64,000 nucleotides of DNA, taken from NCBI GenBank assembly GCA_900318115.1, contig ONJJ01000021.1:8773-72772 (forward strand), given 5' to 3'. The notes beneath the pieces are model-generated. The model worked only from the letters and a program-made list of their open reading frames with translations, did not search any database and was not told where the DNA came from. Below are positions 1 through 64,000 of the stretch, piece by piece. Each line of letters begins with the position of its first letter. Positions within the stretch are counted from its first letter, which is position 1. The translations under genes and the position numbers were made by a program. This stretch comes from an uncultured Prevotellaceae bacterium. Lineage in GTDB: Bacteria; Bacteroidota; Bacteroidia; Bacteroidales; Bacteroidaceae.

Positions 1-3000
1 ATATATGCAAACTCCTTCCCCGCCTCCTTCGACTTCTCGTCCACCTTGTTTAGCTTCATGACCTGGCACGAGTAGCCTATCTTGCCCTCCACCACCGGCA
101 CGCCGAAAGTGCCGCTGAAGTGGCAGTCCTTGAAGTCGTTCTGAAGGATGCTCAGTCCCACCTGATCCAACGAGAACGACCACCCTCCCAACTGTCCCTG
201 GGCGGAAGCAGAGAGTATCTGGTCGGCTGTCAACGTCAGCGTGGCACCACTCTTGTCGAAGAACATATCCGTAGCCGAGATTTTCAGGCGCCGGCCCTCA
301 ACACCCGCTCCATCGTCACTCGAGGGACCACTACTGAACTCCATGCTCGTGGGGAACTGCACGGAAATCTCCTTGATATAGCATCCCTGCCAAGCCACGT
401 CGTTTCCGGCGATGCCAGCTTTCTTCTTGTCGTAGTCTTTGGGGAAGGCACCCATGACCGGAGAGTTACGCTGCGATGCCATATCCACCACTATCTCCTG
501 TGCCGTGAAGGTCCAGCCCGGAAGGTCTTCCACCTGGAAAGGATCCATGGTCACACGATCGACCATGAACTCATTCCAGTCCTCCACGCTGGCAGCGATG
601 CGCAGCTTGGGATTCTCGTCGGTGGGCATCCCACCCACGTCCTTCACCAATCCCGGAATCGTCATCTCCATATCGATGCCGAAGATTTCCAGCTTGTCGT
701 CCTTCCACGCCACATAGCAGCCGTCGGTGGGTTGCAGGAGGTTCTGCGGCGCCTTGAAGGTCATCTTGTAGGTGGTATTCGGGTCTTTGATGGTGAAGTC
801 AGAGAGCAGCGCCAGCGTGCCGGCTTCCGGCAGCAGGCTGTTCGGAGAGATACAGACGCGCGGACAACCCAGCACGAGGATGTCGTTCTCTAAGTAGTCG
901 CTCTCCGGCAACACGAACTGACCGATGATATTCATCGTGGCGTGGTCGGGAGCGAACTTCATTCCTGCAATCTGGATATCCACGGGCGAGGAGTTGATGT
1001 CCTTGGGCAATGCCAGCGGCATGTACAGGCGGTCGATGCTGCCCTTTCGTGCCAGGTCCAAAAGGCTCTTGCCCGTCTTGACATAACCATAGTATTTCTT
1101 CAGGTCGATCTTCTGCGCCAGCCCTCTGGCAACATCCACGTTGGCACCTTGCAGGTATTCGGCGTTAGCAATCTTGCCATCGCCGATGAGGTTGTCGATA
1201 CCCCAGTCGCTGAACAGCTTATCAACACAACTGATGTCGCTCTGCGGGTCGTTGGAATAGCTCTCGCACACGCCTTCATAGACACGGTTCTCGGTGTTGA
1301 TTTTCAGGTTCTTGAACTGCACGCAAACCATCATGGGGAAGCCCATCGGACTCCATTCCACACGCCCCTTGCCTTCGAAGCCCTCTTCTGCAGAACCCTT
1401 GATCTCGTCGATGGTCAATTTATACTGTCCGATATCGACCACCTTGTCTCTGAGTCCGCTTGCAGCATCGTAGGTCGGGTTAAAGTTGGTGATAGTTATC
1501 TGACTGGAACACTGGAAGTATTTCTTCGCCAGATGCTCCGCCATCGCCAGGTCCAGCACGTTGATGGTGTCGGTGGAGAACGCCACAGACTCGCCATTGA
1601 CACACTTGGGTTCTACGCGGAGAACGACGTAGTCACCGAGATTCACGACCTGCTCGATATCCTCCCACGGAATGGTCAGGCTATAGTCCTCATCTTCTTT
1701 CACTTCCTTGCTGAAGACGGGATCCTTGGCCAACGTGGCGGCCTTATCCATCACCTGTCCGCCGTTGAAGAGCTGAACGGTATAGGCAAACTCCAGCGTG
1801 TCCGGCTCCTGACCGGGTCCGCCGAGATGATAGACGCCATCCCACTCCACGTTGATGTCCTCGCCCACAAACAGCTTGCGGGCCGTGGTGGGGTCGGAGA
1901 AGTAAGGAGTCGTAATCTGCGGCACACGGTAGGTGTATTCCTTCGTCGGGTCGATGGCGGCCTCGATGTCGCTGAAGCTGAAGATTCCTTCGATGTCCTC
2001 TTCTTCGTCCCCGTTCCCCTCTTCGTCATCCTCCTCGTCGTCCTCTTGTTTCTTGTTGTCATCCACCTGGTCCGAGGTCTTGATGCGGAAGAGCTTCAGG
2101 TCGCTGCGGCCGTTGCTCTCAATCTGTAAATAGGTAATCTCGCCGCCAGACTTGTTCTTGTTGATGGCCTGTACCCATGCCACATACGTGCTCGAAGGAT
2201 TCATATTCCGTATGTAATCCTGCGGAATGACGCACTGGGGCTGGGTGAGGCCGGAAGCTTTATAGAACGTGGCACCCTTGCGGACGGCATCATCTGCATC
2301 CTGCATGGGAAGCATTTCGACGACGGTGAAGCTGTACTCGAAAGTGGTGGCTGCGGGGTTGCAGACCACCACGGGCGGCATCCACGTGAAGATGGGAGAC
2401 AGGGGATCGACGGGCACAATGTCGCTGTCGTCCTGGCCGAAGTCCATGTTCACGGGTGTCAGGAATTTCGGTGCCTGGGCATTGTAACAGATATTAAAGA
2501 AGCCGATGCCGTCCTCCGGACTGCTGGCAGGCTGCGGCGTGGCGTATGCAGGCTGGTGCCATTTATAAGCCGTGAGATGAACCTGATAAAGGCCTTCGGG
2601 CAGCAGGCCGAAGCTGCCGTTGGAGTAGTTCGTGAAGAGGTCCTGCGGCGCTTTCACCTCTGCCAGCGGGATATGCTTGAACATCTCGTTCATCTCGACC
2701 AACGAGAGTTGATAGACGCCCTTGGCAGGAATGGAATAGGGGCGGGAAGGCTGGCGCCGCGGTGGAGTGGAGATGGAGAGACCGTCATCGGGTACGGTCT
2801 GGTCCAACTGGAATCCCAGATAGACGTCCTGCGTCTCGTCCGTGAGGTTCGTCAACGTGATGTTGAAATAAGCTCCGATGTTGAAGATATAGAGGAATAC
2901 CTGGGGCGGAAGAACCTGCTGGACGGGCGTTACCGTGACCATGACATCCTGTGCCAGGCAGGTTGAGAACTGAGAGTTGAAAGAGGATAGTTGAAGGAGG

Positions 3001-3137
3001 AGGAAAAAGAACAGACCCACTCCCCTGCCCTTCCTGCCAGTCGGAACACGTAGCAGTTCCCCCTTCAGACCACCTGTCATGGAAGGGAGCATATACTTGT
3101 GAAGAAGACGTCGGACTATATTCATTTTATATCTCAT
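1..3137 (-). CDS. Very large secreted protein of unknown function, N-terminal 1045 codons; gene continues beyond the left edge
   Basis: My own reverse-complement translation is open from ATG 3137 (MRYKMNIVRRLL..., hydrophobic segment VGLFFFLLLQL..AQD) to base 1 (..KSKEAGKEFAY). It is absent from the ORF track only because it has no stop in the window. The start lies 10 nt after the stop of the upstream barrel gene. It contains the acidic linker DDNKKQEDDEEDDEEGNGDEEEDIEG. The + strand ORFs 120..893 and 942..2129 are antisense shadows. Confidence 0.8.
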   Translation of the reverse strand, partial: MRYKMNIVRRLLHKYMLPSMTGGLKGELLRVPTGRKGRGVGLFFFLLLQLSSFNSQFSTCLAQDVMVTVTPVQQVLPPQVFLYIFNIGAYFNITLTNLTDETQDVYLGFQLDQTVPDDGLSISTPPRRQPSRPYSIPAKGVYQLSLVEMNEMFKHIPLAEVKAPQDLFTNYSNGSFGLLPEGLYQVHLTAYKWHQPAYATPQPASSPEDGIGFFNICYNAQAPKFLTPVNMDFGQDDSDIVPVDPLSPIFTWMPPVVVCNPAATTFEYSFTVVEMLPMQDADDAVRKGATFYKASGLTQPQCVIPQDYIRNMNPSSTYVAWVQAINKNKSGGEITYLQIESNGRSDLKLFRIKTSDQVDDNKKQEDDEEDDEEGNGDEEEDIEGIFSFSDIEAAIDPTKEYTYRVPQITTPYFSDPTTARKLFVGEDINVEWDGVYHLGGPGQEPDTLEFAYTVQLFNGGQVMDKAATLAKDPVFSKEVKEDEDYSLTIPWEDIEQVVNLGDYVVLRVEPKCVNGESVAFSTDTINVLDLAMAEHLAKKYFQCSSQITITNFNPTYDAASGLRDKVVDIGQYKLTIDEIKGSAEEGFEGKGRVEWSPMGFPMMVCVQFKNLKINTENRVYEGVCESYSNDPQSDISCVDKLFSDWGIDNLIGDGKIANAEYLQGANVDVARGLAQKIDLKKYYGYVKTGKSLLDLARKGSIDRLYMPLALPKDINSSPVDIQIAGMKFAPDHATMNIIGQFVLPESDYLENDILVLGCPRVCISPNSLLPEAGTLALLSDFTIKDPNTTYKMTFKAPQNLLQPTDGCYVAWKDDKLEIFGIDMEMTIPGLVKDVGGMPTDENPKLRIAASVEDWNEFMVDRVTMDPFQVEDLPGWTFTAQEIVVDMASQRNSPVMGAFPKDYDKKKAGIAGNDVAWQGCYIKEISVQFPTSMEFSSGPSSDDGAGVEGRRLKISATDMFFDKSGATLTLTADQILSASAQGQLGGWSFSLDQVGLSILQNDFKDCHFSGTFGVPVVEGKIGYSCQVMKLNKVDEKSKEAGKEFAY

Positions 3138-3146
3138 AGGGTCTTT

Positions 3147-4904
3147 TTACTTTTCTTTTCGCGTTATGGCCTTCCACTCAAACGTATAGGTGTAGTTGAG
3201 GCTGGCGGAGAAGTCGATGTTGCCGAGATCACTGCGCAACCGCGAGAGGTTGACGTCGCCGTACTTGTTGAAGCTCATGGCGGCAGAGAAAGCATGATTC
3301 TTCTTGAGGACATAGCTGGCAGAGGCACTGCCGCCGAGGGAGAGGCTCTTGGACTGATGCCACACCTCATTATATACGATATTGCCCGTCAGGGAGACGT
3401 GCAGGTTGTTTTCTTCGAGGAAGGAGCGACCGGCAGACAGCGAAGCGATGTCGCTGCGATAGCGGGTGTTGTAGCCACGTGTCTGTTGGTCACTGAGACT
3501 GAGGGTGAAATCCACGCCCCAGTCCTTGACACCCATGCAATAGGAAGCACCTAAGGCACGTGTCGTGACGTCGCTCTCGCCCGTAGCATGGGGATTACGG
3601 TCGAGGTTCTGGGTGAAATTCAGGGAGAGAGAAGCCGTATGAGACAGCTTTTCCCGGTCGAGGGAGTAGGAAGGCGTCAGACTGTAGCTGGACATCTGGC
3701 GGTGGATGCGGGTGCTGTCGGGGACAACGACGGTGCCGTTGCCCTGCACCTGCGTGTAGCCATTGTAGTTGGCACCAATATTAAAATTGCTGCTCAGGCG
3801 CGCGTTCGCGTGTATTCCATAAATAAACCCGCGCGTGGTGTACATCTGACGTTTAGTCAGGTTGTCCGCCTGCCCGGAGAAGGTGGCGGAAAGAGAAATC
3901 ATCTTAAAGAGGCTGGTGCTCAAGTTGACACCCAGGCTATGGTAGTTGTTAGCCATATAGTTGAGTCCCAACGAGGTATAGTCGGGTTGCACCATCTTGT
4001 AGGAGAGGTGCGCCGAGATGCCGGACAGGCGCAGATTCATGCTGACATCGCCGGCAAAGCGCATCAGCGAGGAATAGCGCACATCGAAGATGTTGTTCCA
4101 CTTCGTGGCTTCCTCCGTCTTGATGGCGTCGGCAGTGATGTCGGTACTGAAGACACTCATCGCGGCATTGGCGGTGAACGACATCCATTTCAATGGTGCG
4201 ACAGCACCTTTCAGACCAATGATGAGGTTGTCCTTGGCGTTGATTTTCGTCCTCCAGTATTCGTTGACGGAACCATCGACGTCATAGGCTTTCAAGAGGT
4301 AGAGGTCGAGGTAGTTCTTGCGGTTGCCATAGCCGAACTTGAAGCCCCACGCCATGCGCTTGTACTGCGGGCTGCGAGCCAGTGGGTCATCCGGGTCGTC
4401 ATTAACGGCTTTGTGCAGGCGACCATAGAAGATTCCGGCATGCCATCGTTTGCTGTTGTACTCCACGCCGGCTCCCATGAACGACATATTCATGATATAG
4501 TTGGAAAACGGCATGCTGTTCTGACCCAAGTAGCCCGTCCAGTTCTTGTACTGGGGGGTCATGCTCAGTGACAGCTGGGGATAGGAGAAGTCCAGGTTAG
4601 AGTTGCTGTAGTAGAGCGAGAATGGCATATTGAAGCCGTAGAGCGAGATGTTCAGATCGAGGAACAGGGAGTTGCTCAACGGCGAAGAATAGCTACTACC
4701 CGTGGTGTAGCGATAGGTGTTGCGCGTTCCGATGGCACCGGAGATGATAAGCGGATCAGACTTGGCGATTTCAGAGATGTTCTGGGCCGAAGCCGAAGAG
4801 GGGATAAAGAAAGAGTGAAGAGTGAACAGCCCAAAGACACCCCGCAACAGCAGACTTGCAAGTCTGCCTTGGCTGAAGATACTATGGAGTCTCTGGCTGT
4901 CCAT
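3147..4904 (-). CDS. Predicted outer-membrane beta-barrel (porin-like) protein, family not recognised
   Basis: 585-aa ORF. Signal peptide ..FFIPSSASAQ. Long run of short amphipathic Y/S/N/G-rich strands with alternating hydrophobic residues. Aromatic-rich C-terminal strand SASLNYTYTFEW. Tightly packed between two same-strand genes. Confidence 0.7.
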   Translation of the reverse strand: MDSQRLHSIFSQGRLASLLLRGVFGLFTLHSFFIPSSASAQNISEIAKSDPLIISGAIGTRNTYRYTTGSSYSSPLSNSLFLDLNISLYGFNMPFSLYYSNSNLDFSYPQLSLSMTPQYKNWTGYLGQNSMPFSNYIMNMSFMGAGVEYNSKRWHAGIFYGRLHKAVNDDPDDPLARSPQYKRMAWGFKFGYGNRKNYLDLYLLKAYDVDGSVNEYWRTKINAKDNLIIGLKGAVAPLKWMSFTANAAMSVFSTDITADAIKTEEATKWNNIFDVRYSSLMRFAGDVSMNLRLSGISAHLSYKMVQPDYTSLGLNYMANNYHSLGVNLSTSLFKMISLSATFSGQADNLTKRQMYTTRGFIYGIHANARLSSNFNIGANYNGYTQVQGNGTVVVPDSTRIHRQMSSYSLTPSYSLDREKLSHTASLSLNFTQNLDRNPHATGESDVTTRALGASYCMGVKDWGVDFTLSLSDQQTRGYNTRYRSDIASLSAGRSFLEENNLHVSLTGNIVYNEVWHQSKSLSLGGSASASYVLKKNHAFSAAMSFNKYGDVNLSRLRSDLGNIDFSASLNYTYTFEWKAITRKEK

Positions 4905-4946
4905 TCTTCACTCTTCACGTTTTTAGCACTTGTCACTTTTCGTGGT

Positions 4947-7256
4947 TCACTTCACCACCTTACGTCCATTGGTGACCACGATTCCACGATAGCCACGCCC
5001 CACCTTCTGTCCGGCGAGGTTGTAGGCGTCGTTGAACGTCGGGATGTCGGTAGTGGTCTGAATGCCATCCACCACACCACTGCCGCTCAGCTTGACTGGT
5101 GCGCGCAAGGAACCTTGCATGGAGGTGTAGACGATGGACTGATCCAAGTCGGAGAACTCGGCGGTAGCCTTGTTGTACAGGCGGAAGTGCACCAGTTCGC
5201 CAGCCTTACCGGCAACGTTGATGATGAAGAGGTTGCCATCAATGGCAGCTCCCTCGCCGCGGCACTCGTCGCCGACGAAGGCACCGATACTGAAACGCTC
5301 GCCCGTTTCCAGACCTTCGAGTGCAGCGATGACGGGCATGTTGTCAGCGAAAGGACTGGCATCATACGTCCAGGGGCTGGGCTCTGCCATCTTCTCTTCC
5401 TGATGGAGTGCGGGGGAAGCACCCTTCACGCCACCTCCGGCAGGAGCATTGAAGTTCGGGCGGAAACCGCCGCCACCTGTCGTGTAGTAGATATAACCCT
5501 TACCGGGCTGGAAGGTGAAGTCGGCGGGTAGCCAAGTCGTGCCGTTAAAGGTAGCAGAAGTCGTCTTGCCGATAATCATGTCACCGGACTGGGCGGTGGT
5601 GGCCAGCTGGGTCTGAGCAATCGTCGTTGCGGTCTCCAGAGGATAGCTGATCCAAGTATAGCCTGTCTGAATGGTATTATAGACAGCCGTGGTGGAAGTG
5701 ATGGGCACGCAGTCAACACCCAAATCTATGACACAGGAACCGGCATCCGCGTAGGTGGCCTTCACCTTATACATACCACCTGCGGGCGTGAGCTCTGTGA
5801 TGTCGCCAATGAAGCCCCATGTGGCATCATTGTAGAGCAAGGCGGACTGAGAGCGGATTTCGATAATCTTGTTGCTGGCATTGAGGTTCATCCAGGCGAG
5901 GTAGTCGCCGCCACCACCCGTCAGGGGATAGGAGGTCTGACCTGCGCCGAAGGCATACAGCGATATCCAGTCCCAACCCGTGTTGTTCAGGGCCACCTCA
6001 GCCGGGATGCGTACCACACCTGCTGTGCCGTTCGTGGTGCTGCGCATGGGAGTCCCATCGTAGTACACGCGATAATTGTACGTGCCGACGTACTGACCCG
6101 TAAAGTTCCAATTCATACCCGAGGCGTCGGACATGACAGCCGTGGCACAGGGCATCCCCGAAGTGGCGTCGTTGAAGACGATGGTTATCAGACTCTTGTC
6201 GAAGTCGTCGCCAGTAAGGTTCGTGAAGGCGACAGGCGTGGCGTGGAGCTTGGACAGCACCAGGTCTGCGGGATAGTTGAAGCTGACGGGAGTAGGAATA
6301 TTGATGGTCAGGGTGGCTGTCACCTCCGGATTGGAAGCAGAGGCGATGATGACCTTCAGCATACCCGGAGCCGAGATGACATTACCTTCCAGGGTGGCTG
6401 TGCTGGAGGGGTCGATGGAGGTCGTCCAGCTGGCGTCGGTGGCGTTGGCAGGCAGCACCGTCACGGTCACCAGTTCTGCGATTTTCGTGAGATAGTTGTC
6501 GCCGACGGTGGCGGTGATGCTCGTGGGACTGAGGGTGATGGAGGTCACATCGACCACCGGTTCCGTGACGATGACCTTCGTGGAGACCGTGGTGGAGTAC
6601 TGCTTCTTAGCCACGCTGGAGCCGTAGTTCGGTCCCTGTACCTTCAGCGTCAGGTCATAGCCGTCGGGAGGTGTCACAGCAGTGGCTGTCAGCACGTTGC
6701 CCGTCATGGTCATCGTCCCCGATGCAGGCGTCCAAATATATTCGAACTCGCTTTCGATGTTGGATTTGTTCTGGCGCGAGGCTTCGTCGTAAAGAAACGT
6801 GACGTCAGCCGTCAGACCCCTTTCAGCCGGCAACGCTGCAACAACGTTGATGGGATCCACGATGGAGACACCCACCAAGGCATCCAGATAGAGGTCGATA
6901 GGCACGGAGTGCGTGGCGGTTTCGTTGTCAAAGATTTCAGTTGTCGTGAAGACGTACACCAGATTGTTGTAGAAAGCCTTGATGGTTATCGTCTTGTTCA
7001 TATCCTCGGGAGTACCGTTGACACGAAGAAGGTAGGCTGAGTTCCCTAAGTAGTTGGCAGTGGTGGCGGCAGCGCGGCAGCCACCATCGATGAATGCCGC
7101 AACCTCCAGACCTGAAGTAGTAGGAACACCATTTACCGTGACACGCACATAAAGTGGAGTCTCGGCAGAGCCACTGGCCATGGGGGTCCAGATAGCAGCT
7201 GTCATTGGCAGAATGCCGGATATCAACAGCGAGAAAAGAAGGATAAAACGTTTCAT
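4947..7256 (-). CDS. T9SS-secreted cell-surface protein with Big_2-like Ig domain and type-A C-terminal sorting domain
   Basis: 769-aa ORF. Signal peptide MKRFILLFSLLISGILPMTAA. Big_2-like segment VTSITLSPTSITATVGDNYL..VTVLPANATDASW. Repeated module ..AAFIDGGCRAAA.. / ..GAFVGDECRGEGAA... T9SS CTD-like tail AYNLAGQKVGRGYRGIVVTNGRKVVK. Confidence 0.8.
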   Translation of the reverse strand: MKRFILLFSLLISGILPMTAAIWTPMASGSAETPLYVRVTVNGVPTTSGLEVAAFIDGGCRAAATTANYLGNSAYLLRVNGTPEDMNKTITIKAFYNNLVYVFTTTEIFDNETATHSVPIDLYLDALVGVSIVDPINVVAALPAERGLTADVTFLYDEASRQNKSNIESEFEYIWTPASGTMTMTGNVLTATAVTPPDGYDLTLKVQGPNYGSSVAKKQYSTTVSTKVIVTEPVVDVTSITLSPTSITATVGDNYLTKIAELVTVTVLPANATDASWTTSIDPSSTATLEGNVISAPGMLKVIIASASNPEVTATLTINIPTPVSFNYPADLVLSKLHATPVAFTNLTGDDFDKSLITIVFNDATSGMPCATAVMSDASGMNWNFTGQYVGTYNYRVYYDGTPMRSTTNGTAGVVRIPAEVALNNTGWDWISLYAFGAGQTSYPLTGGGGDYLAWMNLNASNKIIEIRSQSALLYNDATWGFIGDITELTPAGGMYKVKATYADAGSCVIDLGVDCVPITSTTAVYNTIQTGYTWISYPLETATTIAQTQLATTAQSGDMIIGKTTSATFNGTTWLPADFTFQPGKGYIYYTTGGGGFRPNFNAPAGGGVKGASPALHQEEKMAEPSPWTYDASPFADNMPVIAALEGLETGERFSIGAFVGDECRGEGAAIDGNLFIINVAGKAGELVHFRLYNKATAEFSDLDQSIVYTSMQGSLRAPVKLSGSGVVDGIQTTTDIPTFNDAYNLAGQKVGRGYRGIVVTNGRKVVK

Positions 7257-7307
7257 AGGCAGGTAAAAATTATGGTTAAATAAAGATTATTTGACTAAAT
7301 TTTGGGG

Positions 7308-7315
7308 CAAAGATA
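7308..7315 (-). promoter_or_regulatory. Candidate Bacteroidota -7 promoter box (TATCTTTG) for the T9SS-cargo/barrel/giant-protein operon
   Basis: Minus-strand TATCTTTG matches TAnnTTTG, about 50 nt upstream of ATG 7256 in an AT-rich intergenic region. Confidence 0.35.
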
Positions 7316-7516
7316 AAGCACCTCTTCGAAACTGCCGTTGAGTTTTTGGGCCAAAATTTTGTAATTTCGAGGCTATTTTCTTGCCGGTATTTGTAATTTT
7401 TGAAGCATGAACCCGCTTAGGCCCTTGAAAAATAGCAAATTGCATTTACAATTCTCCCTCCGGGTCAAGAATCCTTTTTTTTTCATCATTTTCTTGCTCG
7501 TGATAAATAATTAAAG

Positions 7517-7524
7517 TACTTTTG
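7517..7524 (+). promoter_or_regulatory. Candidate -7 promoter box (TACTTTTG) for the TPR/AraC regulator
   Basis: TACTTTTG matches TAnnTTTG, 23 nt upstream of ATG 7547. Confidence 0.45.
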
Positions 7525-7546
7525 CAGCAGCAAATAACGAAAAAAC

Positions 7547-9244
7547 ATGAGACTATCACTCAGATTACCTGTGGCTGCCGCCGCACTCTTCTCACTTCTC
7601 ACTACCACCCATGCAGACTCTGTCGACAGCCTCTATCAGCTTGCTGTGAAGTCTGACAACGCATCGGCCGTTGCCGCTTCCAACGAATTGATGCTACTCT
7701 TGGATGCCGACGGGGTCACCGACAGCCTCATACGCTTCGCGACGCACTGCAGGCATGACGAGCGCCTGAAGACCATTCACCTCAACATGGCAGCATACTA
7801 CTACGGGAACACGGCTGACATGCCTTCGACCTTGCAGGCTGCCCGACAGGCCTCAGCAAAAGGACTGCTCTGCCGGGACACGGCAGCGGTCACCGAGGCA
7901 CTTGCTTATCAGGCGGTAGCTGCAAGCCGCATGGGACAGATCGACGTTGCCTTGGAAGCGACACGGGAGGAACTGAGATTAGACAGTCTCTCCGGGAACA
8001 TCCCGAATCTGGCGCGCGCCTACAACACCCTCGCAGGTTTATCTCTGCAGGCGGGCAGCCTCGAAGATGCTGAGAGCTATGTCCTGAGAGCCATAGACCT
8101 CGAACGCAGCCTGCCGGACAGCTCCCACCTCGGAGTGCGCTACGGACTGGCTGCGGAGATTTATGCCAAGAGGGGCCGCACCCCGCAGGCCTTGCAGTTC
8201 GCACAACGGGCCTATGAGCTGGAACGCACAGCGGGCAATGAGGTGAAGGCCGCCCGACGGTTGTCGCAGATGGCGGATATCTATGCCGCCTCGGGTGACG
8301 ACGTGCGAGCAGAATCTTTCTACCTCAGGGCTGGCGACATTCTTCGAAAGGCGGACGAGCAGCAGTCTCTCACCATCAACCTAAAGCAGTTGGGGCAGCT
8401 GTACCTCCGTCGCGGCAACAGGAGTGCAGCACTGAAGGTGCTGGAGGAATGCGAACAGCGATGCCGACAGAAGGGATTCCGCTACACGCTGCAACAGGTA
8501 TGCCGCCTGCTGGCAGAGGCCTATGCCGCGAACAACGCCTCCAAGGCCGTGGCGTATCTGACTGAAGCGCTGCAGCTGACGGACAGCATCCACAGTGAAC
8601 GTGCCGAGCAACTTTCCGCAGAACTGGGACGCAGCCAGCGCGAACTCATTCGGGAATCGGTTGTGGACGATGAGGCGGGTCACTCGTGGCATCTATACGT
8701 GCTGATTGGGGTCTTAGCCGCCATGGCTGGGATTGGGGGAGGATGGCTGTTGGCTGAGGCACGCCTGAGACGTAGGGAAAGGCAAGGTACAACAGGCAAA
8801 ATGGCCGAAGCATCGGGCACGACGGCCGAAGCCACGGAATCGGGCCTTACAGAAGAAAACGAACACGCGACAGCTACGACAGCGCAGGAGCCACCCCGCC
8901 AGAAAAAAGAGAACCTGGAATTCCTGGCCAAAGTGGCGGAGCTGTATGACCAGAACCTGAAGAACGGCCGACTGAGCATCGACGATTTGGCTTCTGAACT
9001 ATGCATGAGCCGTTCACAGTTCACTCGCCGTCTGACCGCGGCTTCGGGCATGGCTGCCAGCAACTTCCTCAACCGCATTCGTCTGGAGAAAGCATGCAGA
9101 CTACTGAAGGGCACCGAGAAGCCTGTGAGCACAATCGCCTACGAATGTGGTTTCGACGACACCTCATACTTCTCTAACCTCTTCAAAAAACAATACAAAG
9201 TGACACCCATGCAATTCCGCATCATGCCGAAAACCGAAGAATAA
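7547..9244 (+). CDS. Membrane-anchored TPR sensor fused to AraC-family HTH transcriptional regulator
   Basis: Signal peptide MRLSLRLPVAAAALFSLLTTTHA. TPR-like repeats (..AARRLSQMADIYAASGDDVRAESFYLRA..). TM helix YVLIGVLAAMAGIGGGWLLA. C-terminal AraC HTH (..LASELCMSRSQFTRRL.., ..IAYECGFDDTSYFSNLFKKQYKVTPMQFR). Confidence 0.85.
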   Translation: MRLSLRLPVAAAALFSLLTTTHADSVDSLYQLAVKSDNASAVAASNELMLLLDADGVTDSLIRFATHCRHDERLKTIHLNMAAYYYGNTADMPSTLQAARQASAKGLLCRDTAAVTEALAYQAVAASRMGQIDVALEATREELRLDSLSGNIPNLARAYNTLAGLSLQAGSLEDAESYVLRAIDLERSLPDSSHLGVRYGLAAEIYAKRGRTPQALQFAQRAYELERTAGNEVKAARRLSQMADIYAASGDDVRAESFYLRAGDILRKADEQQSLTINLKQLGQLYLRRGNRSAALKVLEECEQRCRQKGFRYTLQQVCRLLAEAYAANNASKAVAYLTEALQLTDSIHSERAEQLSAELGRSQRELIRESVVDDEAGHSWHLYVLIGVLAAMAGIGGGWLLAEARLRRRERQGTTGKMAEASGTTAEATESGLTEENEHATATTAQEPPRQKKENLEFLAKVAELYDQNLKNGRLSIDDLASELCMSRSQFTRRLTAASGMAASNFLNRIRLEKACRLLKGTEKPVSTIAYECGFDDTSYFSNLFKKQYKVTPMQFRIMPKTEE

Positions 9245-9363
9245 ATCGGCTGAAGACGGCGAGGCCTAAAATCAGACCTCGTTTAGTCTGGCTCGTTCTT
9301 TTGCGGATCCCATTGGGATATAAATGAACTTGTCAACTAAGAAAGATAACGAATACATTTCTT

Positions 9364-12087
9364 CTATTTTTCAATTTTCAGATAAGCTGTTCCACGAATC
9401 GTCTGATGGTCAAAGTGAGACTTAGCCCCCTGGGGGCCTTCTTCCTCTGCGCGTGAGAACTTGGTTCCCACGGCGGGGATGCATGTCAGCAGTGACAGTT
9501 GTCCGTCGGGGAAGGCGGGGTCGACGTTCTTGCTCATGTGCTTAGGCTTCGCGGGGGTGAACAGGTGCAGGAAGACGTTGTCGGTGGCAGAGAGGAGCGT
9601 CAGTTGCTGGCTCTTGCCATGCAGTTGCATCGCCGTGAAATGAGCATAATAGCCTTTGAACTCGGGATAGTCCCACGTCTGACCGGTGATGGTGTTGTTG
9701 TAGTTCTTCTCATGAATGTCGAAGGTCACGCCTTTCAGTCGGTTCTTCCATACGCGGTAAGGCCCGTCGGCCAGCAGCGTTGCGCCCGTGACATCGGCCT
9801 CGGGATAGTCGAAGGTGATACCAGCCAAGTCATAGTCGCCGTCGAGGGTGTAGCTATAGTCCAACCGCAGCCAGCCGTCGGCGAGGGCGGTCCATTGCAG
9901 AGCGGCCTTCGTACTGCCGACTCCGACAAGGCGGGGCTTCAGCAGTGCCTGAACAGCAGCGATGGCGGCCTGGGCTTTCTTGCCTTTGAGCGGTTTCTGC
10001 TTGCCGGACAGCAGTCGTTCTGCCAGTTGCTGCGTGTTTGTGATGGGCCATGTCCATGTATAAATCTCGCGACCGTCGGGGGCTATCGCCGTCAGCGTGA
10101 GCACGTCGGCGAGATGCCAGTCGGCAGGCAGATTGAGTTTAAGAGATGCGCCTTCGGTCCACGGAGCCACGTCGGGCGCCGCCACGCTGACCGTGCGCCT
10201 CTGCTCCTGCTTGATATCCAGAGGTGCGGGATAGTTGACCAGTGTTGCCGTGAACCGGCAGTCGCGCAGGTTGGTGAAATGGTAGCGGTTGCTGACGGTG
10301 AGCACTCCGTCGAAGCGGTCGAAATCGGGTTTCTCGACATGAACGGGCGACCATACCTCTTTAATAGTGAAGAAAGAGCCTTCTTTCTCATGGTGCGGCC
10401 CCAATATGCCGTCGGGAGCCTTGTCATTGAAAACGTCGAGGCTGTCATTCAAGTCATGCCGCACCACGCCTTCATCGGCGAAATCCCAGAGGAATTGTCC
10501 GGCTGCGGTGGGCGTCGTACGCACCATCTCCCAATAGTCTTCCAAGCCTGCTCCGTGTCCGCCGTCGTGAAGGCCATGCAAGCTCTCAGTAGGCATATAG
10601 ACCACGTCGCCACGCGAAGCACGCTCCTTGGCGGGCTGATAGCGGGGGTAATGGTGAGTGTCAACGTCGTCGTAGCGCGACCACGGTTCAACGACATGGC
10701 GTTGCTGAATGTCGAGACGCGCGTACCAGGGACGTGCCGCTTTCGGGAAACCGCCTTCGTTGCCGTTGCTCCAGATGACGATGCTGGGATGGTTGACGTC
10801 ACGCTGAATCATCTCGTGCGCCAATCGGATTGAGGTAGTGTCGTCGTAGGCGCTCTGCCAACCCGCCAGTTCGTCTACGACATAGAGACCGAGCGAGTCG
10901 CACACGTCAAGGAAATACTGGTCGGGCGGGTAATGGCTCATGCGCACGGCATTCATATTCATTTCCTTGATGAGGTTCACGTCCTCGATGGCCAACGTCT
11001 TGCTAATGGTACGTCCACTTTCGGGCCAGAAGGTGTGACGGCACACGCCCTTGAACTTCACCTTGACACCGTTGACATAGAAGCCATCGCGCCGACGGAA
11101 CTCAACGGTACGGAAGCCGAAACGCTTGTCATACGTATGCACGGGACGGCCTTCTTCATAGAGGTTGAAGCGTGCAGTGTATAAGATGGGGGTCTCTGAG
11201 GACCATGCTTTAGGATGGTCTATACGCAAAGACACCCGTGCACTGTCTTTTGCCAGCGCAACGGGCTGAGATTGCTCTACCCTGTTCCCCTTATCATCAA
11301 GGATGGCGACATCGACGGTGTATGGTTCTTTCTTGACAGCGTCCACCCACACGTCAGCCTGTAGCTCGCCAGTATGGCGGGCATCGATGGCCACGTGATC
11401 GATGAATGCGTCAGGCTGTGCTTCCAGATAGACTGGGCGGAAGATGCCGCCGAAAATCCAGTAGTCTGCCCGCCGCTCCGCCTCGTTGACACTCTTGTTG
11501 GCCGACTCCTTGCTGACGATAACCTCCAACTGATTCTCCTGCGGCCTATTCACCAACCGGGTGATGTCGTATTTGAAACGATAGAAAGCTCCCTGATGAA
11601 CGGGGCCTGCCGACTGTCCGTTGACACGAACCTCGGCATCAGTCATCACACCTTCGAAGACGATGAATATCCGCTTGTCATTCCACTGCTGCGGAAGGGT
11701 GAAACGGGTTCGGTAGATGCCCTGCTCGTGATGGGGCGGACGGTCGTGGCCGTAGTTGTAATGGCCAAAGCCTTCCAGTTCCCAGCACGACGGCACGGCG
11801 ATAGTCATCCACTGACCACTACGTGATCCGTCGGTACACATAAACTGCCAGTCGACACGATGGTCTTTGTCGATGCCGGAGAGGTAGAGAGCCTCGGTGG
11901 CCTGAACCTGTTGTGCCGATGCTCGCTGAGTGAAGGCACACTTGTCGATGGCTCGCTGCAACTGCACGGTGCAATTGGCGCGGCCATCGCCCTTGGCACC
12001 CATGTTGGTCACTAAAATATCGTTGGCAGATGCCAAAAAGGAGAGGAGTGAGAGACCTGCTAAAACGATTAACTGTTTCATGAGCAT
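9364..12087 (-). CDS. Glycoside hydrolase family 2 (beta-galactosidase/beta-glucuronidase-like)
   Basis: 907-aa ORF with signal peptide. GH2 TIM-barrel hallmarks ..MNAVRMSHYPPDQYFLDVCDSLGLYVVDE.. and ..NHPSIVIWSNGNEGG... Confidence 0.85.
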   Translation of the reverse strand: MLMKQLIVLAGLSLLSFLASANDILVTNMGAKGDGRANCTVQLQRAIDKCAFTQRASAQQVQATEALYLSGIDKDHRVDWQFMCTDGSRSGQWMTIAVPSCWELEGFGHYNYGHDRPPHHEQGIYRTRFTLPQQWNDKRIFIVFEGVMTDAEVRVNGQSAGPVHQGAFYRFKYDITRLVNRPQENQLEVIVSKESANKSVNEAERRADYWIFGGIFRPVYLEAQPDAFIDHVAIDARHTGELQADVWVDAVKKEPYTVDVAILDDKGNRVEQSQPVALAKDSARVSLRIDHPKAWSSETPILYTARFNLYEEGRPVHTYDKRFGFRTVEFRRRDGFYVNGVKVKFKGVCRHTFWPESGRTISKTLAIEDVNLIKEMNMNAVRMSHYPPDQYFLDVCDSLGLYVVDELAGWQSAYDDTTSIRLAHEMIQRDVNHPSIVIWSNGNEGGFPKAARPWYARLDIQQRHVVEPWSRYDDVDTHHYPRYQPAKERASRGDVVYMPTESLHGLHDGGHGAGLEDYWEMVRTTPTAAGQFLWDFADEGVVRHDLNDSLDVFNDKAPDGILGPHHEKEGSFFTIKEVWSPVHVEKPDFDRFDGVLTVSNRYHFTNLRDCRFTATLVNYPAPLDIKQEQRRTVSVAAPDVAPWTEGASLKLNLPADWHLADVLTLTAIAPDGREIYTWTWPITNTQQLAERLLSGKQKPLKGKKAQAAIAAVQALLKPRLVGVGSTKAALQWTALADGWLRLDYSYTLDGDYDLAGITFDYPEADVTGATLLADGPYRVWKNRLKGVTFDIHEKNYNNTITGQTWDYPEFKGYYAHFTAMQLHGKSQQLTLLSATDNVFLHLFTPAKPKHMSKNVDPAFPDGQLSLLTCIPAVGTKFSRAEEEGPQGAKSHFDHQTIRGTAYLKIEK

Positions 12088-12216
12088 TTTATGTTTTTTT
12101 CGGAGTTCCGAGGGGACATACAGGTATCAATTTATTTCGGGGATGAAACGGAGGGTATAGGTGAGAATTGCCCTAAGGTTCATAAGCAGTTCGTGTATTT
12201 TATGAGGTTCTGTTGA

Positions 12217-14835
12217 TTATTGAAATGCTTTTTGCTGGCGCTCCACCTCGTCGAGATGTTCGCGAGTGACCTGCGTCGCAGAAGACACGTGAGGGTTGAT
12301 GTGGCGCACGGTGGTCTGAGGCGCATCGGTATTGGGAGTGGCTCGCACATCATAAAGCAAAGGGAAGGTTGGAGCTACGGAGGCGAGGGTAATCTCAGCG
12401 GGGGCTATGCTGGCGTTGCCCTCATAGACGAGCTGTGCTCTCACGCGGATAGTGCCGGGTGTCGTGGTGGCACGAAGCAGAATAGGAGCGGTGCCGAAGC
12501 TGACGCTGACGGGGTTGCCGCCATTCTGCTCGTTGCCAAGAAGTTGGCCTTCACCTTCTACGGTGAAGAGGATGCGTTCGTTGTTGAGCCGACGCACGTT
12601 GCCGTAAGCATCCTCGACAGAACAAATGATGGTGACAAGGTCACTGCCGTCGGCTTGCAGTGGTTCACCGCCATCATCAACATGGAGTTGCAGACGTGCG
12701 GGGCGGCGGGCAGGAAAACGTTTGTGGGTCGCCACGACCTCACCACCCATGAAACCTTCGGCCAGATAGTAGTCGTCCGTACCACGGTTACGGCTGTGAT
12801 TCATATCGTCGATGTAGCTCCATGCGTCAGGAAAAGTGAGGATGGGGCTGGGCATGGACAGATGCTCGCGGTCGGGACACAGGGTCATCACTTGCCCGCC
12901 CTTGCGGATGGTCAGGCGTACAGAATCGCAGTTGCTATACACGGTGACGTCTGCGGGCGAGAAGGGAGTGAGTTCGTTGGCAATGAACACAATGGGGTGT
13001 TCCCGCTGCTGAGAGGCGAAGAGGTAGTAGGCGTATTTCTCCTGACGAAAGGCGTCGAAGAGTCCGCTATAAAGCGGATCGGGGTGGTAGCCGCGCTGGT
13101 ATTCAAAGGGATGCCAGAGGCAGCCGCCAAGGTGTTTCCGTGGCATCTGCCAAAGGGTCTCAATGGAGGTGTACTGATAGGGCGGATTGCCGTAGTGGAG
13201 TGCTTGTAGCAATTGCGGCACCTCGCCCCAGGCCCGTGCGGCACGGCCGATGGAGTTCTGGGAATTCCAGTCATCGACGATGTCGCCGAACTCGCGGGTG
13301 AAATAGGTCTTGGTGGTGTCCTCCTCCTTGTCGGACCAGCCGGGGTTGCCCGTAGGCGGATGACAGTACCAGACGTCGAAGTGCTCCCGCCCGCTCTGTC
13401 GGCTATCGCAGGCACAGGCTATGGGTGCCCATGGATATTCCTCATGCACTGTACGTACAGCACTGACGGCAAAGGTGTCGGGAAAGTTGGTCTCGTTCAG
13501 AATAGGCTCGAACATGAGCAGGCAAGGGTGGTTACGGTCACGCCGCATAATCTGGCGGATGTCGTCATAGACGTGGGCGGCAAAAGCCGGGTCGCCGTTC
13601 CAGTACTGCCAGCCTGGCGTAGCCTCGATGACGAAGAGGCCGAGCTCGTCGCAGGCATCCATGAAAGCCGGATCCTGCGGGTAGTGGGCGTTGCGGATAA
13701 TGGTCATGCCAGCGGAACGTAGCTTCTGGGCATCGCGGCGGTGATGGCTGTTGGTCATGGCATTGCCCACGACAGCAAAGTCCTGATGGCGGTTGCCGCC
13801 GATTAGCTTAGGTTCGTAGGGTTTGCCGTTCAGCCACAGACCGTCATTCCCACGGAACTCGACACTGCGGATGCCGATGCGCTGACGGTAGCCGTCAACG
13901 ATGCGCCCACGGGCATCCTTCACGCGCACGTATATATAATATAGGTTTGGGGTCTCGGGAGTCCAGAGAGCGGGCTGCCGGACTGTCATCGCACCGCAGA
14001 CGGTCTGCGCACTATTCTGAGGGATATCGAGCGACTTGCTCAGGCGGGCCGCGCTGTGCCCGTCGGGCGACTGAAGCCATAGCTCAGCTTTGCCATGGAA
14101 GCGGTTTGACAGGTCGTTGCGCACGTGCAGGGAGATGTTGACATTGGCCTGTTTGTCGGACACGTTGGCGCAGCTCACCGTCAGTCCTCCGCCCGCCGTG
14201 ATGTGCTCCACATTGGGGTCTGTGATGTAAGTCTTGGAGGTGGCTATGAGCCAGCAGTCGCGGTAGATGCCACCGAAGTAGGCGAAGTCGAGCTGCGACT
14301 GAGGCTTGCCCGGCGGATAGCTGCCATCATCGCTGTTGTCGGCACGCACGGCCAGCAGATTCTCGCCATCTATGCGCAGGCGGTCGGTCACATCAACGAT
14401 GACTGGCAGATAGCCGCCCGTGTGCTCCACGAGGCGTTCGCCATTGAGCCACACCTCAGAGCGGCCCATGATGGCCTCGAAGTGGATGAAGAGTTTCTTT
14501 CCATGAGCATCCTTTGGAGCCTCGAAATGCTTGCGATACCAGACAGGACCTTGGTAGTTCTTTCCGCCACTGGCATCCTGTGGCAGCAGTTCAATGCCAT
14601 TGGGCAGACTCACCTGCATCCAGCCGCTATCGTTGAGCGATATGGACGCCCCGTCAGCCACATCGCCGCGATGCAACAACCAGCCGGGATTCATCGACCA
14701 CACGCTACGCCCCATGCCCTCCACGACAAAGAAACCTGCGACACTCGTGGCGGCGGGAATGTTTGAGGACATTGCCCACACAGGAACATGCAGGAGTGAG
14801 CAAAACAGCAGTGCAAAGACAATAGTTTTTTTCAT
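12217..14835 (-). CDS. Glycoside hydrolase family 2, second paralogue
   Basis: GH2 hallmarks ..MTIIRNAHYPQDPAFMDACDELGLFVIEA.. and ..NHPCLLMFEPILNE... Start moved from the track (14859) to ATG 14835 (MKKTIVFALLFCSLL signal peptide), which removes the overlap with the upstream ORF. Confidence 0.85.
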   Translation of the reverse strand: MKKTIVFALLFCSLLHVPVWAMSSNIPAATSVAGFFVVEGMGRSVWSMNPGWLLHRGDVADGASISLNDSGWMQVSLPNGIELLPQDASGGKNYQGPVWYRKHFEAPKDAHGKKLFIHFEAIMGRSEVWLNGERLVEHTGGYLPVIVDVTDRLRIDGENLLAVRADNSDDGSYPPGKPQSQLDFAYFGGIYRDCWLIATSKTYITDPNVEHITAGGGLTVSCANVSDKQANVNISLHVRNDLSNRFHGKAELWLQSPDGHSAARLSKSLDIPQNSAQTVCGAMTVRQPALWTPETPNLYYIYVRVKDARGRIVDGYRQRIGIRSVEFRGNDGLWLNGKPYEPKLIGGNRHQDFAVVGNAMTNSHHRRDAQKLRSAGMTIIRNAHYPQDPAFMDACDELGLFVIEATPGWQYWNGDPAFAAHVYDDIRQIMRRDRNHPCLLMFEPILNETNFPDTFAVSAVRTVHEEYPWAPIACACDSRQSGREHFDVWYCHPPTGNPGWSDKEEDTTKTYFTREFGDIVDDWNSQNSIGRAARAWGEVPQLLQALHYGNPPYQYTSIETLWQMPRKHLGGCLWHPFEYQRGYHPDPLYSGLFDAFRQEKYAYYLFASQQREHPIVFIANELTPFSPADVTVYSNCDSVRLTIRKGGQVMTLCPDREHLSMPSPILTFPDAWSYIDDMNHSRNRGTDDYYLAEGFMGGEVVATHKRFPARRPARLQLHVDDGGEPLQADGSDLVTIICSVEDAYGNVRRLNNERILFTVEGEGQLLGNEQNGGNPVSVSFGTAPILLRATTTPGTIRVRAQLVYEGNASIAPAEITLASVAPTFPLLYDVRATPNTDAPQTTVRHINPHVSSATQVTREHLDEVERQQKAFQ

Positions 14836-14842
14836 CGGCTCT

Positions 14843-15772
14843 TTACGGTTTGACAACAAACTTCTTCTTTTTCGTCACGTAGATACCCTGAGGTAATTTC
14901 TTCAAGCGTGAAGCGTTCCTCTTGGCCGAGCGACCCTTTACCACTTCTCGTCCACTGAGGTCGTAACATTTACCATTTGACAATTTGCCATTTACCATTT
15001 CGGCCGCTTGGACACCCGTCATCGGGCTGTCGAGCGTGGCGAGGTCGATGATCAGTTGTCGGTTTTCCGGCAGATAGGCCGTGTTGGCCTTGATGGTGGT
15101 CTTGGTGGTGAGTGGATAGAAACCGAGGCCGTCTGTTCCCGCTTTCAGCACGGGCATATAACCTTCGTAGCACAGCAGTCCGTCGCCCTTCGTGACCAGC
15201 GTGGCCTCCAGCGTGTGGGTCCTCGTGATGACGCGCCACAGGCCTGCCGAATCGATGCTCATGGCGTGGACGTCCCTGTCTGCCACCAACTCGGCGGTCA
15301 GCTTCTGGAAGCGGTGCTGGAGGGCGTTGTAGGCGAAGTAGCCCTTGTCAGGTGTCAGCACCACGACGTCGCCCCGCGGCCACACGGCCACACGGTAGGC
15401 CCCGGTGAACTCGGTGTGGTGTTCACGCCGCCCCGAAGTCATATCCCAGCAGTCCAACCCGAAATTGGTGGTCATCCAAACTGTGCCGTCGGCAGCGCCG
15501 TCGATGCTGCGAACCATGACGCCAGCTTCTGCCCACACCTCTGGGCGGTCGGCAAAGGCCACAGACGTACCGTTGCCGTCGAGAATACTCAGTCCGCTGT
15601 ACGTACCCGCCCAGACAAAGCCACGCACATCCTGATACAGCGAAAGGACAAACATCGACGACAGACCGTCGCGGGTATCAACGAAGCGCATGGTCTGACC
15701 GGCTGCTGGGCCGACAGACAACCAGAGGAGCAGCAAAAGACGAAGAAATGAACGGATACGGGAGTGGAACAT
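14843..15772 (-). CDS. Chimeric ORF: signal peptide plus partial two-component-regulator beta-propeller fused to a T9SS-type C-terminal tail; possibly a gene remnant
   Basis: The N-terminus MFHSRIRSFLRLLLLLWLSV..TRDGLSSMFVLSLYQDVRGFVWAGTYSGLSILDG matches the Reg_prop repeat of hybrid two-component sensors. The C-terminus ..GFYPLTTKTTIKANTAYL..CYDLSGREVV..LPQGIYVTKKKKFVVKP resembles a T9SS sorting tail. The track start is GTG 15787; I prefer ATG 15772. Confidence 0.5.
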   Translation of the reverse strand: MFHSRIRSFLRLLLLLWLSVGPAAGQTMRFVDTRDGLSSMFVLSLYQDVRGFVWAGTYSGLSILDGNGTSVAFADRPEVWAEAGVMVRSIDGAADGTVWMTTNFGLDCWDMTSGRREHHTEFTGAYRVAVWPRGDVVVLTPDKGYFAYNALQHRFQKLTAELVADRDVHAMSIDSAGLWRVITRTHTLEATLVTKGDGLLCYEGYMPVLKAGTDGLGFYPLTTKTTIKANTAYLPENRQLIIDLATLDSPMTGVQAAEMVNGKLSNGKCYDLSGREVVKGRSAKRNASRLKKLPQGIYVTKKKKFVVKP

Positions 15773-15806
15773 TGTCAGTAAAGGCACTTTTGGAGGTTTG
15801 TCGCTG

Positions 15807-15814
15807 CAAAGATA
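15807..15814 (-). promoter_or_regulatory. Candidate -7 promoter box (TATCTTTG) for the chimeric ORF / GH2 operon
   Basis: Minus-strand TATCTTTG, about 35 nt upstream of ATG 15772. It sits between the arms of a perfect 13-bp inverted repeat. Confidence 0.35.
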
Positions 15815-15926
15815 GGTATTTCTGCCTTCACACGTACAAAATAAGTCCCCAAAAGTGCCTTCGTGGCCGCAATTCGTACAATTATGACCTCATTTCATGC
15901 AGAATTTGTCACCAACAGCGCTTTAG

Positions 15927-17255
15927 TTACAAGTGCTGCAGCGCTTCGACGGGTCGCTTGCGGCAGGTTCGCCAGGCAGGGACGAGGATGCCGAGGGTGA
16001 CGACAGCGAGGAGGATAAGGTACTGGATGACACAGATGACGAGGTAGTGTATCCAGAAGATTTCCACCCAATTGCGCTCCCGTCCCGTGCCGCTCATGCT
16101 TAGGCCATCGGAGAGGTCCATGTTGATGGCGAACTGGAACCAGATGAGCTGGCCGACGATGCAGGCCAGCAGGGTCAGCAGCGCGGCCTCGCCCCATACC
16201 ATACAGAAGATGTCGCGGCGCTTGGCGCCAAAACTGCGCATGATGCCGATGTCCTCCGTGCGCTTGCGCAGCTGCAGCCAGAAAGTGCCGAGTGTGCCCA
16301 GCACCACGTTCAGCAGGAATAGGGCAAGGAGGATTCCGAGGAGGGTGTTGGTGAGGTTGTAGTCTCTGTTGCCACTCCATGACGACAGCCAATCTTTATA
16401 GGTCTGGAGAGAGTAGAGGAAGTGATTGCCGGCTTGTAGCAGAGAGGCGCTGCTTCGACCGTCGGGAAAACCGACGGGCACACTGACGGTTTGGTAGTGA
16501 TTGATGAAGGCTTCTGCATCGGCTTCGGGCTTCAGTCGAATGAGCATCTGCGGGGTTGCATACTCTTGGATTACAGGAGTCAGAATGGAATAGGCATAGC
16601 GATCATTCTGCTGCAAGCGGAAATCCTCCACGACGCCCGCGATGGTGTAGCGGCTGACGATGACCGGCCCGCCTTGCTCCTGCAGCGCACGGTCGCTGAA
16701 GTCCCATTCCACCATGCGGCGGCCCACTACTTGGTCGGTACCAAAGATGGCCTGTGCCAGGCTGCGGGTGATGACCACGCCGCCCTCCGGACATTCCTCG
16801 GAAAGTACTCTCGCCGAAGGGCTGCCCTCGATAGGCGTCAAACCTTGCGTCTCGAAGTACTGCTCATGCAGCAGGAAACCCTGCATGTAGGCTCCGCAAC
16901 GGCGAGTGGAGTCGGCCTCAGAAGCATAGGAACTGGTATGGTAGGTACCTTGGCCAATGATGTGACTGGTGAAGCCTGCATACTGAACCTCGGGCAGAGC
17001 ACGAATCTGGTCGCGCAGGGCATAGAGGGAAGCCTCACCCACGGAAGACGAATTGGGACTGAAGTCCTTGATTCCCGTCTGCCCCACCAACAAGTGCTCC
17101 TTCTCGAACTCCCCGGCGGGACGACAAAAGTATGTGTCGAAGGTGGTTACGACGAAGTGGTCAATGAAGTAGAAACTGAGGACGGTGATGAGGATAATCT
17201 CAGCAAAGACCCAGCCGTTCTGACGGCGATGGGACCAGAGGTTCTTGAGTATCAT
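15927..17255 (-). CDS. FtsX/MacB-type ABC permease, type-2 paralogue (third pair)
   Basis: FtsX block ..IGIMRSFGAKRRDIFCMVWGEAALLTLL..VPAWRTCRKRPVEALQHL. TM1 is WVFAEIILITVLSFYF. The start is set at ATG 17255, which overlaps the upstream stop as ATGA. The 86 extra codons of track ORF 15927..17513 overlap the preceding gene. Confidence 0.85.
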   Translation of the reverse strand: MILKNLWSHRRQNGWVFAEIILITVLSFYFIDHFVVTTFDTYFCRPAGEFEKEHLLVGQTGIKDFSPNSSSVGEASLYALRDQIRALPEVQYAGFTSHIIGQGTYHTSSYASEADSTRRCGAYMQGFLLHEQYFETQGLTPIEGSPSARVLSEECPEGGVVITRSLAQAIFGTDQVVGRRMVEWDFSDRALQEQGGPVIVSRYTIAGVVEDFRLQQNDRYAYSILTPVIQEYATPQMLIRLKPEADAEAFINHYQTVSVPVGFPDGRSSASLLQAGNHFLYSLQTYKDWLSSWSGNRDYNLTNTLLGILLALFLLNVVLGTLGTFWLQLRKRTEDIGIMRSFGAKRRDIFCMVWGEAALLTLLACIVGQLIWFQFAINMDLSDGLSMSGTGRERNWVEIFWIHYLVICVIQYLILLAVVTLGILVPAWRTCRKRPVEALQHL

Positions 17256-18625
17256 TTCTTCTGGTTTAGCGATTCGACAATAGGTTTGCGTAGTGAGGTC
17301 CATGACGGTATGAGGGCGACCATGAGATTCAGGACGACACAGCAGAGAAAGACGATGAGGAAGAGGGCGGGCGTTACGAACATGTTGAAATCCAATGTGA
17401 TGTCGCCTGTGAGGTTGCCTTCGCGGAGGATGAGCGCCTGGAACATCGCCGTATGGCGGACGGCCAGATAGAACAGCCATGAGAGCACCCATCCTACGAG
17501 GCCGCCGCAGCACGTCAGGACGAGGTTCTCGCGAATGACCTCGCGCAGCAGCTTGCGCCGCTTGGCGCCGAATGCTTTGCGTATGCCCATCTCTGCCCGC
17601 CGCGCTTCCATGCGGTTGCTGATGAGACCGCTGAGGTTCAGGGCTGGCAGCAGCAGAAAGATAAGCATCAGGATGGCGGGCGGCATCAGGTTCTTGGCTT
17701 TGTCGGAAGTGGACTCGTCATCGGAGTGGAAGAAACTGAAGCACACAAAGAAATGTGACTTAACATCTACCGCGAAGTGTACGGGCTCGCCTTCGGCTGA
17801 ACTCTGTGCCGCCTCGTAGCGTCGGCACAGCGGTTCCAACTCCTTCATGAAATCGTTGCGCGAATAGCCATTCTTCAGCAGCAAGCGCACGCTGAGGTTT
17901 CCTTTGTAGCTGGTAGGATTAGCCTCAGTATGGCTTAACTCTTTGCCAAGGTAAGGGGCATAGAACTCGGCATAGGAGGCGTCCATCATGGGGCTGGCAC
18001 TCTTGACGATGCCGATGATGCGGTAGGGGATGGAGTTGATGTAAAGGGTGGGCACGGGGGTGGGCTGTTGGGGATTGGGATGGGTTATCCCAATCTTCTC
18101 CAAGAACTTATCCGTCACCACACACACAGGCTCCCCGTTGCGGAACTCCTGTTCGTTGAAAGGGCGGCCCTCGAGGAACTGGAAGTCATAGAGTTGGAAG
18201 AAACGGGGATCGCAGTACAAGGCACGCAGATTGCTTTCCAGCGGAAGAGGAGCCGACGGAACCGAATCCATCCGGAAGAACTCATAGTTATTTCTAAAAA
18301 GCCCCGTTGCCACCTCCACACTCTCCAGTTTGCTGAACAATTCATCCACGGCGAGGGTGCTGCAGCCCGTGTACATCGGACCGTCCACTTCGTTGTCCTT
18401 GTATTGCAAGGCGGTGACATAAAGTGTGCGGTCGCGGTGCGTCTCCGGGTAGATATTCGCCATCTTGATGTTTAGCATGATGGCTACGACCATGGCGGAC
18501 GCTATTGCCACCGCCGTGCCTGCGATGTAGATGGCAAAGGCAATAAAGTCGGACTCTCCCCCCGCCCTCCCTATAAGGGAGGGAGCAGAATGTATTAGAC
18601 TGGATGTATTCGTATTCGTTTTCAT
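17252..18625 (-). CDS. FtsX/MacB-type ABC permease, type-1 paralogue (third pair), with repeat-encoded N-terminus
   Basis: C-terminal block ..MGIRKAFGAKRRKLLREVIRENLVLT..IPSWTSLRKPIVESLNQKK aligns with the other type-1 modules. The N-terminus MKTNTNTSSLIHSAPSLIGRAGGES is encoded by the palindromic cassette. Confidence 0.85.
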   Translation of the reverse strand: MKTNTNTSSLIHSAPSLIGRAGGESDFIAFAIYIAGTAVAIASAMVVAIMLNIKMANIYPETHRDRTLYVTALQYKDNEVDGPMYTGCSTLAVDELFSKLESVEVATGLFRNNYEFFRMDSVPSAPLPLESNLRALYCDPRFFQLYDFQFLEGRPFNEQEFRNGEPVCVVTDKFLEKIGITHPNPQQPTPVPTLYINSIPYRIIGIVKSASPMMDASYAEFYAPYLGKELSHTEANPTSYKGNLSVRLLLKNGYSRNDFMKELEPLCRRYEAAQSSAEGEPVHFAVDVKSHFFVCFSFFHSDDESTSDKAKNLMPPAILMLIFLLLPALNLSGLISNRMEARRAEMGIRKAFGAKRRKLLREVIRENLVLTCCGGLVGWVLSWLFYLAVRHTAMFQALILREGNLTGDITLDFNMFVTPALFLIVFLCCVVLNLMVALIPSWTSLRKPIVESLNQKK

Positions 18626-18706
18626 TTATGTTTATTGGCATTTAATATGTTTTCAAATCTTGAAGGTAACCACTCCCTCCCTCACAGGGAGGGCGGGGAG
18701 TGGGTC
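18551..18706. repeat. Composite palindromic cassette (two inward-facing ~36-nt GC-rich hairpin units plus 84-nt AT-rich spacer carrying a start codon)
   Basis: Units GGACTCTCCCCCCGCCCTCCCTATAAGGGAGGGAGC (18551-18586) and CACTCCCTCCCTCACAGGGAGGGCGGGGAGTGGGTC (18671-18706). ATG 18625 lies in the spacer. Alignable with 24162-24322. Confidence 0.85.
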
Positions 18707-18744
18707 TGTGGGGGGGGCTGTGGGAGGGGGTCTGTGGGAGGGGG
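18707..18744. repeat. G-run tandem tract (TGTGGG(A)GGGGG(T)C x3) between the cassette and the ATPase stop
   Basis: TGTGGGGGGGGC TGTGGGAGGGGGTC TGTGGGAGGGGGC on the + strand (C-rich on the mRNA). Confidence 0.7.
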
Positions 18745-19506
18745 CTACTGAATCTGCCGTCCATCCAAGAACTTGATAATCCTGTCCGTCTGTTCGGCTT
18801 GCTTCTCGTTGTGCGTCACCATGACTATGGTGCGGCCGTCCTCTTTATTCAGCTTATGCAGTAGCTCCATAATCTCGGCGCCCATCTTCGAGTCGAGGTT
18901 ACCTGTGGGCTCGTCGGCGAGGAGGATTTCGGGGTTACCGATGATGGCGCGGGCGATGGCTACGCGCTGACACTGACCACCAGAGAGTTGCGTTGGGCGG
19001 TGCTTCATGCGGTGCGAGAGGCCTACGCGGGCAATGACTTCCTTGGCCAGCCGCGTGCGCTCGCTGCGGCCTACGCCCCGATAGATAAGGGGCAGCATCA
19101 CGTTGTCCAGTACGTTCAGCGTCGGGATGAGGTGGAAGCTCTGGAAGACGAAGCCCAGCGTCTTGTTGCGGATCTCCGCCAGACGGTTGTCGCTCATCTT
19201 CGGGTCGATGCGCTGTCCGCACAGCTCTATCTCGCCGCTGGTGGGTTCGTCTAAGAGTCCCATGATGTTCAGCAGCGTCGACTTGCCGCAGCCCGAAGGT
19301 CCCATGATGCTGAGGAACTCGCCCCTCTTCACTTCGAGGTTCACATTTTCGAGGGCTTGTGTCTCTACTTCGTCGGTACGGTAGATCTTGTTGATGCCGG
19401 TAAGGCGGATAACAGCCTCACCCCCAACCCCTCTCCGAAAAGAGAGGGGAGTGGTTACATCTTGACTCGGTTGATTCTGGTCGTTAAAAATCTTTTCAGT
19501 GTTCAT
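18745..19506 (-). CDS. ABC transporter ATP-binding protein (MacB/LolD-like NBD)
   Basis: Walker A GPSGCGKST, signature LSGGQCQRVAIARA, Walker B ILLADEPTGNLD. The 31-residue N-terminal extension contains the repeat-encoded TTPLSFRRGVGGEA. Confidence 0.9.
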   Translation of the reverse strand: MNTEKIFNDQNQPSQDVTTPLSFRRGVGGEAVIRLTGINKIYRTDEVETQALENVNLEVKRGEFLSIMGPSGCGKSTLLNIMGLLDEPTSGEIELCGQRIDPKMSDNRLAEIRNKTLGFVFQSFHLIPTLNVLDNVMLPLIYRGVGRSERTRLAKEVIARVGLSHRMKHRPTQLSGGQCQRVAIARAIIGNPEILLADEPTGNLDSKMGAEIMELLHKLNKEDGRTIVMVTHNEKQAEQTDRIIKFLDGRQIQ

Positions 19507-19639
19507 AATTTCCTTTTATTTAGTTAATAATTCTATTCTTGAAACTAATAACTCCCCTCATAACTCCCCTCTCCTTTCGGAGAGGGGTCGGGGGTGAGGC
19601 CACTCCCCTCTCCTTTCGGAGAGGGGCGGGGGGAGAGTC
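19415..19639. repeat. Composite palindromic cassette, variant B (one unit in the ATPase 5' coding region, two tandem units upstream, AT-rich spacer with start codon)
   Basis: GCCTCACCCCCAACCCCTCTCCGAAAAGAGAGGGGAGTGG (19415-19454). ACTCCCCTCTCCTTTCGGAGAGGGGTCGGGGGTGAGGC (19563-19600). CACTCCCCTCTCCTTTCGGAGAGGGGCGGGGGGAGAGTC (19601-19639). ATG 19506 lies in the spacer. Confidence 0.85.
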
Positions 19640-19641
19640 TT

Positions 19642-22203
19642 CTACTCTTCCTTTATTGCCTCCACTATATTACTCCTGCTAATCCTCCACGCCGGTATGG
19701 CCGTAGCCACGAGCACGGTCCCTAATATAATAAGGTACACGCACGCGGAGACGACGAGGAAGTGGGTGCCGAAGCTGTCGAACCAGAAGTGGACGGCGGG
19801 ATTATGAGTGCCGTAGTCGTCGCCGAGGCCACGCGCAGCGGCAAACTGGAAGTAGATGATGCAGCCGATGACGACGCTGACGGTGGTGAGCAGCCACGCC
19901 TCGCGCAGGAAGCCGAGGAAGACGCTCCACTTCGTAGCGCCGAAGGCACGACGGATGCCGGCCTCCTCGCGACGCTGCCGCGTGTACATAAGCAGGGTGC
20001 CGAAGACGCCGAAAGCCAGGTTCGAAGCAAAGAAGGCGGCAATGAGTGAGTTTCGACGGACGCGTCGGTCTGGCCCCGTTCGTCGGTCTCTTTCTGCCGT
20101 GGCTTCCCTACTCGACTGCATACGGCGCACGAAGCAATGCTCCATTGTCAGGTCTGTCTCCATCTGCCGCTGATGACTCTGGATGAACTGCTCTGCATCC
20201 ACGCCCTCGCGCAGCCGCAGGATGATGGGTGCGTTCGGGAGATAGCCGTTGTCACATTCAAAGATACAGGAGAAGTCGCGGTCGTAACTGCTGTAGCGCA
20301 TATCTTCAACCACGGCACGGATTCGGTATTCCGTTTCTATCCATTCTACATTTCCTGTCTCTTCCTTGTAACCAAACTTCGTTCCTCCTATCTTCCTGCC
20401 TGCCACGTCGATAGTGCCGAAAAGCCCCATGGCGGCGGAACGTGTGATGATGACGGTCTCACCATCCACGCAGTCGTGGGTGAGTTCGCTGTTGGGTACG
20501 CTGGGCGTCAGCGATTGGAAACCATAGACTTCAAACATCCGGGAGTCGGGACTGAATTGCCAGTTCCAACCCGTGATGGTGTCGCCGTCGACGAAATAGC
20601 TGCGACCTGGCACCACCACGCCAAAGCCCATCGGAGTGCAGTGTGCCGTATAGGCCATCTCCACGCCATCCATCTCCTGCGCCTTCTGCAGCAGCACCTC
20701 CGCCTCCTGCATGGATTTGTACAAGTCTTTATGCTGCTCTTGTCGCGTCACGGAACGCGCTACTTCCAAATTCACAAGGCGGTCGGGGTCGTAGCCAAGG
20801 GGAAGGTGCGTGACGTAGGAGGTGATGAGTACGGGGTCTAAGGTCCACCAGAGGACGAAGGTGACGAGGATGAGTTCTGCAGCTATCCATATCTTCGAGC
20901 GCCATCCCCCACCCTCGCCCTGCTCTTCATTCATCATGCCTTCCACAATCGGCTTACGAAGGCTGAGCCACGCAGGCAAAGTTGCTGCCAATACATTCAA
21001 CGTACAGCAGATAACGAGGGCAATGAGGAAGATGGCAGGGACAAGGAACATCTCGCCGCGAAGAATAGGCACAACGGGCGACAGGCCGTAGATTCCAGAG
21101 AATATGTAGAACACCCAGTCGCGCCAGGCGTAGAGCGCCAGCCAGGCGAGACACAGCCCCAGGAGCCCGCCGATAAGCGTCAGCGTCAGGTTCTCACGTA
21201 TGACCTGCCAGAGCAGCGTGCGCCGCTTGGCACCAAAGGCTTTGCGCACCGCCATTTCCGGCAGCCGGCGTTGCATACGTGCTGCCACCATTCCGCTGAG
21301 GTTCAGCGCAGGCACCAGCAACAGGAGCAGGATGGCAGGAGCAACGTACCACGTCAGGTTAGAACCCCACGCACTGAACACCGTGCCGAGGTCTTGCCAG
21401 ACGGCGGCGTAATGCGATTTGAGTTCGGCATTCATATCCACAGGTCTGTCGCCATGCACGGCGTTGTAGCGCGATTCCACTTCCTTCAGTTCTTGCATGA
21501 AAGCATCGCGTTGACCGTACGGAACCACAAAGCTTACCTTTAACGGAATCTCGTGGAAATCAGCAGCCCAGTCTTCTACAATGCCTTCGGCTGTATAAGG
21601 GATCCACACATCCGCCACACATTCTTCTGTCAGCACGCTCGGTGTCTGTACTACGCCGATGAGGCGGTAGGGACGGTGGTTGATGATGATGGTTTGACCC
21701 ACGGCTACATTTGCACCCTTCGCCACCTCCTCCGTCACCACGACCACAGGCCGATGGGCATCGAAGTCATCCTGCGTGAACGGAGCGCCTTGAAGGAAAC
21801 GAAACTGGAAGAAACGGAAGAAGCCCGGTTCCGTCAGCTTTACGTTCACTTGGCGGTCGTGCAGGCCATCGGCCAACTTCATATAGAACTCATCGGCGCC
21901 CCAAAAATTCATCCAAGCGGTAATGCACGTAGGCGTCTGCATCGTCTGAAACAAGTCGTGGAACACATCTGGCCGTATGACTTCCACCTTATCGGATTCG
22001 TTCTTCCTGCCCATGTATTCCATATAGTAAGTCTTGCTCCTATTCACCTCCGGCGCGATGTCCGCCACCTTCACATAATAGATCTCGGTGATGAGCATCG
22101 TGAAAGCGATGGCGAGGGCGGTGCCGAGGATGTAGATAGTGGAAAATAGTTTCTCCTCGCGCATCCTGGCCAAGGCCTGACGAATATACATAAACACTTT
22201 CAT
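19642..22203 (-). CDS. Fused double FtsX/MacB-type permease (type-1 half plus type-2 half, 853 aa)
   Basis: The N-half MKVFMYIRQALARMREEKLFS... to ..LPAWLSLRKPIVEGMMNEEQ matches the whole of 24328..25689. The C-half ..IWIAAELILVTFVLWWTLDP.. to ..AIPAWRISRSNIVEAIKEE matches 22893..24230. Confidence 0.9.
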   Translation of the reverse strand: MKVFMYIRQALARMREEKLFSTIYILGTALAIAFTMLITEIYYVKVADIAPEVNRSKTYYMEYMGRKNESDKVEVIRPDVFHDLFQTMQTPTCITAWMNFWGADEFYMKLADGLHDRQVNVKLTEPGFFRFFQFRFLQGAPFTQDDFDAHRPVVVVTEEVAKGANVAVGQTIIINHRPYRLIGVVQTPSVLTEECVADVWIPYTAEGIVEDWAADFHEIPLKVSFVVPYGQRDAFMQELKEVESRYNAVHGDRPVDMNAELKSHYAAVWQDLGTVFSAWGSNLTWYVAPAILLLLLVPALNLSGMVAARMQRRLPEMAVRKAFGAKRRTLLWQVIRENLTLTLIGGLLGLCLAWLALYAWRDWVFYIFSGIYGLSPVVPILRGEMFLVPAIFLIALVICCTLNVLAATLPAWLSLRKPIVEGMMNEEQGEGGGWRSKIWIAAELILVTFVLWWTLDPVLITSYVTHLPLGYDPDRLVNLEVARSVTRQEQHKDLYKSMQEAEVLLQKAQEMDGVEMAYTAHCTPMGFGVVVPGRSYFVDGDTITGWNWQFSPDSRMFEVYGFQSLTPSVPNSELTHDCVDGETVIITRSAAMGLFGTIDVAGRKIGGTKFGYKEETGNVEWIETEYRIRAVVEDMRYSSYDRDFSCIFECDNGYLPNAPIILRLREGVDAEQFIQSHQRQMETDLTMEHCFVRRMQSSREATAERDRRTGPDRRVRRNSLIAAFFASNLAFGVFGTLLMYTRQRREEAGIRRAFGATKWSVFLGFLREAWLLTTVSVVIGCIIYFQFAAARGLGDDYGTHNPAVHFWFDSFGTHFLVVSACVYLIILGTVLVATAIPAWRISRSNIVEAIKEE

Positions 22204-22245
22204 CTTTCTATTGCGATTTTTACGAATGATTATTCACCCATTTCC

Positions 22246-22262
22246 TTGCAATTTCCGTGCCA
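22246..22262 (-). promoter_or_regulatory. Sigma-54 promoter (TGGCACGGAAATTGCA) upstream of the fused permease / ATPase / third permease pair
   Basis: Minus-strand TGGCAC-N5-TTGCA, -12 element about 45 nt upstream of ATG 22203. Confidence 0.8.
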
Positions 22263-22304
22263 GACTTGTAACTCATTGATTCTGAGCGATGCCTTAAAAG
22301 CGAC

Positions 22305-22343
22305 TGTCCATTTCTGGACACACGATGTGTTCGGAAATGGACA
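22305..22343. promoter_or_regulatory. Paired enhancer (UAS) dyads for the NtrC-type activator
   Basis: TGTCCATTTCTGGACA (22305-22320) and TGTTCGGAAATGGACA (22328-22343). The same pair recurs at the other two sigma-54 promoters. Confidence 0.7.
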
Positions 22344-22420
22344 GATGAAGAAATGAGGAACGTCTGCAGGGAACCTGAAATGATTGACCCTGCTGAGGCC
22401 TGTGGGCGGGCAGAAGAAGA

Positions 22421-22861
22421 TTTTTTCATTTTTTAACTTAGAAAAGTGCGCACCTGTCACCAACGGGCGAATCCGGTTGCTTTTCATAGCTCCATTCAGC
22501 CGGACTCATACCCAAAGACTTCCAGTCATATACATATATTCGTCCTTAATTCATCTTAAAACCACCGCGTGGTTTTTACAAATCACGATGTGGTTTTTAT
22601 AACCCACCCCTTGGTTTTGACGAACTACGGTGTGAATTGTAGATGAAAACAGGACGTTTGAAAGAAGAGGCCCAAACAGACAGAGATATCAACCTCCTCC
22701 ATCCAGTTTTTGTAGCGACAACAAAGCGCGCCACATCGTCGTTCCTCTCGAGGATTGATGTGCTTTTGAGTTGGTGAGTTTGTAAAACGACGAGTTAACA
22801 GCAAAGCGCACCTACCCATTGGTGACAGGTGCGCTCTTTTCTAAGTTAAAAAATGAAAAAA
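22421..22861. mobile_element. 441-bp non-coding element bounded by 47-bp terminal inverted repeats (MITE-like or invertible segment)
   Basis: The left arm is TTTTTTCATTTTTTAACTTAGAAAAGTGCGCACCTGTCACCAACGGG (22421-22467). The right arm (22815-22861) is its reverse complement with 2 mismatches. There is no credible ORF inside. It lies between two sigma-54 transcription units. Confidence 0.65.
22558..22640. repeat. Four dyad-symmetric sites phased at 21-22 bp inside the TIR element
   Basis: AAAACCAC-CGC-GTGGTTTT (22558), AAATCAC-GAT-GTGGTTTT (22580), AACCCA-CCCC-TTGGTTTT (22601), GAACTAC-GGT-GTGAATT (22622). Confidence 0.6.
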
Positions 22862-22892
22862 ATTTTGGCTATGTGGCAGCGCAGCCCGGTCT

Positions 22893-24230
22893 TCACTCCT
22901 CCCTCAGCGCATTGGTGATACGTGTCCTTGTGATGCGCCATGCTGGTATGGCGGTTCCGATGAGGACGGTGACTAATATAATAAGGTACACGACGGCGGA
23001 GACGATGAGGAAGTGGGACCAGAAGTGGTCGGGCCAGGTCATATCGGTGGCGAGGTCGTAGAACATGGGCATGTAGAGCGTTTCAAAGGCCGTGACGCCG
23101 TCCTCGGTGGTGGTGATGCCGCTGTAGGCATAGTTCAGGTAGATGATGACTCCGATGAGTACGGCGGCAGTGGCGAGGGCTTCGTTCCGCAACAGCATCT
23201 CGCAGAACAGACGGCGGCGGGTGGCACCAAAGGCTCGGCGTACACCACACTCTTCTGTGCGACGCTTGGCGTGGAGCCAGACGGTGCCGATGACGGCGAG
23301 GACGAGATTCAGCAGGAAGAAGAGGGCGAGGGCCAGACTGCGGTTCACCTCCTGTGTGCGGCCGTCGTCCAATTCCTGCTGCTGCAGACGGTCATCGTAG
23401 GTCATGAGCGTGCTGATGCGAGCGAAGTTAGTCTTGCCGCTACGGATGAGGTCTCGGCCGTGATCCTCCACAAAACGGCGGGCGTCAACGCCCTCGCGCA
23501 GACGAAGAACAAAGAGGCATTGGGTGGTTTGCAGGGTTCCGGGTTTGAGGATAATCGAGCGCTGGTTGAAGGGCAGCGCCTTGCGGAAATCCTCCACCAC
23601 GCCGGCCACCGTCACCTCGTAAGCCGGCTGATAGCATAACGTGAAGCGGCGGCCCACCACGTCGGCGGTGCCGAAGAGGGCAATGGCACCAGAGCGCGTG
23701 AGCACCACCTTCGGTTCCTGCCATGGGATGCGTGAGAGTTCTTCGGCAGAGGGGCTGCCAGGCAGAGGATGCAGGCCGTAGGTCTCGAAGAAGCGGGAGT
23801 CGGGAATGAACAGGACATGTGCCAGCAGGATGGTGTCGCCCTCATTGCAACATTGAAGATAGCCGGAGCTGGTCGAGCCGATGGAGGAGTAGCGGTCGTC
23901 GTAGAGGTACGCTGTCTCCACGCCTTCTACTTCCGTCAGCTGGCGCGTCAGCTGCTGGCGGCGTTTCTCGGTCATCTTATAGGGGTCTGTCAGGTCGCCA
24001 TCCTCATCGGTTTCCCATTCACCATCCACGGTACATTCTCCGTAGAGCAGGCGGCTGGTGTCATAACCTAATGGCAGGTTGCGGTAATAGAGATTGACAA
24101 CGGCAGGGTCGAAGACCACCCAGGCAACGACGGTGATGATGACGAGCTCGAGGAAAAGGACGGACTCTCCCCCCGCCCTCCCTGTTAGGGAGGGAGCGGA
24201 ATGTATTTGACTGGCTGTATTCATTTTCAT
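22893..24230 (-). CDS. FtsX/MacB-type ABC permease, type-2 paralogue (first pair), with repeat-encoded N-terminus
   Basis: FtsX block ..CGVRRAFGATRRRLFCEMLL..AIPAWRITRTRITNALREE. The first 23 codons MKMNTASQIHSAPSLTGRAGGES lie in the palindromic cassette. Confidence 0.85.
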   Translation of the reverse strand: MKMNTASQIHSAPSLTGRAGGESVLFLELVIITVVAWVVFDPAVVNLYYRNLPLGYDTSRLLYGECTVDGEWETDEDGDLTDPYKMTEKRRQQLTRQLTEVEGVETAYLYDDRYSSIGSTSSGYLQCCNEGDTILLAHVLFIPDSRFFETYGLHPLPGSPSAEELSRIPWQEPKVVLTRSGAIALFGTADVVGRRFTLCYQPAYEVTVAGVVEDFRKALPFNQRSIILKPGTLQTTQCLFVLRLREGVDARRFVEDHGRDLIRSGKTNFARISTLMTYDDRLQQQELDDGRTQEVNRSLALALFFLLNLVLAVIGTVWLHAKRRTEECGVRRAFGATRRRLFCEMLLRNEALATAAVLIGVIIYLNYAYSGITTTEDGVTAFETLYMPMFYDLATDMTWPDHFWSHFLIVSAVVYLIILVTVLIGTAIPAWRITRTRITNALREE

Positions 24231-24322
24231 TTATGTTTTATTGTTCATTTAATCTTTTTAAGTGTTTACCATCCTTGAAGGTATTTGCTCCCTCCCTAAC
24301 AGGGAGGGCGGGGGGAGAGTCC
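24162..24322. repeat. Composite palindromic cassette (two inward-facing units plus 89-nt AT-rich spacer carrying a start codon)
   Basis: GGACTCTCCCCCCGCCCTCCCTGTTAGGGAGGGAGC (24162-24197) and GCTCCCTCCCTAACAGGGAGGGCGGGGGGAGAGTCC (24287-24322). ATG 24230 lies in the spacer. Confidence 0.9.
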
Positions 24323-24327
24323 GTTTT

Positions 24328-25689
24328 TTATTGCTTTTCCATCATTGATTCTACAATAGGTTTGCGCAAACTCCACCACGCAGGCACTACGGCGGCGAGC
24401 AGGTTGAGGAGGAGGATGGCAGCGAAAGCACAGAGGAAGAGTGTGGGAGCAAAGAGCATCTCACCTTCCACGATGGGTGCTGTGGTGAGCGTGCTTCTGT
24501 CGAAGAACATGCCAAATATCTCCGTGCGCAACCCGTAGATGGCGAGCCACGATAGAGCGAGACCGATGGCACCGCCGATACTAGTCAGCAGCAGGTTCTC
24601 CCATACTACTTGATTTAAAAGTGTGCTGCGACGTGCACCGAAAGTCTTGCGAACCGCCATCTCCGCCGACCGCCGTTCCATGCGTCCCGCGACAATGCTG
24701 CAGAGGTTCAGTGCAGGAACAAAGAGCAACACGAAAAGGATGCCCGCGTAGTGCTTGAAGAGCTGCCAACCCGTGACGACGCCGAAGACGCCGTCGCGAT
24801 TCTCGGTGCGCAGCACGTGCATCGGGTGCGTTTCCAAGCCCTTGGTGAGCACCATCGTCATCTTCACGCCTTCGCCGAAGCTGAAGTTGCGAGTGGGCAT
24901 CAAATCTGGCTGAGACAGCTGGAGGCGCACGACCAGGTCATCCAGTTCCTGCTTCAGCGCCTGAAGGTGCTCACTGTCTTTCACGGTGGCGATGACGGCG
25001 AACAGGCCGGAATAGGGTGAACCTACATAGAAATCCACAAGCGTGTAGGGGATGATAATGTCGGCATAGCTGTCGGGGGTGAGCTGGCTCCCACTGCGCA
25101 CCACGCCCACCACGCGTGTCTCGGGGTTGTTCTCGATGGTTATCATGCGTCCCAAGGCGTTCTCACCCTTACCGAACAGCCGCTCGGCCAGCGCATCGGT
25201 GATGACACAGACGGCCTCCTTTGCCTCCACCTCCTGTGCTGTGAAAGGCCGACCGCTCACGAAGTCGTACTCGTAGATCTTGAAGAAGTCGGCATTGGTC
25301 CAGTTCTTGACGACGTTGATGTACTCGTCATGACCACGCACCACACAGGCGTGACTGCGGCTATCCATCTTGCCCGTTCCTGCGGCGAGTAGCGTGGGTG
25401 CGCAGTACTCGATATGAGGACTCGGAAGGAACCACTCCTCAAACGCCTTTGGGCTAAAACCCGTGTTGCCCTGTCCACCATTCTCGGCCTGAATGTTAAT
25501 ACCCTCGAAGTACACCGTCCGCGAACGGTTCACTTCGGGGTAGATGGGAGCGAGCTTGATGTAATAGACCACCGCCATCACCATCGTGAAGGCAAGGGCC
25601 ATGGCGGTACCTGCGATGTAGATACCGGAGAAGAGCTTCTCCTCGCGCATCATGGCCAGGGCCTGGCGAATGTACATAAATACTTTCAT
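24328..25689 (-). CDS. FtsX/MacB-type ABC permease, type-1 paralogue (first pair)
   Basis: Start set at ATG 25689 (MKVFMYIRQALAMMREEKLFS), matching the start of 19642..22203. The track start 25755 would run through the sigma-54 promoter. FtsX block ..MAVRKTFGARRSTLLNQVVWENLLLT..VPAWWSLRKPIVESMMEKQ. Confidence 0.85.
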   Translation of the reverse strand: MKVFMYIRQALAMMREEKLFSGIYIAGTAMALAFTMVMAVVYYIKLAPIYPEVNRSRTVYFEGINIQAENGGQGNTGFSPKAFEEWFLPSPHIEYCAPTLLAAGTGKMDSRSHACVVRGHDEYINVVKNWTNADFFKIYEYDFVSGRPFTAQEVEAKEAVCVITDALAERLFGKGENALGRMITIENNPETRVVGVVRSGSQLTPDSYADIIIPYTLVDFYVGSPYSGLFAVIATVKDSEHLQALKQELDDLVVRLQLSQPDLMPTRNFSFGEGVKMTMVLTKGLETHPMHVLRTENRDGVFGVVTGWQLFKHYAGILFVLLFVPALNLCSIVAGRMERRSAEMAVRKTFGARRSTLLNQVVWENLLLTSIGGAIGLALSWLAIYGLRTEIFGMFFDRSTLTTAPIVEGEMLFAPTLFLCAFAAILLLNLLAAVVPAWWSLRKPIVESMMEKQ

Positions 25690-25731
25690 CTTTCTATAAC
25701 GAATTATACAAATGATTATACACCCATTCCC

Positions 25732-25748
25732 TTGCAATTTCCGTGCCA
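25732..25748 (-). promoter_or_regulatory. Sigma-54 promoter (TGGCACGGAAATTGCA) upstream of the first permease pair
   Basis: Identical 16-mer to the one at 22246-22262, about 45 nt upstream of ATG 25689. Confidence 0.8.
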
Positions 25749-25791
25749 AACGCATAACTCATTGATTCTGAGCAATAGCATAAAAAACAAT

Positions 25792-25830
25792 TGTCCATTT
25801 CTGGACAATCGGAGTGTTCGGAAATGGACA
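25792..25830. promoter_or_regulatory. Paired enhancer (UAS) dyads
   Basis: TGTCCATTTCTGGACA (25792-25807) and TGTTCGGAAATGGACA (25815-25830), ending 1 nt before the kinase stop codon. Confidence 0.7.
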
Positions 25831-25831
25831 A

Positions 25832-27118
25832 TCAAGGCTTAGCGGCTGGGAAGAGGATGGTGAAACGGGTGAGGTGGTCGGTGGGGTCGGTCTGAAGGGT
25901 AAAGGTACATCCGTGTGCGGTGAGGATATCGCGGATGAGCAGGAGGCCGAGGCCCTGACCTTGGGGCTTGGTGGAGAAGAAGGGTGTGAAGAGGTGCCGT
26001 GCTGCTTCGGTGGAGATGCCACGACCGTTGTCGGTGATGGTAAGGGAAGACTCTCCCCCCGCCCTCCCTGTTAGGGAGGGAGCATAATGATTTGAAGGCA
26101 GTAACTTCTGAATAGCGACGGTAATTACTCCCTCCCTCATAGGGAGGGCGGGGGGAGAGTCCTTTATACTCTCCACGCTATTCTTAACAATATTCACCAG
26201 CACTTGCTGAAAGAGGACGGGGTCGAGGTGGACGGGGATGGCATCGTCAGTCAGGTGGAAGTCGAGACGGACGTTGGCAGCAAGGCAGAGGTTCTCGAGG
26301 AAGGGTCGACAGCCCTCGACTTCCTCGCTGAGGTCGCAGAGCTGCAGCTGCGGCGCTGGAATCTTGACGACTTCGGCGAAGCGTGTGACGAAGGAGGCCA
26401 TGGCCAAGAGCCGTTCGCGTAAAGCGGTATTGTCCAATGCGCCAACGATTCCCGCCACGCTGTTGTTGACCTCATGGGCTATCATTCGGATGACGCGCTC
26501 GTAGGCTGCTTTCTCTGCCAATCTGACCTCGGAGGTGAGGGACTCGATGAGGTAGAAAGGATGCTGATAGCCGCGGTCGGGGAACGAGAGGTGGCTGATG
26601 CGAAAGATACCAGGTTCGGCAGTCAGACGCACGGTAGTCTCGCTGCCGAGGGGCAGACGTTGCATGGCCTCGGAGATGACGGGCTTCATCATGCTGCGTG
26701 CGGCAGGATTCATGGAGGTGATGTTGCCATCGAGGTCGCATTGCACAACGCCCATGGGCGAAGCTTCGATGAGCAGGCTGAGGAAGGTGTATTGCTCTTC
26801 GAGGCTGAGGTGTTCGGTACGCAGCCGGGCAAGCAAGTCGTTGAAGGTGTGGACGATGATGTCTGTCTCGTGTTGTCCTGACGGGGCGAGGCGTGTGGTG
26901 AGGTCGAGGTCACGCACGAGTTCCATTCCGCTGATGAGGGTGTCGTAGGGCTGAAGCGTACGGCGATAGAAATATATAAGATAGATGAGTAGCAGGACGA
27001 TGAAGCACTCCGTCGTGTAGAATAGCCAAGAGTGACTCTGGAAGGTGGCGAACAGAGCCACACCCGCGAGCAGAAGAATGGCAACCACAAGAATCAGAAA
27101 AGAATACTTCAGTTTCAT
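25832..27118 (-). CDS. Sensor histidine kinase (2 TM, PAS-like, HisKA, HATPase_c) partner of the sigma-54 activator
   Basis: TM helices in MKLKYSFLILVVAILLLAGVALF.. and ..CFIVLLLIYLIYFY. H-box RMIAHEVNNS, N-box VLVNIVKNSVESI, G-boxes TDNGRGIS and GQGLGL. The ATG overlaps the upstream stop (ATGA at 27115-27118). Confidence 0.85.
   Translation of the reverse strand: MKLKYSFLILVVAILLLAGVALFATFQSHSWLFYTTECFIVLLLIYLIYFYRRTLQPYDTLISGMELVRDLDLTTRLAPSGQHETDIIVHTFNDLLARLRTEHLSLEEQYTFLSLLIEASPMGVVQCDLDGNITSMNPAARSMMKPVISEAMQRLPLGSETTVRLTAEPGIFRISHLSFPDRGYQHPFYLIESLTSEVRLAEKAAYERVIRMIAHEVNNSVAGIVGALDNTALRERLLAMASFVTRFAEVVKIPAPQLQLCDLSEEVEGCRPFLENLCLAANVRLDFHLTDDAIPVHLDPVLFQQVLVNIVKNSVESIKDSPPALPMREGVITVAIQKLLPSNHYAPSLTGRAGGESSLTITDNGRGISTEAARHLFTPFFSTKPQGQGLGLLLIRDILTAHGCTFTLQTDPTDHLTRFTILFPAAKP
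26049..26161. repeat. Inward-facing pair of palindromic units inside the histidine-kinase HATPase domain, read through in frame
   Basis: GACTCTCCCCCCGCCCTCCCTGTTAGGGAGGGAGC (26049-26083) and ACTCCCTCCCTCATAGGGAGGGCGGGGGGAGAGTC (26127-26161). 21-nt perfect terminal inverted repeat. Confidence 0.9.
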
Positions 27119-28500
27119 AGGCCGTGCTTCTCGATTTTGCGATAGAGGGCACCTCGGCTGATTCCGAGTTCCTTGGCCACGAGGGAGAGGTTTCCGGCGT
27201 GCTTCTGGATGGAGGCGGCGATGGCGGCGCGCTCGAGTTCTTCAAGGGTGGGAGATGGACCCGTCGGGGAAACCGACGGGCACACTGACTCATGGGAAGA
27301 GGGGGACAGGGACTGGCGAAAGTCGGCAGCGGTGAGTTCCTCTCCTTCTGCCATCAGCACGGTTCGCTCCACCAGGTTCTTCAGTTCGCGAATGTTGCCG
27401 GGGAGAGGGAGGGATTGGAGGAAGGAGATGGCATCCGCGGTGATGGCAATGTCGGTGGAGAGCGTGGACTGATGCAGGAAGAAATCCACAAGGATGGGGA
27501 TGTCCTCGCGGCGCTGGCGCAGGGGCGGCAGGTGGAGACTGATGAGGTTGATGCGGTAGAAGAGGTCTTCGCGGAAGGTGTGTTCCTCCACCATGGAGGG
27601 GAGATCCGCATTGGTGGCGCAGATGACACGGACATCGGTGCGGCGTGTGTGGCTGTCGCCCAGTACCTCGTAGGTCTGATCCTGAAGCACTCGGAGCAGC
27701 TTCACCTGGCTGGCAAGGTCGAGTTCTCCGATTTCGTCGAGGAAGATGGTGCCTCCCCTGGCGAGTTCGAATCGCCCTACCCTATCCTCTTTTGCATCGG
27801 TGAAGGCTCCTTTCTTATGGCCAAACATCTCGCTCTCGAACAACGACTGGGAAATACCTCCGAGGTTCACCTTCACGAAAGGTCCTTCGGCACGACGGCT
27901 CTGCCGGTGAATGGCCTCGGCAATAAGCTCCTTGCCCGTACCGCTCTCGCCCGTGATGAGGACGGGTGCATTGGTGGGAGCGATGCGGGCGATGGTGGAA
28001 TATACGGAGGCGAGGGAGGGGAGGAAGGCCCCTCTCCCCGCTCCCCCCGTGGGGGGGAGAGCTCTGGCAAAAGTTGATTCTTCACAAAGTTTTCGAGCGG
28101 AGCGAGGCTCTCCCCCTTTACGGGGGAGCGGGGAGAGGGTCCTCGCCGTTTCAATCCGATCCATGAGCACGCCGTTGTCCCACGGCTTGGTGATGAAGTC
28201 AAAGGCGCCGGCACGCATTCCCTGCACGGCAAGGTCTATGGTGCCCCAGGCTGTCATGAGGATGCAGGGAAGGTCTGGACGGAAGACCTTAACCTGCTTG
28301 AGCAGGGTGAGGCCTTCGTCGCCGGTAGTGGAATTGTCGTAGTTCATATCCATCAGAACCAATTCCACTTCCGGATGGCTTCGCACGACAGTGATGGCCT
28401 CCTTGGGGTTCTCGGCCAGTGCCACCGTGTAGTCGTTACGCTCCAGGACAAGTTTCAGCGTGAAACGGATGGTCTTATCGTCATCTACAACTAATATCAT
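27115..28500 (-). CDS. Sigma-54-dependent response regulator (receiver + AAA+ + Fis-type HTH), NtrC family
   Basis: Receiver MILVVDDDKTIRFTL..LVLMDMNY... Walker A GESGTGKE. Sigma-54 contact loop GAFTDA (GAFTGA variant). C-terminal HTH LVAKELGISRGALYRKIEKHGL. Confidence 0.9.
   Translation of the reverse strand: MILVVDDDKTIRFTLKLVLERNDYTVALAENPKEAITVVRSHPEVELVLMDMNYDNSTTGDEGLTLLKQVKVFRPDLPCILMTAWGTIDLAVQGMRAGAFDFITKPWDNGVLMDRIETARTLSPLPRKGGEPRSARKLCEESTFARALPPTGGAGRGAFLPSLASVYSTIARIAPTNAPVLITGESGTGKELIAEAIHRQSRRAEGPFVKVNLGGISQSLFESEMFGHKKGAFTDAKEDRVGRFELARGGTIFLDEIGELDLASQVKLLRVLQDQTYEVLGDSHTRRTDVRVICATNADLPSMVEEHTFREDLFYRINLISLHLPPLRQRREDIPILVDFFLHQSTLSTDIAITADAISFLQSLPLPGNIRELKNLVERTVLMAEGEELTAADFRQSLSPSSHESVCPSVSPTGPSPTLEELERAAIAASIQKHAGNLSLVAKELGISRGALYRKIEKHGL
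28027..28142. repeat. Inward-facing pair of palindromic units (variant C) inside the response-regulator linker, read through in frame
   Basis: GGCCCCTCTCCCCGCTCCCCCCGTGGGGGGGAGAGC (28027-28062) and GGCTCTCCCCCTTTACGGGGGAGCGGGGAGAGGGTCC (28105-28142). The outer 21 nt are inverted repeats (20/21). Confidence 0.85.
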
Positions 28501-28560
28501 AGGGAGCGGCTTTGCCGCGGTTTTATTGTTTAAAGTTTAAAGTCATTCGGATTGCGAGTG

Positions 28561-28568
28561 CAAAGGTA
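28561..28568 (-). promoter_or_regulatory. Candidate -7 promoter box (TACCTTTG) for the regulator/kinase pair
   Basis: Minus-strand TACCTTTG, about 60 nt upstream of ATG 28500, in the 144-nt gap after the adaptor gene. Confidence 0.4.
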
Positions 28569-28644
28569 GTAATTAATATCGGGCTTGATGCTTTACGATT
28601 TACAATTTCATTTACTTTAACGTCTCGTCCGTCGTTTTTTGCCT

Positions 28645-29916
28645 TTAGTTCCTCACTCTTAACTTTTCCTTTCCTTTGTACTTGGCCATATCGCTGACCA
28701 CGAGTTCCTCTCCCTCGGAGAGTCCGCTGATGACTTCGATGTAGTCGTAGTTGCATTCTCCAAGCTGCACCTCACGCGGTACGAGGGTGCGGTCGTCCTT
28801 AAATATAAATAAGGTGTACTTGCCCGGTCCAGCGTAGAACGATCCGTTGCGAATGCGGAGGACATCGTCGCGGATGCTGGTGATGACGTACACCTCGGTC
28901 TTCAGGCCAGAGCGCAGGCGCGGGTGGCTGGGATTCTGCGGCTGGACGGTGAAGGTGATGGCTCCGCCCTGACTGAGCGGAGTGACGGTGGCGATGGTGG
29001 CCGGCAGCCGTTCCTTGCCGATGCGCAGCAGGGCTTCGCCGCCTACGAGGACCCGGTCGCTGTAGGTGTCCGATATCTCGCACTCCGCCTTGAAGTGGCT
29101 GAGGTCGCTGACGATGGCTAACTTCTGCCCTGCCCCTACGGTGGCACCAATTTCCGTGGTGATATAGGTCAGCGTGGCCCGGCGTGGCGAACAGATGGCA
29201 GCATCGGCCAGGGTACGTTGTTTCTCGGTCAGTCCCTTCTCGAAGATGCCGTTTTGCAATTGTTGCATCCTCAGGTCGGCCTGCTTCACCCGCACCTCGT
29301 TGGCATACTGCTGGCGCAGTTGTGCCAGTTGTAGTTGGGCGGTGCGCAAGGTGGTCTCGGCACTGCGCACCCGGTCACGCGTGCCGGAGCCGAGGCTGTC
29401 GAGGTAAAGCTCGTTGCGCAGCTGTGCTTCCAATTGCGAGAGTTTCATCTCTTCCACCTCTATTTGCATGCGTCGGTCTGCAAGTTGTGTCTCGATATTT
29501 GCCCGCAGCTGCTCCATCTGCTGACGCCGTATCTCACGTTCGTCCATGGCCTTGGCCAGCTCTGTCTCGGTCGATTGCAGGTCCAGCCTCAGTAGCGGCG
29601 TACCAACGTCCACGCTGTCGCCACTGTGGGCATAGACTTCCAGGATGCGGGAACTGATGGGTGACGTGATAACCTCCTCGAAGGCGGGCACGATGCGCCC
29701 CGTGGCCGTGACACTCACCTCGATGGTGCCACGATCCACCTCTGACACGACCAGCGTCTTGCGATCGATGGTCGTCAGCATCTGAGAACCGAGCCAGGCG
29801 CCAGCGGCCATCACCAGGAGGAAGCCGACGAGCCACCTCCCGACGCGAATCATTTTTCTCTTACGTTGGACATTGAGGGGAATCTGTCTATCCATTGTTT
29901 GATTATCTGCTTTCAT
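28645..29916 (-). CDS. HlyD/MacA-family periplasmic adaptor (membrane fusion protein)
   Basis: N-terminal TM anchor RWLVGFLLVMAAGAWL. Lipoyl-like ..TATGRIVPAFEEVITSPISSRILEVYAHSGDSVDVGTPLLRLD... Long coiled-coil segment. C-terminal barrel ..EVISGLSEGEELVVSD... Confidence 0.85.
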   Translation of the reverse strand: MKADNQTMDRQIPLNVQRKRKMIRVGRWLVGFLLVMAAGAWLGSQMLTTIDRKTLVVSEVDRGTIEVSVTATGRIVPAFEEVITSPISSRILEVYAHSGDSVDVGTPLLRLDLQSTETELAKAMDEREIRRQQMEQLRANIETQLADRRMQIEVEEMKLSQLEAQLRNELYLDSLGSGTRDRVRSAETTLRTAQLQLAQLRQQYANEVRVKQADLRMQQLQNGIFEKGLTEKQRTLADAAICSPRRATLTYITTEIGATVGAGQKLAIVSDLSHFKAECEISDTYSDRVLVGGEALLRIGKERLPATIATVTPLSQGGAITFTVQPQNPSHPRLRSGLKTEVYVITSIRDDVLRIRNGSFYAGPGKYTLFIFKDDRTLVPREVQLGECNYDYIEVISGLSEGEELVVSDMAKYKGKEKLRVRN

Positions 29917-29931
29917 AGTCTTTCCTGTTTC

Positions 29932-31440
29932 TTATTTTATCAAATTCTCGAAATCTACGTGAATGCTCTCTCCCCGCTCGAAGTCCCACAACGCAATGCT
30001 GCGAAGCTGATAGTAGTAGTACCAGTAGTTCTGGAGCTGATAGATGCGTCCACGGCGTGCCTCGTCCTTAGCCGTCTGGGCGTCAGAGAGTTCAAGGGTG
30101 GAGATACTTCCGATCTTGAAGGTCTCGACGTTTGTGTTGTAGCGGCGGCGGGCGATGGTATCTGCCTCACAGGCAATGCGCAGCTGCTGCGCCTGGTTGT
30201 TGAACTGCTCCGTGAGGACAAAGATGTTCTGCCGGAACTCCTGTGCCTGCTGGCGCAACTGCCCCTGGATAATCTCACGGTTGCTCTCGGCCATTCGGCG
30301 CTGCCCCTTACGTTTGCCCCAATCCAGCAGGGGTATTGAGAACCCGACCTGCACCACTTCCTTGCTCAGCAGGTCGCGGTAGGCACCACCCACGCTGCTG
30401 CCCGTTCCCGTGTAGCCCAACTGTGCATAGAGGTTGATGCTCTGCCGGGCCGCGCGTGCGCTGGCCACGGAGTAGTCCGCTTCCAGCTGGCGGCGCCGCA
30501 TGGTGGTGGCAAAGGCGTTGTTCTCCAGTGCACGAGCCAGCACCTCCTCATAATCCAAGCGGAGCTCCGGGACATCGTCGGGCACCTCGGGTTCAATGTC
30601 CACTTCCACGTCGAGAAACGAGCGGAGTGCGAACTGCCGCGCCTGGCGCGAACTCTCGGCATCGGTCAGTGCACTGCGGGCCGTGAGCACGTTCAGACGC
30701 ATCTGCAGAACATCGTTCTCACTGATGGTGCCCATCTCGCGCTTGGCGAGTGCCACCTCATAGAGTTTCTCTGCCGTCTGCAAGTTCTGATTGGCTATGC
30801 CCACCTGCTCGCCTGCCAGCAAGAGGTTGAAGTAGAGGCTGATGGCTTGCATGGCCACCTGCTCCGTCTCGGTCAGGAAACGCGCCTTGGCCTCGCGGTA
30901 GCGCAGCGGCTCGATACGGCGATTCCACCTCATGTGGTTCACACCGAAGAGCGGTTGAGAGAGCGTGATGGCCACGGGAAGGGACATCAACTGATTGCCC
31001 GTCGCTCCACCGCCGGACTGATGCAGGAAATCCAGCGACGACTCCACGGACAGTGTGCCGCCCGTAGGCCAAATTTTTTGCGTCACGTACAGCGAGCCGC
31101 TGAGTCCGAGGTAATCGTTGCGAACGAAGGTGAGGCCACCATCTGCCTGCTGATAGCTGGTGTAGCGCTTATTGTAGCTGGGTAGGGTGGCGGAGAAGGT
31201 CACTTCCGGCAACAGGTCAGCACGATAGCTGCGCCATTGCCAGTAGGCTGCTCGCAGTTCGCCCAGCGCCACTGCTGCGTCCACACTCTGGCGACGTGCC
31301 ATCAGAATACATTCCGCCAACGTAAGGTGCAGCGTAGAATCCGCAACAGAGGAAGTGGCGGGGGAAGCAAAGATGCCTGATGCGCCAGGAAGACCGCAAT
31401 ACACCAATGCTGATAGGAAGAAAAAGATTCTTTTAGTCAT
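29932..31440 (-). CDS. TolC-family outer-membrane efflux channel
   Basis: 502 aa. Signal peptide. Two repeats of TolC-like helical/beta segments (..LTLAECILMARRQSVDAAVALGELRAAYWQWRS.., ..LLTARSALTDAESSRQARQ..). It sits first in the locus, next to the adaptor. Confidence 0.8.
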   Translation of the reverse strand: MTKRIFFFLSALVYCGLPGASGIFASPATSSVADSTLHLTLAECILMARRQSVDAAVALGELRAAYWQWRSYRADLLPEVTFSATLPSYNKRYTSYQQADGGLTFVRNDYLGLSGSLYVTQKIWPTGGTLSVESSLDFLHQSGGGATGNQLMSLPVAITLSQPLFGVNHMRWNRRIEPLRYREAKARFLTETEQVAMQAISLYFNLLLAGEQVGIANQNLQTAEKLYEVALAKREMGTISENDVLQMRLNVLTARSALTDAESSRQARQFALRSFLDVEVDIEPEVPDDVPELRLDYEEVLARALENNAFATTMRRRQLEADYSVASARAARQSINLYAQLGYTGTGSSVGGAYRDLLSKEVVQVGFSIPLLDWGKRKGQRRMAESNREIIQGQLRQQAQEFRQNIFVLTEQFNNQAQQLRIACEADTIARRRYNTNVETFKIGSISTLELSDAQTAKDEARRGRIYQLQNYWYYYYQLRSIALWDFERGESIHVDFENLIK

Positions 31441-31454
31441 AACACTTTATACCG

Positions 31455-31470
31455 GGCAAAAAGGGTGCCA
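31455..31470 (-). promoter_or_regulatory. Sigma-54 promoter (TGGCACCCTTTTTGCC) upstream of the TolC gene
   Basis: Minus-strand TGGCAC-N5-TTGC. The -12 element is only about 16 nt from ATG 31440. Confidence 0.7.
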
Positions 31471-31513
31471 CAGACATAAAGTGCTGATTATCAAAGACGG
31501 CTCAAAAAGAAGC

Positions 31514-31551
31514 TGTCCATTTTCGGACACGCAGGTGTTCGGAAATGGACA
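31514..31551. promoter_or_regulatory. Paired enhancer (UAS) dyads
   Basis: TGTCCATTTTCGGACA (31514-31529) and TGTTCGGAAATGGACA (31536-31551). Confidence 0.7.
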
Positions 31552-31581
31552 GTCTCTAAAAAAAGGATTGCAAGGAATGAC

Positions 31582-34500
31582 CTATGAGTTATACTCCTGC
31601 CAGGACTTGATCTTGATGTCCTCAAGCTCGATGGAGGTGAAGGCCTGGATAAAGGCCTTGGCCAGACGGGTGTTGGTCATCAAGGGGATATTGTGGTCGA
31701 TGGCAGCGCGACGGATGCGGTAGCCGTTGGTCAGTTCGCGCTTGGAGTGGTTCTTGGGCACATTAACGATGAGGTCAAAGCGGTGCTGGGCAATGAGGCT
31801 GATGACATTGTCCTCGTCGTCCTCATCGGGCCAGCTGACGCTGCGCGCAAAGACGCCATTCTGATTGAGGAAGGCAGCGGTGCCGGCAGTGGCATAGACG
31901 TCGAGTCCCTTGCGCACAAGCTGGCGGGCAGGCTCCAGCAGGTCGAGCTTGCCCTTGGCACCGCCACTGCTGATGAGGACGGCCTTCTTGGGCAGGCGGT
32001 AGCCCGTGGAGATGAGGGCATTGAGCAGAGCTTCGTTGAGGTCGTCGCCGAGGCAACCCACTTCACCCGTGCTGCTCATATCCACACCGAGGACGGGGTC
32101 GGCGTTCTGCAGACGAGCGAAGCTGAACTGACTGGCCTTGACGCCGATACGATCGATGTCGAACTCGCTCTTCTCGGCACGCTGGTAGGGGGCATCGAGC
32201 ATGATCTTCGTGGCGGTCTCGATGAAGTTGCGCTTCAGGATCTTCGATACGAAGGGGAAGCTGCGGGAGGCGCGCAGGTTGCACTCGATGACCTTCACCT
32301 CGCGGTTCTTGGCCAGGAACTGGATATTGAAGGGACCGCTGATGTTCAGCTCGGCAGCAATCTTGCGGGCGATCTTCTTCATCTGGCGAATGGTGCTGAA
32401 ATAGACGTGCTGGGCGGGGAAGACCATGGTGGCATCACCGCTGTGGACGCCGGCGTACTCGATGTGCTCGGAGATGGCATATTCCACGATGTCGCCCTTG
32501 TCGGCCACGGCATCGAACTCGATTTCCTTGGTCTCCTGCATGAACTGCGAGACGACGACGGGGAATTCCTTCGAAACCTCGGTAGCCATCTTCAGGAAGC
32601 GCTCCAGCTCCTCGTCATCGTAGCAGACGTTCATGGCAGCGCCCGAGAGGACGTAGCTGGGACGGACAAGCACGGGGTAACCGACTTCGCTGACAAATTC
32701 CTTGATGTCGTCGAGTGAGGTGAGGGCACGCCAGGCGGGCTGATCCACACCGAGTTTATCGAGCATGGCAGAGAACTTGTCGCGGTTCTCGGCACGGTCG
32801 ATATCCACGGGAGAGGTGCCGAGGACGGGCACGCCCTGGCGATGGAGTTTCATGGCCAGGTTATTGGGAATCTGACCACCCACCGATACAATGACGCCAC
32901 GGGGTGTCTCGAGGTCGATGACATCGAGCACACGCTCCAGGGTGAGCTCGTCGAAGTAGAGGCGGTCGCACATATCGTAGTCAGTGGACACGGTCTCGGG
33001 GTTGTAGTTGATCATGATGCTCTTGTAGCCCAGACGGCGAGCCGTGTTGATGGCATTGACGGAACACCAGTCGAACTCCACCGAGGAACCGATGCGATAG
33101 GCACCGGAACCGAGGACGACGACTGACTTGTCGTTGTGGTAGTAGGGGATGTCGTGAGTGGGGGTGTAGGCCTCGGTAGACGATACGCCCATAGTGAAGG
33201 CATCCTGGAAGGCAGGGGTGTGGGTGTAGGTGAAGTAGAGGTAGTTGGTGAGGTCGGGATGCTCACTGGCTACCGTGGGAATACGCTTCACGCTGGGCAG
33301 GATGCCACGCTGCTTGCGATGGCGGCGTACCTCGAGGTTCTCTTTCTCAAGGCTTCCTCCTGCGGGCTTGAGGACGAAGCGGGCAATCTGGAAGTCGCTG
33401 AAGCCGGCCTGCTTGACTTCGAGAAGGAAGGCATCGGGCAGTTCCTCGAGGGAGTTGTAGGACTCGAGCTGGTGCTTGAGGTCCACGATGTGCTTCATGC
33501 GGGTGATGAACCAGGGGTCGATCTTGGTCAACTGCTCGATGCGCTCCACGGTGTAGCCCTGCTCCAGAGCCTCGGCGATGGCAAAGATGCGGAGGTCGGT
33601 GGGGTTCTCCAGGGCATCGTCGAGGTCATCGAAGTGCACGTGCTCGTTGCCCACGAAACCATGCATGCCCTGCCCTATCATACGCAGGCCTTTCTGCAGC
33701 ATCTCCTCGAACGAACGACCGATGGACATGATTTCGCCCACGGATTTCATCGAGGAACCTATCAGACGGCTGACCCCTGCGAACTTGGTAAGGTCCCAAC
33801 GGGGAATCTTGCAAATCATGTAGTCCAACGAGGGAGCCACGTAAGCGGAGTTGGTGGTACCCATCTCACCAATCTGGTCGAGGGTGTAGCCAAGGGCAAT
33901 CTTGGCGGCAACGAAGGCCAGAGGATAACCGGTAGCCTTGGAAGCCAGGGCACTGGAGCGCGAGAGGCGGGCGTTGATCTCGATGATGCGGTAGTCGTTG
34001 GTCACGGCGTTGAAAGCGAACTGGATGTTGCACTCGCCAACGATACCGAGGTGCTTGACACACTTGATGGTAATATCCTGCAGCATCTTCACCTGCTGCT
34101 CGGTGAGCGAACAGGTGGGAGCGACAACGATGCTCTCGCCCGTGTGGATGCCCAGGGGGTCGAAGTTCTCCATGGAAGCCACGGTGAAGCAGCGGTCGTT
34201 GGCATCGCGGATGCACTCGAACTCGATTTCCTTCCATCCCTTCAGGCTCTCCTCAACGAGGATCTGCGGAGCGAAGGTGAAGGCCGACTCGGCCAGCTCC
34301 ACGAATTTCTCCTCATCGGGACAGATACCGCTGCCGAGACCGCCAAGGGCGTAAGCCGAACGAATCATGATGGGGAAACCAATCTGGCGGGCTGCCTTCA
34401 GGGCATCGTCCATGTTCTCCACAGCGTGGCTGACAGGCACCTTCAGGTCCACCTCGGCCAGTTTCTTGACGAAGAGGTCGCGGTCCTCCGTGTTCATGAT

Positions 34501-34860
34501 GGCTTCCACTGAAGTACCGAGCACTTCCACACCGTACTCCTGCAGCGTTCCATTCAGATAGAGCTCCGTGCCGCAGTTCAGCGCGGTCTGTCCGCCAAAG
34601 GCAAGCAGGATGCCGTCGGGGCGCTCTTTCTTGATGATTTCAGTTACAAAATAGGGCGTCACCGGTTGGAAATAAACTTTGTCGGCGATGCCCTCTGACG
34701 TTTGGATTGTGGCGATGTTTGGGTTGACGAGAACGCTCTGGATTCCTTCTTCACGCAGAGCCTTCAAGGCTTGGGAGCCCGAGTAGTCGAACTCGCCCGC
34801 CTGCCCGATTTTCAAGGCACCGCTGCCAAGCACCAGCACCTTCTTCAATGTCTTTTTCAT
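31582..34860 (-). CDS. carB: Carbamoyl-phosphate synthase large subunit
   Basis: 1092 aa. N-terminus [50 protein letters not shown]. A second ATP-grasp repeat begins ..[24 protein letters not shown]... C-terminal MGS-like domain. Confidence 0.95.
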   Translation of the reverse strand: [1092 protein letters not shown]

Positions 34861-34905
34861 GCTGCAAAAGTATTAATAATGGGGGGTCGATGTTTATTTC
34901 GGCTG

Positions 34906-34913
34906 CAAATATA
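34906..34913 (-). promoter_or_regulatory. Candidate -7 promoter box (TATATTTG) for carB
   Basis: Minus-strand TATATTTG, 46 nt upstream of ATG 34860. A second match, TACTTTTG (34865-34872), lies right at the ATG. Confidence 0.35.
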
Positions 34914-35071
34914 CGGAAAAGTTGAAAGTTTGATGAGGAAAGAAGAAAGTTTTTGTGAAGTTCGCTTTCTTTTCTTGATATATTTTGCCTTTTGGACATC
35001 AAAATGTCATCAAATGCCAGACGTTTTTCATTTTTCACTTTCCTTTTTTCACTTTTCAGGTCCCAATTGTG

Positions 35072-35079
35072 TACCTTTG
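35072..35079 (+). promoter_or_regulatory. Candidate -7 promoter box (TACCTTTG) for mutS2
   Basis: TACCTTTG, 23 nt upstream of ATG 35102. Confidence 0.45.
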
Positions 35080-35101
35080 CAGGCGCAAAAACAAGAATAC
35101 A

Positions 35102-37660
35102 ATGATCTACCCGCATACGTACGAAGATAAAATAGGAATGACGGAGATCCGCGCCCTGCTGCGCAGCCACTGTCTCAGCCCTCTGGGTCAGCAGCGCGTG
35201 GAGGAGATGTCGTTCCAGACGGACGGAGCCCTGCTGCGTGAACTGCATCAGCAGGTGGGCGAGTTCGCACGCCTGATGGCGGAGACCGACACGTTCCCCG
35301 ACCAGGGCTACTACGACCTCCGCCCCACCCTGCGCCGCATACGCATCGAAGGGACCTACATCGAGGTGGAAGAGATGTTCTCGCTGAAGCGCTCGCTGGA
35401 GGCTATCGCAAGCATCATCACACTGCTCAGTCGCACCGAAGAGGACACCCTGCCCTACCCTGCCCTGACGCGCATGGTGGGAGGAGCAATGGCCTTCCCT
35501 CAAGTTACCAGGCGTATCAATTACATCCTCGACAAATTCGGCCACGTGAAGGACACCGCCTCACCCGAGCTGGCACGCATCCGCCATGAGCTGGCCAGCA
35601 CAGAGGGAAGCATCAGCCGCATACTGAACAATATATTAAGGAACGCGCAGGCGGAAGGAACCGTGGCACAGGACGTGGCACCCACCGTGCGCGACGGTCG
35701 CCTGGTCATCCCCGTGGCACCTGCCCTGAAACGTAAGCTGAAAGGTATCGTACATGACGAGAGCGCCACGGGACGCACCGTGTTCATCGAACCACAGGAG
35801 GTGGTGGAGGCCAACAACCGCATCCGCGAGCTGGAGGCCGACGAACGCCGGGAAGTCATCCGCATCCTGCGCGAGTTCACCGACGAACTGCGCCCGCTGG
35901 CACCCAGCCTGCTGCAGAGCTATGAGATGCTGGCCGACGTAGAGTTCGTGCGTGCCAAGGCTCATCTGGCACAACAACTTGGTGCCTTCACCACCACGGA
36001 ACCGCAGATTGCCGATGCCCCGCTGATAGACTGGACGCTGGCCGTGCACCCGCTGCTGCAACGCTCCCTGGCCAAGCACGGAAAGAAGGTGGTTCCGCTG
36101 GAGATTGAGCTGACGCGCCGCCAGCGTATCCTGCTCATATCCGGCCCCAATGCCGGAGGCAAGTCGGTGTGCCTGAAGACCGTAGGTCTGCTGCAATACA
36201 TGCTACAGTGCGGACTGCCCATCAGCGTAGGCGAACGCTCGCGACTGGGTATCTTCCAGAGCATCATGATAGACATCGGCGATGAGCAGAGCCTTGAAGA
36301 TGAACTTTCAACATACAGCTCTCATCTACTGAATATGAAGCAGATGATGCGCGCAGCAGACCCAGCAACGCTGTTGCTCATCGATGAGTTCGGCGGTGGC
36401 ACGGAACCTCAGATAGGCGGTGCCATTGCCGAGGCAGTGCTGAAGCGATTCGTACAGAGAGGTGCCTTCGGAATCATCACCACGCACTACCAAAATCTGA
36501 AGCACTTTGCCGACGAGACAGACGGAGTGGTCAACGGAGCCATGCTCTATGACCGCCACCTGATGCAAGCTCTGTTCCAGCTGCAAATCGGGCAGCCCGG
36601 CAGCAGCTTTGCCGTGGAGATAGCCCGCAAGATAGGGTTGCCGGAGGAAGTCATCAGCGATGCCTCCGACATCGTCGGACGCGACTATATCAACGCGGAC
36701 AAATGGCTGCAGGACATCGTGCGCGACAAGCGCTATTGGGAACAGAAGCGGCAAAACATCCATGGTCGTGAGAAACAGATGGAGCAGACCATCAGCAAGT
36801 ACGAGGAAGAGATGGCCGAACTGCAGCGCCAGCGCAAGGAAATCATCCGCAAGGCCAAGGAGGAGGCCGAGCAGCTGGTGCAGGAAGCCAACGCACGCAT
36901 CGAACGAACCATACGCGAGATCCGCGAGGCACAAGCCGAGAAGGAAGCTACACGCCGCGCCCGCCAGCAGCTGGACACCTTCCGCATTCAGGAGGTGGAA
37001 AGTCAGCAAGGAGAGCACGACGAGGAAATAGAGCGCAAGATGGAGAAGATCCGGAGAAGACAGGAGAGGAAGAATAAGAAAACCACTACCGATCCCTCCC
37101 GCCAGGGAGGAGAGACCTCCGGGGCGTCTGCTTCCACGAATGCCTCCAACACTGCGCAGCTTCTCCCCTCCCTGACGGGAGAGGGCGGTAGCGGATCCGC
37201 CGGGCCTTCATATGTCCGCATCAAAGGCCAGACCTCCGTGGGACGTCTGCTGAGCATCGACGGAAAGACAGCCACGGTGCTCTTCGGGCAGATGCGCACT
37301 CAGGTGAAGGTGGACCGCCTCGTGCCCGCGCGCGAACCTAAGAAAGAAGAAACGCGCGCGAGCGTGAGCTTCCTCGGCCGCGAGACCCAGAATGCCATGC
37401 GCGAGAAACAACTGCACTTCCAGCAGGACATCGACGTACGCGGAATGCGAGGCGACGAGGCACTGAACGCCGTACAGCACTTCATCGATGATGCCACACA
37501 AGTGGGCATGGCGCGCGTACGCATCCTCCACGGCACAGGCACGGGCATCCTGCGCCAACTCATACGCCAATACCTGCGCACAGTGCCGTCGGTCACCGAT
37601 GCGCGAGACGAACACGTGCAGTTCGGAGGAGCAGGAATCACGGTGGTGGATCTGGCATAA
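35102..37660 (+). CDS. mutS2: Endonuclease MutS2 (MutS domain V ATPase + coiled coil + Smr domain)
   Basis: Start set at ATG 35102 (MIYPHTYEDKIGM..) after the promoter box; the track start 34985 lies in the AT-rich intergenic region. Walker A GPNAGGKS. Lys/Glu-rich coiled coil. C-terminal Smr ..DIDVRGMRGDEALNAVQHFIDDA..VRILHGTGTGILR... Confidence 0.9.
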   Translation: MIYPHTYEDKIGMTEIRALLRSHCLSPLGQQRVEEMSFQTDGALLRELHQQVGEFARLMAETDTFPDQGYYDLRPTLRRIRIEGTYIEVEEMFSLKRSLEAIASIITLLSRTEEDTLPYPALTRMVGGAMAFPQVTRRINYILDKFGHVKDTASPELARIRHELASTEGSISRILNNILRNAQAEGTVAQDVAPTVRDGRLVIPVAPALKRKLKGIVHDESATGRTVFIEPQEVVEANNRIRELEADERREVIRILREFTDELRPLAPSLLQSYEMLADVEFVRAKAHLAQQLGAFTTTEPQIADAPLIDWTLAVHPLLQRSLAKHGKKVVPLEIELTRRQRILLISGPNAGGKSVCLKTVGLLQYMLQCGLPISVGERSRLGIFQSIMIDIGDEQSLEDELSTYSSHLLNMKQMMRAADPATLLLIDEFGGGTEPQIGGAIAEAVLKRFVQRGAFGIITTHYQNLKHFADETDGVVNGAMLYDRHLMQALFQLQIGQPGSSFAVEIARKIGLPEEVISDASDIVGRDYINADKWLQDIVRDKRYWEQKRQNIHGREKQMEQTISKYEEEMAELQRQRKEIIRKAKEEAEQLVQEANARIERTIREIREAQAEKEATRRARQQLDTFRIQEVESQQGEHDEEIERKMEKIRRRQERKNKKTTTDPSRQGGETSGASASTNASNTAQLLPSLTGEGGSGSAGPSYVRIKGQTSVGRLLSIDGKTATVLFGQMRTQVKVDRLVPAREPKKEETRASVSFLGRETQNAMREKQLHFQQDIDVRGMRGDEALNAVQHFIDDATQVGMARVRILHGTGTGILRQLIRQYLRTVPSVTDARDEHVQFGGAGITVVDLA
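37094..37188. repeat. Two degenerate palindromic units inside mutS2, read through in frame
   Basis: CCCTCCCGCCAGGGAGGAGAGAC (37094-37116) and CTTCTCCCCTCCCTGACGGGAGAGGGCGG (37160-37188), encoding DPSRQGGET and LLPSLTGEGG. Confidence 0.6.
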
Positions 37661-37749
37661 CTTGTTAAAGAACGCTAAATATCGGGGCTGAATGTAATGA
37701 TTCGGCTCCGATACGTGTATATGAGAATAGCAAGCAATCGAAAGACCAC

Positions 37750-38337
37750 GTGAGCTCAACCAGCGGAAACACCATACAACCCGGAGCAAGTCAGCGCCGT
37801 ATAGTAGAGAACCTCCGTCGAGGAGAGGCCGCTGCCCAGAAACAATTCCTGCGGCAGTACGCGCCGGGTGTCTTCCAACTTGTGGTCCGCATCGTGGGCA
37901 ATCAGCAGGACGCAGAGGAACTGACACAGGACACCCTGCTGCGGGCCATCCACAATATTGAGCGCTTCGACTCTGACCAAGCCACCCTCGCCACCTGGGT
38001 GCATCGTATCGCCTACCGACTGGCTATCAACCACCAGCGCGATCATCGCCGCACCACCGTCTATATCGAGGAACTGCCTGAGAGTGCCATACCATCGGAC
38101 GCAGAACTCAGCGCATTCTTCAGCAAAGACACCAGCGACCGAGTGGAACAGCTACTGCAAGCCCTGGACCACCTACCGCCCGATGAGCAGACGCTGGTGA
38201 ACCTCTTCTACTACGACGACCTGCCCCTGCGCGACATCGCCTACATCGTAGAGGCACCACCTGGCACCATCGCCACACGCCTCCACAGAATCAGACAAAA
38301 ACTCTATCACCTCATCCAAAAGAATCCACTACAATGA
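37750..38337 (+). CDS. ECF-type RNA polymerase sigma-70 family factor
   Basis: Region 2 ..DAEELTQDTLLRAIHNIERFD..ATWVHRIAYRLAINHQRD... Region 4 ..LPPDEQTLVNLFYYDDLPLRDIAYIVEAPPGTIATRLHRIRQKL... GTG start as in the track (uncertain). Confidence 0.85.
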   Translation: MSSTSGNTIQPGASQRRIVENLRRGEAAAQKQFLRQYAPGVFQLVVRIVGNQQDAEELTQDTLLRAIHNIERFDSDQATLATWVHRIAYRLAINHQRDHRRTTVYIEELPESAIPSDAELSAFFSKDTSDRVEQLLQALDHLPPDEQTLVNLFYYDDLPLRDIAYIVEAPPGTIATRLHRIRQKLYHLIQKNPLQ

Positions 38338-39809
38338 AACCCCAAGAGCACATTTCCCCCGAAAGCTGGCGCCACGAAGACGCCGCCCTACGGCGTGCCC
38401 TGCAGCAACGGAACAATGCACTTCCACAGCTGCCCGAGGGTTTCGCCGACCAAATTCAGACTCAGCTGTCCGAAAGTGTGCAAGCTCTGCAGTCCGAAAG
38501 TGTCCAGACTCAGCTGCCTGCACAGCCTGCAGCAGACTCCTCCAAGCATTCACACCGTCTGTTGCTCTGGCCCATGATAGCTGCTGCCGTGGTCATCATC
38601 GCCCTATTCATCAACCTCCCCAGCCTCATCCACGAGCAACCGGAGCATGATGAATTAGTTCAAGCACCTGAACGCCCTGTTATCCACTCAACTCAAGAGT
38701 TCCCGACCCAAGCGCCCAACCGCCCATCAATCACCCATACTCCTGAGCGCCCCTTAATTGCCCAAACAACTAACCGCTCATCATCAATCACCGCCACCCC
38801 GCAGTCAGGAACCACCGCAGCCCCGCAGTCAGGAACCACCGCCACCCCGCACTCAGGAACCTCCGCCACTCCGCAATCAGAAAACGCCCCCCTGCCTGAA
38901 TCCATCTCCACCCCTGTCGTCGGCGGTTCGTCCGCCGACACCCCCGCCGACACCCCCGCCAACAATCCCCCCACCTCCACCATCTCCTCCCCCACATCCC
39001 CCTCTCCCTCCATCACCGCCCCCACCTCCCCTCTGAACCTCCACATCACCCTCACCTTCTCCCCTACTGCCGCCGGCACCGATCTCGCCCTCAACGACAC
39101 CTACAACCACTCTGCTTCCCCCTCCTACGAAAATCCCGCCACAACGTCTGCCGACACATATCATTCCTACGACGACAAATACTACATCCCCGCAGGCGAG
39201 GGCTACACCTACGCCGAGCAATCTTCCGCCAGCAGTAGCGACCATTCCGGAAACACTCGCTCTGCCCCAATCCGCCACATCGAAAAAGCCGAAGCTCTCA
39301 ACAAGAGCAAACACAGCCTACCCTTCACCGCCTCGCTGATGGTCAACCTCCCCCTCACGAAGCGACTTGCTCTCGAGACCGGACTGAGCTACTCACTCCT
39401 ACGCTCCACCTTCGACCAAGGCAACGTCACCTTCTATCAGCACACCCAGCAGACGCTGCACTACCTTGGGCTGCCCCTGCACCTCCACTATAACTTCATC
39501 AGCCACTACCGCTGGCGCCTCTACGGATTGGCTGGCCTACAAGTGGATTTCCCCGTCAGCACCACAGCTGAAATCACCCGCCAGGCACCCTACGGCAGCA
39601 GTACTCCCACCACCGAACACCTTTCGGCTCCGGTGCAGTTCGCCCCCGTCATAGGACTGGGCGCACAGCTGAACCTCAGCCGGCACGCTGCCCTCTTCGT
39701 CCAACCGTCCTTGCAATGGTATATCCACACAGGCAGTTCCATCAAGACCTACCGCAGCGAACACCCACTGACCTTCGCCATCCCCTTTGGATTCCGATGG
39801 ACCCTCTGA
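38334..39809 (+). CDS. Membrane-anchored putative anti-sigma protein with long Pro/Thr/Ser linker and C-terminal outer-membrane beta-barrel domain
   Basis: The start overlaps the sigma stop (ATGA). ~75-residue N-terminal cytoplasmic segment. TM helix LLLWPMIAAAVVIIALFINL. ~230 low-complexity residues including 8-aa tandem repeats (PQSGTTAA). C-terminal ~170 residues with porin-like strands (..LALETGLSYSLL.., ..LYGLAGLQVDF.., ..FAIPFGFRWTL). Confidence 0.75.
   Translation: MKPQEHISPESWRHEDAALRRALQQRNNALPQLPEGFADQIQTQLSESVQALQSESVQTQLPAQPAADSSKHSHRLLLWPMIAAAVVIIALFINLPSLIHEQPEHDELVQAPERPVIHSTQEFPTQAPNRPSITHTPERPLIAQTTNRSSSITATPQSGTTAAPQSGTTATPHSGTSATPQSENAPLPESISTPVVGGSSADTPADTPANNPPTSTISSPTSPSPSITAPTSPLNLHITLTFSPTAAGTDLALNDTYNHSASPSYENPATTSADTYHSYDDKYYIPAGEGYTYAEQSSASSSDHSGNTRSAPIRHIEKAEALNKSKHSLPFTASLMVNLPLTKRLALETGLSYSLLRSTFDQGNVTFYQHTQQTLHYLGLPLHLHYNFISHYRWRLYGLAGLQVDFPVSTTAEITRQAPYGSSTPTTEHLSAPVQFAPVIGLGAQLNLSRHAALFVQPSLQWYIHTGSSIKTYRSEHPLTFAIPFGFRWTL
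38797..38882 (+). repeat. 24-bp coding tandem repeat, about 3.5 copies
   Basis: CCCCGCAGTCAGGAACCACCGCAG repeated with few substitutions, encoding PQSGTTAA/PQSGTTAT/PHSGTSAT/PQSE. Confidence 0.8.
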
Positions 39810-39841
39810 AAAGAACATAAAAAATCAACATACAAAACGTC

Positions 39842-41659
39842 ATGAAACAGTTTTCCAAAACCATCTGGCCGCTGTTATGCGGCGTGGCCCTCCTCACGGC
39901 CTCCAGCTGCAGCATTGAGAAAGAAGAACCCGAGCTCATTATTGATCCCGTGGTGGATCCTATCCCCCTTGACTACTCCCCCCTGGTGATCAGCGTTCAA
40001 GTCCTTTCGCCACAAGGCCATAGCATCTTGCCCTTCACCAACCTTATCGGCACCTTCGCAGAATTCCGCGGTCAGCGCTACTATTGCAATGTACCTCCCG
40101 AATCATCGCGCTCATATCTACCCAACTTCTACGGCTTGAAGATGCAGAACGACTACCTGCTCTTTGGTGAGTTGGATGGTAACACAGAATTCAAGAACGA
40201 GCAAGTTGTGATTCACTGGGGAAACGATGCCATCAAGAACGACACTATCATCTTCAGCCGCACGTTTGGCAGCAAGGGAGCAGTGAATGACTATTGGATT
40301 AACGGAATCCAAGTCCATCATCTTCAACCTGGTACGGCTGTTACTACACTGTACGTATTGACTACGGAAAGGGCCGCAAGCAGAGGGCAAATGGTTCTAT
40401 TCAAAGACCTCGCCTCCCTGAACAACGCCAACCTGACGTCCACAAATCCCATCTCTCTAACGGATGAATTAAAACAGTGCAGCTTCCTTAACAATTATTT
40501 TCAAATAAACCTTTTGCACGCCATGCTTTCCTCGGAAACCAAGAGCATCGTAACTTCACCACTCAGCGTTGCTTACTTGCTCGCAATGATTGCCAGTGGA
40601 TGTGGTACCGATAGGAACAGCCCTGTGCAACCGGCTGAGGAGATACTTATTGCATTGGAAGGAAATTGGCATCCAACCTCTTATTCCTCCCTCAATGGAC
40701 TGCAATTTAGGGAAACGCCCATGAATAAACTCCTGGAGACCGTTATTGAACAAGCAAACAATTGTGACCCCAGGGTGGATTTCTCCATCGCTAACGCCTT
40801 CTTCGCACAAAAAGGATTTGATCTTTACAGCGGATACGTGAATTACATTGCCGAAGCCTACCACGCGGACTATGGCCTGCTGGATTTCACATCACCATCA
40901 GCACTGGAAGCCATCAATGCATGGAGCAACCAGAAGACCAAAGGATTAGTCCCAAAGATTCTGGACGAAGTGAGTCCCATGGCGGTAGCTTACCTACTGA
41001 ATTCCATTTACTTCCGAGCACCATGGGCACTACCATTTAATAAGGACAATACAAAACCGGGAAACTTCACTTGCGCAGACGGCACCCAAACCCAAGTTCA
41101 AATGATGCACCAAGAAAACGCACTGTTGTACTTATCAGACAACCGCAAGGAGTTGGTGCAACTTCCATTAGCCAACGGCGCTTTTAATATGACAATTGTA
41201 CTCCCCAAGGAAGAATGGTCAGTAGAACAACTTATTAAGGATGGTATAGGAACGGATCTCGTTCACATCCTCCATAACTTTGACACAAACCAGCAACGAG
41301 TCCCTGTTGATTTGTACCTACCACGTTTCAGCATCGAGACAACGAACGACCTACTGATAGAACAACTTCAGAGCCTCGGCATTAAAAGTATCTTCGCCCC
41401 CGAAAAAGCCAATCTCACGGAAATCTCACCGAAAGAACTTTATGTTTCAAATATGATTCAGAAAGCCCGCATCAAGGTGGACGAAGAAGGCTGTGAGGCC
41501 GCAGCAACAAGCCAAGCTGAACTCATAACTACAGATACTGGAGAAGACCCTGACCCTGTTTCTCCCATCGTCTTCCGAGCCGACCACCCCTTCCTCTACT
41601 TCATTACCGAACGTTCCTCGGGCCTGATTTTCTTTGCCGGGACTTACTGCGGCGACTGA
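39842..41659 (+). CDS. Surface lipoprotein serpin (serine protease inhibitor) with ~190-aa N-terminal extra domain
   Basis: Lipobox ..ALLTASSC followed by the acidic run SIEKEEPE. Serpin core from ..SPLSVAYLLAMIASG... Hinge and reactive-centre loop ..KVDEEGCEAAATSQAELITTDTGEDPDPVSPIVFRADHPFLYFI... Confidence 0.85.
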   Translation: MKQFSKTIWPLLCGVALLTASSCSIEKEEPELIIDPVVDPIPLDYSPLVISVQVLSPQGHSILPFTNLIGTFAEFRGQRYYCNVPPESSRSYLPNFYGLKMQNDYLLFGELDGNTEFKNEQVVIHWGNDAIKNDTIIFSRTFGSKGAVNDYWINGIQVHHLQPGTAVTTLYVLTTERAASRGQMVLFKDLASLNNANLTSTNPISLTDELKQCSFLNNYFQINLLHAMLSSETKSIVTSPLSVAYLLAMIASGCGTDRNSPVQPAEEILIALEGNWHPTSYSSLNGLQFRETPMNKLLETVIEQANNCDPRVDFSIANAFFAQKGFDLYSGYVNYIAEAYHADYGLLDFTSPSALEAINAWSNQKTKGLVPKILDEVSPMAVAYLLNSIYFRAPWALPFNKDNTKPGNFTCADGTQTQVQMMHQENALLYLSDNRKELVQLPLANGAFNMTIVLPKEEWSVEQLIKDGIGTDLVHILHNFDTNQQRVPVDLYLPRFSIETTNDLLIEQLQSLGIKSIFAPEKANLTEISPKELYVSNMIQKARIKVDEEGCEAAATSQAELITTDTGEDPDPVSPIVFRADHPFLYFITERSSGLIFFAGTYCGD

Positions 41660-41788
41660 ACAAGCAACTCGATCCACTAATCATTCACACAGCACCTTTT
41701 TCTTAGAATACTCTCGCTCGGGTGTCGTCGCGTTGAACGCGGCGGCACCCATTTCTTTCATCCAAAAAGGAAGAGCTCACCGCCGCTC

Positions 41789-42997
41789 TCAGCCTTGGCT
41801 GCCGACCTCCTTCACTGCTGTGCACAACCGCTCCATCGCCTGCTGCAACATTGCACGCGGACTGCCGATGTTCAGTCGCATGAAGCCACGACCCTCCGCC
41901 CCGAACATTCCCCCTTCGTTCAGCGCCAACCGAGCACGGTTCACAAAGAGGTCGATGAGTGCCTCGTGGCTGAGTCCCAGGCCACGACAATCCAGCCAGA
42001 TGATGAACGAAGCCTGGGGACGCAGGGGATGAATCATGGGCAGATGGCGCACGCAATAGTCTTCCACGAAACGGACGTTGTCCTCCAGGTAGCCGATGAG
42101 CTGCCTGCGCCACACCTCGCCCTCCTCGCTGAAGGCAGCTATGGTGGCAATGGGCGCAAAGAGTGTGGGGTCAGCCAGCTCGCTGGCGTTCATCCAACTG
42201 AAGAAACGTTGGCGCAGCTGTGGATTGGGCACCACCGCATAGGAACTGACCACGCCCGCGATGTTGAACGTCTTGGAGGGAGCGCTGAAGGTGATGCTGC
42301 ACTGGGCAGCAGCCTCCGAGACCGAGGCAAAGGGGATGTGTCGATGACCGAAGAGCGCCATATCGCAGTGTATCTCATCGCTGATAACCAGCACATCGTT
42401 GGCAGCACAGATGTCTGCCACACGTCGTAGCGTCTCGGCATCCCACGTCAGACCTGCGGGATTATGGGGATTGGCGAGGATGAACAGTCGGTTGCGCGGG
42501 TCGCGCGCCAGCGCTTCCAGCCCCTCGAAATCCATCGCATAGCCCGTCAGCCGGCCCTCATCGTCATGTTGTTCTATGAGCGGATTCATCACGACCTCGC
42601 GTCCATTGTCCTGCGGCACGAGGCGGAAGGGATGATAGACAGGGGGCTGGATGATGACGCGCTCGTCCTGACCGACAAACGCATGGACAACCATGCCGAT
42701 ACCTTTCACGATACCTGGAATGAAAGCCAGCCAGTCGCGCTCCACCTGCCAGCCGTGGCGGTAGCGCAACCAACGCTGAATGCTGCTCCACAGTTCTTCG
42801 GGCACCACGGTGTAGCCCAGGATGGGATGTTCCAGCCGGCGCCGCAGGGCGTCGATGATGAAAGGTGGTGTGGCGAACTCCATATCTGCCACCCACAAAG
42901 GCAGCAAGTCGTCACGTCCGAAGAACTCCTTCAGTTTGCTATGTTTCACGTCGCCACTGCCTGTGCGGTCGATGATGCGGTCGAAGTCGTATGTCAT
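41789..42997 (-). CDS. PLP-dependent C-S lyase / aminotransferase of the PatB/MalY family
   Basis: 402 aa. N-terminus MTYDFDRIIDRTGSGDVKHSKL..LLPLWVADMEFATPPFIIDAL.. is typical of MalY/PatB cystathionine beta-lyases. PLP-lysine region ..ITFSAPSKTFNIAG... Confidence 0.8.
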   Translation of the reverse strand: MTYDFDRIIDRTGSGDVKHSKLKEFFGRDDLLPLWVADMEFATPPFIIDALRRRLEHPILGYTVVPEELWSSIQRWLRYRHGWQVERDWLAFIPGIVKGIGMVVHAFVGQDERVIIQPPVYHPFRLVPQDNGREVVMNPLIEQHDDEGRLTGYAMDFEGLEALARDPRNRLFILANPHNPAGLTWDAETLRRVADICAANDVLVISDEIHCDMALFGHRHIPFASVSEAAAQCSITFSAPSKTFNIAGVVSSYAVVPNPQLRQRFFSWMNASELADPTLFAPIATIAAFSEEGEVWRRQLIGYLEDNVRFVEDYCVRHLPMIHPLRPQASFIIWLDCRGLGLSHEALIDLFVNRARLALNEGGMFGAEGRGFMRLNIGSPRAMLQQAMERLCTAVKEVGSQG

Positions 42998-43119
42998 GTT
43001 ATTAGTGGAGAGTGTAGAGTTTAAAGTGTAGAGTTTAGAGTGTAGGGTTTAAAGTGTAGAGTTTAGAGTAGTTGAGAGTTGAGAGTGTAGAATTTAGAAT
43101 AGAGGGTAGTTTAGAGTTT
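42998..43119. repeat. C-free (G-less on the mRNA strand) degenerate ~14-bp tandem repeat
   Basis: 122 consecutive + strand bases without a single C. Units AGTGTAGAGTTTA(A/G) occur about 7-8 times. The tract fills the whole gap between the SNF2 stop (43111) and the lyase ATG (42997). Confidence 0.85.
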
Positions 43120-45528
43120 CAATGAGGCAAGCAGCTGAGCCGCCCGACGACGGGTATCCTCGTCTGCCAGCAGCAGTTCCGAGAGGTTGGAGGCAAAGCG
43201 TTGCAACAAGGGCTGCTGACTTGCCGAAGCCTCAGCATCAGCATGAACCCCAGTAGGCTCTGCACCCCCATTTGACCCATTTGACCCACTTGACCCACTT
43301 AGCCCATCAGACCCATTAGACCCATTAGACCCATTATCCCCATTAGACCCATTATCCCCATCACCGCCACCATTCTCCTTCGTCTCTTCGAAAGCGAGCA
43401 CCGTCTGCACGGGTTCTCGCCTCACTGGTTGTTCTTCGTCCGCCTGCGAGATGGCTTCTGCGGTGGCTGTCTCGCTCTCTTCCATATAGTTGCTGAGTCC
43501 GCTGAGCAGGCCTTCGAAGTGGTCGTCGCCGAGGAACACGGCATCGGCACCACCATCCAGCACACCCTCGAACAGCGAAGCCTTGAAGCGCAGCTTCGAC
43601 AACATATCCTCCTCAATGGTGCCGGCAGAGATGAGGTTGATGACCTCCACTCCATGTTGCTGACCGATACGGTGAACACGGCCGATGCGCTGCTCCAGCA
43701 CGGCTGGATTCCAGGGCACATCGAGGTTAATGACCACGCTGGCGGCCTGCAAGTTCAGACCCACGCTGCCCGCATCGGTACTGAGGAACACACGCACACT
43801 GGGCGACGAGCAGAAAGCCTCCACACGTTCCTTACGCTCGCGAGGCGGAACATTGCCATGCAGGTAGGTGTACTCCACCCCGCTTCGCTCCAGTTCCTGC
43901 GCCACCAAACGCGTCATACGCTCCCACTGGCTGAAGATGACCACCTTCTGCGAGTTGTCGCCTGTTATCACGCCCGCCTCGTCGAGGATGTTCATCACCT
44001 CCTCCACCTTCGTGTCCGCACGGCTGCGCTCGTCGAGCACAAAGAGGCTGTCGCATGTCATTCGCATCTGCGAGAGCGTCAGCAGCAACTGCTTGCGATC
44101 CATCTCCGAGAGAAAGTGCATACGGTGCCATTTGGCCACGAGACGAGCCGCCTGCATCTTCAGTTCATTGTGGGCATCCAGCTGTTCCTGCGTCATCGGC
44201 ACGAACAGATTCTTGTCGATGCGCGCAGGTAGCTGCAAGGCCACATCCTGCTTGCTTCTGCGGATGAGCACCCGCCGGATGCGCCTGCTCACCTCCTGCA
44301 GGTTGCGGTAGCCTACGGTGCGCCCCGTCTCGTCCGTCACGAGGTAGCGGTCGCGGAACTGGTAGTAGGGCGAGAGCAGGAACTGATCCACCAGTTCTAC
44401 GATGCTGTACAGCTCCTCCAGCCGATTCTCCAGCGGAGTGCCTGAGAGCACCAGGGCGTAGTTCGACTGGATGCGGCGCACGGCCCTGGCAATCTGAGTG
44501 TTCCAGTTCTTCAGACGCTGCACCTCGTCCATGATGACCATATCCGTCTGTAGCTGCTTCAGTTCCTTCAGGTCCTGGGCAATGCTGTTGTACGAAGCTA
44601 TCTTGTAGGGGGCAGGCGTGGTCAGCAACTCACGCCGCTGCTCAGGAGTTCCGTCCACCAGCAGCACCTCGTTGCCCGTGAAGCGTTCGATTTCCCGTTT
44701 CCACTGGAACTTCAGCGTCGTCGGGCACAGCACCAGTACCTGTTCCGCAAAGCGTTCGCGCCGCAGTAGTTCGGCTGTGGCTATGGCCTGCACGGTCTTG
44801 CCCAACCCCATCTCATCGGCGATGATGGCGCGCCCGGCCTTGGCGGCGAAGCGTACACCCTCCTTCTGGTAGTCGTACAGGCGCGTCTGCAGCAGACTGT
44901 CCAGCGCTGCATCGTCGTACTTCGTACTGACAACCTTGCGCCGACGGATGGCCTCGCGCTCGGCCAGTACGTAGTCCTCCGCGTCGGCATAGTATTTGAA
45001 GGTCGGATCCAGCGCCCGTGCCTCGCGCACGAAGGTATCGAAGGACTCATAGACATTGGGTTGTAACTCGTCGAAATCATTGAAATAGCGCCGGATGAGC
45101 TTGCGGAAAGCGTCCGAGGCCGAAGACCCCACACGGATTTTCACACGTCGGTCGTTGCCACGGTAGCTCAAGTACACGCTGGTGTAGGCCGGAAGGTCGC
45201 GATGGATGCGTTTGTGGTGGTCGGCTATCCACTGGCGCGCAGCCTCCACGTGCTTGCACGTTCCCAGCTGGGATGTCTTGAAGTCCATGCAGTCGCAGTA
45301 GTTCCACGGTGACTTAGGACCGCGAAATACTACCTTGTAGGTATTGCCCGACGAGGGGCTGACGACGGTGTACTCACCCGGATTGTAGCGCTCGCTGACG
45401 CAGCTCACCTCGAAGTCCTCGCGGCTGGCCTGCTGCATGCGCAACATCACCTGCCAGTCCTCCAGGCTCAGCCCCTCAGGCTTCACCAGATGACTGATTC
45501 TCTGTCTCGGAAGGTCGGCGTATTTCAT
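43111..45528 (-). CDS. SWIM zinc-finger / SNF2-family DNA-dependent ATPase (helicase-like)
   Basis: SWIM ..WNYCDCMDFKTSQLGTCKHVEA... SNF2 motif I ADEMGLGKTVQAIA, motif II MDEVQRLKN. Helicase C ..VFLSTDAGSVGLNLQAASVVINLDVPWNPAVLEQRIGRVHRIGQ... Confidence 0.9.
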   Translation of the reverse strand: MKYADLPRQRISHLVKPEGLSLEDWQVMLRMQQASREDFEVSCVSERYNPGEYTVVSPSSGNTYKVVFRGPKSPWNYCDCMDFKTSQLGTCKHVEAARQWIADHHKRIHRDLPAYTSVYLSYRGNDRRVKIRVGSSASDAFRKLIRRYFNDFDELQPNVYESFDTFVREARALDPTFKYYADAEDYVLAEREAIRRRKVVSTKYDDAALDSLLQTRLYDYQKEGVRFAAKAGRAIIADEMGLGKTVQAIATAELLRRERFAEQVLVLCPTTLKFQWKREIERFTGNEVLLVDGTPEQRRELLTTPAPYKIASYNSIAQDLKELKQLQTDMVIMDEVQRLKNWNTQIARAVRRIQSNYALVLSGTPLENRLEELYSIVELVDQFLLSPYYQFRDRYLVTDETGRTVGYRNLQEVSRRIRRVLIRRSKQDVALQLPARIDKNLFVPMTQEQLDAHNELKMQAARLVAKWHRMHFLSEMDRKQLLLTLSQMRMTCDSLFVLDERSRADTKVEEVMNILDEAGVITGDNSQKVVIFSQWERMTRLVAQELERSGVEYTYLHGNVPPRERKERVEAFCSSPSVRVFLSTDAGSVGLNLQAASVVINLDVPWNPAVLEQRIGRVHRIGQQHGVEVINLISAGTIEEDMLSKLRFKASLFEGVLDGGADAVFLGDDHFEGLLSGLSNYMEESETATAEAISQADEEQPVRREPVQTVLAFEETKENGGGDGDNGSNGDNGSNGSNGSDGLSGSSGSNGSNGGAEPTGVHADAEASASQQPLLQRFASNLSELLLADEDTRRRAAQLLASLKL
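43268..43360. repeat. 9-bp coding tandem repeat (about 10 units) in the SNF2 C-terminal tail
   Basis: CCATTTGAC / CCACTTGAC / CCATTAGAC / CCATTATCC units, encoding GDGDNGSNGDNGSNGSNGSDGLSGSSGSNGSNG. Confidence 0.8.
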
Positions 45529-45559
45529 GTTTCAACTGTAGTTTCAGGGGGATATTATA

Positions 45560-46408
45560 TTATTTATAGGTATAATCTATTACCATCGAGATGTAGCCCT
45601 TGGGCCATTTCACTTTGTCCAGGTAGAACTTAGCCGTGCCATGGGAGAGCAGGTAGAGGCCGGGCCTCACCTCGCGGAACTCGGCGATGTGTACGGTCAT
45701 GCTCTCTAACTTCACGGTGTAGAAGGTCTTGCCTTCCGCCGTATAGCTGCCGACGTAGGTCATGCCAGTGTCCTGCCGCTTCCTGCGTTTCTTCTGCAGC
45801 TCCTTAACCTTCTCGCGCACTTTCTTGTAGAACTTGTCATAGACGTTGGCGCTGAGCATGCCATCGTGCTTCAGGAAGGAGGCCACCTGCTTCGGGGTCA
45901 GTTCCTGTTTCATCTCCACCATTCGGACATTTGAGGCCGTGGTCTTTCCTCCGGCATAGTGCACGTCCTCTGCCATGGTGATGCCGAAATGCTTATGTTC
46001 CCGGAGGGCAGACACGATTGGGCCGTAGCCAGCCACTCGGGCGGCAAAGGTGACAATACGTCGATGCGGAAACTTCTTCAGGTCTATATCTTTCTCCAGC
46101 TTGCACGTCACCGTATAGTCCAGCGACTGGACGTGTGCGCTCAGGGGCTTGGCATTGTCCAGCACCTGCTGCAACAGATATTCCTCGAAGGACATTCCAC
46201 CGGGCAGCACCACCGCCTCTGGCATGTCCGTCGTGTATGCGATGTCATCATCATCATCCTGGGCAGAAACGTTCACAGCGAAGAACAGCGCTGCCAGAAG
46301 GAGGACTCCCCGGCCCTGCCGGCATCCTTCCTGGAAGGTCAAACGTATTAAGATTATCCAACTCATAAGCGTACAAGCCCCTTCGGCTTTGGCCGCATCC
46401 CTGTTCAT
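45560..46408 (-). CDS. Secreted hypothetical protein
   Basis: ORF with signal peptide ..GVLLLAALFFAVNVSAQ followed by DDDDD. A TATCTTTG box (46446-46439) overlaps the track start 46441, so the first ATG downstream (46408) or ATG 46366 is the more likely start. Confidence 0.6.
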   Translation of the reverse strand: MNRDAAKAEGACTLMSWIILIRLTFQEGCRQGRGVLLLAALFFAVNVSAQDDDDDIAYTTDMPEAVVLPGGMSFEEYLLQQVLDNAKPLSAHVQSLDYTVTCKLEKDIDLKKFPHRRIVTFAARVAGYGPIVSALREHKHFGITMAEDVHYAGGKTTASNVRMVEMKQELTPKQVASFLKHDGMLSANVYDKFYKKVREKVKELQKKRRKRQDTGMTYVGSYTAEGKTFYTVKLESMTVHIAEFREVRPGLYLLSHGTAKFYLDKVKWPKGYISMVIDYTYK

Positions 46409-46641
46409 CGGGATTTGCTCAAACCTTCTAAGGCGCCGCAAAGATACAAAAAAAATCAGCGAAACTCATGAGACTCGCGGATTTTTTAACTTTATAACGT
46501 TATTTAGCTGCAATTCAACAACCGGCTGCTGCTGTTGATGTCTTCGCAACCGGTCTGCCCGATGGCGGTAGCCGTCGGGGGATATCCTATAGCTGTCAAC
46601 GCGATGCGGTCATATCTGTAACTTATTTGCGGCATCGGCAG

Positions 46642-46677
46642 AAAAAAAACATCCGCAGGAAAGTGTTCCTGCGGATG
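46642..46677 (-). terminator. Rho-independent terminator after the tRNA pair
   Basis: Perfect 12-bp stem CATCCGCAGGAA / TTCCTGCGGATG with a 4-nt loop, followed on the minus strand by eight U. Four T on the + side make it weakly bidirectional. Confidence 0.8.
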
Positions 46678-46687
46678 TTTTGGGGTG

Positions 46688-46761
46688 AGCCTCTTGTCGG
46701 ATTCGAACCAACGACCCCGAGATTACAAATCACGTGCTCTGGCCAACTGAGCTAAAGAGGC
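46688..46761 (-). tRNA. tRNA-Thr (anticodon UGU)
   Basis: Reverse complement GCCTCTTTAGCTCAGTTGGCCAGAGCACGTGATTTGTAATCTCGGGGTCGTTGGTTCGAATCCGACAAGAGGCT folds as a cloverleaf: 7-bp acceptor, GTTCGAATC T-loop, anticodon loop TTTGTAA. Confidence 0.9.
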
Positions 46762-46908
46762 GGGTGGGAATGCGATCTGCATCGCGCCGCTACGACCAAG
46801 TACCCTTGCTGCGGTCAAGCCCTGGGGGATTCCGAGGGAGCTGGCCGTACAGGACATTCCCGTGGATGCTGCCTTGGGGCAGTTAGCTGCTGCTTGGATT
46901 ACAGCTTG
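46762..46908 (-). ncRNA. Candidate structured RNA, or an unusually long structured inter-tRNA spacer
   Basis: 147 nt between two co-oriented tRNAs. Helices on the minus strand: GGGAAUG/CAUUCCC enclosing CCUGUACGGCCAG/CUUGGUCGUAGCGG (with G-U pairs that would be C-A mismatches on the other strand), plus the local hairpins CUGCC-CCAA-GGCAG and GCGAU-GCAG-AUCGC. No family recognised. Confidence 0.25.
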
Positions 46909-46996
46909 CGGAGAGAGCGAGATTCGAACTCGCGAACCGGTTTTGCCGGTCACACGCTTTCCAGGCGTGCCTCTTCAGCCACTCGAGCATCTCTCC
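46909..46996 (-). tRNA. tRNA-Ser (anticodon GGA), long variable arm
   Basis: Reverse complement GGAGAGATGCTCGAGTGGCTGAAGAGGCACGCCTGGAAAGCGTGTGACCGGCAAAACCGGTTCGCGAGTTCGAATCTCGCTCTCTCCG: anticodon loop CTGGAAA, variable stem CCGG/CCGG, T-loop TTCGAAT. Confidence 0.9.
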
Positions 46997-47026
46997 TTGT
47001 AGGGCGTCCCTTTCGGAATGCGGGTG

Positions 47027-47034
47027 CAAAGGTA
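47027..47034 (-). promoter_or_regulatory. Candidate -7 promoter box (TACCTTTG) for the tRNA-Ser / spacer / tRNA-Thr transcript
   Basis: Minus-strand TACCTTTG, about 30 nt upstream of the tRNA-Ser 5' end. Confidence 0.4.
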
Positions 47035-47218
47035 GTCTTTTCTACTGACGTGACCAAACTTTTTGGAAGAAAAATGCGGAGAAAGTAGCTTTTTCGAGGA
47101 AAATGTGGGGTCGGAAGGGGGCAAAAGGAAGCGAACGGGGCGGAAAAAGAAATAGAGGAGTGCGATGGTCGCACTCCTCTATGATGATGTTTTTCGGGGA
47201 TTGAAAGGGGCTGGTGTA

Positions 47219-49426
47219 TCAGCGTCCGATCTGTCCCTTGAAGTTAATGAACCAGCGCTTAGGATCGCTGACTACACTGGTGAGGTTGGGATCGCGACGT
47301 CCAATCTTCTCTGCCATATAGGCTCCGGGGTTGCCGCTGCGATAGGCGGAACGCATGAGTCGTCCAAAGCGGAATCCTTCGAAGGGGGTCTCGAGGGCGG
47401 ATTCGACATCGAGGAGGCTGTCAACAACTACGAGCTGGCGAGCGTGCACCTGCGGGAGTCCGTACTCATGGTACCACTCATTGGCTGCTGCAACCCAGGC
47501 ACCCTGAATGCTGTCAGAGTAGGCCTTCATATTTGCATCGAACTGGCGCAGAACTTCGAGACGTCCTGTTGTAGGATAATCTTCGAGGTTGAGGATCTCT
47601 ATACCATCGTGCTCATAAGCCCAGGCAAAGAAGTCGGTGTTGGCATCCACAATCTTAGGCAGATCCTTGGCGGTGTCTATGAAGCTGGTGACGGCCTGTA
47701 CATAGACGGGTGGCTGCACGGGGTAGCCTCCGCCGAGGGTGAGGTCTGCAGGGATGTCGTTAGAGGGATCATAGTAGAAAGGATTGCGGGGGTAGAATCC
47801 GCTGCCGCGAGCATGGATACCAATCTGGTTGACGTCCTGAGCGTTCTCTGCGAGGTCGTAGGTGACGGTGACGTCGGTGCCGATGATGGTGTAGTTAAGT
47901 ACGCGAGTCTTGAAGAATCGTGAGGGGAAGTCGAAGTACTGGACGAAGGTGCTGTCGGCCTTGGTATTGCACTCGCGGAGTACTTCGTTCTCGATGACGG
48001 TGTTGTCCAGACCCACGGTGAGGATGGCAAGTGCGAACTTGGGATAGCCTGCCATGTTGAGTGCCTCGGCCATGCGGAGGTAAACTTGTCCGGTGCGATA
48101 TACGATGACATCCTGTGCCATGTAGGTTTTCCAGATGGTCTGTGACTCCCAGTCGTTGTCGCGAAGTCTGTTGAGGCTGAGGTTGGCAGCCAGACGGAGG
48201 TCGCCGACATAGTGACGGGCAACCATGGTCTCGTTGAGGACGTTCTTGGGCACGAAGCCGAAGACAAGCTGTGAACCATCGTTGTAAATCTGTCCGTAAA
48301 CCTGGCTGTCGGAGTAGTCACAGCAGACCTGAGAGGGTGCTATGCTGGCCTCTACGTTCTCGTTCTCGCGGTCGTAGTTGTAGAGCACACGCAGGGCATT
48401 GTAGTTGTCCTCGGATGCGAGCGAGTCCATGGCGATGGCGGAGATGACTTCACTGTTGGCGGTGCCGAAGGAAGTGGTGGACCAGTAGGCGTTGCTCTCA
48501 GCGAAGCTGTTGAAGTTACTGGTGATGAAGTTGTTGACGAGCCAGTAGGTGCGGTTGGCGGTCGTTACAGTCTTCTGCTTGTAACCGGTGTTGTTGTCCA
48601 CTCCGAGTTCAGTGGGAAGCCAGCTGATGTAGTCGTAGTAGCACTTGGCTGCTTGTCCGGCGAGTGCGGCATCACCTCCCTTGAGGCTTGCGCTCCAGAG
48701 GTAGAGGTCTCCGAGCACGAGCTGGATGGGCATGACGGCCATGCGGGCGGGCATACTGTAGCCATAGGTGTCGTGGTGGTAGGGATATGCGAACCAGGAG
48801 ACATAGGGCTTGAGGTCCTCGATGAAGTAGTCGCATATCTGCTCAAAACTCTTCTTCTCGGTGCCTTCGAGGATATCGTTGGCATCGTCGAGGGAAAGAA
48901 TGGGCTCGGTGACGAGGGGGATGTTGTCGCCATAGACCTGAGCGAGCTGGAGATAGACCCACGCGCGGATGGCACGGACGGCACAGTACTCTGCCTGAAA
49001 GACGCGGAAGTCATAGGCTGAGAGTGTGGTGGCGTCATAGCGGCGCTCCATGAGGGTGGTGTCGGCGTTGGCCAGATAGTAGTTGCAGTTGTTGATGACT
49101 GAGTAGTAGTCGCGCGGGTTGTTGTACGCGTTGGAGTCCGTGACCTCGAAGTTGGAGATGGCCTTGAGGTCGGCATTTGCATTGTTGTTAACGACAACGA
49201 GGTCTCCGCGGAGTTCTCCATAGAGATTGGTGCGTACGGCAATCTTCTGGAGTTGTGCGAGTATGCCAACGAAGGAGTTGACGGTGTCGGTGCCTTGTGT
49301 GAGATGATTCTCGTCGGCATAGAGCACATCGTCGTTGCCCATATCGAGCATGTCGTCGCACGAGATGATGGACGTTCCCATCATCGCCAGCAGAGCCAGG
49401 GGCAGGATATATTTGATTCGTTTCAT
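47219..49426 (-). CDS. SusD/RagB-family outer-membrane lipoprotein (long, 735 aa)
   Basis: Lipoprotein signal ..AMMGTSIISCDDMLD. Lies immediately downstream of a SusC-like gene. TPR-like helical N-terminal region ..SFVGILAQLQKIAVRTNLYGELRGD... Confidence 0.8.
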   Translation of the reverse strand: MKRIKYILPLALLAMMGTSIISCDDMLDMGNDDVLYADENHLTQGTDTVNSFVGILAQLQKIAVRTNLYGELRGDLVVVNNNANADLKAISNFEVTDSNAYNNPRDYYSVINNCNYYLANADTTLMERRYDATTLSAYDFRVFQAEYCAVRAIRAWVYLQLAQVYGDNIPLVTEPILSLDDANDILEGTEKKSFEQICDYFIEDLKPYVSWFAYPYHHDTYGYSMPARMAVMPIQLVLGDLYLWSASLKGGDAALAGQAAKCYYDYISWLPTELGVDNNTGYKQKTVTTANRTYWLVNNFITSNFNSFAESNAYWSTTSFGTANSEVISAIAMDSLASEDNYNALRVLYNYDRENENVEASIAPSQVCCDYSDSQVYGQIYNDGSQLVFGFVPKNVLNETMVARHYVGDLRLAANLSLNRLRDNDWESQTIWKTYMAQDVIVYRTGQVYLRMAEALNMAGYPKFALAILTVGLDNTVIENEVLRECNTKADSTFVQYFDFPSRFFKTRVLNYTIIGTDVTVTYDLAENAQDVNQIGIHARGSGFYPRNPFYYDPSNDIPADLTLGGGYPVQPPVYVQAVTSFIDTAKDLPKIVDANTDFFAWAYEHDGIEILNLEDYPTTGRLEVLRQFDANMKAYSDSIQGAWVAAANEWYHEYGLPQVHARQLVVVDSLLDVESALETPFEGFRFGRLMRSAYRSGNPGAYMAEKIGRRDPNLTSVVSDPKRWFINFKGQIGR

Positions 49427-49492
49427 ATTAGTATTCGGATTTGCGAAATATCGAATGTGAGAATATCGAGATATCGAAATAACGATTAAACA

Positions 49493-52400
49493 TTAGAGGT
49501 TGATCTTGACACCGACGTTGACGGTGCGTCCCTGTGAAACCCATCCGGCGTCGATACCTTGCGAGATGACACTGTTGCCCATGGAGAACTCGGGGTCTGT
49601 GCCGAGGTAGCGGGTGATGGTGAACAGGTTGGTGGCGTTACCCCAGACGGTGATGCCCTGGATGTAGGTGTTGTTGATGGGCAGCTTGTAGCTGAGGGTG
49701 ACGTTCTTCAGTCGGAGATAGCTGCCATCCTCAATCCATCGGTCGGAGAAAGCGCTGTTACCCATGGGATCACCATAGGTTGCGCGCGGGATGTCCGTGG
49801 TCTGTCCCTCGAAGCTCCAGCGCTGCAGCATGGCCGTGGTCTGGTTCATGAATCGTGAGCCGGACTCGAGCTGCTGGCGCATGTAGTTATAGACGTCGCC
49901 TCCGAGGCTGTAGTTGAAGCCTAAGTCGAGGGTGAGCCGTTTGTAGCTGAGGGATGTCCAGATGTTGCCGTAGATGTCGGGGTTGGCATCGCCGATGATG
50001 GTACGGTCGTTGTCGTCGATCCTGCCGTCGTGGTTCTGGTCGATGTACTTGACGTCGCCCGCGGAGAAGTATGTCTTGGTGACTCCGTCGGATGCGAGAC
50101 GGTAGAGTCCGTCAGCAGCAGCCTCTGCGCTGGTGGCATAGACGATGCCTCCAGAGCGGGTCTCTGCGGTCTTCAGTCCGTAGAACTGATTGATGCTGCT
50201 GCCCACCTTGCTGCGGATGGTGGCTCCGAGCACGCTGTGGTCCTGATAAGCGAGTCCGTCGGGCAACTCCGTGAGTTTGTTGACGTAGTGTCCCATGCTG
50301 GCTCCCACGCTCCAGTTCCAATTGTTGCCGGAGATGAGGTGTGCGTTCACGCTGACGTCGAAGCCCTGGTTCTCGAGTTTGCCACCATTGCTCCAGTACT
50401 GGTTGATACCGGTGAGGAAGTTGGAGCTGCGGAGGGTGAGCAGGTCGCTGGTCCAGGAATAGAAGTAGTTGAAGGCTGCAGAGAGACGGTTGTTGAGGAA
50501 TCGTCCCTCAATGCCAGCGTTGAAGCGGCGTGTGGTCTCCCACTTGAGTTCGGTGTTACCGATGTTCTCGAAGCTGAGAGCGGGTGTGGCACCGAGGAAG
50601 AGGCGGCTCTTGAAGTAGCTCTTGGCGGCGTCGTAGGGCAGGCGGTCGTTACCGCTGAGTCCGTAGCCGGCCTGCAGCTTGAGGTAGTCCACTCCGGCGA
50701 CGTCGAACCACTTCTCGTTGGTCATCACCCATCCGGCCTGAATGCTGGGGAAGATGCCCCATACGACACCTGCGAGCTTCAGCCCAGAGGCATCGCGGCC
50801 GAACTGAGAGTTGGTCTCCATGGCGATGTCGCCTTGGAGGTAGTATCGGTTGGCAAAGTTGTACTTGGCCTGACCGTACCAGGAGAGGGTGGCCCAGTTC
50901 TCGCGGCTGCCGTCGATTTGCTTCTGCTCGGTGCCGGAGATCTGCGGGGTCTTGTCGTTGCCGGTGTTGTAGCCGCTCTGCTGGGTGAGGTAGTAACCCT
51001 CATTCATGAAGCGGAATCCACCGAGGAGGTCGATGCTGTGAGCGCCGTAGCGATTCTTCCACTCCACCTTGGTGTCGCTAAGGACGCTGTTCTGGCGGGA
51101 GTAGAGGGAGCCGATCATGTTCTGCATCTTCTGGTGGAAGGCCTCAACCCAGAAGGCGGGAACGCCATTCATGGGGATGTAGCGCTTCTCGTTGGTGTTC
51201 ACCAGGGAGTAGCTGAAGAGCGAGGAGAACTTCAGGTGCTTGTTGGGGTGCCATGCAGGTGTGATGGCGAGGTTGACATAGGAGTTGTCGTAGTAGTTCT
51301 TGTTCTGCGCCGTGCCGTACTCGAGGATGGCCGTGGGGTTGGAGAGCTGGTAGTTGGCGTTGCGCAGCTGGGAGATCTCGGCGAGGTAGTCCTCATCCTC
51401 GATGTCGAGGTGCGCAGTGGAGATGATACCAGGTCCTACGTTGGAGGCCACAAAGCTGTAGGGCGAGAGCATGGGGCTCTTGGCGTAGCTGAGGAAATTC
51501 AGGGAGGTGACGGTGCTCTGGTCGTACTCCTCGGGAGCGCCGAGGTCATAGAGCTTGCGGGTGGAGTTGCTGAAGCTGGCGTCGAAGCGGACATCAATCC
51601 AGTCTGTGATCTTGATGTCGGTGTTGAAACGGATGTTCAGACGGTTGTAGTTCATCTCCTTGATGACCTCACCAGCATGCAGATAGCCGATGGAGAGCAT
51701 GTAGTTGGCTACGTCGCCACCACCTTGCACGCTGAGTCCATAGCGCTGGGCGACGGCTGCGTGGTAGGCTTCCTTAGTCCAGTCGGTATTGTTGGCGTAC
51801 TTGTTGTAGTAGTAGTTGTAGTTGTAGGGGTCGGCGGCGTTGTAGGGACGCTCGTCGAGGAACTTGAAGCTCTGCATCTTGGTTCCCGTGGACTGCATGA
51901 GGGAGCTAGCATAAGTCTTGAACTGAGTGCCGTCCATCATGCTGAAGTGCTTGGGAATGAACTCCACGCCTACGCTGGCCGTGGCGGCGATGCGCGTGGC
52001 AAGGGAGGTGTTGCGCTTGGTCTTGATGAGGATAACGCCGTTGGCACCCTTGGCGCCGTAGAGGGCGGTTCCGTTGCGCATGACTTCCACGCTCTCGATG
52101 TCATTGACGTTGAAGTTCGAGAGGATGTCGTTGTAGAATCCGGAGTGGATCATCTTGCGGTCATACTCCATCTCGGTGATGACACCATCGATAACCACCA
52201 GGGGCTGGGCACCGATGAGGTAGCTTCCTACACCGCTGACCTGCATGTATGCTCCGAGGCCGTTGATGCCGCTACGCTCGGTGGTTCTCACCTCAGCTCC
52301 GAGCTGATTCTCGATCTCGGTGGCGATGTTGGCAGCAGAGGAGAAGTCGAAGCCCTTGGCACGGGAGTGACCGAGGATGTTGTCGTCGTCGCCATAGAGT

Positions 52401-52792
52401 GCACAGGCGGCGTCGCTCTGCATGACGATATCACGGAGTTTGCCGCTCTCGTTGAGTCCCACGCGTACCTTATTATATCCGGGGATGGTGACCTCCACGG
52501 CGGAGCTGTAGAGGGGCACCTGCAGACGGAAGGTACCATCTTCCTCGGTGAGTGCTGAGTATCCTGTTCCAGCGATGGACTGCACGAGCACACCAGCGAG
52601 TGGTGCGTGGTCCTGCTGGCTCACTACCCTACCCGATATCTCGCGGGTGGGTTCCTGTTTCTTGATTCCCTTTCGCACGCGCTGCACGGCGGTGGTGTCG
52701 ATTTCTTCTTCCTCGACGTCATCCTGCGCGAAGCCCGCAAGAGGCGCAGCTACCAGAAACAGGGAGAGACAAATATAGCCTACTGTTTTCAT
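49493..52792 (-). CDS. SusC/RagA-family TonB-dependent outer-membrane transporter
   Basis: Signal peptide. CarboxypepD_reg-like ISGRVVSQQDHAPLAGVLVQS..TEEDGTFRLQVP. Plug ..VVIDGVI..IESVEVMRNGTALYGAKGANGVILIKTKR. Terminal strand ..TVNVGVKINL. Confidence 0.9.
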   Translation of the reverse strand: MKTVGYICLSLFLVAAPLAGFAQDDVEEEEIDTTAVQRVRKGIKKQEPTREISGRVVSQQDHAPLAGVLVQSIAGTGYSALTEEDGTFRLQVPLYSSAVEVTIPGYNKVRVGLNESGKLRDIVMQSDAACALYGDDDNILGHSRAKGFDFSSAANIATEIENQLGAEVRTTERSGINGLGAYMQVSGVGSYLIGAQPLVVIDGVITEMEYDRKMIHSGFYNDILSNFNVNDIESVEVMRNGTALYGAKGANGVILIKTKRNTSLATRIAATASVGVEFIPKHFSMMDGTQFKTYASSLMQSTGTKMQSFKFLDERPYNAADPYNYNYYYNKYANNTDWTKEAYHAAVAQRYGLSVQGGGDVANYMLSIGYLHAGEVIKEMNYNRLNIRFNTDIKITDWIDVRFDASFSNSTRKLYDLGAPEEYDQSTVTSLNFLSYAKSPMLSPYSFVASNVGPGIISTAHLDIEDEDYLAEISQLRNANYQLSNPTAILEYGTAQNKNYYDNSYVNLAITPAWHPNKHLKFSSLFSYSLVNTNEKRYIPMNGVPAFWVEAFHQKMQNMIGSLYSRQNSVLSDTKVEWKNRYGAHSIDLLGGFRFMNEGYYLTQQSGYNTGNDKTPQISGTEQKQIDGSRENWATLSWYGQAKYNFANRYYLQGDIAMETNSQFGRDASGLKLAGVVWGIFPSIQAGWVMTNEKWFDVAGVDYLKLQAGYGLSGNDRLPYDAAKSYFKSRLFLGATPALSFENIGNTELKWETTRRFNAGIEGRFLNNRLSAAFNYFYSWTSDLLTLRSSNFLTGINQYWSNGGKLENQGFDVSVNAHLISGNNWNWSVGASMGHYVNKLTELPDGLAYQDHSVLGATIRSKVGSSINQFYGLKTAETRSGGIVYATSAEAAADGLYRLASDGVTKTYFSAGDVKYIDQNHDGRIDDNDRTIIGDANPDIYGNIWTSLSYKRLTLDLGFNYSLGGDVYNYMRQQLESGSRFMNQTTAMLQRWSFEGQTTDIPRATYGDPMGNSAFSDRWIEDGSYLRLKNVTLSYKLPINNTYIQGITVWGNATNLFTITRYLGTDPEFSMGNSVISQGIDAGWVSQGRTVNVGVKINL

Positions 52793-52794
52793 TG

Positions 52795-54759
52795 TTAGTT
52801 GTATTCTTTCAGGTTAGACAAATCGAGCTCGAAGCTGTTAGCTTCCTCGGCGGTCTCGAACGGAATGTAGATGAGGCGGTTGATGCGCAGCACATTCGTC
52901 TGGCCACGTAGTCGCATACCCACGCTGGAGGCGCTGGAGGCGATGCTGTAGCGGATGACCGGTTCGCTGTTGTAGCTCAGGAAATTGTAGGAAGAGAACT
53001 GGGGGTGCATAGCCTTCTGCAGGCAGATGACTTCCACCTCACGCCCGGAGGACAGGAACTCCGTGTCGGAGTACTTGTGGGTCTCTCCGGCAGGAACGGT
53101 CAGCAAGTGACCGGTGCCCTTGGCAGGATCGTAGCGGGTGGCATCCATGTTCTGTGACTCATAGAGCAAATCCTCGTTGGGGTACTGCTGGAGGAATGCG
53201 CTGTCGGTCTGGAAGCGGCTGTTGCTGCCGCGATAGCTTTCGCGGGCTTTCTCCAGGCGTTCGTGGAAATAGACCTGGAAGGGCACGGGCTTCACCTCCG
53301 CGGGATCGTAGCCTTCACGAGAGAAGAAGGAAGGTACGGTGACCAAATAAACATTGTAGTAGAGGTTGGCGAACGTGTTGGGCAGGTAGAAGTATGCACG
53401 GCTGACGATGTTGGCGGGCGAGAGTCCCTGGTAGGTCAGCGGGGAGAGTTCGAGGTAGTTCTCTCCGCGGAGCAGGTTCTCCTTCTTCATCTGTTCGATC
53501 ACGTAGTACGTGCTGTCGTAGGTGATGGTGTCCACGAGGGTGCGGATGGAAGCTGAAGTGGAGGGGAATATCTCTCCGCTGTAAGCCAACTTGGCGACCT
53601 GGAAGTCGCGGGGCGACGTGGCACTGAGGTAGCGTGCCTCCAGGAGAGTGAGCTTCGGGTCGATACGTCCCTCGCTGTCCTTGTACACGCGTCCGTTGGA
53701 GCAGTGCCAGGGGACGAGGCTGCCGAGCAGGGCTGTCTTGTCAAAGACGTTGAGACCGTAGTAGTCCTTGTGGCGGACGTACATGGTGTTCGTCAGGGTG
53801 TCGGCCTCCTCCACGGTCTTGCCGCGCTGGTCGTTCATGTTGAAGAAACGGCCGCTGATGATGGCCATCTTGGCGTTGAGCAGGGCCACGCTGTCGCGGT
53901 TCTGCACCTCAGAGACGTAGTGGAACATCGGGGCGAAGCGCTCCAGCTCGCGCTTCCACACCTCATTGGTGGGAGCGAGGAAGAGGTAGGAGCTGTCCTC
54001 GCGGTTGATCCATCCGAGCTGATAGAGCTGGTTGGACATCGTCAGCACGGAGTCGGCATAGACGATGCGTCCGTCCACGATACCGCGCTGGACGCTGGAT
54101 GCCTCGTCGAGGTTGTACTGATCCAGCAGTTCATAGAAGTTGGACACGCTGTCGAGGTCAGCATCGAGGGCCAGGCTCTCGCGCACGCTGGGCGAGAAGG
54201 GCTGCAGCCCGCTGAGTACGTAGAGCACGCCGTTGTTGGCAACGACGTTCTTGCGCTTGAAGCTGATGCCGTTGAAGTCGTTCTCGTGGAGCATGACGTA
54301 CTTGCCGTTCATGAGTCGGAGCGAGTCGGAATAGCCTTCAAAGACGGTGCGTCCGTAGAGTGCCATGTGGTTCTGCAGGAACTGGGTGATGGCCTTGTTG
54401 TCCTTGTCCTGGATGTATCGCTGCGAGCCGTCGGGCATGGTGATGATGGTCTGCTTCTGCGCCTTGTAGAGGGCAATGACGCTGTCGGCCTGCTCACGGG
54501 TGAGCGTGGGAGCCCATACGGTGAGTGCCTGGCTGCCTGCGAGGACCTTGTCGTAGCCCGTGTTGTCGAGCACTCTGACAAACTCCGCGAGCGAGGCGTC
54601 GGCCTTGATGAGCTCATAGAGCGATGGCTGGTCGGCAGCCGTCACATTGCCATCGCCTTCGTAGTGGTCGTTCCACTCGTCGACACAGGAGACAAGTCCC
54701 ATGGCGCCGGACGTCAGGAAGGCTGTGGCCAAGAGGGTTATATATCTGAATGTTTTCAT
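52795..54759 (-). CDS. Fasciclin (FAS1) domain lipoprotein
   Basis: Lipobox ..AMGLVSC. FAS1 signature LYELIKADASLAEFVRVLDNTGYDKVLAGSQALTVWAPT. The stop is 2 nt before the SusC start. Confidence 0.8.
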   Translation of the reverse strand: MKTFRYITLLATAFLTSGAMGLVSCVDEWNDHYEGDGNVTAADQPSLYELIKADASLAEFVRVLDNTGYDKVLAGSQALTVWAPTLTREQADSVIALYKAQKQTIITMPDGSQRYIQDKDNKAITQFLQNHMALYGRTVFEGYSDSLRLMNGKYVMLHENDFNGISFKRKNVVANNGVLYVLSGLQPFSPSVRESLALDADLDSVSNFYELLDQYNLDEASSVQRGIVDGRIVYADSVLTMSNQLYQLGWINREDSSYLFLAPTNEVWKRELERFAPMFHYVSEVQNRDSVALLNAKMAIISGRFFNMNDQRGKTVEEADTLTNTMYVRHKDYYGLNVFDKTALLGSLVPWHCSNGRVYKDSEGRIDPKLTLLEARYLSATSPRDFQVAKLAYSGEIFPSTSASIRTLVDTITYDSTYYVIEQMKKENLLRGENYLELSPLTYQGLSPANIVSRAYFYLPNTFANLYYNVYLVTVPSFFSREGYDPAEVKPVPFQVYFHERLEKARESYRGSNSRFQTDSAFLQQYPNEDLLYESQNMDATRYDPAKGTGHLLTVPAGETHKYSDTEFLSSGREVEVICLQKAMHPQFSSYNFLSYNSEPVIRYSIASSASSVGMRLRGQTNVLRINRLIYIPFETAEEANSFELDLSNLKEYN

Positions 54760-54811
54760 TGCTGATTGAAATTCGGGTTAAAGATACATTGTTTCAGCGT
54801 ATAGACTTTGG

Positions 54812-57022
54812 TTAGAGGTCGTCCTCGGCAGCATCTTCGCTGTCCACGCCATAGACGCTCTTCGGCACGATCTCGAGATAGTCGAGCATCAGCTCTGCAC
54901 CACCGATGGCCATGACGGAACGTATGCGCATGGTGTGCTGCTTGTTTCCGTCGAGGTAACCTTCGAAGATGACCTTGCGGGGGTTACGTGCAGCCTCCGA
55001 GGCAGCACTGGAGTTGTTGGTGCTCAGTTGCAGGTCGTCCTTGACGCTGCCGGCACCCGTGCTGACATAGCGTGTGGAGCGCGGGCCGTGGTACCAACCA
55101 AGGTTGTGCATATCCTTCTTGGACTGGTCGATACGGGCCTTGGCCGTTCCTGTGGGAGTACCCGTTCCGGGGATGGACACCCAACCACCAATGCGCTGTG
55201 CGAAGATAGCGTCGTCCGTATTACGCATATCGAGAGGTATGCCCTGAGGAATATTGTCAACATAGAACTGAGCGATACCTCGAGTGGCCATAGCGCAGAA
55301 GCCGAGACGGATCTGGTATTGACCGCTGGGAACACTGGGCAGGTTGAAGGTGATGTCGTAGGAGTCGTTGTCCGAGCGGAGGTTCAGCTCATCGCCCTCG
55401 TAGCTCCAGAAGTAGTTGCGGGAGTTCTGCAAGAAGAAGTCGCCGTCCTCGGAGAGCTCCACGTTGTCCAGGTAACCCGGAGGGAAGATGTAGTTCTTGG
55501 CGTCGGCATTGGGATCTTCCGTAGGCAAGTTGCCCCAGGTACGGGAGGTGCGCATGTCGTTGTTCATCAGTTCGGGGAAGACGGTGTAGAGGTCGATGCG
55601 CATACGGGAGTTGAAGACGCGCTCGTGGGTCCTGGCGCCGTAGTCAATCAGGCGGTCGATGTAGTAGTAAACACCGTTGATGGCCTCCTGCGTGTAGCCC
55701 TTGGCCACAGAGGGACTGACGATGGCACCGCGGTTGGTCAGAGCCGGGCGCGAGGGGTCATACATACGGTTGAGGTACAGGGTGTTGGGCTTAGCGTCGC
55801 CGCGGAAGCGGTTGACGGTAGCTGCGATGTGCTCCACCTTCAGGGTGGACAGCGGGCTCATGGTGCTGTACCACTCGGTGGAGTTCACTAGAGCGTGGTA
55901 GATGGAGCAGTTGGTGTAGAGCTTGTTGTACATACCCTTGCGGTTGAGCAGGTGGTATGCGATGAGCTTGTACAGGGGGTTGCGGGGATCCTTCAGGGCC
56001 TCGGCATCTTTGCCATAATAGTCGGCTCCTGCTCCTTCGGGATATACGAAGCAAGCGTAGTCGTAGAGATCCTCCCAGGAATTGATGTCGCGGCTCCACC
56101 CTGTCTCGGCAGCGTACTGACTGTAGTTGGCCAGGATGCTATCGGGCACGCAGAAGGCGGTGTAGCCGAAGCGGCGTTCCTGCGGAACGTGACAGAAGTC
56201 GTACTGCGCACCCGTCCAATATCCTTCGGCGCGTTCCAACTTCTTCTCGTCGCGCCAGTAGTAGGGATCATAGCTGGCATCCTTGATGCGGTACATCTGC
56301 TGTGTCAGGCCCGTCATCTCCAGACAAAGGTAGAAGAGGCTGACGTTGGGGTCGTTCTTCAGCAGCATGGGCAGCGTCTCGGACGTTGCGGCCACGAGTC
56401 CGTCCACGGGGTGCACGACACCGTTCTCCACGGAGTCGTTCTGCATGGTGTAGATGATGGTGCCGCTCTTGTTGATGCGGTAGGTGTAGGCTTCCACCTC
56501 CTGCACGGTACCGTCGGCCTGCTCCTGCTCCACGGTGATGGGCATGGCTTCGATGCTGAGGTAGCGTCCGAGGAGGTTGGTGGAGGGCAGCCAGGCGGTC
56601 TTCTCGACATTGGCGTCAGTGTCGTCGGCAGCCTGAGCGAGTTCCTCACCGAGTTCGGTGGTGAAATACATACGGTCGAGCACGGCGGTGCAGGCCAGGG
56701 TGTCGCAATCTTCAACGGAGAGCTGGTCCACGGAGGAGAGTCCTCGGGACTGCAGGTACTCGCGCACGGCAGCGTTTGTCGGTGCGAAGCAGGTATAGGT
56801 GCCATAGGTGGAGAAGAGATCCATCTTTCCGGCACGTTCCACGATGGCTGCAAACTCAGAGAAGTCCTCGTTGTTGCGGAGCCAGTCACTGAGCATTTCA
56901 GCCTTGTAGGTGTAGAGGTCGTCTGTGGCGATGTCGTCATTGCACGAAGTCATTGAGAGGGCACCCACAGCCAGCGCTCCTACTGCAGCCAACCATGTAA
57001 AATAGTGATTTATCCTTTTCAT
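54812..57022 (-). CDS. Fasciclin (FAS1) domain lipoprotein
   Basis: Lipobox ..GALSMTSC. FAS1 signature ..LSDWLRNNEDFSEFAAIVERAGKMDLFSTYGTYTCFAPTNAAVREYL... Confidence 0.8.
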   Translation of the reverse strand: MKRINHYFTWLAAVGALAVGALSMTSCNDDIATDDLYTYKAEMLSDWLRNNEDFSEFAAIVERAGKMDLFSTYGTYTCFAPTNAAVREYLQSRGLSSVDQLSVEDCDTLACTAVLDRMYFTTELGEELAQAADDTDANVEKTAWLPSTNLLGRYLSIEAMPITVEQEQADGTVQEVEAYTYRINKSGTIIYTMQNDSVENGVVHPVDGLVAATSETLPMLLKNDPNVSLFYLCLEMTGLTQQMYRIKDASYDPYYWRDEKKLERAEGYWTGAQYDFCHVPQERRFGYTAFCVPDSILANYSQYAAETGWSRDINSWEDLYDYACFVYPEGAGADYYGKDAEALKDPRNPLYKLIAYHLLNRKGMYNKLYTNCSIYHALVNSTEWYSTMSPLSTLKVEHIAATVNRFRGDAKPNTLYLNRMYDPSRPALTNRGAIVSPSVAKGYTQEAINGVYYYIDRLIDYGARTHERVFNSRMRIDLYTVFPELMNNDMRTSRTWGNLPTEDPNADAKNYIFPPGYLDNVELSEDGDFFLQNSRNYFWSYEGDELNLRSDNDSYDITFNLPSVPSGQYQIRLGFCAMATRGIAQFYVDNIPQGIPLDMRNTDDAIFAQRIGGWVSIPGTGTPTGTAKARIDQSKKDMHNLGWYHGPRSTRYVSTGAGSVKDDLQLSTNNSSAASEAARNPRKVIFEGYLDGNKQHTMRIRSVMAIGGAELMLDYLEIVPKSVYGVDSEDAAEDDL

Positions 57023-57042
57023 AGTCTTCTATTATGCTGATA

Positions 57043-58851
57043 TTATTTATTCATTTCGATGCCTTCGCTGGCTTCGTTCTTGTAGATAGCCTTCTGGACG
57101 AGGTTGGTGTTCACCTTCATCTCTTCCTTGTTATAGGGCCAGAAGAGGTGTGCCAGGCTTGGGAAGCCGGTGTTTCCGCTGGCGCTGCCTCCGGTGGTCT
57201 TGGAGGAGGGCACGTTGGCGCGGATGATATCGGTCTTGCCATCGCGCATGGCGTAGCGCACAAGGTCGAACCAGCGCTTGCCTTCGAACATGAGTTCGCG
57301 GTTGCGTTCCTTCTGGAGGAAGGTGATCATCAGACCGCGAGTGGCCAGGGCCGGAGCATTGGTGGCCAGCTTGCGAGACTCATCGGAAAGCGAGCGGAGG
57401 TTGACCAGGTAGATGAGGTCGAAGGCTCGGTGCATGAGCTCGGTGTTCTCCTGGGAGGTCTCGTCGGTGGCCTTCTGCAGCAGGGCTTCTGCCTCCATGA
57501 GCATGACGTCGGTCAGGCGGTAGAAGATCCAGTTGCGGTTGAACTCGCGGTCGAGGGTGAAGCTTCCGGTCAAGGGCACTTCCGAGGTGGCACCTTCCGT
57601 GGAGGTACGGAAATCGGTGGCCACGAGTTTGCGGATGTAGCCCGAACCGTAATCGTTACTCTCGGGAGCGATGGAGTTGTAGAAACGGAGGTCATACTGA
57701 TGCTGGAAGTAGCTGAAGGTCTTGGCCTTGACATCGGAGACGATATCGGGGCGCACGGTCAGCCATCCTGCTCCGGCGTTCGTTGCTCCCAGATCTCTAT
57801 TGGTATTTCCGGTACCATAGTAGCTTGCCAGCGTGGAGCTCTTGATGTAGCTGGTGGCATTGCTGTTCCAGTTGAAGCTGAGCTCGAAGATGCTCTCGAA
57901 GCTGTTGCCGGTGCCGAAGATGGCATTGAAGGCCTGGCTCTGGTTCTGACGGGGATTCTGGTAGAGGTAGGCCACACGTCCGTAGGGAGCTGGTGTCATC
58001 TCGCGAGGAGTCTCGGACAGGGTGCTGCTGGAGGTCTGTGTGCTATAGAACTCCTTGTAGTCAGCAGCCTTCTGAGCCATAATCTCCTCGGCAGCGGCGA
58101 TGCACTTGTCCCACTCGCCGGTCCAGAGGTACATGTCGCAGAGCATAGCATCGATGCCATAGCGAGTGATGCGGTTGCAGTTGCTGTTGTAGCGCTGGCC
58201 GATGGCGTCCTGACTGGTGACGGGATAGCGGGAGATGGCATCATTCTTGACGGCCTCGAGATCCTTGATAATCTCCGCGAGGATATACTTGAAGCTGCTG
58301 GGAGCGAGGTATTGCACCTCGTCTTCCTGCTGCACGCTCTCGCGGTAGAAGGGCACATCCTCAAAGGCACGGATGAGGTAGAAGTAGCAGAGTGAGCGCA
58401 GGGCCGTCATCTCAGCGATGGTGGCGCGGACATCACTCTCGCGGTAGGAGGGGTCCTTCTGGCTCACCACGGGAGCCATTCGGATGATGGTGTTGCACTT
58501 GTTGATGACGGCGTAGAAGCTGCTCCAGTTGGTGAACTGGTTTGTGGAAAGCAGGTTCTCGCGCAACGACTGGTAAAGATCGTAGTTGTCATTCTGCACG
58601 TTGTTGCCGGGGAAGATGTTGTCGCTGCGGAGCTCTCCCCAGACAATGCATCGATTGATGAAATCCTCGCTCTGCATGGACGCATAGCAACCGGCCACCA
58701 TCTGATCGATATCGGCCTTCTCGTTCCAGAAGTTGTCCTCCGTGACGATGTCGCGGGGTTCAATCTCGAGGAAGTCGGCACATCCTGCTGCAAGCAGGCC
58801 GACACACGCGGCCAGTGCAGCTGTCTTTATATTATTATATAGGTGTTTCAT
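57043..58851 (-). CDS. SusD/RagB-family outer-membrane lipoprotein
   Basis: Lipobox ..LLAAGCADFLEIEPRD (typical SusD start). ..FYLIRAFEDVPFY.. and C-terminal ..LMFEGKRWFDLVRY.. motifs. Confidence 0.9.
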   Translation of the reverse strand: MKHLYNNIKTAALAACVGLLAAGCADFLEIEPRDIVTEDNFWNEKADIDQMVAGCYASMQSEDFINRCIVWGELRSDNIFPGNNVQNDNYDLYQSLRENLLSTNQFTNWSSFYAVINKCNTIIRMAPVVSQKDPSYRESDVRATIAEMTALRSLCYFYLIRAFEDVPFYRESVQQEDEVQYLAPSSFKYILAEIIKDLEAVKNDAISRYPVTSQDAIGQRYNSNCNRITRYGIDAMLCDMYLWTGEWDKCIAAAEEIMAQKAADYKEFYSTQTSSSTLSETPREMTPAPYGRVAYLYQNPRQNQSQAFNAIFGTGNSFESIFELSFNWNSNATSYIKSSTLASYYGTGNTNRDLGATNAGAGWLTVRPDIVSDVKAKTFSYFQHQYDLRFYNSIAPESNDYGSGYIRKLVATDFRTSTEGATSEVPLTGSFTLDREFNRNWIFYRLTDVMLMEAEALLQKATDETSQENTELMHRAFDLIYLVNLRSLSDESRKLATNAPALATRGLMITFLQKERNRELMFEGKRWFDLVRYAMRDGKTDIIRANVPSSKTTGGSASGNTGFPSLAHLFWPYNKEEMKVNTNLVQKAIYKNEASEGIEMNK

Positions 58852-58872
58852 ATCTTCAAATCTTGCTTGATG

Positions 58873-61800
58873 TTAGAAACCAATGGTGAGACCTACGGTG
58901 TAGGACTTCGAACGCGGAGTCTGGGAGCCGTCGGTGGTGACACCGTAGCCGCCGTAGCCGATTTCGGGATCCACACCGGAGTACTTCGTCAGGCAGAAGA
59001 GGTTGTTGGCGCTGGCGTAGAAGCTGAGCGTGCTCATGTGCCATTTCTTCAGCTTCTTCGGGTCGAAGCTGTAGCTGAGCTGGAGGAAGTTCAGACGGAG
59101 GAAGGTACCATCCTCGACGAAGCGGTCGCTGATGAGCGTGTTGTAGTTCGAACCGTTACCGAACATAGCGCGCGGGATGCTGGTGATGTCACCTTCCTTG
59201 CGCCAGCGGTAGTTGACGGCTTCACTCTGGTTGTTGTTGCTGATCATGGATTCCATGTCCAGACGGGCCATGTTCAGGATGTCGTAGTCGATACGATAGT
59301 TGAAGTTCGCACGCAGGGCCAGGCGGTCGTAGTGCAGCGTGAAACCGAAACCACCAGTCAGACGAGGCAGGGAGTTGCCCAGGTACATGATGTCGAGCTG
59401 GTTGATGTTACCGTCGTTGTTGACATCTTCGTAGATGGCGTCGCCACCCTTGAATGCATAGCCGTTGCCGGAAGAGGTCTTGTAGGCGAAGCGCGTCTGG
59501 ATGGGGTCACCCTGAGCGTTCTTGACGTAGGTTCCGTCGGCGTTGAGCACGATAGGATAGGTCCAACCCTTGTTCAGGTTCTCCTGCAGGCGGTCCACGG
59601 CGGTGCCGTTGGCCTTGTTGCTGCGGTTGTCTTCGCGGACGATCCGGCGGGCGGTGTCGTAGTTGTACATATAGACGCCCTTAAACTTGAATCCGTAGAT
59701 GGAGCCGAAGGGGTTGTTGAGCTGCACGCGCTGGAGGACGCTGCGGTTGTTCTCGGTCCAGTCGATGTTCAAGCCGGCGAGGATCTGAGGATCCATGGCG
59801 GTGATGACGTTGCGGTTGTTGGCGAAGTTCACGTAGGCATCCATGTAGAACTTGCCCTTCTTGAGCAGGCGTTCGCCATCGATCTGGAATTCCCAACCTT
59901 CGTTCTTCATGTCGCCCACGTTCTTGTAGGTCAGGGCGGACCAACCGTTGCTGGAAGGGATGCCGGCGTTGGCCATGAGCATGTCCTTGGTGGTGCGGCG
60001 GTAGAGGTCAACCACGAACTTCAAGCGGTCGTCGAAGAAGTGGAGACGCAGACCGAGGTTCCAGGTGTAGATATTCTCCCACTTCATCTCGGTGAGCTTC
60101 AGTCCGCTGGGGTTCATGCTGACCTGGTCGAGGTAGCGGCTGCCCTGTGCGAAGCGGTTCATGTAGAGGTAGTCCTGTCCGGGAGGGTTACCCACGAGAC
60201 CCCAACCAGGAGCCACGCTGAGCATGCTGATCTTGAGCTTTTCACGTGCCCATTCCATCCAGGGCTCGTCGATGACGTTCCATCGGCCGGAGATGGCGGG
60301 GAAGTAACCCCATCGGTTGTTTGGTCCGAAACGGGTGGTAGCGTCCACGCGCATGGAGAAGTCGGCCATGTAGCGGCTCTTGTAGCTGTAGTGCGAGGAG
60401 AAGGTGTAGTAGAGGGAGCGCCACTCGTTGAATCCGCTACCCATTCCCGTGACGTGAGCTCCGGAAGTGACGGACTCGAGGTCTGCGGGCAGGCGGTTGA
60501 CGTTGGTGCTCTGGTTGCTGGAACTGCCGCTGACGAGCTGGAAACGTCCCATGGCCTGGAGGTAGTGGTCCTCGTTGTTGAAGTGGGGCTGGAAGGTCAG
60601 CGTGTGGGTAGTCGTGAAGGCCAGGTTCTTGCGGGAGAAGCTGTAACCTGTTCCGGCATCCCAGTAGTTGTTGGTGATCAGGGAGCTGGGGAAGCTCTGG
60701 TCGGTGTATTCGTTGTACACCTGAACGAGCACACGTCCCTGGTAGTTCAACTGGTGCTTAGTGTCGTCCAGACCCAGGAGCTTGTAGTTCAGGATCAGCT
60801 CGGGCTGGATGTCGTAGGTCGTCTGGTCGTTCTTGGCGAACTTGGCGCTGGCCAGCGGGTTGTGGAGGTCGCGCTGATCGTTGAAGTTGTTGCTCTGCTG
60901 GGTGCTCAGCCGGCCATAGTCGGTGAAGGCGTAGCGCGGAACGATGTAGTAGTCGCCGGTGTTGTAGGGGTTGCCTTCGGCGTCGTACTCCCAGCGGTAG
61001 GGCGAGAGGTTAGGCATCTTCTTGTAGGCAATACCGAGCAGACCATCGTAGTTGCGGTTGTTCTTCGTGTAGGTCAGCGAGAAGTTGGAGTTGATGGTGA
61101 TGCGGTCGTTGACGGAGTAGTCCAGGGCCATACGGGTGGTGAAGCGGTTGAGCTTCTGCTCGATGATGGTACCGGTCTCGTGGTCATAACCGCCGGAGAT
61201 GCGGAACTGCGTCTTCTCGTCACCACCGTCGATGGTGATGTAGTGGTTCTGGCGCAGACCGTTCTGCTTGACGAGGTCCACCCAGTCGGTGTTCTTGTTG
61301 AACATCAGGAATTCGGAATAGGTCTCGTCGTAGTTCAGCTCGCGTACCTGACCGACGTAGGTCTGCTGCTGCGGGTTGAAGTAGGACTCCTTGAGGAGCA
61401 TCGTGTAGTGGTCACCGTCCAGCAGCTTGATGCCGTCGGGCTGGTGGGTCATGGTCATCTTCACGGAGTAGTTCACGCGGGGCGGGCCCTTGCGACCACG
61501 CTTGGTGGTGATTTCGATGACACCGTTAGCACCTTGCGAACCCCAGATGGCCGTTGCGGCAGCATCCTTCAGGACCTTGATGTCCTCGATGTCCTCGGTG
61601 TTGACGTTCAGGAGTTGAGCGAACTTCTCGTCGTTGGCGGTGGCCACGTCGAAGTCAGAGAGATCGACGCTCCAGACGTTGCCGTTGACGACGATGAGCG
61701 GTTCGTTGGACGTCAGGGTGGACACGGTGGTAGCACCACGCAGACGCATGGAGGTTCCGCTGCCGAGGTCACCGGAGTTCATGACGATATCCAGACCGGC

Positions 61801-62265
61801 GATACGTCCCTGCAGGGCTTCGTCCACGGAGGTGATGCCGAGTCCTTCGAATTCCTTGGCGGAGATGCCCTGGGCGGAGAAGCTGACTTCTCGTTCGGGG
61901 ATGGCCAGACCGGAGGTCTTCATCTTTTTCTTGGCCGTCTTGACCACTTCCTTCATCGTCTTGGTGGCGTCCTGCATCGTGATCTTGAAGACGTTCTTGT
62001 TGATAGGCAGCTGCTGGGTCTTGTAGCCCATGAAGCTGATGCGCAGTTGGTTCTTGGCGCTCTTGATGGGGAGCACGAAGTTACCGTTCATATCGGTCAC
62101 GGTGGCATTGACGACACGGTTCGAAGCATCGACCTCTGCCACACTGGCGCCCGGCAGTACGTCGATATCATCGCTGACGGTACCGCTGATGCGCGAAATC
62201 TGAGCCATTGCCAGTGTGCTGACCAGCAACAGGCTGAGCGTTATGTAATATCTTAGTGTTTTCAT
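58873..62265 (-). CDS. SusC/RagA-family TonB-dependent outer-membrane transporter
   Basis: Signal peptide ..LLVSTLAMAQ. CarboxypepD_reg-like ISGTVSDDIDVLPGASVAEVD..TDMNGNFVLP. Plug ..VDEALQGRIAGLDIV..IWGSQGANGVIEITTKRG. Terminal strand ..YTVGLTIGF. Confidence 0.9.
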   Translation of the reverse strand: MKTLRYYITLSLLLVSTLAMAQISRISGTVSDDIDVLPGASVAEVDASNRVVNATVTDMNGNFVLPIKSAKNQLRISFMGYKTQQLPINKNVFKITMQDATKTMKEVVKTAKKKMKTSGLAIPEREVSFSAQGISAKEFEGLGITSVDEALQGRIAGLDIVMNSGDLGSGTSMRLRGATTVSTLTSNEPLIVVNGNVWSVDLSDFDVATANDEKFAQLLNVNTEDIEDIKVLKDAAATAIWGSQGANGVIEITTKRGRKGPPRVNYSVKMTMTHQPDGIKLLDGDHYTMLLKESYFNPQQQTYVGQVRELNYDETYSEFLMFNKNTDWVDLVKQNGLRQNHYITIDGGDEKTQFRISGGYDHETGTIIEQKLNRFTTRMALDYSVNDRITINSNFSLTYTKNNRNYDGLLGIAYKKMPNLSPYRWEYDAEGNPYNTGDYYIVPRYAFTDYGRLSTQQSNNFNDQRDLHNPLASAKFAKNDQTTYDIQPELILNYKLLGLDDTKHQLNYQGRVLVQVYNEYTDQSFPSSLITNNYWDAGTGYSFSRKNLAFTTTHTLTFQPHFNNEDHYLQAMGRFQLVSGSSSNQSTNVNRLPADLESVTSGAHVTGMGSGFNEWRSLYYTFSSHYSYKSRYMADFSMRVDATTRFGPNNRWGYFPAISGRWNVIDEPWMEWAREKLKISMLSVAPGWGLVGNPPGQDYLYMNRFAQGSRYLDQVSMNPSGLKLTEMKWENIYTWNLGLRLHFFDDRLKFVVDLYRRTTKDMLMANAGIPSSNGWSALTYKNVGDMKNEGWEFQIDGERLLKKGKFYMDAYVNFANNRNVITAMDPQILAGLNIDWTENNRSVLQRVQLNNPFGSIYGFKFKGVYMYNYDTARRIVREDNRSNKANGTAVDRLQENLNKGWTYPIVLNADGTYVKNAQGDPIQTRFAYKTSSGNGYAFKGGDAIYEDVNNDGNINQLDIMYLGNSLPRLTGGFGFTLHYDRLALRANFNYRIDYDILNMARLDMESMISNNNQSEAVNYRWRKEGDITSIPRAMFGNGSNYNTLISDRFVEDGTFLRLNFLQLSYSFDPKKLKKWHMSTLSFYASANNLFCLTKYSGVDPEIGYGGYGVTTDGSQTPRSKSYTVGLTIGF

Positions 62266-62277
62266 CTTCGGGCCTTT

Positions 62278-64000
62278 TTATTTGCGTTTCACCGAGTTGC
62301 GAGTGGGCGGCACCGGGTAGGGGAAGCCGTCGGGCAGCAGCTGGTCGTTGGAATAGAGGAGGACATCATCTATGAGGTGAATGACCACGGGCGATGTGAC
62401 GTAGTACCAGCGAGTAGCCTTGGTGAAGACATACTGGCGTGCTACGAGGTTGCTGCTGGAAACAACGACGTTGGCCGTCTTGCCGTTGGCATCAGTCACA
62501 GTGATGGCGGAGCCGGTGTTGTTGACCGTGAGACGACGGAATCGGCTGGAAGCGTCGTCGAAGCTGGCGGTCTCATAGACACCCTGTCCCTGCTCGCCGC
62601 CGAGATAGACGGATCCGTCCTGCACGTGGTAGCGGATGAAGTTGTTGATGGTCGTCTGGATGATGGCCTGGCAGGAGTCCTTCAGAGCGCGGACGGAGTC
62701 GAGCTCCTCATCGGTCATCAGGCTGTCGCGGTTGAGCATCACAGCAGAATCCAATACGGCAGCCCAGCCGTCGTATTCCTCCAGCGAGGGCAGCTTGTGG
62801 GCGGCCACGAGTTCATTGATCTTCTCGGCCGCGGGGACGTAGATGGTGTAGTGGAAGTTACCCATGATGTTCAGGGCCCGTCCGATGCAGACGTGTGTGC
62901 CGTCGAAGTCACCGGAGGTACTGAGGATGGAGGAACTGGCCATCAAGTCGGCAAAGGGCAGGAACTCGGGATGCTTCACGGAGTCGTTGAGGATCTCGTA
63001 GGGGGTCGTCAGCGTCGTCGTGGGCAGCTCGTCGAGCAGGTAGGAGATACCGTTGCCGTTCTCCGTCAGATCATAGCGGTCGGCAATGGGGATGAAGGTG
63101 CCGGCTTCCATCTGGGCACTGCCGGCGATGCCTGTCACCTGTCCGCCCTCGAAGCGCACCTGGATGGGGTTGCCGCCCTTGGTCAGATAGATGCTCTGAC
63201 CCTCATGGAAGGTCTGCGCGCCCTTCTGTCCGTGGACGATGATGAGGTTGTCGAAGAAGTCCGTCAGGCGGTTGTTGATCAGACCCAGGCCGCCGTCGGC
63301 ACCCGAGAGGTTATGCGTGCGGGGCTGGAAGGTGGTGGCAGTCTCCGTGGGGGTGTACGTCATCGTGGCGGAGTCCAGCACGGCCTCATAGACCGTAGCC
63401 GAGACGGGGAAGTACTGGTCCGAAGGATCCACGTAGTACTTGTAGGCCGCGGGCTTGCGCTCGTAGATGGAGAACGGGTCGATGACGGCACCGAAAGCCT
63501 GGTCCTTCGGCAGCAGGTAGCTGTAGGTCGAAGCCATGGAGTTCACATAGGCCTTGTTCTCGTAGCCCGTCCAGTTCTGGGTCCACCTCACATCGCCACC
63601 GGGCTTGTAGCGGGTGTCGGAGATAAAGCGGTACATGATGCTCTGGTCCTCATCCTGGCGCAGACGCACGGGGAAGAACACACTCTGGTGGTCAGGCGCC
63701 ACGTACACGGCGTTCATCTGATAGACCACACCGTTGCAGGCCATGAAGCAGCTGTCCACCTTGTCGATTGAAAGGCCCATGGCCTCGGACTCGGTATTCT
63801 TCACGTTCTCGAACTTGCTCGGGATGGTAGAGATAAGGCTGCTCTTCATGCAGTTGTTGAGGAAGGGAATCACAATCTCATCGGGCACGTTGTCCCAGTC
63901 GTTGCCGTACTTGGCACCGATGGCACGGCCGTCACCCGAGGTGAGGTAGTACTTCATCCATTCGTCGGTGGGCACGAAGATGGCAGCACCGTCGTTGCCG
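62278..64000 (-). CDS. Fasciclin (FAS1) domain protein, C-terminal part; gene continues beyond the right edge
   Basis: The track starts it at GTG 63975, but the frame stays open to base 64000 (..GNDGAAIFVPTDEWMKYY, a FAS1 xxFxPT motif). A second FAS1-like region is ..FHYTIYVPAAEKINEL.. / ..FIRYHVQDGSVYLGG... Confidence 0.75.
   Translation of the reverse strand, partial: GNDGAAIFVPTDEWMKYYLTSGDGRAIGAKYGNDWDNVPDEIVIPFLNNCMKSSLISTIPSKFENVKNTESEAMGLSIDKVDSCFMACNGVVYQMNAVYVAPDHQSVFFPVRLRQDEDQSIMYRFISDTRYKPGGDVRWTQNWTGYENKAYVNSMASTYSYLLPKDQAFGAVIDPFSIYERKPAAYKYYVDPSDQYFPVSATVYEAVLDSATMTYTPTETATTFQPRTHNLSGADGGLGLINNRLTDFFDNLIIVHGQKGAQTFHEGQSIYLTKGGNPIQVRFEGGQVTGIAGSAQMEAGTFIPIADRYDLTENGNGISYLLDELPTTTLTTPYEILNDSVKHPEFLPFADLMASSSILSTSGDFDGTHVCIGRALNIMGNFHYTIYVPAAEKINELVAAHKLPSLEEYDGWAAVLDSAVMLNRDSLMTDEELDSVRALKDSCQAIIQTTINNFIRYHVQDGSVYLGGEQGQGVYETASFDDASSRFRRLTVNNTGSAITVTDANGKTANVVVSSSNLVARQYVFTKATRWYYVTSPVVIHLIDDVLLYSNDQLLPDGFPYPVPPTRNSVKRK

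Follow-up and report, generated by a model that had tools for sequence, protein, structure and literature searches.

Few unexplained features of bacterial genomes are as common as small palindromic repeats, and the DNA studied here, a 64-kb stretch from an uncultured Prevotellaceae bacterium (hereafter the window), raises the question of what such repeats are when they occur inside genes, and of what spreads them. Our analysis indicates that these repeats are the ends of a small selfish DNA element, located within or at the start of ordinary genes that are left unbroken. What is new here is a gene link, i.e., an inverted pair of units lying tightly around a gene encoding a DUF559 nuclease, and the family thereby supplies a specific, testable candidate mobiliser.

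Hairpin units and doublets in the window

The initial annotation of the window listed 11 GC-rich palindromic units, all of which we located where it had placed them, and a scan of the 64 kb for perfect pyrimidine-arm/purine-arm hairpins returned exactly these 11, all between 18.5 and 28.2 kb. The unit runs from a C-rich tail (GACTCTCCCCCCG) through a pyrimidine arm and a loop to a purine arm, and the pyrimidine arm is the 5′ arm in every hairpin in the window, on both strands. Six exact copies of the 13-mer tail are present, confined to the same region; since tails with up to three mismatches show no excess over chance (24 vs 26 expected in the window), the signal is that of exact tail copies together with hairpins. 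A relaxed scan for hairpin plus tail gave nine matches in the window, and zero or one in each of 20 Markov shuffles. The units fall into three subtypes, and the inward-facing pairs described previously are borne out by arm complementarity, with tails pointing outward: 24155-24197 and 24287-24329 are 95% complementary across 43 nt, and the pair at 26049 and 26128 is 94% complementary across 34 nt. The features are listed below by position and strand.

18551-18586 (+): unit with its C-rich tail on the + strand, A-end of the doublet 18551-18706; on the - strand it encodes APSLIGRAGGES, within the N-terminal leader of a permease ORF (17252-18625)
18587-18670 (-): AT-rich doublet interior with the permease start ATG (18623-18625, - strand) and leader MKTNTNTSSLIHS; over 77 nt it shares 87% identity with the corresponding part of the doublet 24162-24322
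18671-18706 (-): B-end unit with a degenerate tail, GACCCACTCCCCG, just past the stop of an ABC ATPase gene (ORF end 18745)
18700-18745: tandem tail-like copies (CAGACCCCCTCCCA and similar) following the unit 18671-18706
19415-19454 (+): unit of the CCCCTCTC/GAGAGGGG subfamily, in the N-terminal leader (TTPLSFRRGVGGEA) of the ABC ATPase ORF 18745-19506, whose start codon (19504-19506) separates this unit from the two that follow
19563-19600 (-): intergenic unit of the CCCCTCTCC-TTTC-GGAGAGGGG subfamily, inverted partner of 19415-19454 (38 nt, 95% complementary)
19601-19639 (-): second unit in tandem, identical in stem and bearing the canonical tail GACTCTCCCCCCG, beginning 2 nt past the stop of a fused permease ORF (19642-22203)
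24162-24322 (-): intergenic-type doublet of units 24162-24197 and 24287-24322, with 43-nt arms (95% complementary); its interior holds the start codon (24228-24230) and leader MKMNTASQIHS-APSLTGRAGGES of a permease ORF (22893-24230), and the upstream gene (24328-25755) stops 6 nt ahead of it; predicted RNA fold -95.8 kcal/mol, z = -12.7
26049-26161 (-): compact 113-nt doublet of units 26049-26083 and 26127-26161 with the conserved 49-nt interior, in frame in a histidine kinase ORF (25832-27118), where it encodes DSPPALPMREGVITVAIQKLLPSNHYAPSLTGRAGGES between the N box and the G1 box of HATPase_c
28027-28142 (-): variant-subfamily doublet of units 28027-28062 (CTCCCCCC-GTG-GGGGGGAG) and 28105-28142 (CTCCCCC-TTTAC-GGGGGAG), with tails CCCCTCTCCCCG and GACCCTCTCCCCG, in frame in a sigma-54 response regulator ORF (27115-28500), where it encodes TLSPLPRKGGE...ALPPTGGAGRGA in the receiver-to-AAA+ linker
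37094-37111 and 37162-37182 (+): two degenerate hairpins in the MutS2 linker (DPSRQGGE, LPSLTGEGG; ORF 34985-37660)

With the two hairpins in mutS2 included, nine of 13 units had been placed in open frames, and both this count and the peptides given for them proved correct: three lie in N-terminal leaders (18551, 19415 and 24162), and the others lie inside proteins, i.e., the kinase (26049 and 26127), the regulator (28027 and 28105) and MutS2 (two). The two mutS2 units are present but degenerate, and may be decayed relics of the family. A point missed in the initial annotation is that what is repeated is in most cases not a lone 36-nt unit but a doublet, the interior of which is conserved.

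Dispersal of the family and insertion in frame

A scan of public genomes identified further copies in at least 117 stretches from about 36 Bacteroidales assemblies (no fewer than 35 genomes), on several contigs per genome. Carriers include an isolate, Xylanibacter brevis ATCC 19188, and the element is common in rumen and gut Prevotella-like bacteria. Among the matches listed, only 8 of 117 loci have a gene in common with the window; the family is therefore a dispersed one and no property of this operon. Identical 36-mers occur within genes whose flanks are ~70% identical, and complementarity is kept in all of ~20 stem variants; dispersed copies, hairpin symmetry and this nucleotide-level conservation support the earlier treatment of the units as one family.

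Most units are half of an inverted doublet with tails outward, i.e., they are REPIN-like. We found 65 inward pairs, with spacers mostly of 37-125 nt (mode 49 nt), and the 49-nt interior is conserved between unrelated loci; the commonest doublet, of 113 nt, adds ~38 residues inside unrelated proteins. The unit head reads R-GAC(T/C)C(T/A)CCCCC, with GTAG and CGTC absent, and the outer boundary, between R and GAC, is sharp, with flanks that are random past ~4 nt. Target-site duplication was not detected in 39 pairs, where a 2-nt repeat occurred in 4 vs 2.3 expected, with no longer repeat.

In-frame doublets of 113-116 nt are present in the kinase and regulator of the window and in an AcrB-type RND transporter, FeoAB, altronate dehydratase, a topoisomerase, PriA and a ferredoxin protein. 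Only frame 0 of the doublet is open throughout, and 61 of 73 open-through units share one phase per strand; since the doublet is open in one frame per direction, copies persist in genes only in that phase. The peptide gained is a loop, first Pro/Ser/Leu and then Gly/Arg/Glu, and is placed in linkers, in surface loops or at N-termini. Of the 270 units far enough from a contig end, ~175 overlap ORFs (103 N-terminal leaders, 84 of these in one phase, and 72 internal) and 95 are intergenic or other. The N-terminal-leader units number 84 on one strand and phase vs 1 on the other strand, and about 29% of units are element-borne N-terminal leaders, not internal inserts.

Alignments of kinase and regulator orthologues show the presence, absence and replacement of inserts. 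For example, the kinase orthologues P0086, P0105, P0114, P0120, P0019 and P0075 have no insert, many others are occupied and varied, and the regulator linker is likewise either empty or occupied and varied. Empty sites are also seen at the DNA level, when L056 is compared with L008 and L109, L133 with L129 and L144, and L101 with L078. Many insertions are old and inherited vertically: most kinase orthologues, down to 65% identity, have the site filled. Mobility may thus be low, and copies may stay alike via gene conversion.

These observations bear on the possibility that the Pro/Ser/Gly-rich segments are native low-complexity linkers under peptide selection, with the DNA symmetry as a by-product, as could be argued from their location in loops and linkers and their conservation among close orthologues. 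We give this next to no weight, since the same nucleotides are also found in intergenic DNA, past stop codons and in both orientations, the segments are missing from orthologues, and 24286-24321 and 26049-26084 are 100% identical over 36 nt, above the DNA identity of the flanking coding sequence. Dispersal, empty orthologues and DNA-level identity all contradict the native-linker reading.

Insertion in frame within genes, for which Rickettsia palindromic elements (RPEs) had been named as the precedent, is supported by unrelated hosts, phase bias and empty orthologues. RPEs, described by Ogata in 2000 (as cited in PMC3184786), Bordetella BRE and pneumococcal BOX/RUP/SPRITE share with the present element palindromes of ~100-150 nt in frame in unrelated functional genes, and RPEs and other small in-frame repeats likewise add a short peptide at tolerated sites, with presence/absence among orthologues. 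RPEs belong to another phylum, with no known sequence relation to these units (homology is not expected, because taxon and base composition differ) and no associated enzyme gene, whereas the family described here includes full-length copies that bear a gene, and has a separate mode of insertion dedicated to N-terminal leaders. We found no description of such repeats in Bacteroidota in the literature searched, of which coverage was incomplete. Many proteins of gut and rumen Bacteroidales contain 12- or 38-residue element-encoded inserts, or have element-derived N-termini and start codons, and these affect gene calling, orthology, structure prediction and proteomics. A further lesson from the element is that the cost of selfish DNA can be lowered, here by one open frame, flexible peptides and translational restart.

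Association with a DUF559 nuclease gene

The ORF between long-spaced unit pairs encodes a 121-aa, Vsr-like PD-(D/E)xK protein of the DUF559 family (PF04480, E = 2e-33), with putative catalytic residues at least 97% conserved among 85 homologues. Its sequence match to 3HRL is strong (E = 4e-18), and that to 3R3P, the catalytic domain of I-Bth0305I, is weak but significant (E = 5.7e-4). To our knowledge, no function has been reported for this widespread family of ~120-aa nucleases. Using 77 DUF559 loci retrieved by protein pattern alone, i.e., independently of the repeats, we observe that the gene is bracketed by inverted units in 59, at 0-161 nt from its start or stop and mostly within ~70 nt, and that 18 of the 77 have no flanking inverted repeat in an ungapped test. 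We counted at least 12 distinct operon settings for the nuclease gene, which invariably shares the orientation of its neighbours. At 54 of 79 loci the nuclease stop and the leader ATG overlap, at 14 more the ATG is 3-30 nt downstream, and the ORF from the overlapping ATG continues through the downstream unit into the host gene. In addition, the unit subtype at DUF559 is that of the contig's other units at six loci (L197, L126, L130, L136, L184 and L196); some contigs, such as L119, carry a second subtype unlike the units flanking DUF559. This link, by position and co-variation only, suggests the nuclease encoded by full-length copies as a candidate for what spreads the repeats.

We consider it probable (roughly 0.6) that the units, hairpins included, are the terminal inverted repeats of a family of very small elements that are mobile or copy-maintained, similar to REP/RAYT systems and with the DUF559 nuclease as partner. 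The full-length form, of ~0.5 kb, would consist of a unit with its tail outward, the 121-aa DUF559 gene, an ATG, a leader of ~10 codons and an inverted unit, and would reside within operons in an orientation shared with both neighbours, so that translation of the downstream host gene would start at the element's own ATG and pass through the unit. There is no DUF559 gene within the 64-kb window, and its copies would be shorter forms: the intergenic doublets at 18551-18706, 19415-19639 and 24162-24322, with leader and ATG retained, look like deletion derivatives of the nuclease-bearing form, and those inside the kinase and regulator ORFs are compact doublets of ~114 nt. From sequence, we infer mobilisation by the DUF559 nuclease, which would recognise the tail plus hairpin and nick there, and nicking would lead to copying of the short forms in trans, as is thought for RAYT transposases with REPINs. 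We know of no strand-transfer activity for a 121-aa PD-(D/E)xK nuclease, so the copying itself would fall to host repair or replication.

REP elements and RAYT transposases were reportedly described by Nunvar in 2010. The REP/REPIN-RAYT systems of Pseudomonas and E. coli (PMC3116915, PMC3733652) share with the present element an imperfect palindrome that is short and has a conserved head on one side. In both, units form inverted doublets around a short spacer, occur in many copies per genome and leave no target-site duplication, a small nuclease gene lies between two inverted units with a repeat subtype that matches the local gene, and loci are inherited vertically within lineages. The REP partner is a Y1/HUH transposase, whereas here it is DUF559, with a Vsr-like PD-(D/E)xK fold; the REP head is GTAG, or CGTC in a second superfamily, whereas here it is GAC(T/C)C plus a C-run; REPs are mostly extragenic, whereas here ~175 of 270 units overlap ORFs; and the element, unlike REPs, provides the downstream gene with a start codon and a leader. 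RAYT is the candidate mobiliser for GTAG-type REPs only, and none is available for CGTC-type REPs, RPEs and many others (PMC3733652). The shared anatomy, the many copies, the missing target-site duplication and the deletion-tolerant interior, together with REPs on record within genes (PMC3733652), could also mean that these units are true REPs/REPINs moved by an IS200/IS605-type Y1 transposase (RAYT) encoded elsewhere, with DUF559 genes as no more than cargo or a favoured landing site. This is quite unlikely, as the head is neither GTAG nor CGTC, the place of RAYT is taken by DUF559 (59 of 77 unbiased loci), the association of DUF559 with units is repeated in four other lineages, and no Y1 transposase/IS200-like homologue was found in 1.3 Mb of sampled loci, a weak test made with an approximate query.

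Classical MITEs, i.e., deletion derivatives of an IS mobilised through a DDE transposase, DUF559 being a passenger gene, would likewise have terminal inverted repeats (35-43 nt by this reading; 34-43 nt and 94-95% complementary in our comparison) and a longer gene-bearing form with short non-coding derivatives. We regard this as highly improbable: target-site duplication is absent, the full-length form is merely ~0.5 kb and its sole ORF between the repeats is the 121-aa nuclease, with no transposase, each repeat has its own hairpin, as is usual for ends recognised as single strands but not for DDE ends, and the viral contigs searched for the family gave no match. Free-standing homing endonuclease genes, including that of the Vsr-like EDxHD enzyme I-Bth0305I (PDB 3R3P), also place a small Vsr-like-fold nuclease gene between or within conserved genes, with polymorphic presence, co-orientation with the host operon and detectable sequence similarity. 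They differ in that homologous repair copies them into a single cognate empty allele, and they have neither dozens of short non-coding derivatives at unrelated sites nor hairpin-bearing inverted repeats.

If the DUF559 nuclease is indeed the dedicated partner of such repeats across phyla, it would represent a second, non-HUH route to the REP/RAYT lifestyle and a first function for DUF559, and would explain orphan repeats such as the GC-rich repeat at ycjD in E. coli and the carA-carB repeats of Neisseria. The Prevotellaceae element would further have evolved a start-codon/leader module and one open frame, with which it can live within operons and proteins.

The gene and repeat in Proteobacteria

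Besides Bacteroidota, the gene-plus-repeat module is found in Betaproteobacteria and Gammaproteobacteria, E. coli K-12 among them. Near-identical units lie just 3′ of DUF559 in E. coli (ycjD), N. sicca, Kingella, Uruburuella, N. perflava and a Cardiobacteriaceae genome, and their sequences nearly match those of the window's clade. Examination of these loci (2.8-12 kb; E. coli, four Neisseriaceae and one Cardiobacteriaceae) demonstrated that every such hairpin is downstream of DUF559, on the 3′ side only and never on both sides. Downstream-only units would also fit a role in the DUF559 gene's own expression. We hold only tentatively, at slightly less than even odds, that DUF559 (YcjD-family, Vsr-like) is the dedicated partner of a cross-phylum superfamily of C-run/G-run hairpins, recognising tail plus hairpin and driving or maintaining REPIN-like doublet copying.

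The one-sided arrangement in Proteobacteria counts towards a different explanation, in which host selection maintains the units as cis elements, be they mRNA stabilisers, attenuators or modules for translational coupling of operon genes, that are spread and kept alike by recombination, with DUF559 incidental or regulated by the units. Cis roles of this kind have been proposed for many REPs and for mycobacterial interspersed repetitive units (MIRUs), which are said to have been described by Supply in 1997 and which share short one-orientation repeats between operon genes, with small ORFs overlapping the flanking stop and start codons; MIRUs differ in being tandem direct repeats with no hairpin doublets, nuclease gene or internal in-frame insertion. 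Highly stable doublet RNA hairpins around the start codon (the -95.8 kcal/mol fold above), strict orientation to transcription (84 vs 1), frequent stop/start overlap, intergenic copies between co-directional genes and the many sites conserved between species are further points for it. However, it leaves unexplained the compact doublets inside AcrB, FeoB, PriA, the topoisomerase, the kinase and the regulator, as well as the presence/absence polymorphism, and it gives no account of one nucleotide sequence in unrelated genes, across phyla and beside one protein family, or of a unit subtype that follows the local DUF559. We therefore consider it unlikely as the origin of the units; host function may have been gained after they spread.

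The E. coli repeat at ycjD, which we take to be the family named BoxC in older literature, matches the units described here in architecture, and very nearly in sequence (CCCCTCACCCTAA-CCCTCTCCCC-AGA-GGGGCGAGGGG), but with far fewer copies and only 3′ of the gene. We know of no report of it as an in-frame insert or as linked to ycjD. This GC-rich repeat occurs at a median of 16 places per E. coli genome, and at ycjD one copy overlaps the stop codon, with another ~170 nt downstream.

Hairpin units in the window and their dispersal

Reading of the sequence and a repeat finder both recovered, at the same positions, all eleven of the ~36-nt GC-rich hairpin units that the initial annotation had listed, and when the whole window was scanned for hairpins that pair perfectly and have only pyrimidines in the 5′ arm, these eleven were returned, all within 18.5-28.2 kb, and no other GC-rich one. 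A relaxed hairpin-plus-tail scan of the window gave 9 matches, versus 0-1 per shuffle in 20 shuffles, and the exact tail GACTCTCCCCCCG occurs six times in the window, with no copy outside the unit region. Each unit runs from a C-rich tail (~13 nt) through a pyrimidine arm (7-10 nt), a loop (3-6 nt) and a purine arm to AGY. Three stem subfamilies are present in the window (CCCTCCCT, CCCCTCTCC and CTCCCCCC), and their tails are related, as had been argued in treating the variants as one family. The peptides originally quoted are also correct, as is the count of 9 of 13 units lying in open frames. Two of those 13 lie in mutS2 (37094-37111 and 37162-37182); these hairpins exist but are degenerate, and are candidate members. 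Within 37094-37182 they encode DPSRQGGE and LPSLTGEGG in the MutS2 linker, with truncated tails and an orientation unlike that of a canonical pair. A scan of the window with Rfam gave no family matching the units, the only matches being the Bacteroidales small SRP RNA, which supports the placement of the window in the Bacteroidales, and two tRNAs. Since a MAFFT alignment of 40 units failed to align stems differing in length, no covariance model was built, and explicit Python hairpin-plus-tail scanners were used.

The host genes of units in the window are all on the minus strand, and the regulator has a 100% identical protein counterpart on ENA ERZ1061541 scaffold_173.

Window features, with the protein-coding genes in order of transcription
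27115-28500, minus strand: sigma-54 response regulator (first)
25832-27118, minus strand: PAS/HAMP histidine kinase (second)
24328-25755 and 22893-24230, minus strand: FtsX/MacB-type permease halves (third)
19642-22203, minus strand: fused 853-aa permease (fourth)
18745-19506, minus strand: ABC ATPase (fifth)
17252-18625, then a gene ending at 15927, minus strand: two further permease halves (sixth)
46762-46868: Bacteroidales small SRP RNA (Rfam), flanked by two tRNA genes (46688-46996)

We considered that an element had split a fused permease gene. The equivalent junction exists in three states in the window, namely an ATGA overlap without an element (17252-17258), a fused open reading frame (19642-22203) and an element-occupied form (24162-24322), and the idea therefore fails as stated. 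In the fused permease, the half junction at ~20900-20935 (minus strand) encodes EEQGEGGGW by GAGCAGGGCGAGGGTGGGGGATGG; it resembles a purine arm plus a G-rich tail, and may be a unit relic now read through as a linker.

Other repeats were noted in the same region. At 18700-18745, in the interval from unit 18671-18706 to the stop codon of the ABC ATPase, the unit tail is repeated in tandem two or three times with no hairpin (minus strand CAGACCCCCTCCCA / CAGCCCCCCCCA / CAGACCCACTCCCCG); apparently it was duplicated on its own. A 47-nt inverted repeat unrelated to the units (22421-22467 and 22815-22861, 96% complementary, around 347 nt) occupies the gap between the two permease operons, and the segment 22421-22861 may represent another small element or a promoter segment capable of inversion. 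Both permease operons are preceded by a 53-nt direct repeat (22291-22343 and 25778-25830, 83% identical) containing TGTCCATTTCTGGACA ... TTCGGAAATGGACA, a plausible candidate binding site of the adjacent sigma-54 response regulator.

A 21-mer search showed the proposed repeat family to be dispersed, identifying further copies in at least 117 stretches of ~36 Bacteroidales assemblies (species-representative genomes). These are rumen, horse and human gut MAGs of Prevotellaceae/Bacteroidaceae and the isolate Xylanibacter brevis ATCC 19188, with at least 5-9 separate 8-kb stretches per genome among the matches listed. Homologues of one or more of the eight window proteins occur in only 8 of these 117 listed loci, and the family is therefore not tied to the ABC-permease/two-component cluster, which rules out the units belonging to it. 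No viral contig contained an exact unit match.

The inward-facing pairing described in the initial annotation was confirmed, with tails pointing outward. A loose detector run on the window and the 117 public loci found 213 units, comprising 65 inward pairs (doublets) and 83 unpaired units. In ten pairs the spacer is exactly 49 nt, giving a 113-nt element, of which the window kinase insert (26049-26161) is one example, and the interior AGC-AGAATGaTTTGAAGGCAG ... GGTAACyGCT is common to unrelated loci. The two ends are unlike, the A-end reading ...AGC-AGAATG and the B-end ...AGC-GGTTACC, and the outer boundary is sharp at R|GAC, with sequence random past ~4 nt. A DDE-type MITE was ruled out, since target-site duplications at doublet ends did not exceed chance and the only longer form found has no transposase. 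Palindromic extension of the ends by at least 3 nt is in slight excess (24 pairs versus ~9 expected), owing in part to nested elements, and we take it only as a sign that 1-3 further terminal bases are weakly conserved. Four public loci (L036 2681-3164, L038 5803-6144, L196 2869-3159 and L204 4446-5427) contain whole doublets, or ~70-290-nt hairpin-containing repeats, in tandem arrays, and the family can therefore amplify locally besides dispersing.

In-frame insertion into proteins

An open frame extending 60 codons or more to either side runs through 73 of the 213 units, and 61 of these 73 use a single phase per strand, encoding DSPPALPxREG when the tail strand is read and (A)PSLTGRAGGES when the opposite one is; the peptides encoded by in-frame doublets include DSPPALPxREG and APSLTGRAGGES. 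This bias arises because a whole doublet can be read without a stop in only one frame, the one beginning with the G of GAC (9 of 9 one way, 5 of 9 the other way). Host open reading frames of compact doublets are ordinary, mutually unrelated housekeeping genes, identified by Pfam as an AcrB-family RND transporter, FeoA-FeoB, altronate dehydratase, a bacterial topoisomerase, PriA and a polyferredoxin, and by eye as PurL and Mfd.

Comparison of orthologues, one of the checks originally proposed, demonstrated presence/absence polymorphism in both window proteins analyzed. In the kinase, the doublet encodes a 38-residue insert that separates the N box of HATPase_c from its G1 box; orthologues P0086, P0105, P0114 and P0120 are insert-free (ESIG-TTQGLITLEVTVPA-TLTITDNG), P0019 and P0075 are likewise bare, and many others are occupied and diverged forms, some with a further nested insertion. 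Four kinase orthologues that are 87-92% identical (P0002, P0003, P0005 and P0006) have an extra 15 residues, EPVQAEHSVPPSWHP, inside the first unit of the doublet, which suggests a secondary insertion or rearrangement within the element. The regulator carries its doublet in the linker that leads from the receiver to AAA+, a region highly variable among orthologues and rich in peptides of the hairpin-encoded type, and the hairpin-type segment is absent from a few of them (P0231, P0188). Empty sites at the DNA level were found for three other elements. That these segments are native linkers kept by peptide selection is contradicted by these observations. We conclude that the finding is real and that the in-frame insertion reading is supported by the tests set out for it. 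The effect on proteins resembles that of the Rickettsia palindromic elements and other in-frame repeats reviewed in PMC3184786, and the in-frame behaviour is a fresh instance of an already known kind. In the literature, as far as covered, we came across no earlier account of this family, whether in Prevotella or elsewhere in the Bacteroidota.

A DUF559 nuclease gene and element-borne start codons

In rarer pairs, with 340-520 nt between units, a 121-aa open reading frame fills the space in six genomes (one copy decayed), and this is a DUF559 protein (PF04480, E = 2e-33). Of proteins with solved structures, the family matches 3HRL of Neisseria (E = 4e-18) and, at a weak level, 3R3P, the catalytic domain of the Vsr-like homing endonuclease I-Bth0305I (E = 6e-4), and its predicted Vsr-like active site (D53, D57, E68, D70, H74, E76, D83, R86) is at least 97% conserved among 85 homologues. 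Relatives were then fetched from metagenome contigs by protein pattern alone, blind to repeats, and the best 80 of 360 confirmed relatives were kept; among these, an inverted unit pair surrounds the gene in 59 of the 77 loci with enough flank. Units lie 0-161 nt from the start or stop, mostly within ~70 nt, and tail and stem variants agree on both sides of the gene. Further units on such a contig tend toward the subtype that flanks its DUF559 gene. The 64-kb window itself contains no DUF559 gene, and a search of the sampled loci with an approximate query found no IS200/Y1 transposase.

DUF559 genes occupy at least 12 operon contexts (leuA-leuC, iorA-iorB, efflux adaptor plus ABC ATPase, speA, an MFS transporter and others), invariably in the same orientation as the genes on either side. 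In 54 of 79 loci the DUF559 stop overlaps the ATG of an open reading frame that traverses the downstream unit and continues into the host gene, and in 14 more an ATG lies 3-30 nt downstream of the stop. Setting aside 24 units too near a contig end, 270 remain, of which 84 are N-terminal leaders, lying within 30 codons after an ATG in an open reading frame that runs on for at least 80 codons; all 84 share strand and phase, and the other strand provides one. The window units at 18551, 19415 and 24162 are of this ATG-leader type, and two mutually non-homologous permease halves start with one element-encoded leader, MK(T/M)NT..S.IHS-APSL(I/T)GRAGGES. The intergenic doublets of the window have the order B-unit, spacer, ATG leader, A-unit, which is that of the DUF559-bearing form, and from this shared order we read them as putative internal-deletion derivatives of it. 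Folded as RNA, an intergenic doublet is predicted to form a 38-bp stem around the start codon (-95.8 kcal/mol), and an effect on coupling or mRNA stability, selected or otherwise, is therefore likely.

The dispersed, sharp-ended family, its lack of target-site duplication, its insertion polymorphism, its single open frame, its strict polarity relative to transcription, the systematic bracketing of DUF559 genes, the subtype matching and the recurrence of gene plus repeats in other phyla are directly supported, and we favour a REP/RAYT-like system with the DUF559 nuclease as the partner. The nuclease would recognise the tail-plus-hairpin, probably as extruded or single-stranded DNA, a form we propose because each end has its own hairpin and both DNA strands of a doublet fold. 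It would nick there, and host repair or replication might then copy doublets into new sites; this copying is the weakest step, since a 121-aa nuclease alone cannot join strands. The role that we propose for DUF559 is that proposed for RAYT with REPINs. The two systems are alike in anatomy and genome behaviour, although two defining features of REPIN/RAYT, the head motif and the Y1 transposase, are lacking in the loci sampled here.

Recurrence of the gene and its repeats in other phyla

After the hypothesis was formed in Prevotellaceae, we examined DUF559 genes of other phyla. In E. coli K-12 (L199; NC_000913.3, 1351209-1351420 region, locus 7209-7420), the stop codon of ycjD, a DUF559 gene, lies inside a degenerate unit, followed on the 3′ side by a partial duplicate of the ycjD 3′ end and then, ~170 nt downstream, by a clean unit, CCCCTCACCCTAA-CCCTCTCCCC-AGA-GGGGCGAGGGG. 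This unit belongs to a dispersed 61-mer repeat family that across 5,426 E. coli genomes occupies a median of 16 places each, and which we take to be the old "BoxC" repeat. In Neisseria sicca (L200), Kingella kingae (L202), Uruburuella testudinis (L204) and N. perflava (L205), DUF559 lies between carA and carB, co-oriented, and after it come REPIN-like doublets, from one to four or more in number, with units such as AAGCCCTCTCCCCAG-CCCTCCCC-CGTG-GGGGAGGG-AGC, near-identical to the Prevotellaceae AAGACTCTCCCCCAG-CCCCTCCCT-GTGA-GGGAGGGG-AGC. A Cardiobacteriaceae genome (L201) has the gene between two ABC transporter genes, with units downstream. In all six non-Bacteroidota loci (2.8-12 kb; 2.8-8.4 kb for the Neisseriaceae), such hairpins occur downstream of DUF559 and nowhere else.

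The literature, with incomplete coverage, yielded no link of DUF559 or ycjD to repeats, and as far as we can tell three things are new, namely the nuclease link, a start-codon module carried by the element, and the conservation of gene plus repeat across phyla; all three are directly testable in E. coli.

The 21-mer matches in Gemmatimonadetes, Syntrophobacterales, Polyangiaceae and Longimicrobiales lack the hairpin and were set aside as chance matches in GC-rich genomes. A complete unit, GACTCTCCCCCCG-CCCCTCCCT-AAGA-GGGAGGGG-AGT, was observed in a Phycisphaeraceae MAG of the Planctomycetota (L092, JBBDXA010000166.1).

Follow-up and report, generated by a model that had tools for sequence, protein, structure and literature searches.

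A hairpin-bounded cassette that starts a MacB-type permease gene is probably a relic of a compact DUF559 nuclease element of rumen and hindgut Bacteroidaceae

A cassette at positions 18552-18706 of the 64-kb stretch of DNA analysed here (the window) is probably an ORF-less relic, retaining only the ends, of a compact selfish DUF559 element that resides in rumen and hindgut Bacteroidaceae. An intact element of this kind spans about 485 nt and comprises a hairpin unit, an 'A tail', a gene for a 121-aa DUF559 protein, a 'B tail', and an inverted second hairpin unit. The DUF559 product is predicted to be a Vsr-like PD-(D/E)xK nuclease, and the ATG within the B tail overlaps the nuclease stop codon. 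Such elements appear to occupy co-directional gene junctions immediately past the stop codon of the upstream gene and would replace the first codons of the downstream gene, whose translation would then proceed from the element ATG through the downstream hairpin. In this lineage, either the element or an ORF-less copy would have replaced a 34-nt spacer and the first nine codons of the permease, and the window allele would subsequently have lost approximately 10 more codons (RHAFALIREDK). The remaining 155-nt cassette would now supply a 25-residue leader and the sole usable start codon.

Structurally, the cassette is composed of two inverted 34-nt G/C hairpin units that surround an 87-nt AT-rich spacer (Table 1), and its limits agree with those of the original prediction. 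Each hairpin unit carries a perfect stem of 8-10 bp with a 3-nt loop. The pattern CCCTCCCTNNNAGGGAGGG is matched six times in the window and not once in 100 shuffles, and the folding energy of the cassette is −72.8 kcal/mol (z = −6.5 relative to shuffles). In the predicted RNA, the two hairpin units pair together and leave the ATG in the 87-nt loop. The hairpin arms are runs of pure pyrimidine or pure purine, and therefore they cannot encode a stop codon, whichever strand or frame is read. A search against Rfam 15 returned only sub-threshold matches, to miRNA hairpin models at 24-44 bits compared to gathering thresholds of 72-230, and no intron match, indicating that no known RNA family is involved.

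Table 1. Cassette components, neighbouring genes and other hairpin copies in the window
Feature	Coordinates	Strand	Description
FtsX/MacB_PCD ABC permease	17252..18625	-	457 aa; PF12704 and PF02687; first 25 residues encoded by the cassette
Junction to permease body	18533..18551	-	..S DFIAFA | IYIAGT; about 10 codons (RHAFALIREDK) of cassette-bearing orthologues missing
HP-R, downstream hairpin unit	18552..18585	-	CTCCCTCCCTTATAGGGAGGGCGGGGGGAGAGTC; inverted-repeat arm; in-frame reading APSLIGRAGGES
B tail	18586..18625	-	start codon ATG (18623-18625) and leader MKTNTNTSSLIHS
AT-rich filler	18626..18648	-	ATATTAAATGCCAATAAACATAA; at the site of the 363-nt DUF559 ORF of intact elements
A tail	18649..18672	-	TGGTTACCTTCAAGATTTGAAAAC; homologous by alignment to the inner 5ˊ end of elements that carry DUF559
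HP-L, upstream hairpin unit	18673..18706	-	gene-sense GACCCACTCCCCGCCCTCCCTGTGAGGGAGGGAG; in the ATPase-permease intergenic region; inverted-repeat arm
C-rich degenerate tandem	18707..18744	-	CCCCCTCCCACAGA, about three copies; between the ATPase stop codon and HP-L
MacB-type ABC ATPase, upstream neighbour	18745..19506	-	own start lies inside another hairpin doublet of the family
Hairpin trio, second stem type	19414..19640	-	CCCCTCTCC/GGAGAGGGG; encloses the ATPase start codon; downstream unit read as TPLSFRRGVGGEA
Second cassette copy	24163..24321	-	159 nt; between type-1 permease stop and type-2 permease start (ATG 24230); 100% identical to L004 2646-2804
ORF-less doublet	26049..26161	-	113 nt; in frame in a histidine-kinase ORF: DSPPALPMREG VITVAIQKLLPSNHY APSLTGRAGGES
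Doublet, third stem type	28026..28143	-	CTCCCCCC/GGGGGGAG; in a sigma54 response-regulator ORF, in the receiver/AAA+ linker
Counterpart of the A tail in DUF559-bearing elements			CGGTCACCTTTCAAGAATTGTCAAC, followed by the nuclease ATG

The inner flanks are conserved between doublets, and the window cassettes can be aligned at either end with the ends of elements that carry the ORF. The equivalent of the B tail at the 3ˊ end of DUF559 elements is a restart codon that overlaps the stop, together with its leader (ATGAATACAxCCAGTCAAATACATTCTG). The intervening filler might mark the former site of the DUF559 ORF, with weak homology of the 23 nt itself, and its terminal ..AAA TGA is presumably the old nuclease stop codon overlapping the ATG. 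Lying between the A and B tails, these 23 nt have diverged too far for the deletion of an ORF at this place to be proven. On the outer side, the C-rich tandem resembles copies of the hairpin unit's outer flank that might have arisen by slippage.

The protein encoded by the cassette-headed gene is confirmed as an FtsX/MacB-type permease by the presence of PF12704 (MacB_PCD, periplasmic) and PF02687 (FtsX, transmembrane), both on the exact protein and on all 120 of 120 homologues. Its N-terminus reads MKTNTNTSSLIHSAPSLIGRAGGESDFIAFAIYIAGTA. The other two type-1 modules in the window start MKVFMYIRQALA(R/M)MREEKLFS.IYI.GTA, and the type-2 permease at 22893-24230 begins MKMNTASQIHSAPSLTGRAGGES. 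A conserved cytoplasmic motif (..RHAFALIREDKLFS..) that precedes the first transmembrane helix (TM1) is absent from the window permease, where the cassette leader is found instead and TM1 is intact. An in-frame TAA lies immediately 5ˊ of the cassette ATG at 18625. No other start yields a complete TM1, because the next methionine is located inside this helix. Moreover, the exact 457-aa protein is present on at least 23 independent contigs, and thus the unusual N-terminus is not an assembly artefact. We infer that the leader is translated in vivo, which would give rise to peptides such as MKTNTNTSSLIHSAPSLIGR.

Comparison of orthologous ATPase-to-permease junctions, all from MAGs or metagenome contigs, reveals empty, intermediate and filled alleles. 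The junction in L002 carries no cassette and consists of a 34-nt AT-rich spacer followed by the canonical start MISKFLLSLRHALALIREDKLFS. L003 (P0012/13/33) represents an intermediate allele in which the cassette leader is joined to an intact RHAFALIREDKLFS motif, and in L004 the junction is filled by a cassette with a variant arm. Because some orthologues lack the cassette and start canonically, the cassette must have replaced the 5ˊ end of the permease gene, as was originally proposed. The boundary with the permease body was defined by comparing the window, L002, L003, L004, and the N-termini of homologues, and this comparison indicates that 9-13 codons were replaced rather than that the cassette was simply inserted; the window allele lacks the further ten or so codons listed in Table 1. 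The original prediction also anticipated an ancestral start in relatives. A cassette-free start does exist, but the ancestral sequence for this orthologue is MISKFLLSL/MNKILLF..RHAFALIREDKLFS and not the MKVFMYIRQ of the paralogues. Under the favoured explanation, starts of the type MISKFLLSLRHA.. would be ancestral and the cassette-bearing start derived.

The distribution of these N-termini further separates the history of the cassette from that of the gene. Among 120 homologues, the N-terminal classes are scattered across the orthologue tree, and at about 50% identity the majority of homologues start canonically. The same leader is found in orthologues down to approximately 74-81% identity (P0008/P0009 at 81% protein identity). 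A related assembly has a matching cassette at the matching ATPase-permease junction with 94% identity (L004), and overall the identity is 94% and 100% between copies at orthologous positions compared to 79% between copies at different positions. Such near-identity at orthologous positions in a related assembly indicates that the cassette event is old and did not occur recently in this genome. The two cassettes in the window are themselves 79% identical, whereas amino-acid identity between the type-1 paralogues that flank them is only 33%. Several expectations from the sequence alone are borne out by these results: the upstream neighbour is an ABC ATPase and not a type-1 permease, the same cassette heads the type-2 permease, and the scattered N-terminal classes, together with dispersal over many unrelated loci, indicate that the cassette is independent of gene duplication. 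An ancient leader conserved at the protein level without flanking hairpins had been named as the result that would contradict this view. That result was not obtained: hairpins flank the leader, and empty orthologues exist.

All hairpin units of the family in the window are confined to 18.5-28.2 kb, with five doublets clustered in one sigma54-regulated transporter locus. Sequences change fast at one fixed site, as seen for the N-termini of homologues and for the kinase doublets. The kinase gene of L002 was at first taken to contain the same element in decayed form, but the doublet at that site is of a different stem type. A tblastn search found no DUF559 ORF or remnant in the 64-kb window, and therefore the parent of the window copy is deduced from family resemblance.

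Beyond the window, the exact hairpin 21-mer occurs in more than 117 stretches on many contigs from many ruminant and horse Bacteroidaceae MAGs. Hairpin pairs separated by no more than 250 nt are overwhelmingly in the (-,+) orientation (57 pairs, versus one (+,-), two (+,+), and three (-,-)), which identifies the doublet as the unit. Doublets have 34-nt inverted ends and lengths of 100-229 nt, with a sharp mode at 113 nt. Most ORF-less copies (44 of 51) are located inside or at the start of ORFs, and 21 of the 51 carry the start codon of a gene. Several ORF-less doublets enclose host-specific sequence comprising a 5ˊ UTR and a signal peptide, which a single insertion at the start codon does not explain. 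An unbiased alignment of the hairpins reveals loop indels and little stem diversity, and the stem variants observed include CCCTCCCT, CCCCTCTCC, and CTCCCCCC, among others. In a few copies, the flanks contribute 7-8 extra complementary bases. Between distant hairpin pairs, composite or degenerate repeat arrays are present in L040, L042, L062, L076, and L085.

At five loci, doublets of approximately 485 nt enclose an intact ORF of about 121 aa, and two further copies (L094 and L041) are degraded. The enclosed ORF belongs to the Pfam family DUF559 (E = 4.6e-33) and matches two PDB entries, 3HRL (4e-16) and 3R3P, the catalytic domain of I-Bth0305I ('mobile intron protein'; 1.8e-3). A D..E-x-D-G..H motif is conserved in this ORF, and nuclease activity is predicted from the fold. 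VSR and DUF559 have been placed in one group (PMC3424549). The association between hairpins and DUF559 also holds in the reverse direction. Among 80 DUF559 loci chosen by protein similarity alone, a hairpin lies 16-76 nt upstream in about 70 and 17-72 nt downstream in about 62, and a hairpin with a G-rich flank is present in all 55 of the 55 aligned regions downstream of DUF559.

The position of the nuclease gene relative to its host is similarly constrained. At 61 of 67 loci, the start of a host ORF of at least 100 codons lies between −19 and +90 nt from the nuclease stop codon, and in 42 of these 61 the host start overlaps or abuts that stop (e.g. ATGA). The downstream hairpin is read through as part of the host gene. 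Of the six exceptions, at least three (L159, L192/L196, and L193) also have a host gene downstream, which begins with a GTG or GTGA start. The hosts fall into 25 families, of which the largest (10 loci) is the MacB-type ATPase that is also found in the window. This arrangement suggests that the nuclease and the host gene are translationally coupled. In addition, ORF-bearing and ORF-less alleles occupy one and the same locus in L128, where the ORF is present, and L055, where a 145-nt ORF-less doublet, analogous to the window cassette, is found between flanks that are approximately 95% identical. These observations are consistent with a DUF559 nuclease that drives the spread or maintenance of the element, possibly through a homing-like or hairpin-directed process.

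Alternatively, the doublets might be host-selected switches, acting either as invertons or intragenic invertons or as mRNA structures that control translation, with only a secondary link to DUF559. Intragenic invertons exist in Bacteroides (PMC10028968), and DUF559 proteins have been reported to be enriched among predicted programmed-inversion targets (PMC9881135), both of which count in favour of such a role. So does a glycosyltransferase gene (L032/L071) in which the spacer is inverted between two genomes while the frame stays open in both states, as do the predicted pairing of the two units around the ATG loop and the concentration of five doublets in a single transporter locus. However, only one of approximately seven orthologous comparisons is flipped, and this between genomes and not within a population; the six or so other pairs are collinear. 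None of 67 ORF-bearing copies was found to be flipped, an inspection that took in the six apparently host-less DUF559 loci as well as L146 and L191. For inversion by a recombinase, a spacer of 45 nt would be very short, which also speaks against a switch. Furthermore, the location of copies in at least 25 unrelated housekeeping genes argues against a dedicated regulatory role. The rapid sequence variation at a fixed site is likewise unfavourable to a switch. On balance, we consider a switch function unlikely.

A still less probable reading regards the doublets as classical, non-autonomous MITEs that depend on a DDE transposase acting in trans from another locus, with the DUF559 gene as an occasional passenger. 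Like MITEs, the copies are short (113-220 nt), multi-copy and dispersed, with terminal inverted repeats and a length mode of 113 nt, and they exhibit presence/absence polymorphism at the junction. However, the sequence beside approximately 60 copies shows neither a target-site duplication nor a conserved target; the flanks there only extend the inverted repeat. Neither a transposase nor a RAYT gene was detected between distant hairpin pairs among the fetched loci, and no transposase-bearing element with these ends was recovered there; the sole ORF is DUF559, which has a nuclease fold and is not a known transposase. The nearly universal presence of flanking hairpins at DUF559 genes picked by protein similarity is unexpected for an occasional passenger, and the nuclease clades tend to track stem types.

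It is very improbable that the copies are REPIN-like pairs of inverted REP palindromes replicated by a RAYT (HUH Y1) transposase. As with the REPINs described in PMC3733652 and by Bertels and Rainey, imperfect palindromes are paired in inverted orientation as the replicating unit, the spacer is variable, and there is no target-site duplication. However, the palindrome ends carry no GTAG or CGTC tag, which is among the criteria set out in PMC3733652, no Y1 transposase lies between or beside copies, where the enclosed ORF is a PD-(D/E)xK DUF559, and most copies (the 44 of 51 noted above) are in or at the start of coding sequences rather than extragenic. Lastly, the idea that this permease subfamily has long inherited the leader vertically, or acquired it as a by-product of tandem duplication, would fit its presence in orthologues down to about 74-81% identity and the 94% identical L004 copy, but it is hardly credible in view of the empty orthologous junctions with a canonical N-terminus, the canonical starts of most homologues at about 50% identity, the occurrence of the cassette at the head of the non-homologous type-2 permease and inside or at the start of dozens of unrelated genes, and the greater identity of the cassettes (79%) compared to the flanking paralogues (33%).

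The interpretation of the cassette as a relic of a DUF559 element leads to a broader proposal, which we put forward tentatively. The family might constitute an undescribed class of mobile or selfish element in which the nuclease recognises the G/C hairpin ends, the element colonises co-directional junctions, and a stop-overlapping start codon and a stop-free hairpin N-terminus are donated to the downstream gene. ORF-less relics would then persist in frame, sometimes flip, and recode genes. No published description of a hairpin-bounded DUF559 element was found in the literature searched, which covered MITE, REPIN/RAYT, DUF559, EDxHD, and Vsr-like contexts. If correct, this proposal would assign a concrete role, that of a selfish nuclease cassette, to part of the large DUF559 family. 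It would also add translational restart combined with stop-free hairpin ends to introns and inteins as a third way for a mobile element to reside harmlessly in essential operons. It would account for hundreds of unusual extensions at the N-terminus (..APSLTGRAGGES.., ..TPLPHREGxGGGS..) and of in-frame inserts in proteins of Prevotella-like bacteria from the rumen, and such extensions affect the calling of gene starts in MAG annotation. Finally, the elements would represent a source of rapid variation in 5ˊ ends and loops at MacB-type transporter loci, in the two-component system of the same cluster, and in many housekeeping genes.

Several known systems share features with this family. The intragenic invertons of Bacteroides (PMC10028968) likewise include an ORF segment flanked by inverted repeats that keeps its frame both ways and recodes a short peptide, as in L032/L071; in contrast to those, the two states here are found only in different genomes, no invertase is implicated, and most copies have one orientation. 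REPIN/RAYT systems also use an inverted palindrome doublet as the unit, generate no target-site duplication, and are associated with a dedicated enzyme gene. However, the enzyme here is a PD-(D/E)xK DUF559 protein encoded inside the doublet and not a HUH Y1 transposase, the GTAG/CGTC tag is absent, and most copies lie within genes or at their starts.

Correia elements of Neisseria are MITEs of approximately 100-160 nt with terminal inverted repeats; they occur at the boundaries of genes, with which they are co-transcribed, and they change 5ˊ regions. They carry TA duplications, are thought to derive from DDE insertion sequences, and supply promoters or processing sites. The present family resembles them in its terminal inverted repeats, its size of about 100-160 nt, its location at gene boundaries, its co-transcription, and its alteration of 5ˊ regions, but it supplies an in-frame start codon and leader, and no duplication is seen. 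Rickettsia palindromic elements (RPEs) are short palindromic repeats found in frame inside coding genes, in parts of the protein that tolerate them, and are multi-copy and lineage-restricted, all of which applies to the doublets described here. RPEs are not known to be associated with a nuclease gene or to donate start codons, and they do not have arms of pure pyrimidine or purine. The present family differs in that 21 of 51 ORF-less copies carry a start codon and an ORF-bearing parent exists.

A further parallel is with I-Bth0305I (Vsr-like, EDxHD) and free-standing homing endonuclease genes. The small ORF is homologous to a characterised homing endonuclease domain (3R3P), ORF-bearing and ORF-less alleles occur at one site, and the elements are lodged beside conserved genes with little harm to the host. 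Unlike homing endonuclease genes, however, these elements involve no intron or intein, are bounded by inverted hairpins, and are found with at least 25 host genes instead of at one homing site. Harm to the host would be avoided not by splicing, but by a restart codon that overlaps the nuclease stop and a hairpin that is read in frame.

The permease gene under study starts inside a structured cassette, and the boundaries given in the original prediction match an inverted repeat with arms at 18552-18585 and 18673-18706, spaced 87 nt apart. Structurally, every cassette arm forms a hairpin of its own (CCCTCCCT-nnn-AGGGAGGG), bordered on the outer side by a G-rich flank (GGCGGGGGGAGAGTC); the hairpin pattern is found six times in the window and not at all in 100 shuffles. 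The cassette is predicted to fold with -72.8 kcal/mol (z = -6.5), leaving the ATG within the 87-nt loop. The permease carries the N-terminus MKTNTNTSSLIHSAPSLIGRAGGESDFIAFAIYIAGTA, compared to MKVFMYIRQALA(R/M)MREEKLFS in both other type-1 modules and MKMNTASQIHSAPSLTGRAGGES in the type-2 gene starting at 24230. The ATG of the cassette (18625) has an in-frame TAA directly ahead of it, and the following methionine falls within TM1, so the cassette ATG is the sole start for a complete protein. At least 23 independent metagenome contigs encode exactly this 457-aa sequence. From the ATPase stop codon to the upstream hairpin (18707-18744) there are approximately three degenerate tandem copies of CCCCCTCCCACAGA, which look like slipped hairpin outer flank; L032, a locus from another assembly, has a comparable additional DSPPAQ copy.

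The same architecture occurs in five copies in the window, which are confined to 18.5-28.2 kb and have the outer flank facing outward in all cases. The hairpin arms are runs of only pyrimidines and only purines, so no stop codon can occur in any frame on either strand outside the loop, and the units therefore survive inside ORFs. In the kinase gene, the copy lies between the N-box helix and the DxGxG strand. The flanks are approximately 95% identical in L002, a related locus, which at about 3370-3470 carries a doublet (a pair of inverted hairpin units) whose stem type differs (CCCCCGAGGGG / GTCCCCCTCGGGGGAC) and whose spacer is unrelated. In this comparison, doublets change faster than the flanking DNA. 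The response regulator linker doublet (LSPLPRKGGEPRSARKLCEESTFARALPPTGGAGRGAF) is nearly unchanged in L002 (1348-1439) and looks like an old in-frame insertion that became fixed.

Cassette copies in the window and genes of the sigma54-regulated MacB-type transporter cluster
Feature	Window position	Strand	Remark
Cassette copy	18552-18706
Cassette copy	24163-24321
Cassette copy	26049-26161		113 nt; in frame within kinase
Doublet, other stem CCCCTCTCC	19414-19640		surrounds ATPase start
Doublet, third stem CTCCCCCC	28026-28143		in frame, linker of response regulator
TolC-like gene	29932-31440	minus
HlyD-like gene	28645-29916	minus
Sigma54 response regulator	27115-28500	minus
Histidine kinase	25832-27118	minus
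Type-1 permease	24328-25689	minus
Type-2 permease	22893-24230	minus
Fused type-1/type-2 permease	19642-22203	minus	single 853-aa ORF
ABC ATPase	18745-19506	minus
Type-1 permease (studied)	17252-18625	minus
Further type-2 permease	end at 15927	minus	442 aa as called in matching contig L001; 4-nt overlap with studied gene

Three layouts of type-1 and type-2 permease genes are known here: two genes whose stop and start overlap in ATGA (L002, 5150-5230), two genes parted by the cassette at 24163-24321, and one fused gene. Sigma54-type promoters of the pattern TGGCAC-N5-TTGC are located on the minus strand. Perfect TGGCACGGAAATTGCA sequences at 22247-22262 and 25733-25748 precede the two canonical type-1 permease genes, and TGGCACCCTTTTTGC at 31456-31470 precedes the TolC-like gene. 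Ahead of each permease promoter is a conserved palindrome (TGTCCATTTC..GAAATGGACA; 22304-22344 and 25790-25832), probably bound by the cluster's own NtrC-type regulator. A repeat finder also reported about five copies of a 24-nt tandem repeat, TCAGGAACCACCGCCACCCCGCAG, at 38781-38900.

Comparison of 120 permease homologues (P-numbers) revealed several N-terminal classes among close orthologues with 74-92% identity. Some carry no element (MISKFLLSLRHALALIREDKLFS, MNKILLFMRHAF.. or MTKILLFLRHAF..; P0016, P0019, P0021-P0031), some combine the element with an intact motif (MKKNTSSLIHSAPSLIGRAGGESVRHAFALIREDKLFS; P0012, P0013, P0033), and in others the junction is occupied by different stem variants (PSLIGRVRGGS.., PSPLGGSRWGA.. 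or PSLTGRGWGWV..; P0001-P0007, P0010, P0015, P0017, P0018, P0020, P0032). The window sequence, P0008 and P0009 share GGES-DFIAFA-IYIAGT. In the cassette-free L002 junction, the ATPase stop is followed by 34 AT-rich nt and then ATGATCTCTAAATTTCTTTTGTCTTTACGGCACGCT. In L003, the cassette is fused between ..GAGTCCGTC and CGTCACGCC (between GGESV and RHAF), and about 30 nt more are missing in the window junction. These three junctions indicate that the spacer and the first nine permease codons were replaced by the cassette, and the window allele additionally lost RHAFALIREDK. The proposal that a cassette leader replaced the conserved permease N-terminus thus agrees with both empty and filled junction DNA, and the suggested check in relatives recovered element-free, filled and variant N-termini at one junction.

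The type-2 gene of L002, which starts at its ATGA overlap, encodes the N-terminus MNMKLNILNANGWLFIELV; in the window, the leader stands in place of these 13 residues. Overall, cassette insertions replaced 9-13 host codons, and differing stem variants can occupy one junction. A neighbour-joining tree built from the protein bodies, without support values, mixes the N-terminal classes, which indicates that the 5ˊ end turns over or recombines separately from the gene body. This bears out the original claim that the cassette moved or recombined independently of the duplicated gene pair. The two window cassettes are 79% identical to one another; amino-acid identity between the type-1 paralogues beside them is 33%. 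The L004 copies in orthologous positions match those of the window at 94% and 100% identity, and therefore the cassette event is not recent. The window cassette is an old, fixed relic within an otherwise ordinary transporter gene.

Dispersal of the family was observed by scanning one genome per species for AGGGAGGGCGGGGGGAGAGTC. The matches listed include more than 117 such stretches on many contigs, in many Bacteroidaceae and Prevotellaceae MAGs of goat, sheep, deer, cattle and horse. Among these matches, unit pairs less than 250 nt apart are oriented (-,+) in 57 cases, (+,-) in one, (+,+) in two and (-,-) in three, making outward flanks near-universal, and doublet length has a sharp mode at 113 nt with a tail to about 230 nt. 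Gene context was counted for 51 of the listed doublets that lack a nuclease ORF and lie away from locus ends. A long ORF reads through 23 of them, mostly copies of 111-119 nt, with some frames possibly being spurious antisense; in 21 copies of 117-220 nt a long ORF has its start codon within the doublet, and seven do neither. In genes starting within doublets, the downstream hairpin is translated as (V/H)(T/S)APSL(T/I)GRAGGES. From their N-termini, we take these unrelated genes to include ValRS, TrpRS, IspD, PurC, RimO-like, lipoprotein and TolC-like genes. No target-site duplication is visible beside doublet copies.

Some doublets surround a host 5ˊ UTR and signal peptide (L092 611-794, L097 772-989, L012 6223-6385, L047 914-1133, L088 3156-3302), with the downstream hairpin just past the point of predicted signal-peptide cleavage and with two inner tails of the A type, the kind that follows an upstream hairpin. 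One insertion at a start codon does not account for these cases. Other hairpin pairs enclose short-repeat arrays and nested or degenerate hairpins rather than DUF559 (L040 2681-3164, L042 5803-6144, L062 5401-5738, L076 4103-4587, L085 2697-3160) and are composite or decayed elements.

At one locus, the spacer also occurs in both orientations. The same glycosyltransferase gene in two MAGs (L032 2445-2599, L071 2565-2719) contains a 155-nt doublet. Between the two MAGs the element matches in the same-strand sense at 93.6% identity but its flanks match in the opposite sense, so the spacer is inverted with respect to the gene. Both states keep the frame (..REG AVTFKDCKANTFSEHSFKNCKADTFSGHS APSL.. 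and ..REG AECSEKVSALQSLKECSEKASALQSLKVT APSL..) and encode differing 29-residue inserts. This flip may be a programmed inversion; predicted targets of programmed inversion have been listed as enriched in DUF559 proteins (PMC9881135), and intragenic invertons are known in Bacteroides (PMC10028968). It may instead reflect occasional recombination of the 34-nt inverted repeats. About six other orthologous doublet pairs are collinear.

A further class of doublets, about 485 nt long, contains an ORF of about 121 aa (MDYRTASPDRYALLKDFARENRRN..IVDFV..VIEVDGGYHAE..). The ORF is intact in L030, L054, L068, L102 and L111; L094 and L041 hold degraded copies. It belongs to Pfam DUF559 (E = 4.6e-33), and its matches among solved structures are 3HRL, a DUF559 protein (4e-16), and 3R3P, the I-Bth0305I homing endonuclease catalytic domain (1.8e-3). 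VSR, DUF559 and I-Bth0305I have been placed in one group (PMC3424549). The observed anatomy is hairpin, A tail (CGGTCACCTTTCAAGAATTGTCAAC), ATG..ORF..TTTAAATGA, B tail (ATGAATACAxCCAGTCAAATACATTCTG) and hairpin, with the nuclease stop codon overlapping the B-tail ATG.

To avoid circularity, 80 metagenome loci were chosen on DUF559 protein similarity alone (59-92% identity). A hairpin is located 16-76 nt upstream in about 70 of these and 17-72 nt downstream in about 62, and all 55 aligned downstream regions carry a hairpin and G-rich flank. Stem types tend to track nuclease clades. Enough flanking sequence was available at 67 distinct loci; in 61 of them, a host ORF spanning 100 codons or more starts between -19 and +90 nt from the nuclease stop, and 42 of the 61 starts overlap or abut it, at -3 (ATGA, n=17), -7 (n=14), -10 (n=5), -13 (n=2) or 0 (n=4). 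At least three of the six exceptions have GTG or GTGA starts, and the upstream gene's stop is 0-8 nt ahead of the first hairpin. Hosts represent 25 families, the largest (10 loci) being the MacB-type ABC ATPase, as for the window ATPase, whose start sits in a doublet. Read from their sequences, the others presumably include Fmt, LeuC, PaaK-like, MnmA, CysN, a HAD protein, a sirtuin, MFS transporters, SufD and Fcl.

Both ends of the window cassettes align to those of ORF-bearing elements, the left one over about 52 nt and the right one over about 70 nt, the latter including AAATGAA..CCAGTC.AATACATTCTG, and the ORF is absent. Alleles of this kind were observed at one chromosomal locus, where L128 (ORF present) and L055 (a 145-nt doublet) have flanks about 95% identical and differ by the ORF. 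The window cassette is therefore the ORF-less state of this element type. As judged by alignment, its leader MKTNTNTSSLIHS corresponds to the B tail and APSLIGRAGGES to the hairpin. The best explanation for the cassette is that a DUF559-nuclease element, of a kind that donates start codons, left it behind as a relic. The initial finding is real and its interpretation is supported overall, and its interest lies in the element family revealed rather than in the window relic.

Presumably, the nuclease acts on hairpin ends or ORF-less alleles, which would spread or maintain the element. Ribosomes ending at the nuclease stop might re-initiate at the overlapping ATG and translate across the hairpin, such that the downstream gene would again be expressed, as an N-terminally extended protein. 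Once the ORF is lost, the AT-rich spacer flanked by strong hairpins could serve as an independent initiation region.

The cassette has no match above threshold in Rfam, and no description of the element was found in the literature searched. It is not a classical MITE, as target-site duplication and transposase are lacking among the loci examined, nor a classical homing endonuclease gene, as there is no intron or intein and target sites are many. It is not a REPIN either, given the lack of a GTAG or CGTC tag and of a Y1 transposase and a location that is not extragenic. The element persists in frame like Rickettsia palindromic elements, exists as a doublet unit without target duplication like REPINs, remodels 5ˊ ends like MITEs such as Correia elements, and shares its nuclease fold and its ORF-present and ORF-absent alleles with Vsr-like (EDxHD) homing endonuclease genes.

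Follow-up and report, generated by a model that had tools for sequence, protein, structure and literature searches.

The intercistronic segment that precedes one of the permease genes in the 64,000-nt stretch of DNA analysed here (the window) is probably one copy (copy A) of a family of mobile elements that are palindromic, non-autonomous, and associated with a nuclease, and that are dispersed in Prevotellaceae of the rumen and gut, rather than an initiation module built by the host. The window contains three copies of this family, A, B and C, and two related elements (Table 1). Relatives of ∼490 bp carry a gene for a 121-aa DUF559 (Vsr-like) nuclease between the same ends. Literature searches on DUF559 with inverted repeats or mobile elements, and on MITEs or palindromic intragenic repeats in Prevotella, turned up no account of the family.

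The layout of copy A is as the first-pass annotation had read it. On the minus strand, the stop codon of the upstream permease (TAA, 24330-24328) is followed by 5 nt (AAAAC), an arm (GGACTCTCCCCCCGCCCTCCCTGTTAGGGAGGGAGC, 24322-24287), an A+T-rich spacer, and a second arm (GCTCCCTCCCTAACAGGGAGGGCGGGGGGAGAGTCC, 24197-24162). The average GC content of the window is 56.5%, about twice that of the spacer. The spacer holds a 5-codon mini-ORF (ATGAACAATAAAACATAA) with the restart ATG directly after it; this ATG, at 24230, lies immediately 3' of an in-frame TAA. It opens an ORF of 445 codons, the first 23 of which come from copy A, and is taken as the start by gene callers on at least 23 contigs. Apart from a second in-frame ATG in copy A itself (24224-24222), the next in-frame start codon is a GTG within TM1 of permease A, in agreement with the earlier statement that no alternative in-frame start precedes TM1.

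Table 1. Repeat elements and adjoining genes of the window, ordered by position
Feature	Positions	Strand	Remarks
Copy B	18552..18706	minus	Family of copy A, 155 nt; ATG 18625 opens permease ORF 17252..18625
Degenerate tandem repeat tips (CCCCCTCCCACAGA-like, x3)	18707..18745	minus	Between ATPase stop and copy B
Related element, different repeat family (GCCTCACCCCCGACCCCTCTCC-N4-GGAGAGGGGAGT)	19415..19640	minus	Two tandem 5' arms
Permease A (MacB_PCD + FtsX)	22893..24230	minus	Native first 12 codons swapped for 23 element-encoded codons
Copy A, complete palindromic element	24162..24322	minus	GACTC..GAGTC = 24163-24321 (159 nt) plus one flanking purine/pyrimidine pair
Copy A, 3' arm of inverted repeat	24162..24197	minus	Translated (S)APSLTGRAGGES, fused to permease TM1
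Copy A, AT-rich spacer	24198..24286	minus	89 nt, 27% GC
Copy A, restart ATG	24228..24230	minus	Putative start of permease ORF 22893..24230
Copy A, 5' arm of terminal inverted repeat	24287..24322	minus	GGACTCTCCCCCCGCCCTCCCT-GTTA-GGGAGGGAGC; 8-bp local hairpin inside
Upstream permease, sigma-54 operon of permease A	24328..25689	minus	Native stop TAA 5 nt before copy A
Copy C, 113-nt form	26049..26161	minus	In-frame read-through inside histidine kinase ORF 25832..27118 (DSPPALPMREGVITVAIQKLLPSNHYAPSLTGRAGGES)
Related element, third repeat family (GGACCCTCTCCCCGCTCCCCC-N4-GGGGGAGAGC)	28027..28142	minus	In frame in NtrC-like regulator 27115..28500

The two hairpin units, previously described as clamps around the spacer, are the arms of a single inverted repeat of 36-43 nt with 95% complementarity. 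In the minimum-energy RNA fold (z = -12.65), the arms pair with each other in one 38-bp stem of -95.8 kcal/mol, compared to merely -15.8 and -20.7 kcal/mol for the local hairpins, and the picture of two clamps does not hold. The predicted stem may affect mRNA processing or stability, and it could hinder expression instead of helping it. Rfam 15 gave no match at the gathering score, and permissive thresholds yielded only spurious sub-threshold hairpins of miRNA precursors. A terminator scan found none on the minus strand at the elements, and a scan of the spacers of copies A and B with an E. coli-type sigma-70 consensus found no promoter-like site; hence, we have set aside terminator and promoter roles for the elements.

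The repeat core CCCTCCCT-N4-GGGAGGG occurs at six sites in the window (12 matches on both strands), versus none in 100 shuffles, so that the repeat is not due to chance. The claim of a second copy alignable through the spacer proved correct, as all seven listed blocks are present in copy B, which takes the place of ∼46 nt of intergenic DNA and ∼15 native codons. Tip duplications like those next to copy B are also present in other copies of the family. Copy C is situated between the N box and the G1 box of its histidine kinase. Its centre reads GVITVAIQK where the native sequence is GLITLEVTV, and may be a retained native beta-strand; the GVIT part stems from the conserved subterminal GTAATTACC of the element. 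In the element at 19415-19640, the first 5' arm is a hybrid of two repeat families, and an internal ATG (19506) opens the ABC ATPase ORF 18745..19506 (MNTEKIFNDQNQPSQDVTTPLSFRRGVGGEA/VIRLTGINKIY). The element at 28027-28142 is placed in the linker between the receiver and AAA+ domains of its host. The window as a whole contains no DUF559 gene.

Copies A and B are both internal to sigma-54 operons. To see what the elements had displaced, we set the empty orthologous sites of loci L119 and L143 against the window sequence. The element-free site of gene A has the native start MKLNNILNANTW/LFLELV, and that of gene B, MIKIIRHAFALIRED/KLFSAIY. This comparison supports start donation: copies A and B have replaced the native junction and 12-15 codons before TM1, so that both FtsX/MacB-type permeases would depend on the element ATG. 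The replaced native starts bear out the first-pass annotation, which had called copy A a portable, intercistronic donor of a start codon and N-terminal codons. The orthologs of permease A fall into 120 protein clusters, 36 with an element (filled) and 84 without one (empty). Since filled and empty alleles coexist with gene bodies (from TM1 onwards) up to 97.6% identical at the protein level, the element is dispensable for expression. The same permease site holds several different repeat families in genes that are 95-97% identical, and a rearrangement breakpoint was found at an element end. We also considered the native N-terminus MKLNNILNANTW as a footprint of excision and rejected it: it begins, like the element-derived one, with ATGAAA-TGAATA, but the similarity stops there, and paralogs have comparable native tails.

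Beyond the window, a contig scan with the repeat core identified at least 117 stretches of rumen and gut Prevotellaceae genomes; among the matches listed, all belong to Prevotellaceae/Bacteroidales MAGs except one labelled 'Ruminococcus sp.' (L105). A fuzzy search of 117 such loci together with the window yielded 231 repeat arms; 82 paired elements were recognised, their lengths ranging over 100-581 nt with the mode at 113 nt. Orienting the elements by two subterminal motifs left 49 of the 82 ambiguous, with heterogeneous inner ends, and reading frames were used instead. The context counts given here refer to the 79 paired copies outside the window. Translated-looking positions are occupied by 59 of them (75%), in 51 distinct gene contexts.

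Many copies are simply read through. Long ORFs enclose 27 of the 79, and 25 of these 27 share one frame. The length is 2 mod 3 in 22 of the 25 same-frame copies, while the remaining copies are split 19/18/15 over the three residues. The hosts include PurL, PolA, AcrB-type pumps, and a topoisomerase; the histidine kinase of the window is a further one. All nine host ORFs in a Pfam scan belong to recognised protein families. The insert falls between separate domain matches in PurL, PolA, and the topoisomerase, and is covered by a single match in the hosts of the RND pump, M16 peptidase, MFS, and TamB families.

The refuting condition set in the first-pass annotation, a lack of further copies at gene starts, does not apply: 33 of the 79 copies have an internal ATG, at a distance of mostly 62-71 nt from the end of the element, from which an ORF of 100 codons or more is read in frame 1, the other two frames accounting for 4 and 6 copies. 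The next in-frame ATG past the element is typically ∼100 nt off. All 33 copies have a co-directional upstream ORF, and in 27 its stop falls between 16 nt ahead of the element and 1 nt inside it. The 30 nt preceding the ATG are 74% A+T and 40% A. Judged purely from ORF logic and gene calls, the element ATGs appear to be used, possibly by termination-reinitiation. An example of the peptides predicted from initiation at element ATGs is MKMNTASQIHSAPSLTGR.

The fixed-frame ATG behind an upstream stop and the A-rich sequence before it, in a phylum, Bacteroidota, without Shine-Dalgarno pairing, speak for a host-selected module of translation initiation and mRNA punctuation, in which an A/U-rich start window is kept open between two GC hairpins and reused for internal cistrons. 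So do the sigma-54 operon setting of copies A and B and the persistence of filled alleles, which keep intact ORFs in orthologs 63-90% identical to the window protein. Still, we consider such a module unlikely. Element-free orthologs own a start at the same junction even where the genes are nearly identical, and thus no module is needed. Moreover, the same ends are found in frame within unrelated genes, without start function, and around a nuclease gene; the fold is one inter-arm stem, not two clamps; and partial tip duplications, hybrid arms, and the rearrangement that broke at the end of an element are all typical of selfish repeats. Given the read-through copies, the nuclease gene, and the dispensability of the element, the dedicated, self-contained unit of the first-pass annotation is not upheld.

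The gene of the long elements encodes a DUF559 protein (PF04480, E = 1.9e-33). Its relatives include PDB 3HRL (E = 3e-16) and 3R3P (E = 0.003), a nuclease of a mobile intron, and DUF559 belongs to one group with Vsr and the I-Bth0305I-type nuclease. Among the fetched loci, four of five elements of ∼430-490 bp have an intact DUF559 gene and the fifth (L091) has a truncated one, and three other elements of 250-400 bp are without a long ORF. Repeats of this kind also flank each of four further DUF559 loci, and they co-vary in sequence with DUF559. The locus comprised of a CLC channel gene, DUF559, and fmt is common to two species, and several MAGs contain a single DUF559 copy and many short copies. 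The DUF559 stop overlaps the restart ATG in L131, L141, and L123. The 3' part of the copy A spacer, AAATGAATACAGCCAGTCAAATACATTC, is homologous to the DUF559 stop-codon region and the sequence beyond it. We suggest that the nuclease mobilises or maintains the repeats, although DUF559 could be cargo instead of engine. Each exact DUF559 variant occurs at one single locus across samples, which fits vertical inheritance and does not imply movement of the long element. Many DUF559 hits are on contigs under 2 kb, and assemblies are likely broken at these repeats.

In 42 clean copies, no target-site duplication was found at offsets 0 to 3. Direct flank repeats were below chance (one at k=1 and none at k≥3), and the flanks have inverted symmetry (R...Y), the repeat tip being RGACTC. 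This argues against a classical MITE, that is, a deletion derivative of an IS moved by a DDE transposase in trans, whose compatibility with coding would have arisen only secondarily, through selection acting on inserted copies. The elements do resemble MITEs in that they are short and multicopy, with terminal inverted repeats (arms of 36-43 nt) and a variable core, and in-frame MITE fusions are on record (PMC10969869). However, wherever a longer element with the same ends was found to contain a recognisable gene, this gene encoded DUF559, not a transposase; a transposase-encoding parent IS with these ends was not found among the fetched loci; and three quarters of the copies look translated, unlike typical intergenic MITEs. 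We therefore hold a MITE origin to be quite improbable.

Could the insertions have simply destroyed the genes? Permeases A and B have lost their native cytoplasmic N-terminus, a segment that paralogs and orthologs conserve, and might be pseudogenes without native starts, with a fortuitous in-frame ATG. This seems very improbable, as the MacB_PCD and FtsX domains are complete in both ORFs, which are intact over 445 and 457 codons, the 36 filled clusters combine such N-termini with full-length bodies, and the frame bias of 33 versus 4 and 6 would be unexpected for dead genes; dN/dS between a filled and an empty allele is 0.35, a weak indication from only 20 differences. Finally, perfect 36-43-bp inverted repeats around a short A+T-rich segment recall the invertons in which Bacteroidales are rich, but recombination sites flipping the spacer to turn the downstream gene on or off are hardly credible here, since the spacer orientation (ATG towards the gene) is identical in every filled ortholog site that was read, as well as on at least 23 contigs with the exact protein, the spacers of copies A and B are without a site resembling the E. 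coli-type consensus tested, and in-frame and nuclease-bearing copies do not fit a switch.

Each element consists of two 34-43-bp G+C-rich terminal inverted repeats (RGACTCTCCCCCCGCCCTCCCT-N4-GGGAGGGAG) around a variable A+T-rich core, and under the mobile-element explanation the short copies would be internally deleted relatives of the ∼490-bp element with the DUF559 (Vsr-like PD-(D/E)xK) gene. In the long element, this gene has no space for its own promoter, and its stop overlaps an ATG (ATGA or AATGAATAA) that would re-open translation into the downstream host gene. Genes and operons would tolerate the element by virtue of its translatable ends and its own restart codon. The repeats are stop-free in one frame, the left arm reading DSPPALPVREG and the right arm, APSLTGRAGGES. 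Elements of length 2 mod 3 with a stop-free core are read through as a peptide insert of ∼38 aa, copy C among them. Elements with stops in the core are found at operon junctions; there, the upstream coding sequence stops shortly ahead of the left arm, and from the internal ATG translation would resume via the right arm and continue into the gene that follows. Transposition and the nuclease activity of DUF559 are putative, as is mobility by means of the nuclease. As copies A and B are replacements and several repeat families occur per site, a simple cut-and-paste or copy-in model is insufficient, and the explanation has to call on allelic exchange or on recombination of one copy with another.

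A more general proposal, to which we give slightly less than an even chance, is that rumen Prevotella harbour an undescribed class of selfish DNA: a promoter-less DUF559 gene in hairpin-bearing inverted repeats together with many short derivatives, both forms being suited to operons and coding sequences. Such elements would have rewritten the N-termini or linkers of dozens of genes, essential ones included, with repeat families turning over at the same sites. As for annotation, the element family is the source of many gene starts and internal 38-aa inserts of Prevotella. It would also provide dozens of natural internal-cistron starts, useful for studies of initiation and termination-reinitiation.

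Among known systems, Correia elements (CREE) of Neisseria are similarly short, bounded by inverted repeats, and co-transcribed with their neighbours. They duplicate a TA target, in contrast to the Prevotella copies, and are mostly intergenic and not known as start-codon donors, which the Prevotella copies appear to be. Their paired repeats form a long dsRNA stem cut by RNase III, and they carry promoters and an IHF site (PMC10969869); the predicted stem of copy A would be a comparable substrate.

Free-standing Vsr-like homing endonucleases resemble the long relatives, as in both a small Vsr-family nuclease is encoded in an insert. Dassa et al. (2009) described Vsr-family nuclease ORFs in 'fractured genes', in the host orientation, with overlapping frames, an upstream hairpin, and imported control elements, and in the intein-less SbcD case the insert gives the flanking ORFs new C- and N-terminal residues (PMC2677866). 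However, these inserts are mostly found in phages, often together with split inteins, and have neither terminal inverted repeats nor a swarm of short derivatives; they split one gene, while long Prevotella elements lie at gene junctions.

The similarity to REPIN/RAYT systems is closer in architecture. In both, G+C-rich hairpin units (here, an 8-bp hairpin per arm) form inverted doublets around a spacer, many short copies accompany one or few coding copies whose gene is bracketed by the same repeats, the repeat co-varies with the gene, and no target is duplicated. To this extent the earlier analogy with REP elements stands; it does not extend further, as the gene is a PD-(D/E)xK DUF559 nuclease and not an HUH Y1 transposase (RAYT), the tip RGACTC differs from the GTAG/CGTC tetranucleotide that tags REP ends (PMC3733652), and most copies (59/79) are intragenic or translated-looking, unlike extragenic REPs.

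Rickettsia palindromic elements (RPEs) are palindromic repeats of ∼100-150 bp, present in many copies and often inserted in frame in unrelated housekeeping genes, adding a peptide (PMC10969869). The 27 Prevotella copies inside long ORFs, typically in inter-domain linkers, seem to be of the same kind, the likeness being only an analogy; the hosts are Bacteroidales, and the family adds a start-donor mode at operon junctions. To our knowledge, no mobilising enzyme is known for RPEs, and the means of their spread is unknown. By contrast, DUF559, encoded between the same ends, is a candidate partner of the Prevotella family, which makes the question of spread testable with cultivable bacteria of the rumen. 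That bacteria tolerate selfish DNA within genes and tight operons has been known mainly from RPEs, and the Prevotella family combines two designed-looking solutions, translatable ends and a built-in restart codon. On the more general proposal made above, DUF559 would be the first candidate engine, other than a tyrosine transposase, of a palindromic element of the RPE/REP kind.

On the minus strand, the layout that the first-pass annotation had described for copy A (24162-24322), i.e. the stop of the upstream permease, 5 nt, a G+C-rich unit, an AT-rich spacer with an ATG, and another G+C-rich unit, is exact. The ATG at 24230 lies within the spacer, immediately preceded by an in-frame TAA, and starts the 445-codon ORF of permease A, the first 23 codons being encoded by the element. 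The second reported copy (copy B, 18552-18706) is alignable through the spacer, and we found every listed shared block. The repeat core occurs at six sites of the window (12 matches, both strands) vs. none in 100 shuffles. The two units had been taken for separate hairpins. Instead, they are the arms of one 43-nt inverted repeat, 95% complementary, which pair together in the predicted RNA fold as a 38-bp stem (-95.8 kcal/mol, z = -12.65), the local hairpins alone reaching a predicted -15.8 and -20.7 kcal/mol only. Three degenerate tandem repeat tips (CCCCCTCCCACAGA-like; 18707-18745, minus strand) separate copy B from the ATPase stop; comparable tip duplications (DSPPAQDSPPALP or GGESPGGES) are seen in copies elsewhere, and they could be the result of slippage or footprints of repeated events.

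Features of the window associated with the palindromic elements and their surroundings
Feature	Position	Strand	Remarks
Stop TAA of permease upstream of copy A	24330-24328	minus	
First G+C-rich unit, copy A	24322-24287	minus	
Spacer of copy A	between the two G+C-rich units	minus	89 nt, 27% GC (window 56.5% GC)
Second G+C-rich unit, copy A	24197-24162	minus	
Copy C	26049-26161		113 nt; inside histidine-kinase ORF 25832..27118, in-frame read-through as DSPPALPMREGVITVAIQKLLPSNHYAPSLTGRAGGES
Element of second repeat family (GCCTCACCCCCGACCCCTCTCC...)	19415-19640	minus	between 853-aa permease and ABC ATPase
Element of third repeat family	28027-28142	minus	in frame, receiver/AAA+ linker of NtrC-like regulator 27115..28500 (TLSPLPRKGGEPRSARKLCEESTFARALPPTGGAGRGA)
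Exact sigma-54 promoter motifs TGGCAC-N5-TTGC	22248-22262, 25734-25748, 31456-31470	minus	
TGTCCA-N4-TGGACA palindromes	22305-22320, 25792-25807, 31514-31529		~45 nt upstream of each sigma-54 motif
Bacteroidales small SRP RNA	46688-46996	minus	113.9 bits; tRNA gene on either side; fixes the order of the source genome

A scan for the repeat core in one genome per species matched at least 117 stretches. Among the matches listed, hosts of the MAGs include goat, sheep, deer, reindeer, buffalo, and horse, and a tolerant search recognised 231 repeat arms as well as 82 paired elements, which range from 100 to 581 nt and are most often 113 nt long. All matches listed come from Prevotellaceae/Bacteroidales MAGs except one stretch (L105, CADBUP010000190.1), a 3.5-kb contig with one repeat match from a MAG labelled "Ruminococcus sp.", that is, outside Bacteroidales; misbinning is the probable explanation, with transfer being possible.

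Gene contexts were counted for 79 paired elements among the matches listed, the three window copies left out. In 27 of them, the element is embedded in a reading frame that continues uninterrupted for 240 nt or more to either side. One frame is shared by 25 of these 27, with the left arm read as DSPPALPVREG and the right arm as APSLTGRAGGES. The length of 22 of the 25 same-frame elements is 2 mod 3, so that an element and one flanking base add whole codons; the remaining elements are unbiased (19/18/15). All nine host ORFs scanned against Pfam belong to recognised families (PurL, DNA polymerase I, AcrB-type pump, topoisomerase, M16 peptidase, MFS transporter, ferredoxin, TamB, and glycosyltransferase). 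Distinct domain matches flank the insert on both sides in PurL, DNA polymerase I, and topoisomerase, and a single match runs across it in the RND pump, M16 peptidase, MFS, and TamB hosts.

A further 33 of the 79 elements combine stops in the core with an internal ATG, which in most cases is 62-71 nt away from the end of the element. From this ATG, an ORF of 100 codons or more is entered through the right arm, in the same frame; exit ORFs in the other two frames account for only 4 and 6 cases. The 30 nt preceding this ATG are 74% A+T, and the next in-frame ATG past the element is typically ~100 nt away. All 33 start-donor copies have a co-directional upstream ORF; in 27 cases, the stop of this ORF is separated from the element by no more than 16 nt or overlaps it by at most 1 nt. 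The translated-looking copies represent 51 distinct gene contexts. The first-pass annotation had staked its reading on further copies at gene starts; many exist, and its description of a portable, intercistronic element that donates coding sequence holds.

Orthologous sites bear out the proposal that the element supplies coding sequence and a start codon. Among 120 orthologous clusters of permease A, 84 are empty, beginning with MKLNNILNANTW followed by LFLELV or similar, and the remaining 36 have palindrome-encoded N-termini. Compared with the empty site of L119, a stretch from another genome (...GAGAAAAGATAAGA/ATGAAACTGAATAATATCCTGAACGCGAACACATGG/CTGTTCCTCGAACTC), the element in the window stands in place of 36 native nt and a 2-nt gap. 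The same syntenic locus of permease B, when empty, has a native 46-nt spacer and MIKIIRHAFALIRED ahead of KLFSAIYVAGTAVAIAS, both replaced by the element in the window. As native sequence is replaced, the start codon and N-terminal tail are really donated; judged from these alignments, copies A and B are replacements rather than clean insertions.

At the permease-A junction of four other genome stretches (L120, L121, L122, L142), complete elements of different repeat families occupy exactly the same place, some with arms drawn from two different families. The ~430-nt composite element of L120 (2640-3075), with left and right arms of different families, contains several more G+C-rich hairpins (e.g. 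GGCAGGGGTGAAACCCCTGC) and lacks a gene for DUF559. In the tree of permease A protein bodies (TM1 onwards, N-terminal segment removed), filled and empty alleles are intermixed, with at least 23 parsimony changes; the bodies are 97.6% identical in one filled/empty pair and 97.4% identical in two filled alleles of different repeat families. The near-isogenic stretches L142 (150-420; filled) and L143 (empty), whose permeases are 97.6% identical, are nearly identical in DNA from TTCCTCGAACTGG onward (one mismatch in ~100 nt). Left of the element, the surroundings in L142 are different, a gene on the opposite strand standing where the upstream permease would be, so the element marks a rearrangement breakpoint. 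At the histidine-kinase site, too, we found empty forms (NAVESIGTTQGLITLEVTVPATLTITDNG) alongside forms filled, at one and the same position, by elements of several families. Such turnover may come from elements being targeted to a site repeatedly, from copies recombining with one another, or from strains exchanging alleles.

Among the matches listed, five elements of ~430-490 bp are bounded by the same ends. An intact protein of ~121 aa is encoded by four of them and a truncated one by the fifth, in stretch L091. The encoded protein has its Pfam match in DUF559 (E = 1.9e-33), assigned to the Vsr clade in a published survey (PMC3424549); in the PDB, it shows a relationship to 3HRL (E = 3e-16) and a weaker one to a mobile-intron nuclease, 3R3P (E = 0.003). 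The sense order is an arm, ~26-60 nt, the DUF559 ORF, and a stop overlapping an ATG (GAATGAATACA or CAATGAATAA) that reads via the second arm into the host gene, e.g. fmt, an argB-like gene, or an AMP-binding enzyme. In stretch L138, where an ABC ATPase is downstream, the restart ATG is 15 nt past the DUF559 stop, with no overlap. The end of the copy A spacer, AAATGAATACAGCCAGTCAAATACATTC, is homologous to the stretch that spans and follows the DUF559 stop codon; the window copies are thus derivatives formed by internal deletion. The 64-kb window contains no DUF559 gene, and several MAGs carry a single copy plus many short elements. About 1,284 related DUF559 proteins, mostly of 121-127 aa, come mostly from Prevotella-type MAGs, each exact variant being found at one locus across samples. 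The CLC-DUF559-fmt locus is common to two species; their DUF559 proteins share 84% and 69% identity, respectively, with the family-1 query, and their repeats have diverged in step.

All five window elements are confined to 18.5-28.2 kb. This stretch spans three transcription units of a MacB-type exporter cluster, delimited by the sigma-54 motifs and the palindromes, the latter being probable binding sites of the adjacent NtrC-like regulator; therefore, copies A and B are operon-internal. A terminator scan found no minus-strand terminator at any window element. The second-family element has two tandem 5' arms, the first a hybrid with a GACTC-family tip on a second-family hairpin; its internal ATG (19506) is the start of the ABC ATPase, making the protein 28 aa longer than the L119 ortholog. 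In the fused two-domain 853-aa permease (ORF 19642..22203), the linker (20895-20935, minus strand) reads EEQGEGGGW (CAGGGCGAGGGTGGGGGATGG), like the outer half of a right arm; from this resemblance, the linker may be what remains of an element through which two once-separate permease genes became fused. The L119 counterparts are two separate genes, of 422 and 430 aa.

A DDE-type MITE would be one identity for the element, but no target-site duplication was found in 42 clean copies, direct flank repeats being rarer than expected by chance, which argues against it. These copies have a purine as their left flank and a pyrimidine as their right flank, extending the inverted symmetry. The purpose-built host module of two clamping hairpins, as suggested initially, is not supported, as the arms pair together in the predicted RNA. 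Rather, copy A belongs, as a non-autonomous member, to a family of palindromic elements associated with a nuclease. It is tolerated within operons thanks to translatable ends and a restart codon of its own. The element ATG is presumably used for translation, the predicted stem may affect the mRNA, and DUF559 is a candidate for a role in mobility or repeat maintenance.

We found no description of this combination with systematic start-codon donation in Bacteroidota in the literature searched, which was thin in subscription journals, and this absence is weak evidence of novelty. The predicted 38-bp stem may be set beside the paired repeats of Correia elements, which are cleaved by RNase III (PMC10969869). 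In-frame palindromic insertion is already known for Rickettsia palindromic elements (PMC10969869), and REP doublets bracketing a single-copy gene for REPIN/RAYT systems (PMC3733652). Also described are free-standing Vsr-like nuclease genes that interrupt host genes and carry control elements of their own (PMC2677866). What is tentatively new here is palindromic in-frame elements, a bracketed Vsr-like nuclease gene, and systematic start-codon donation occurring together in Bacteroidota.
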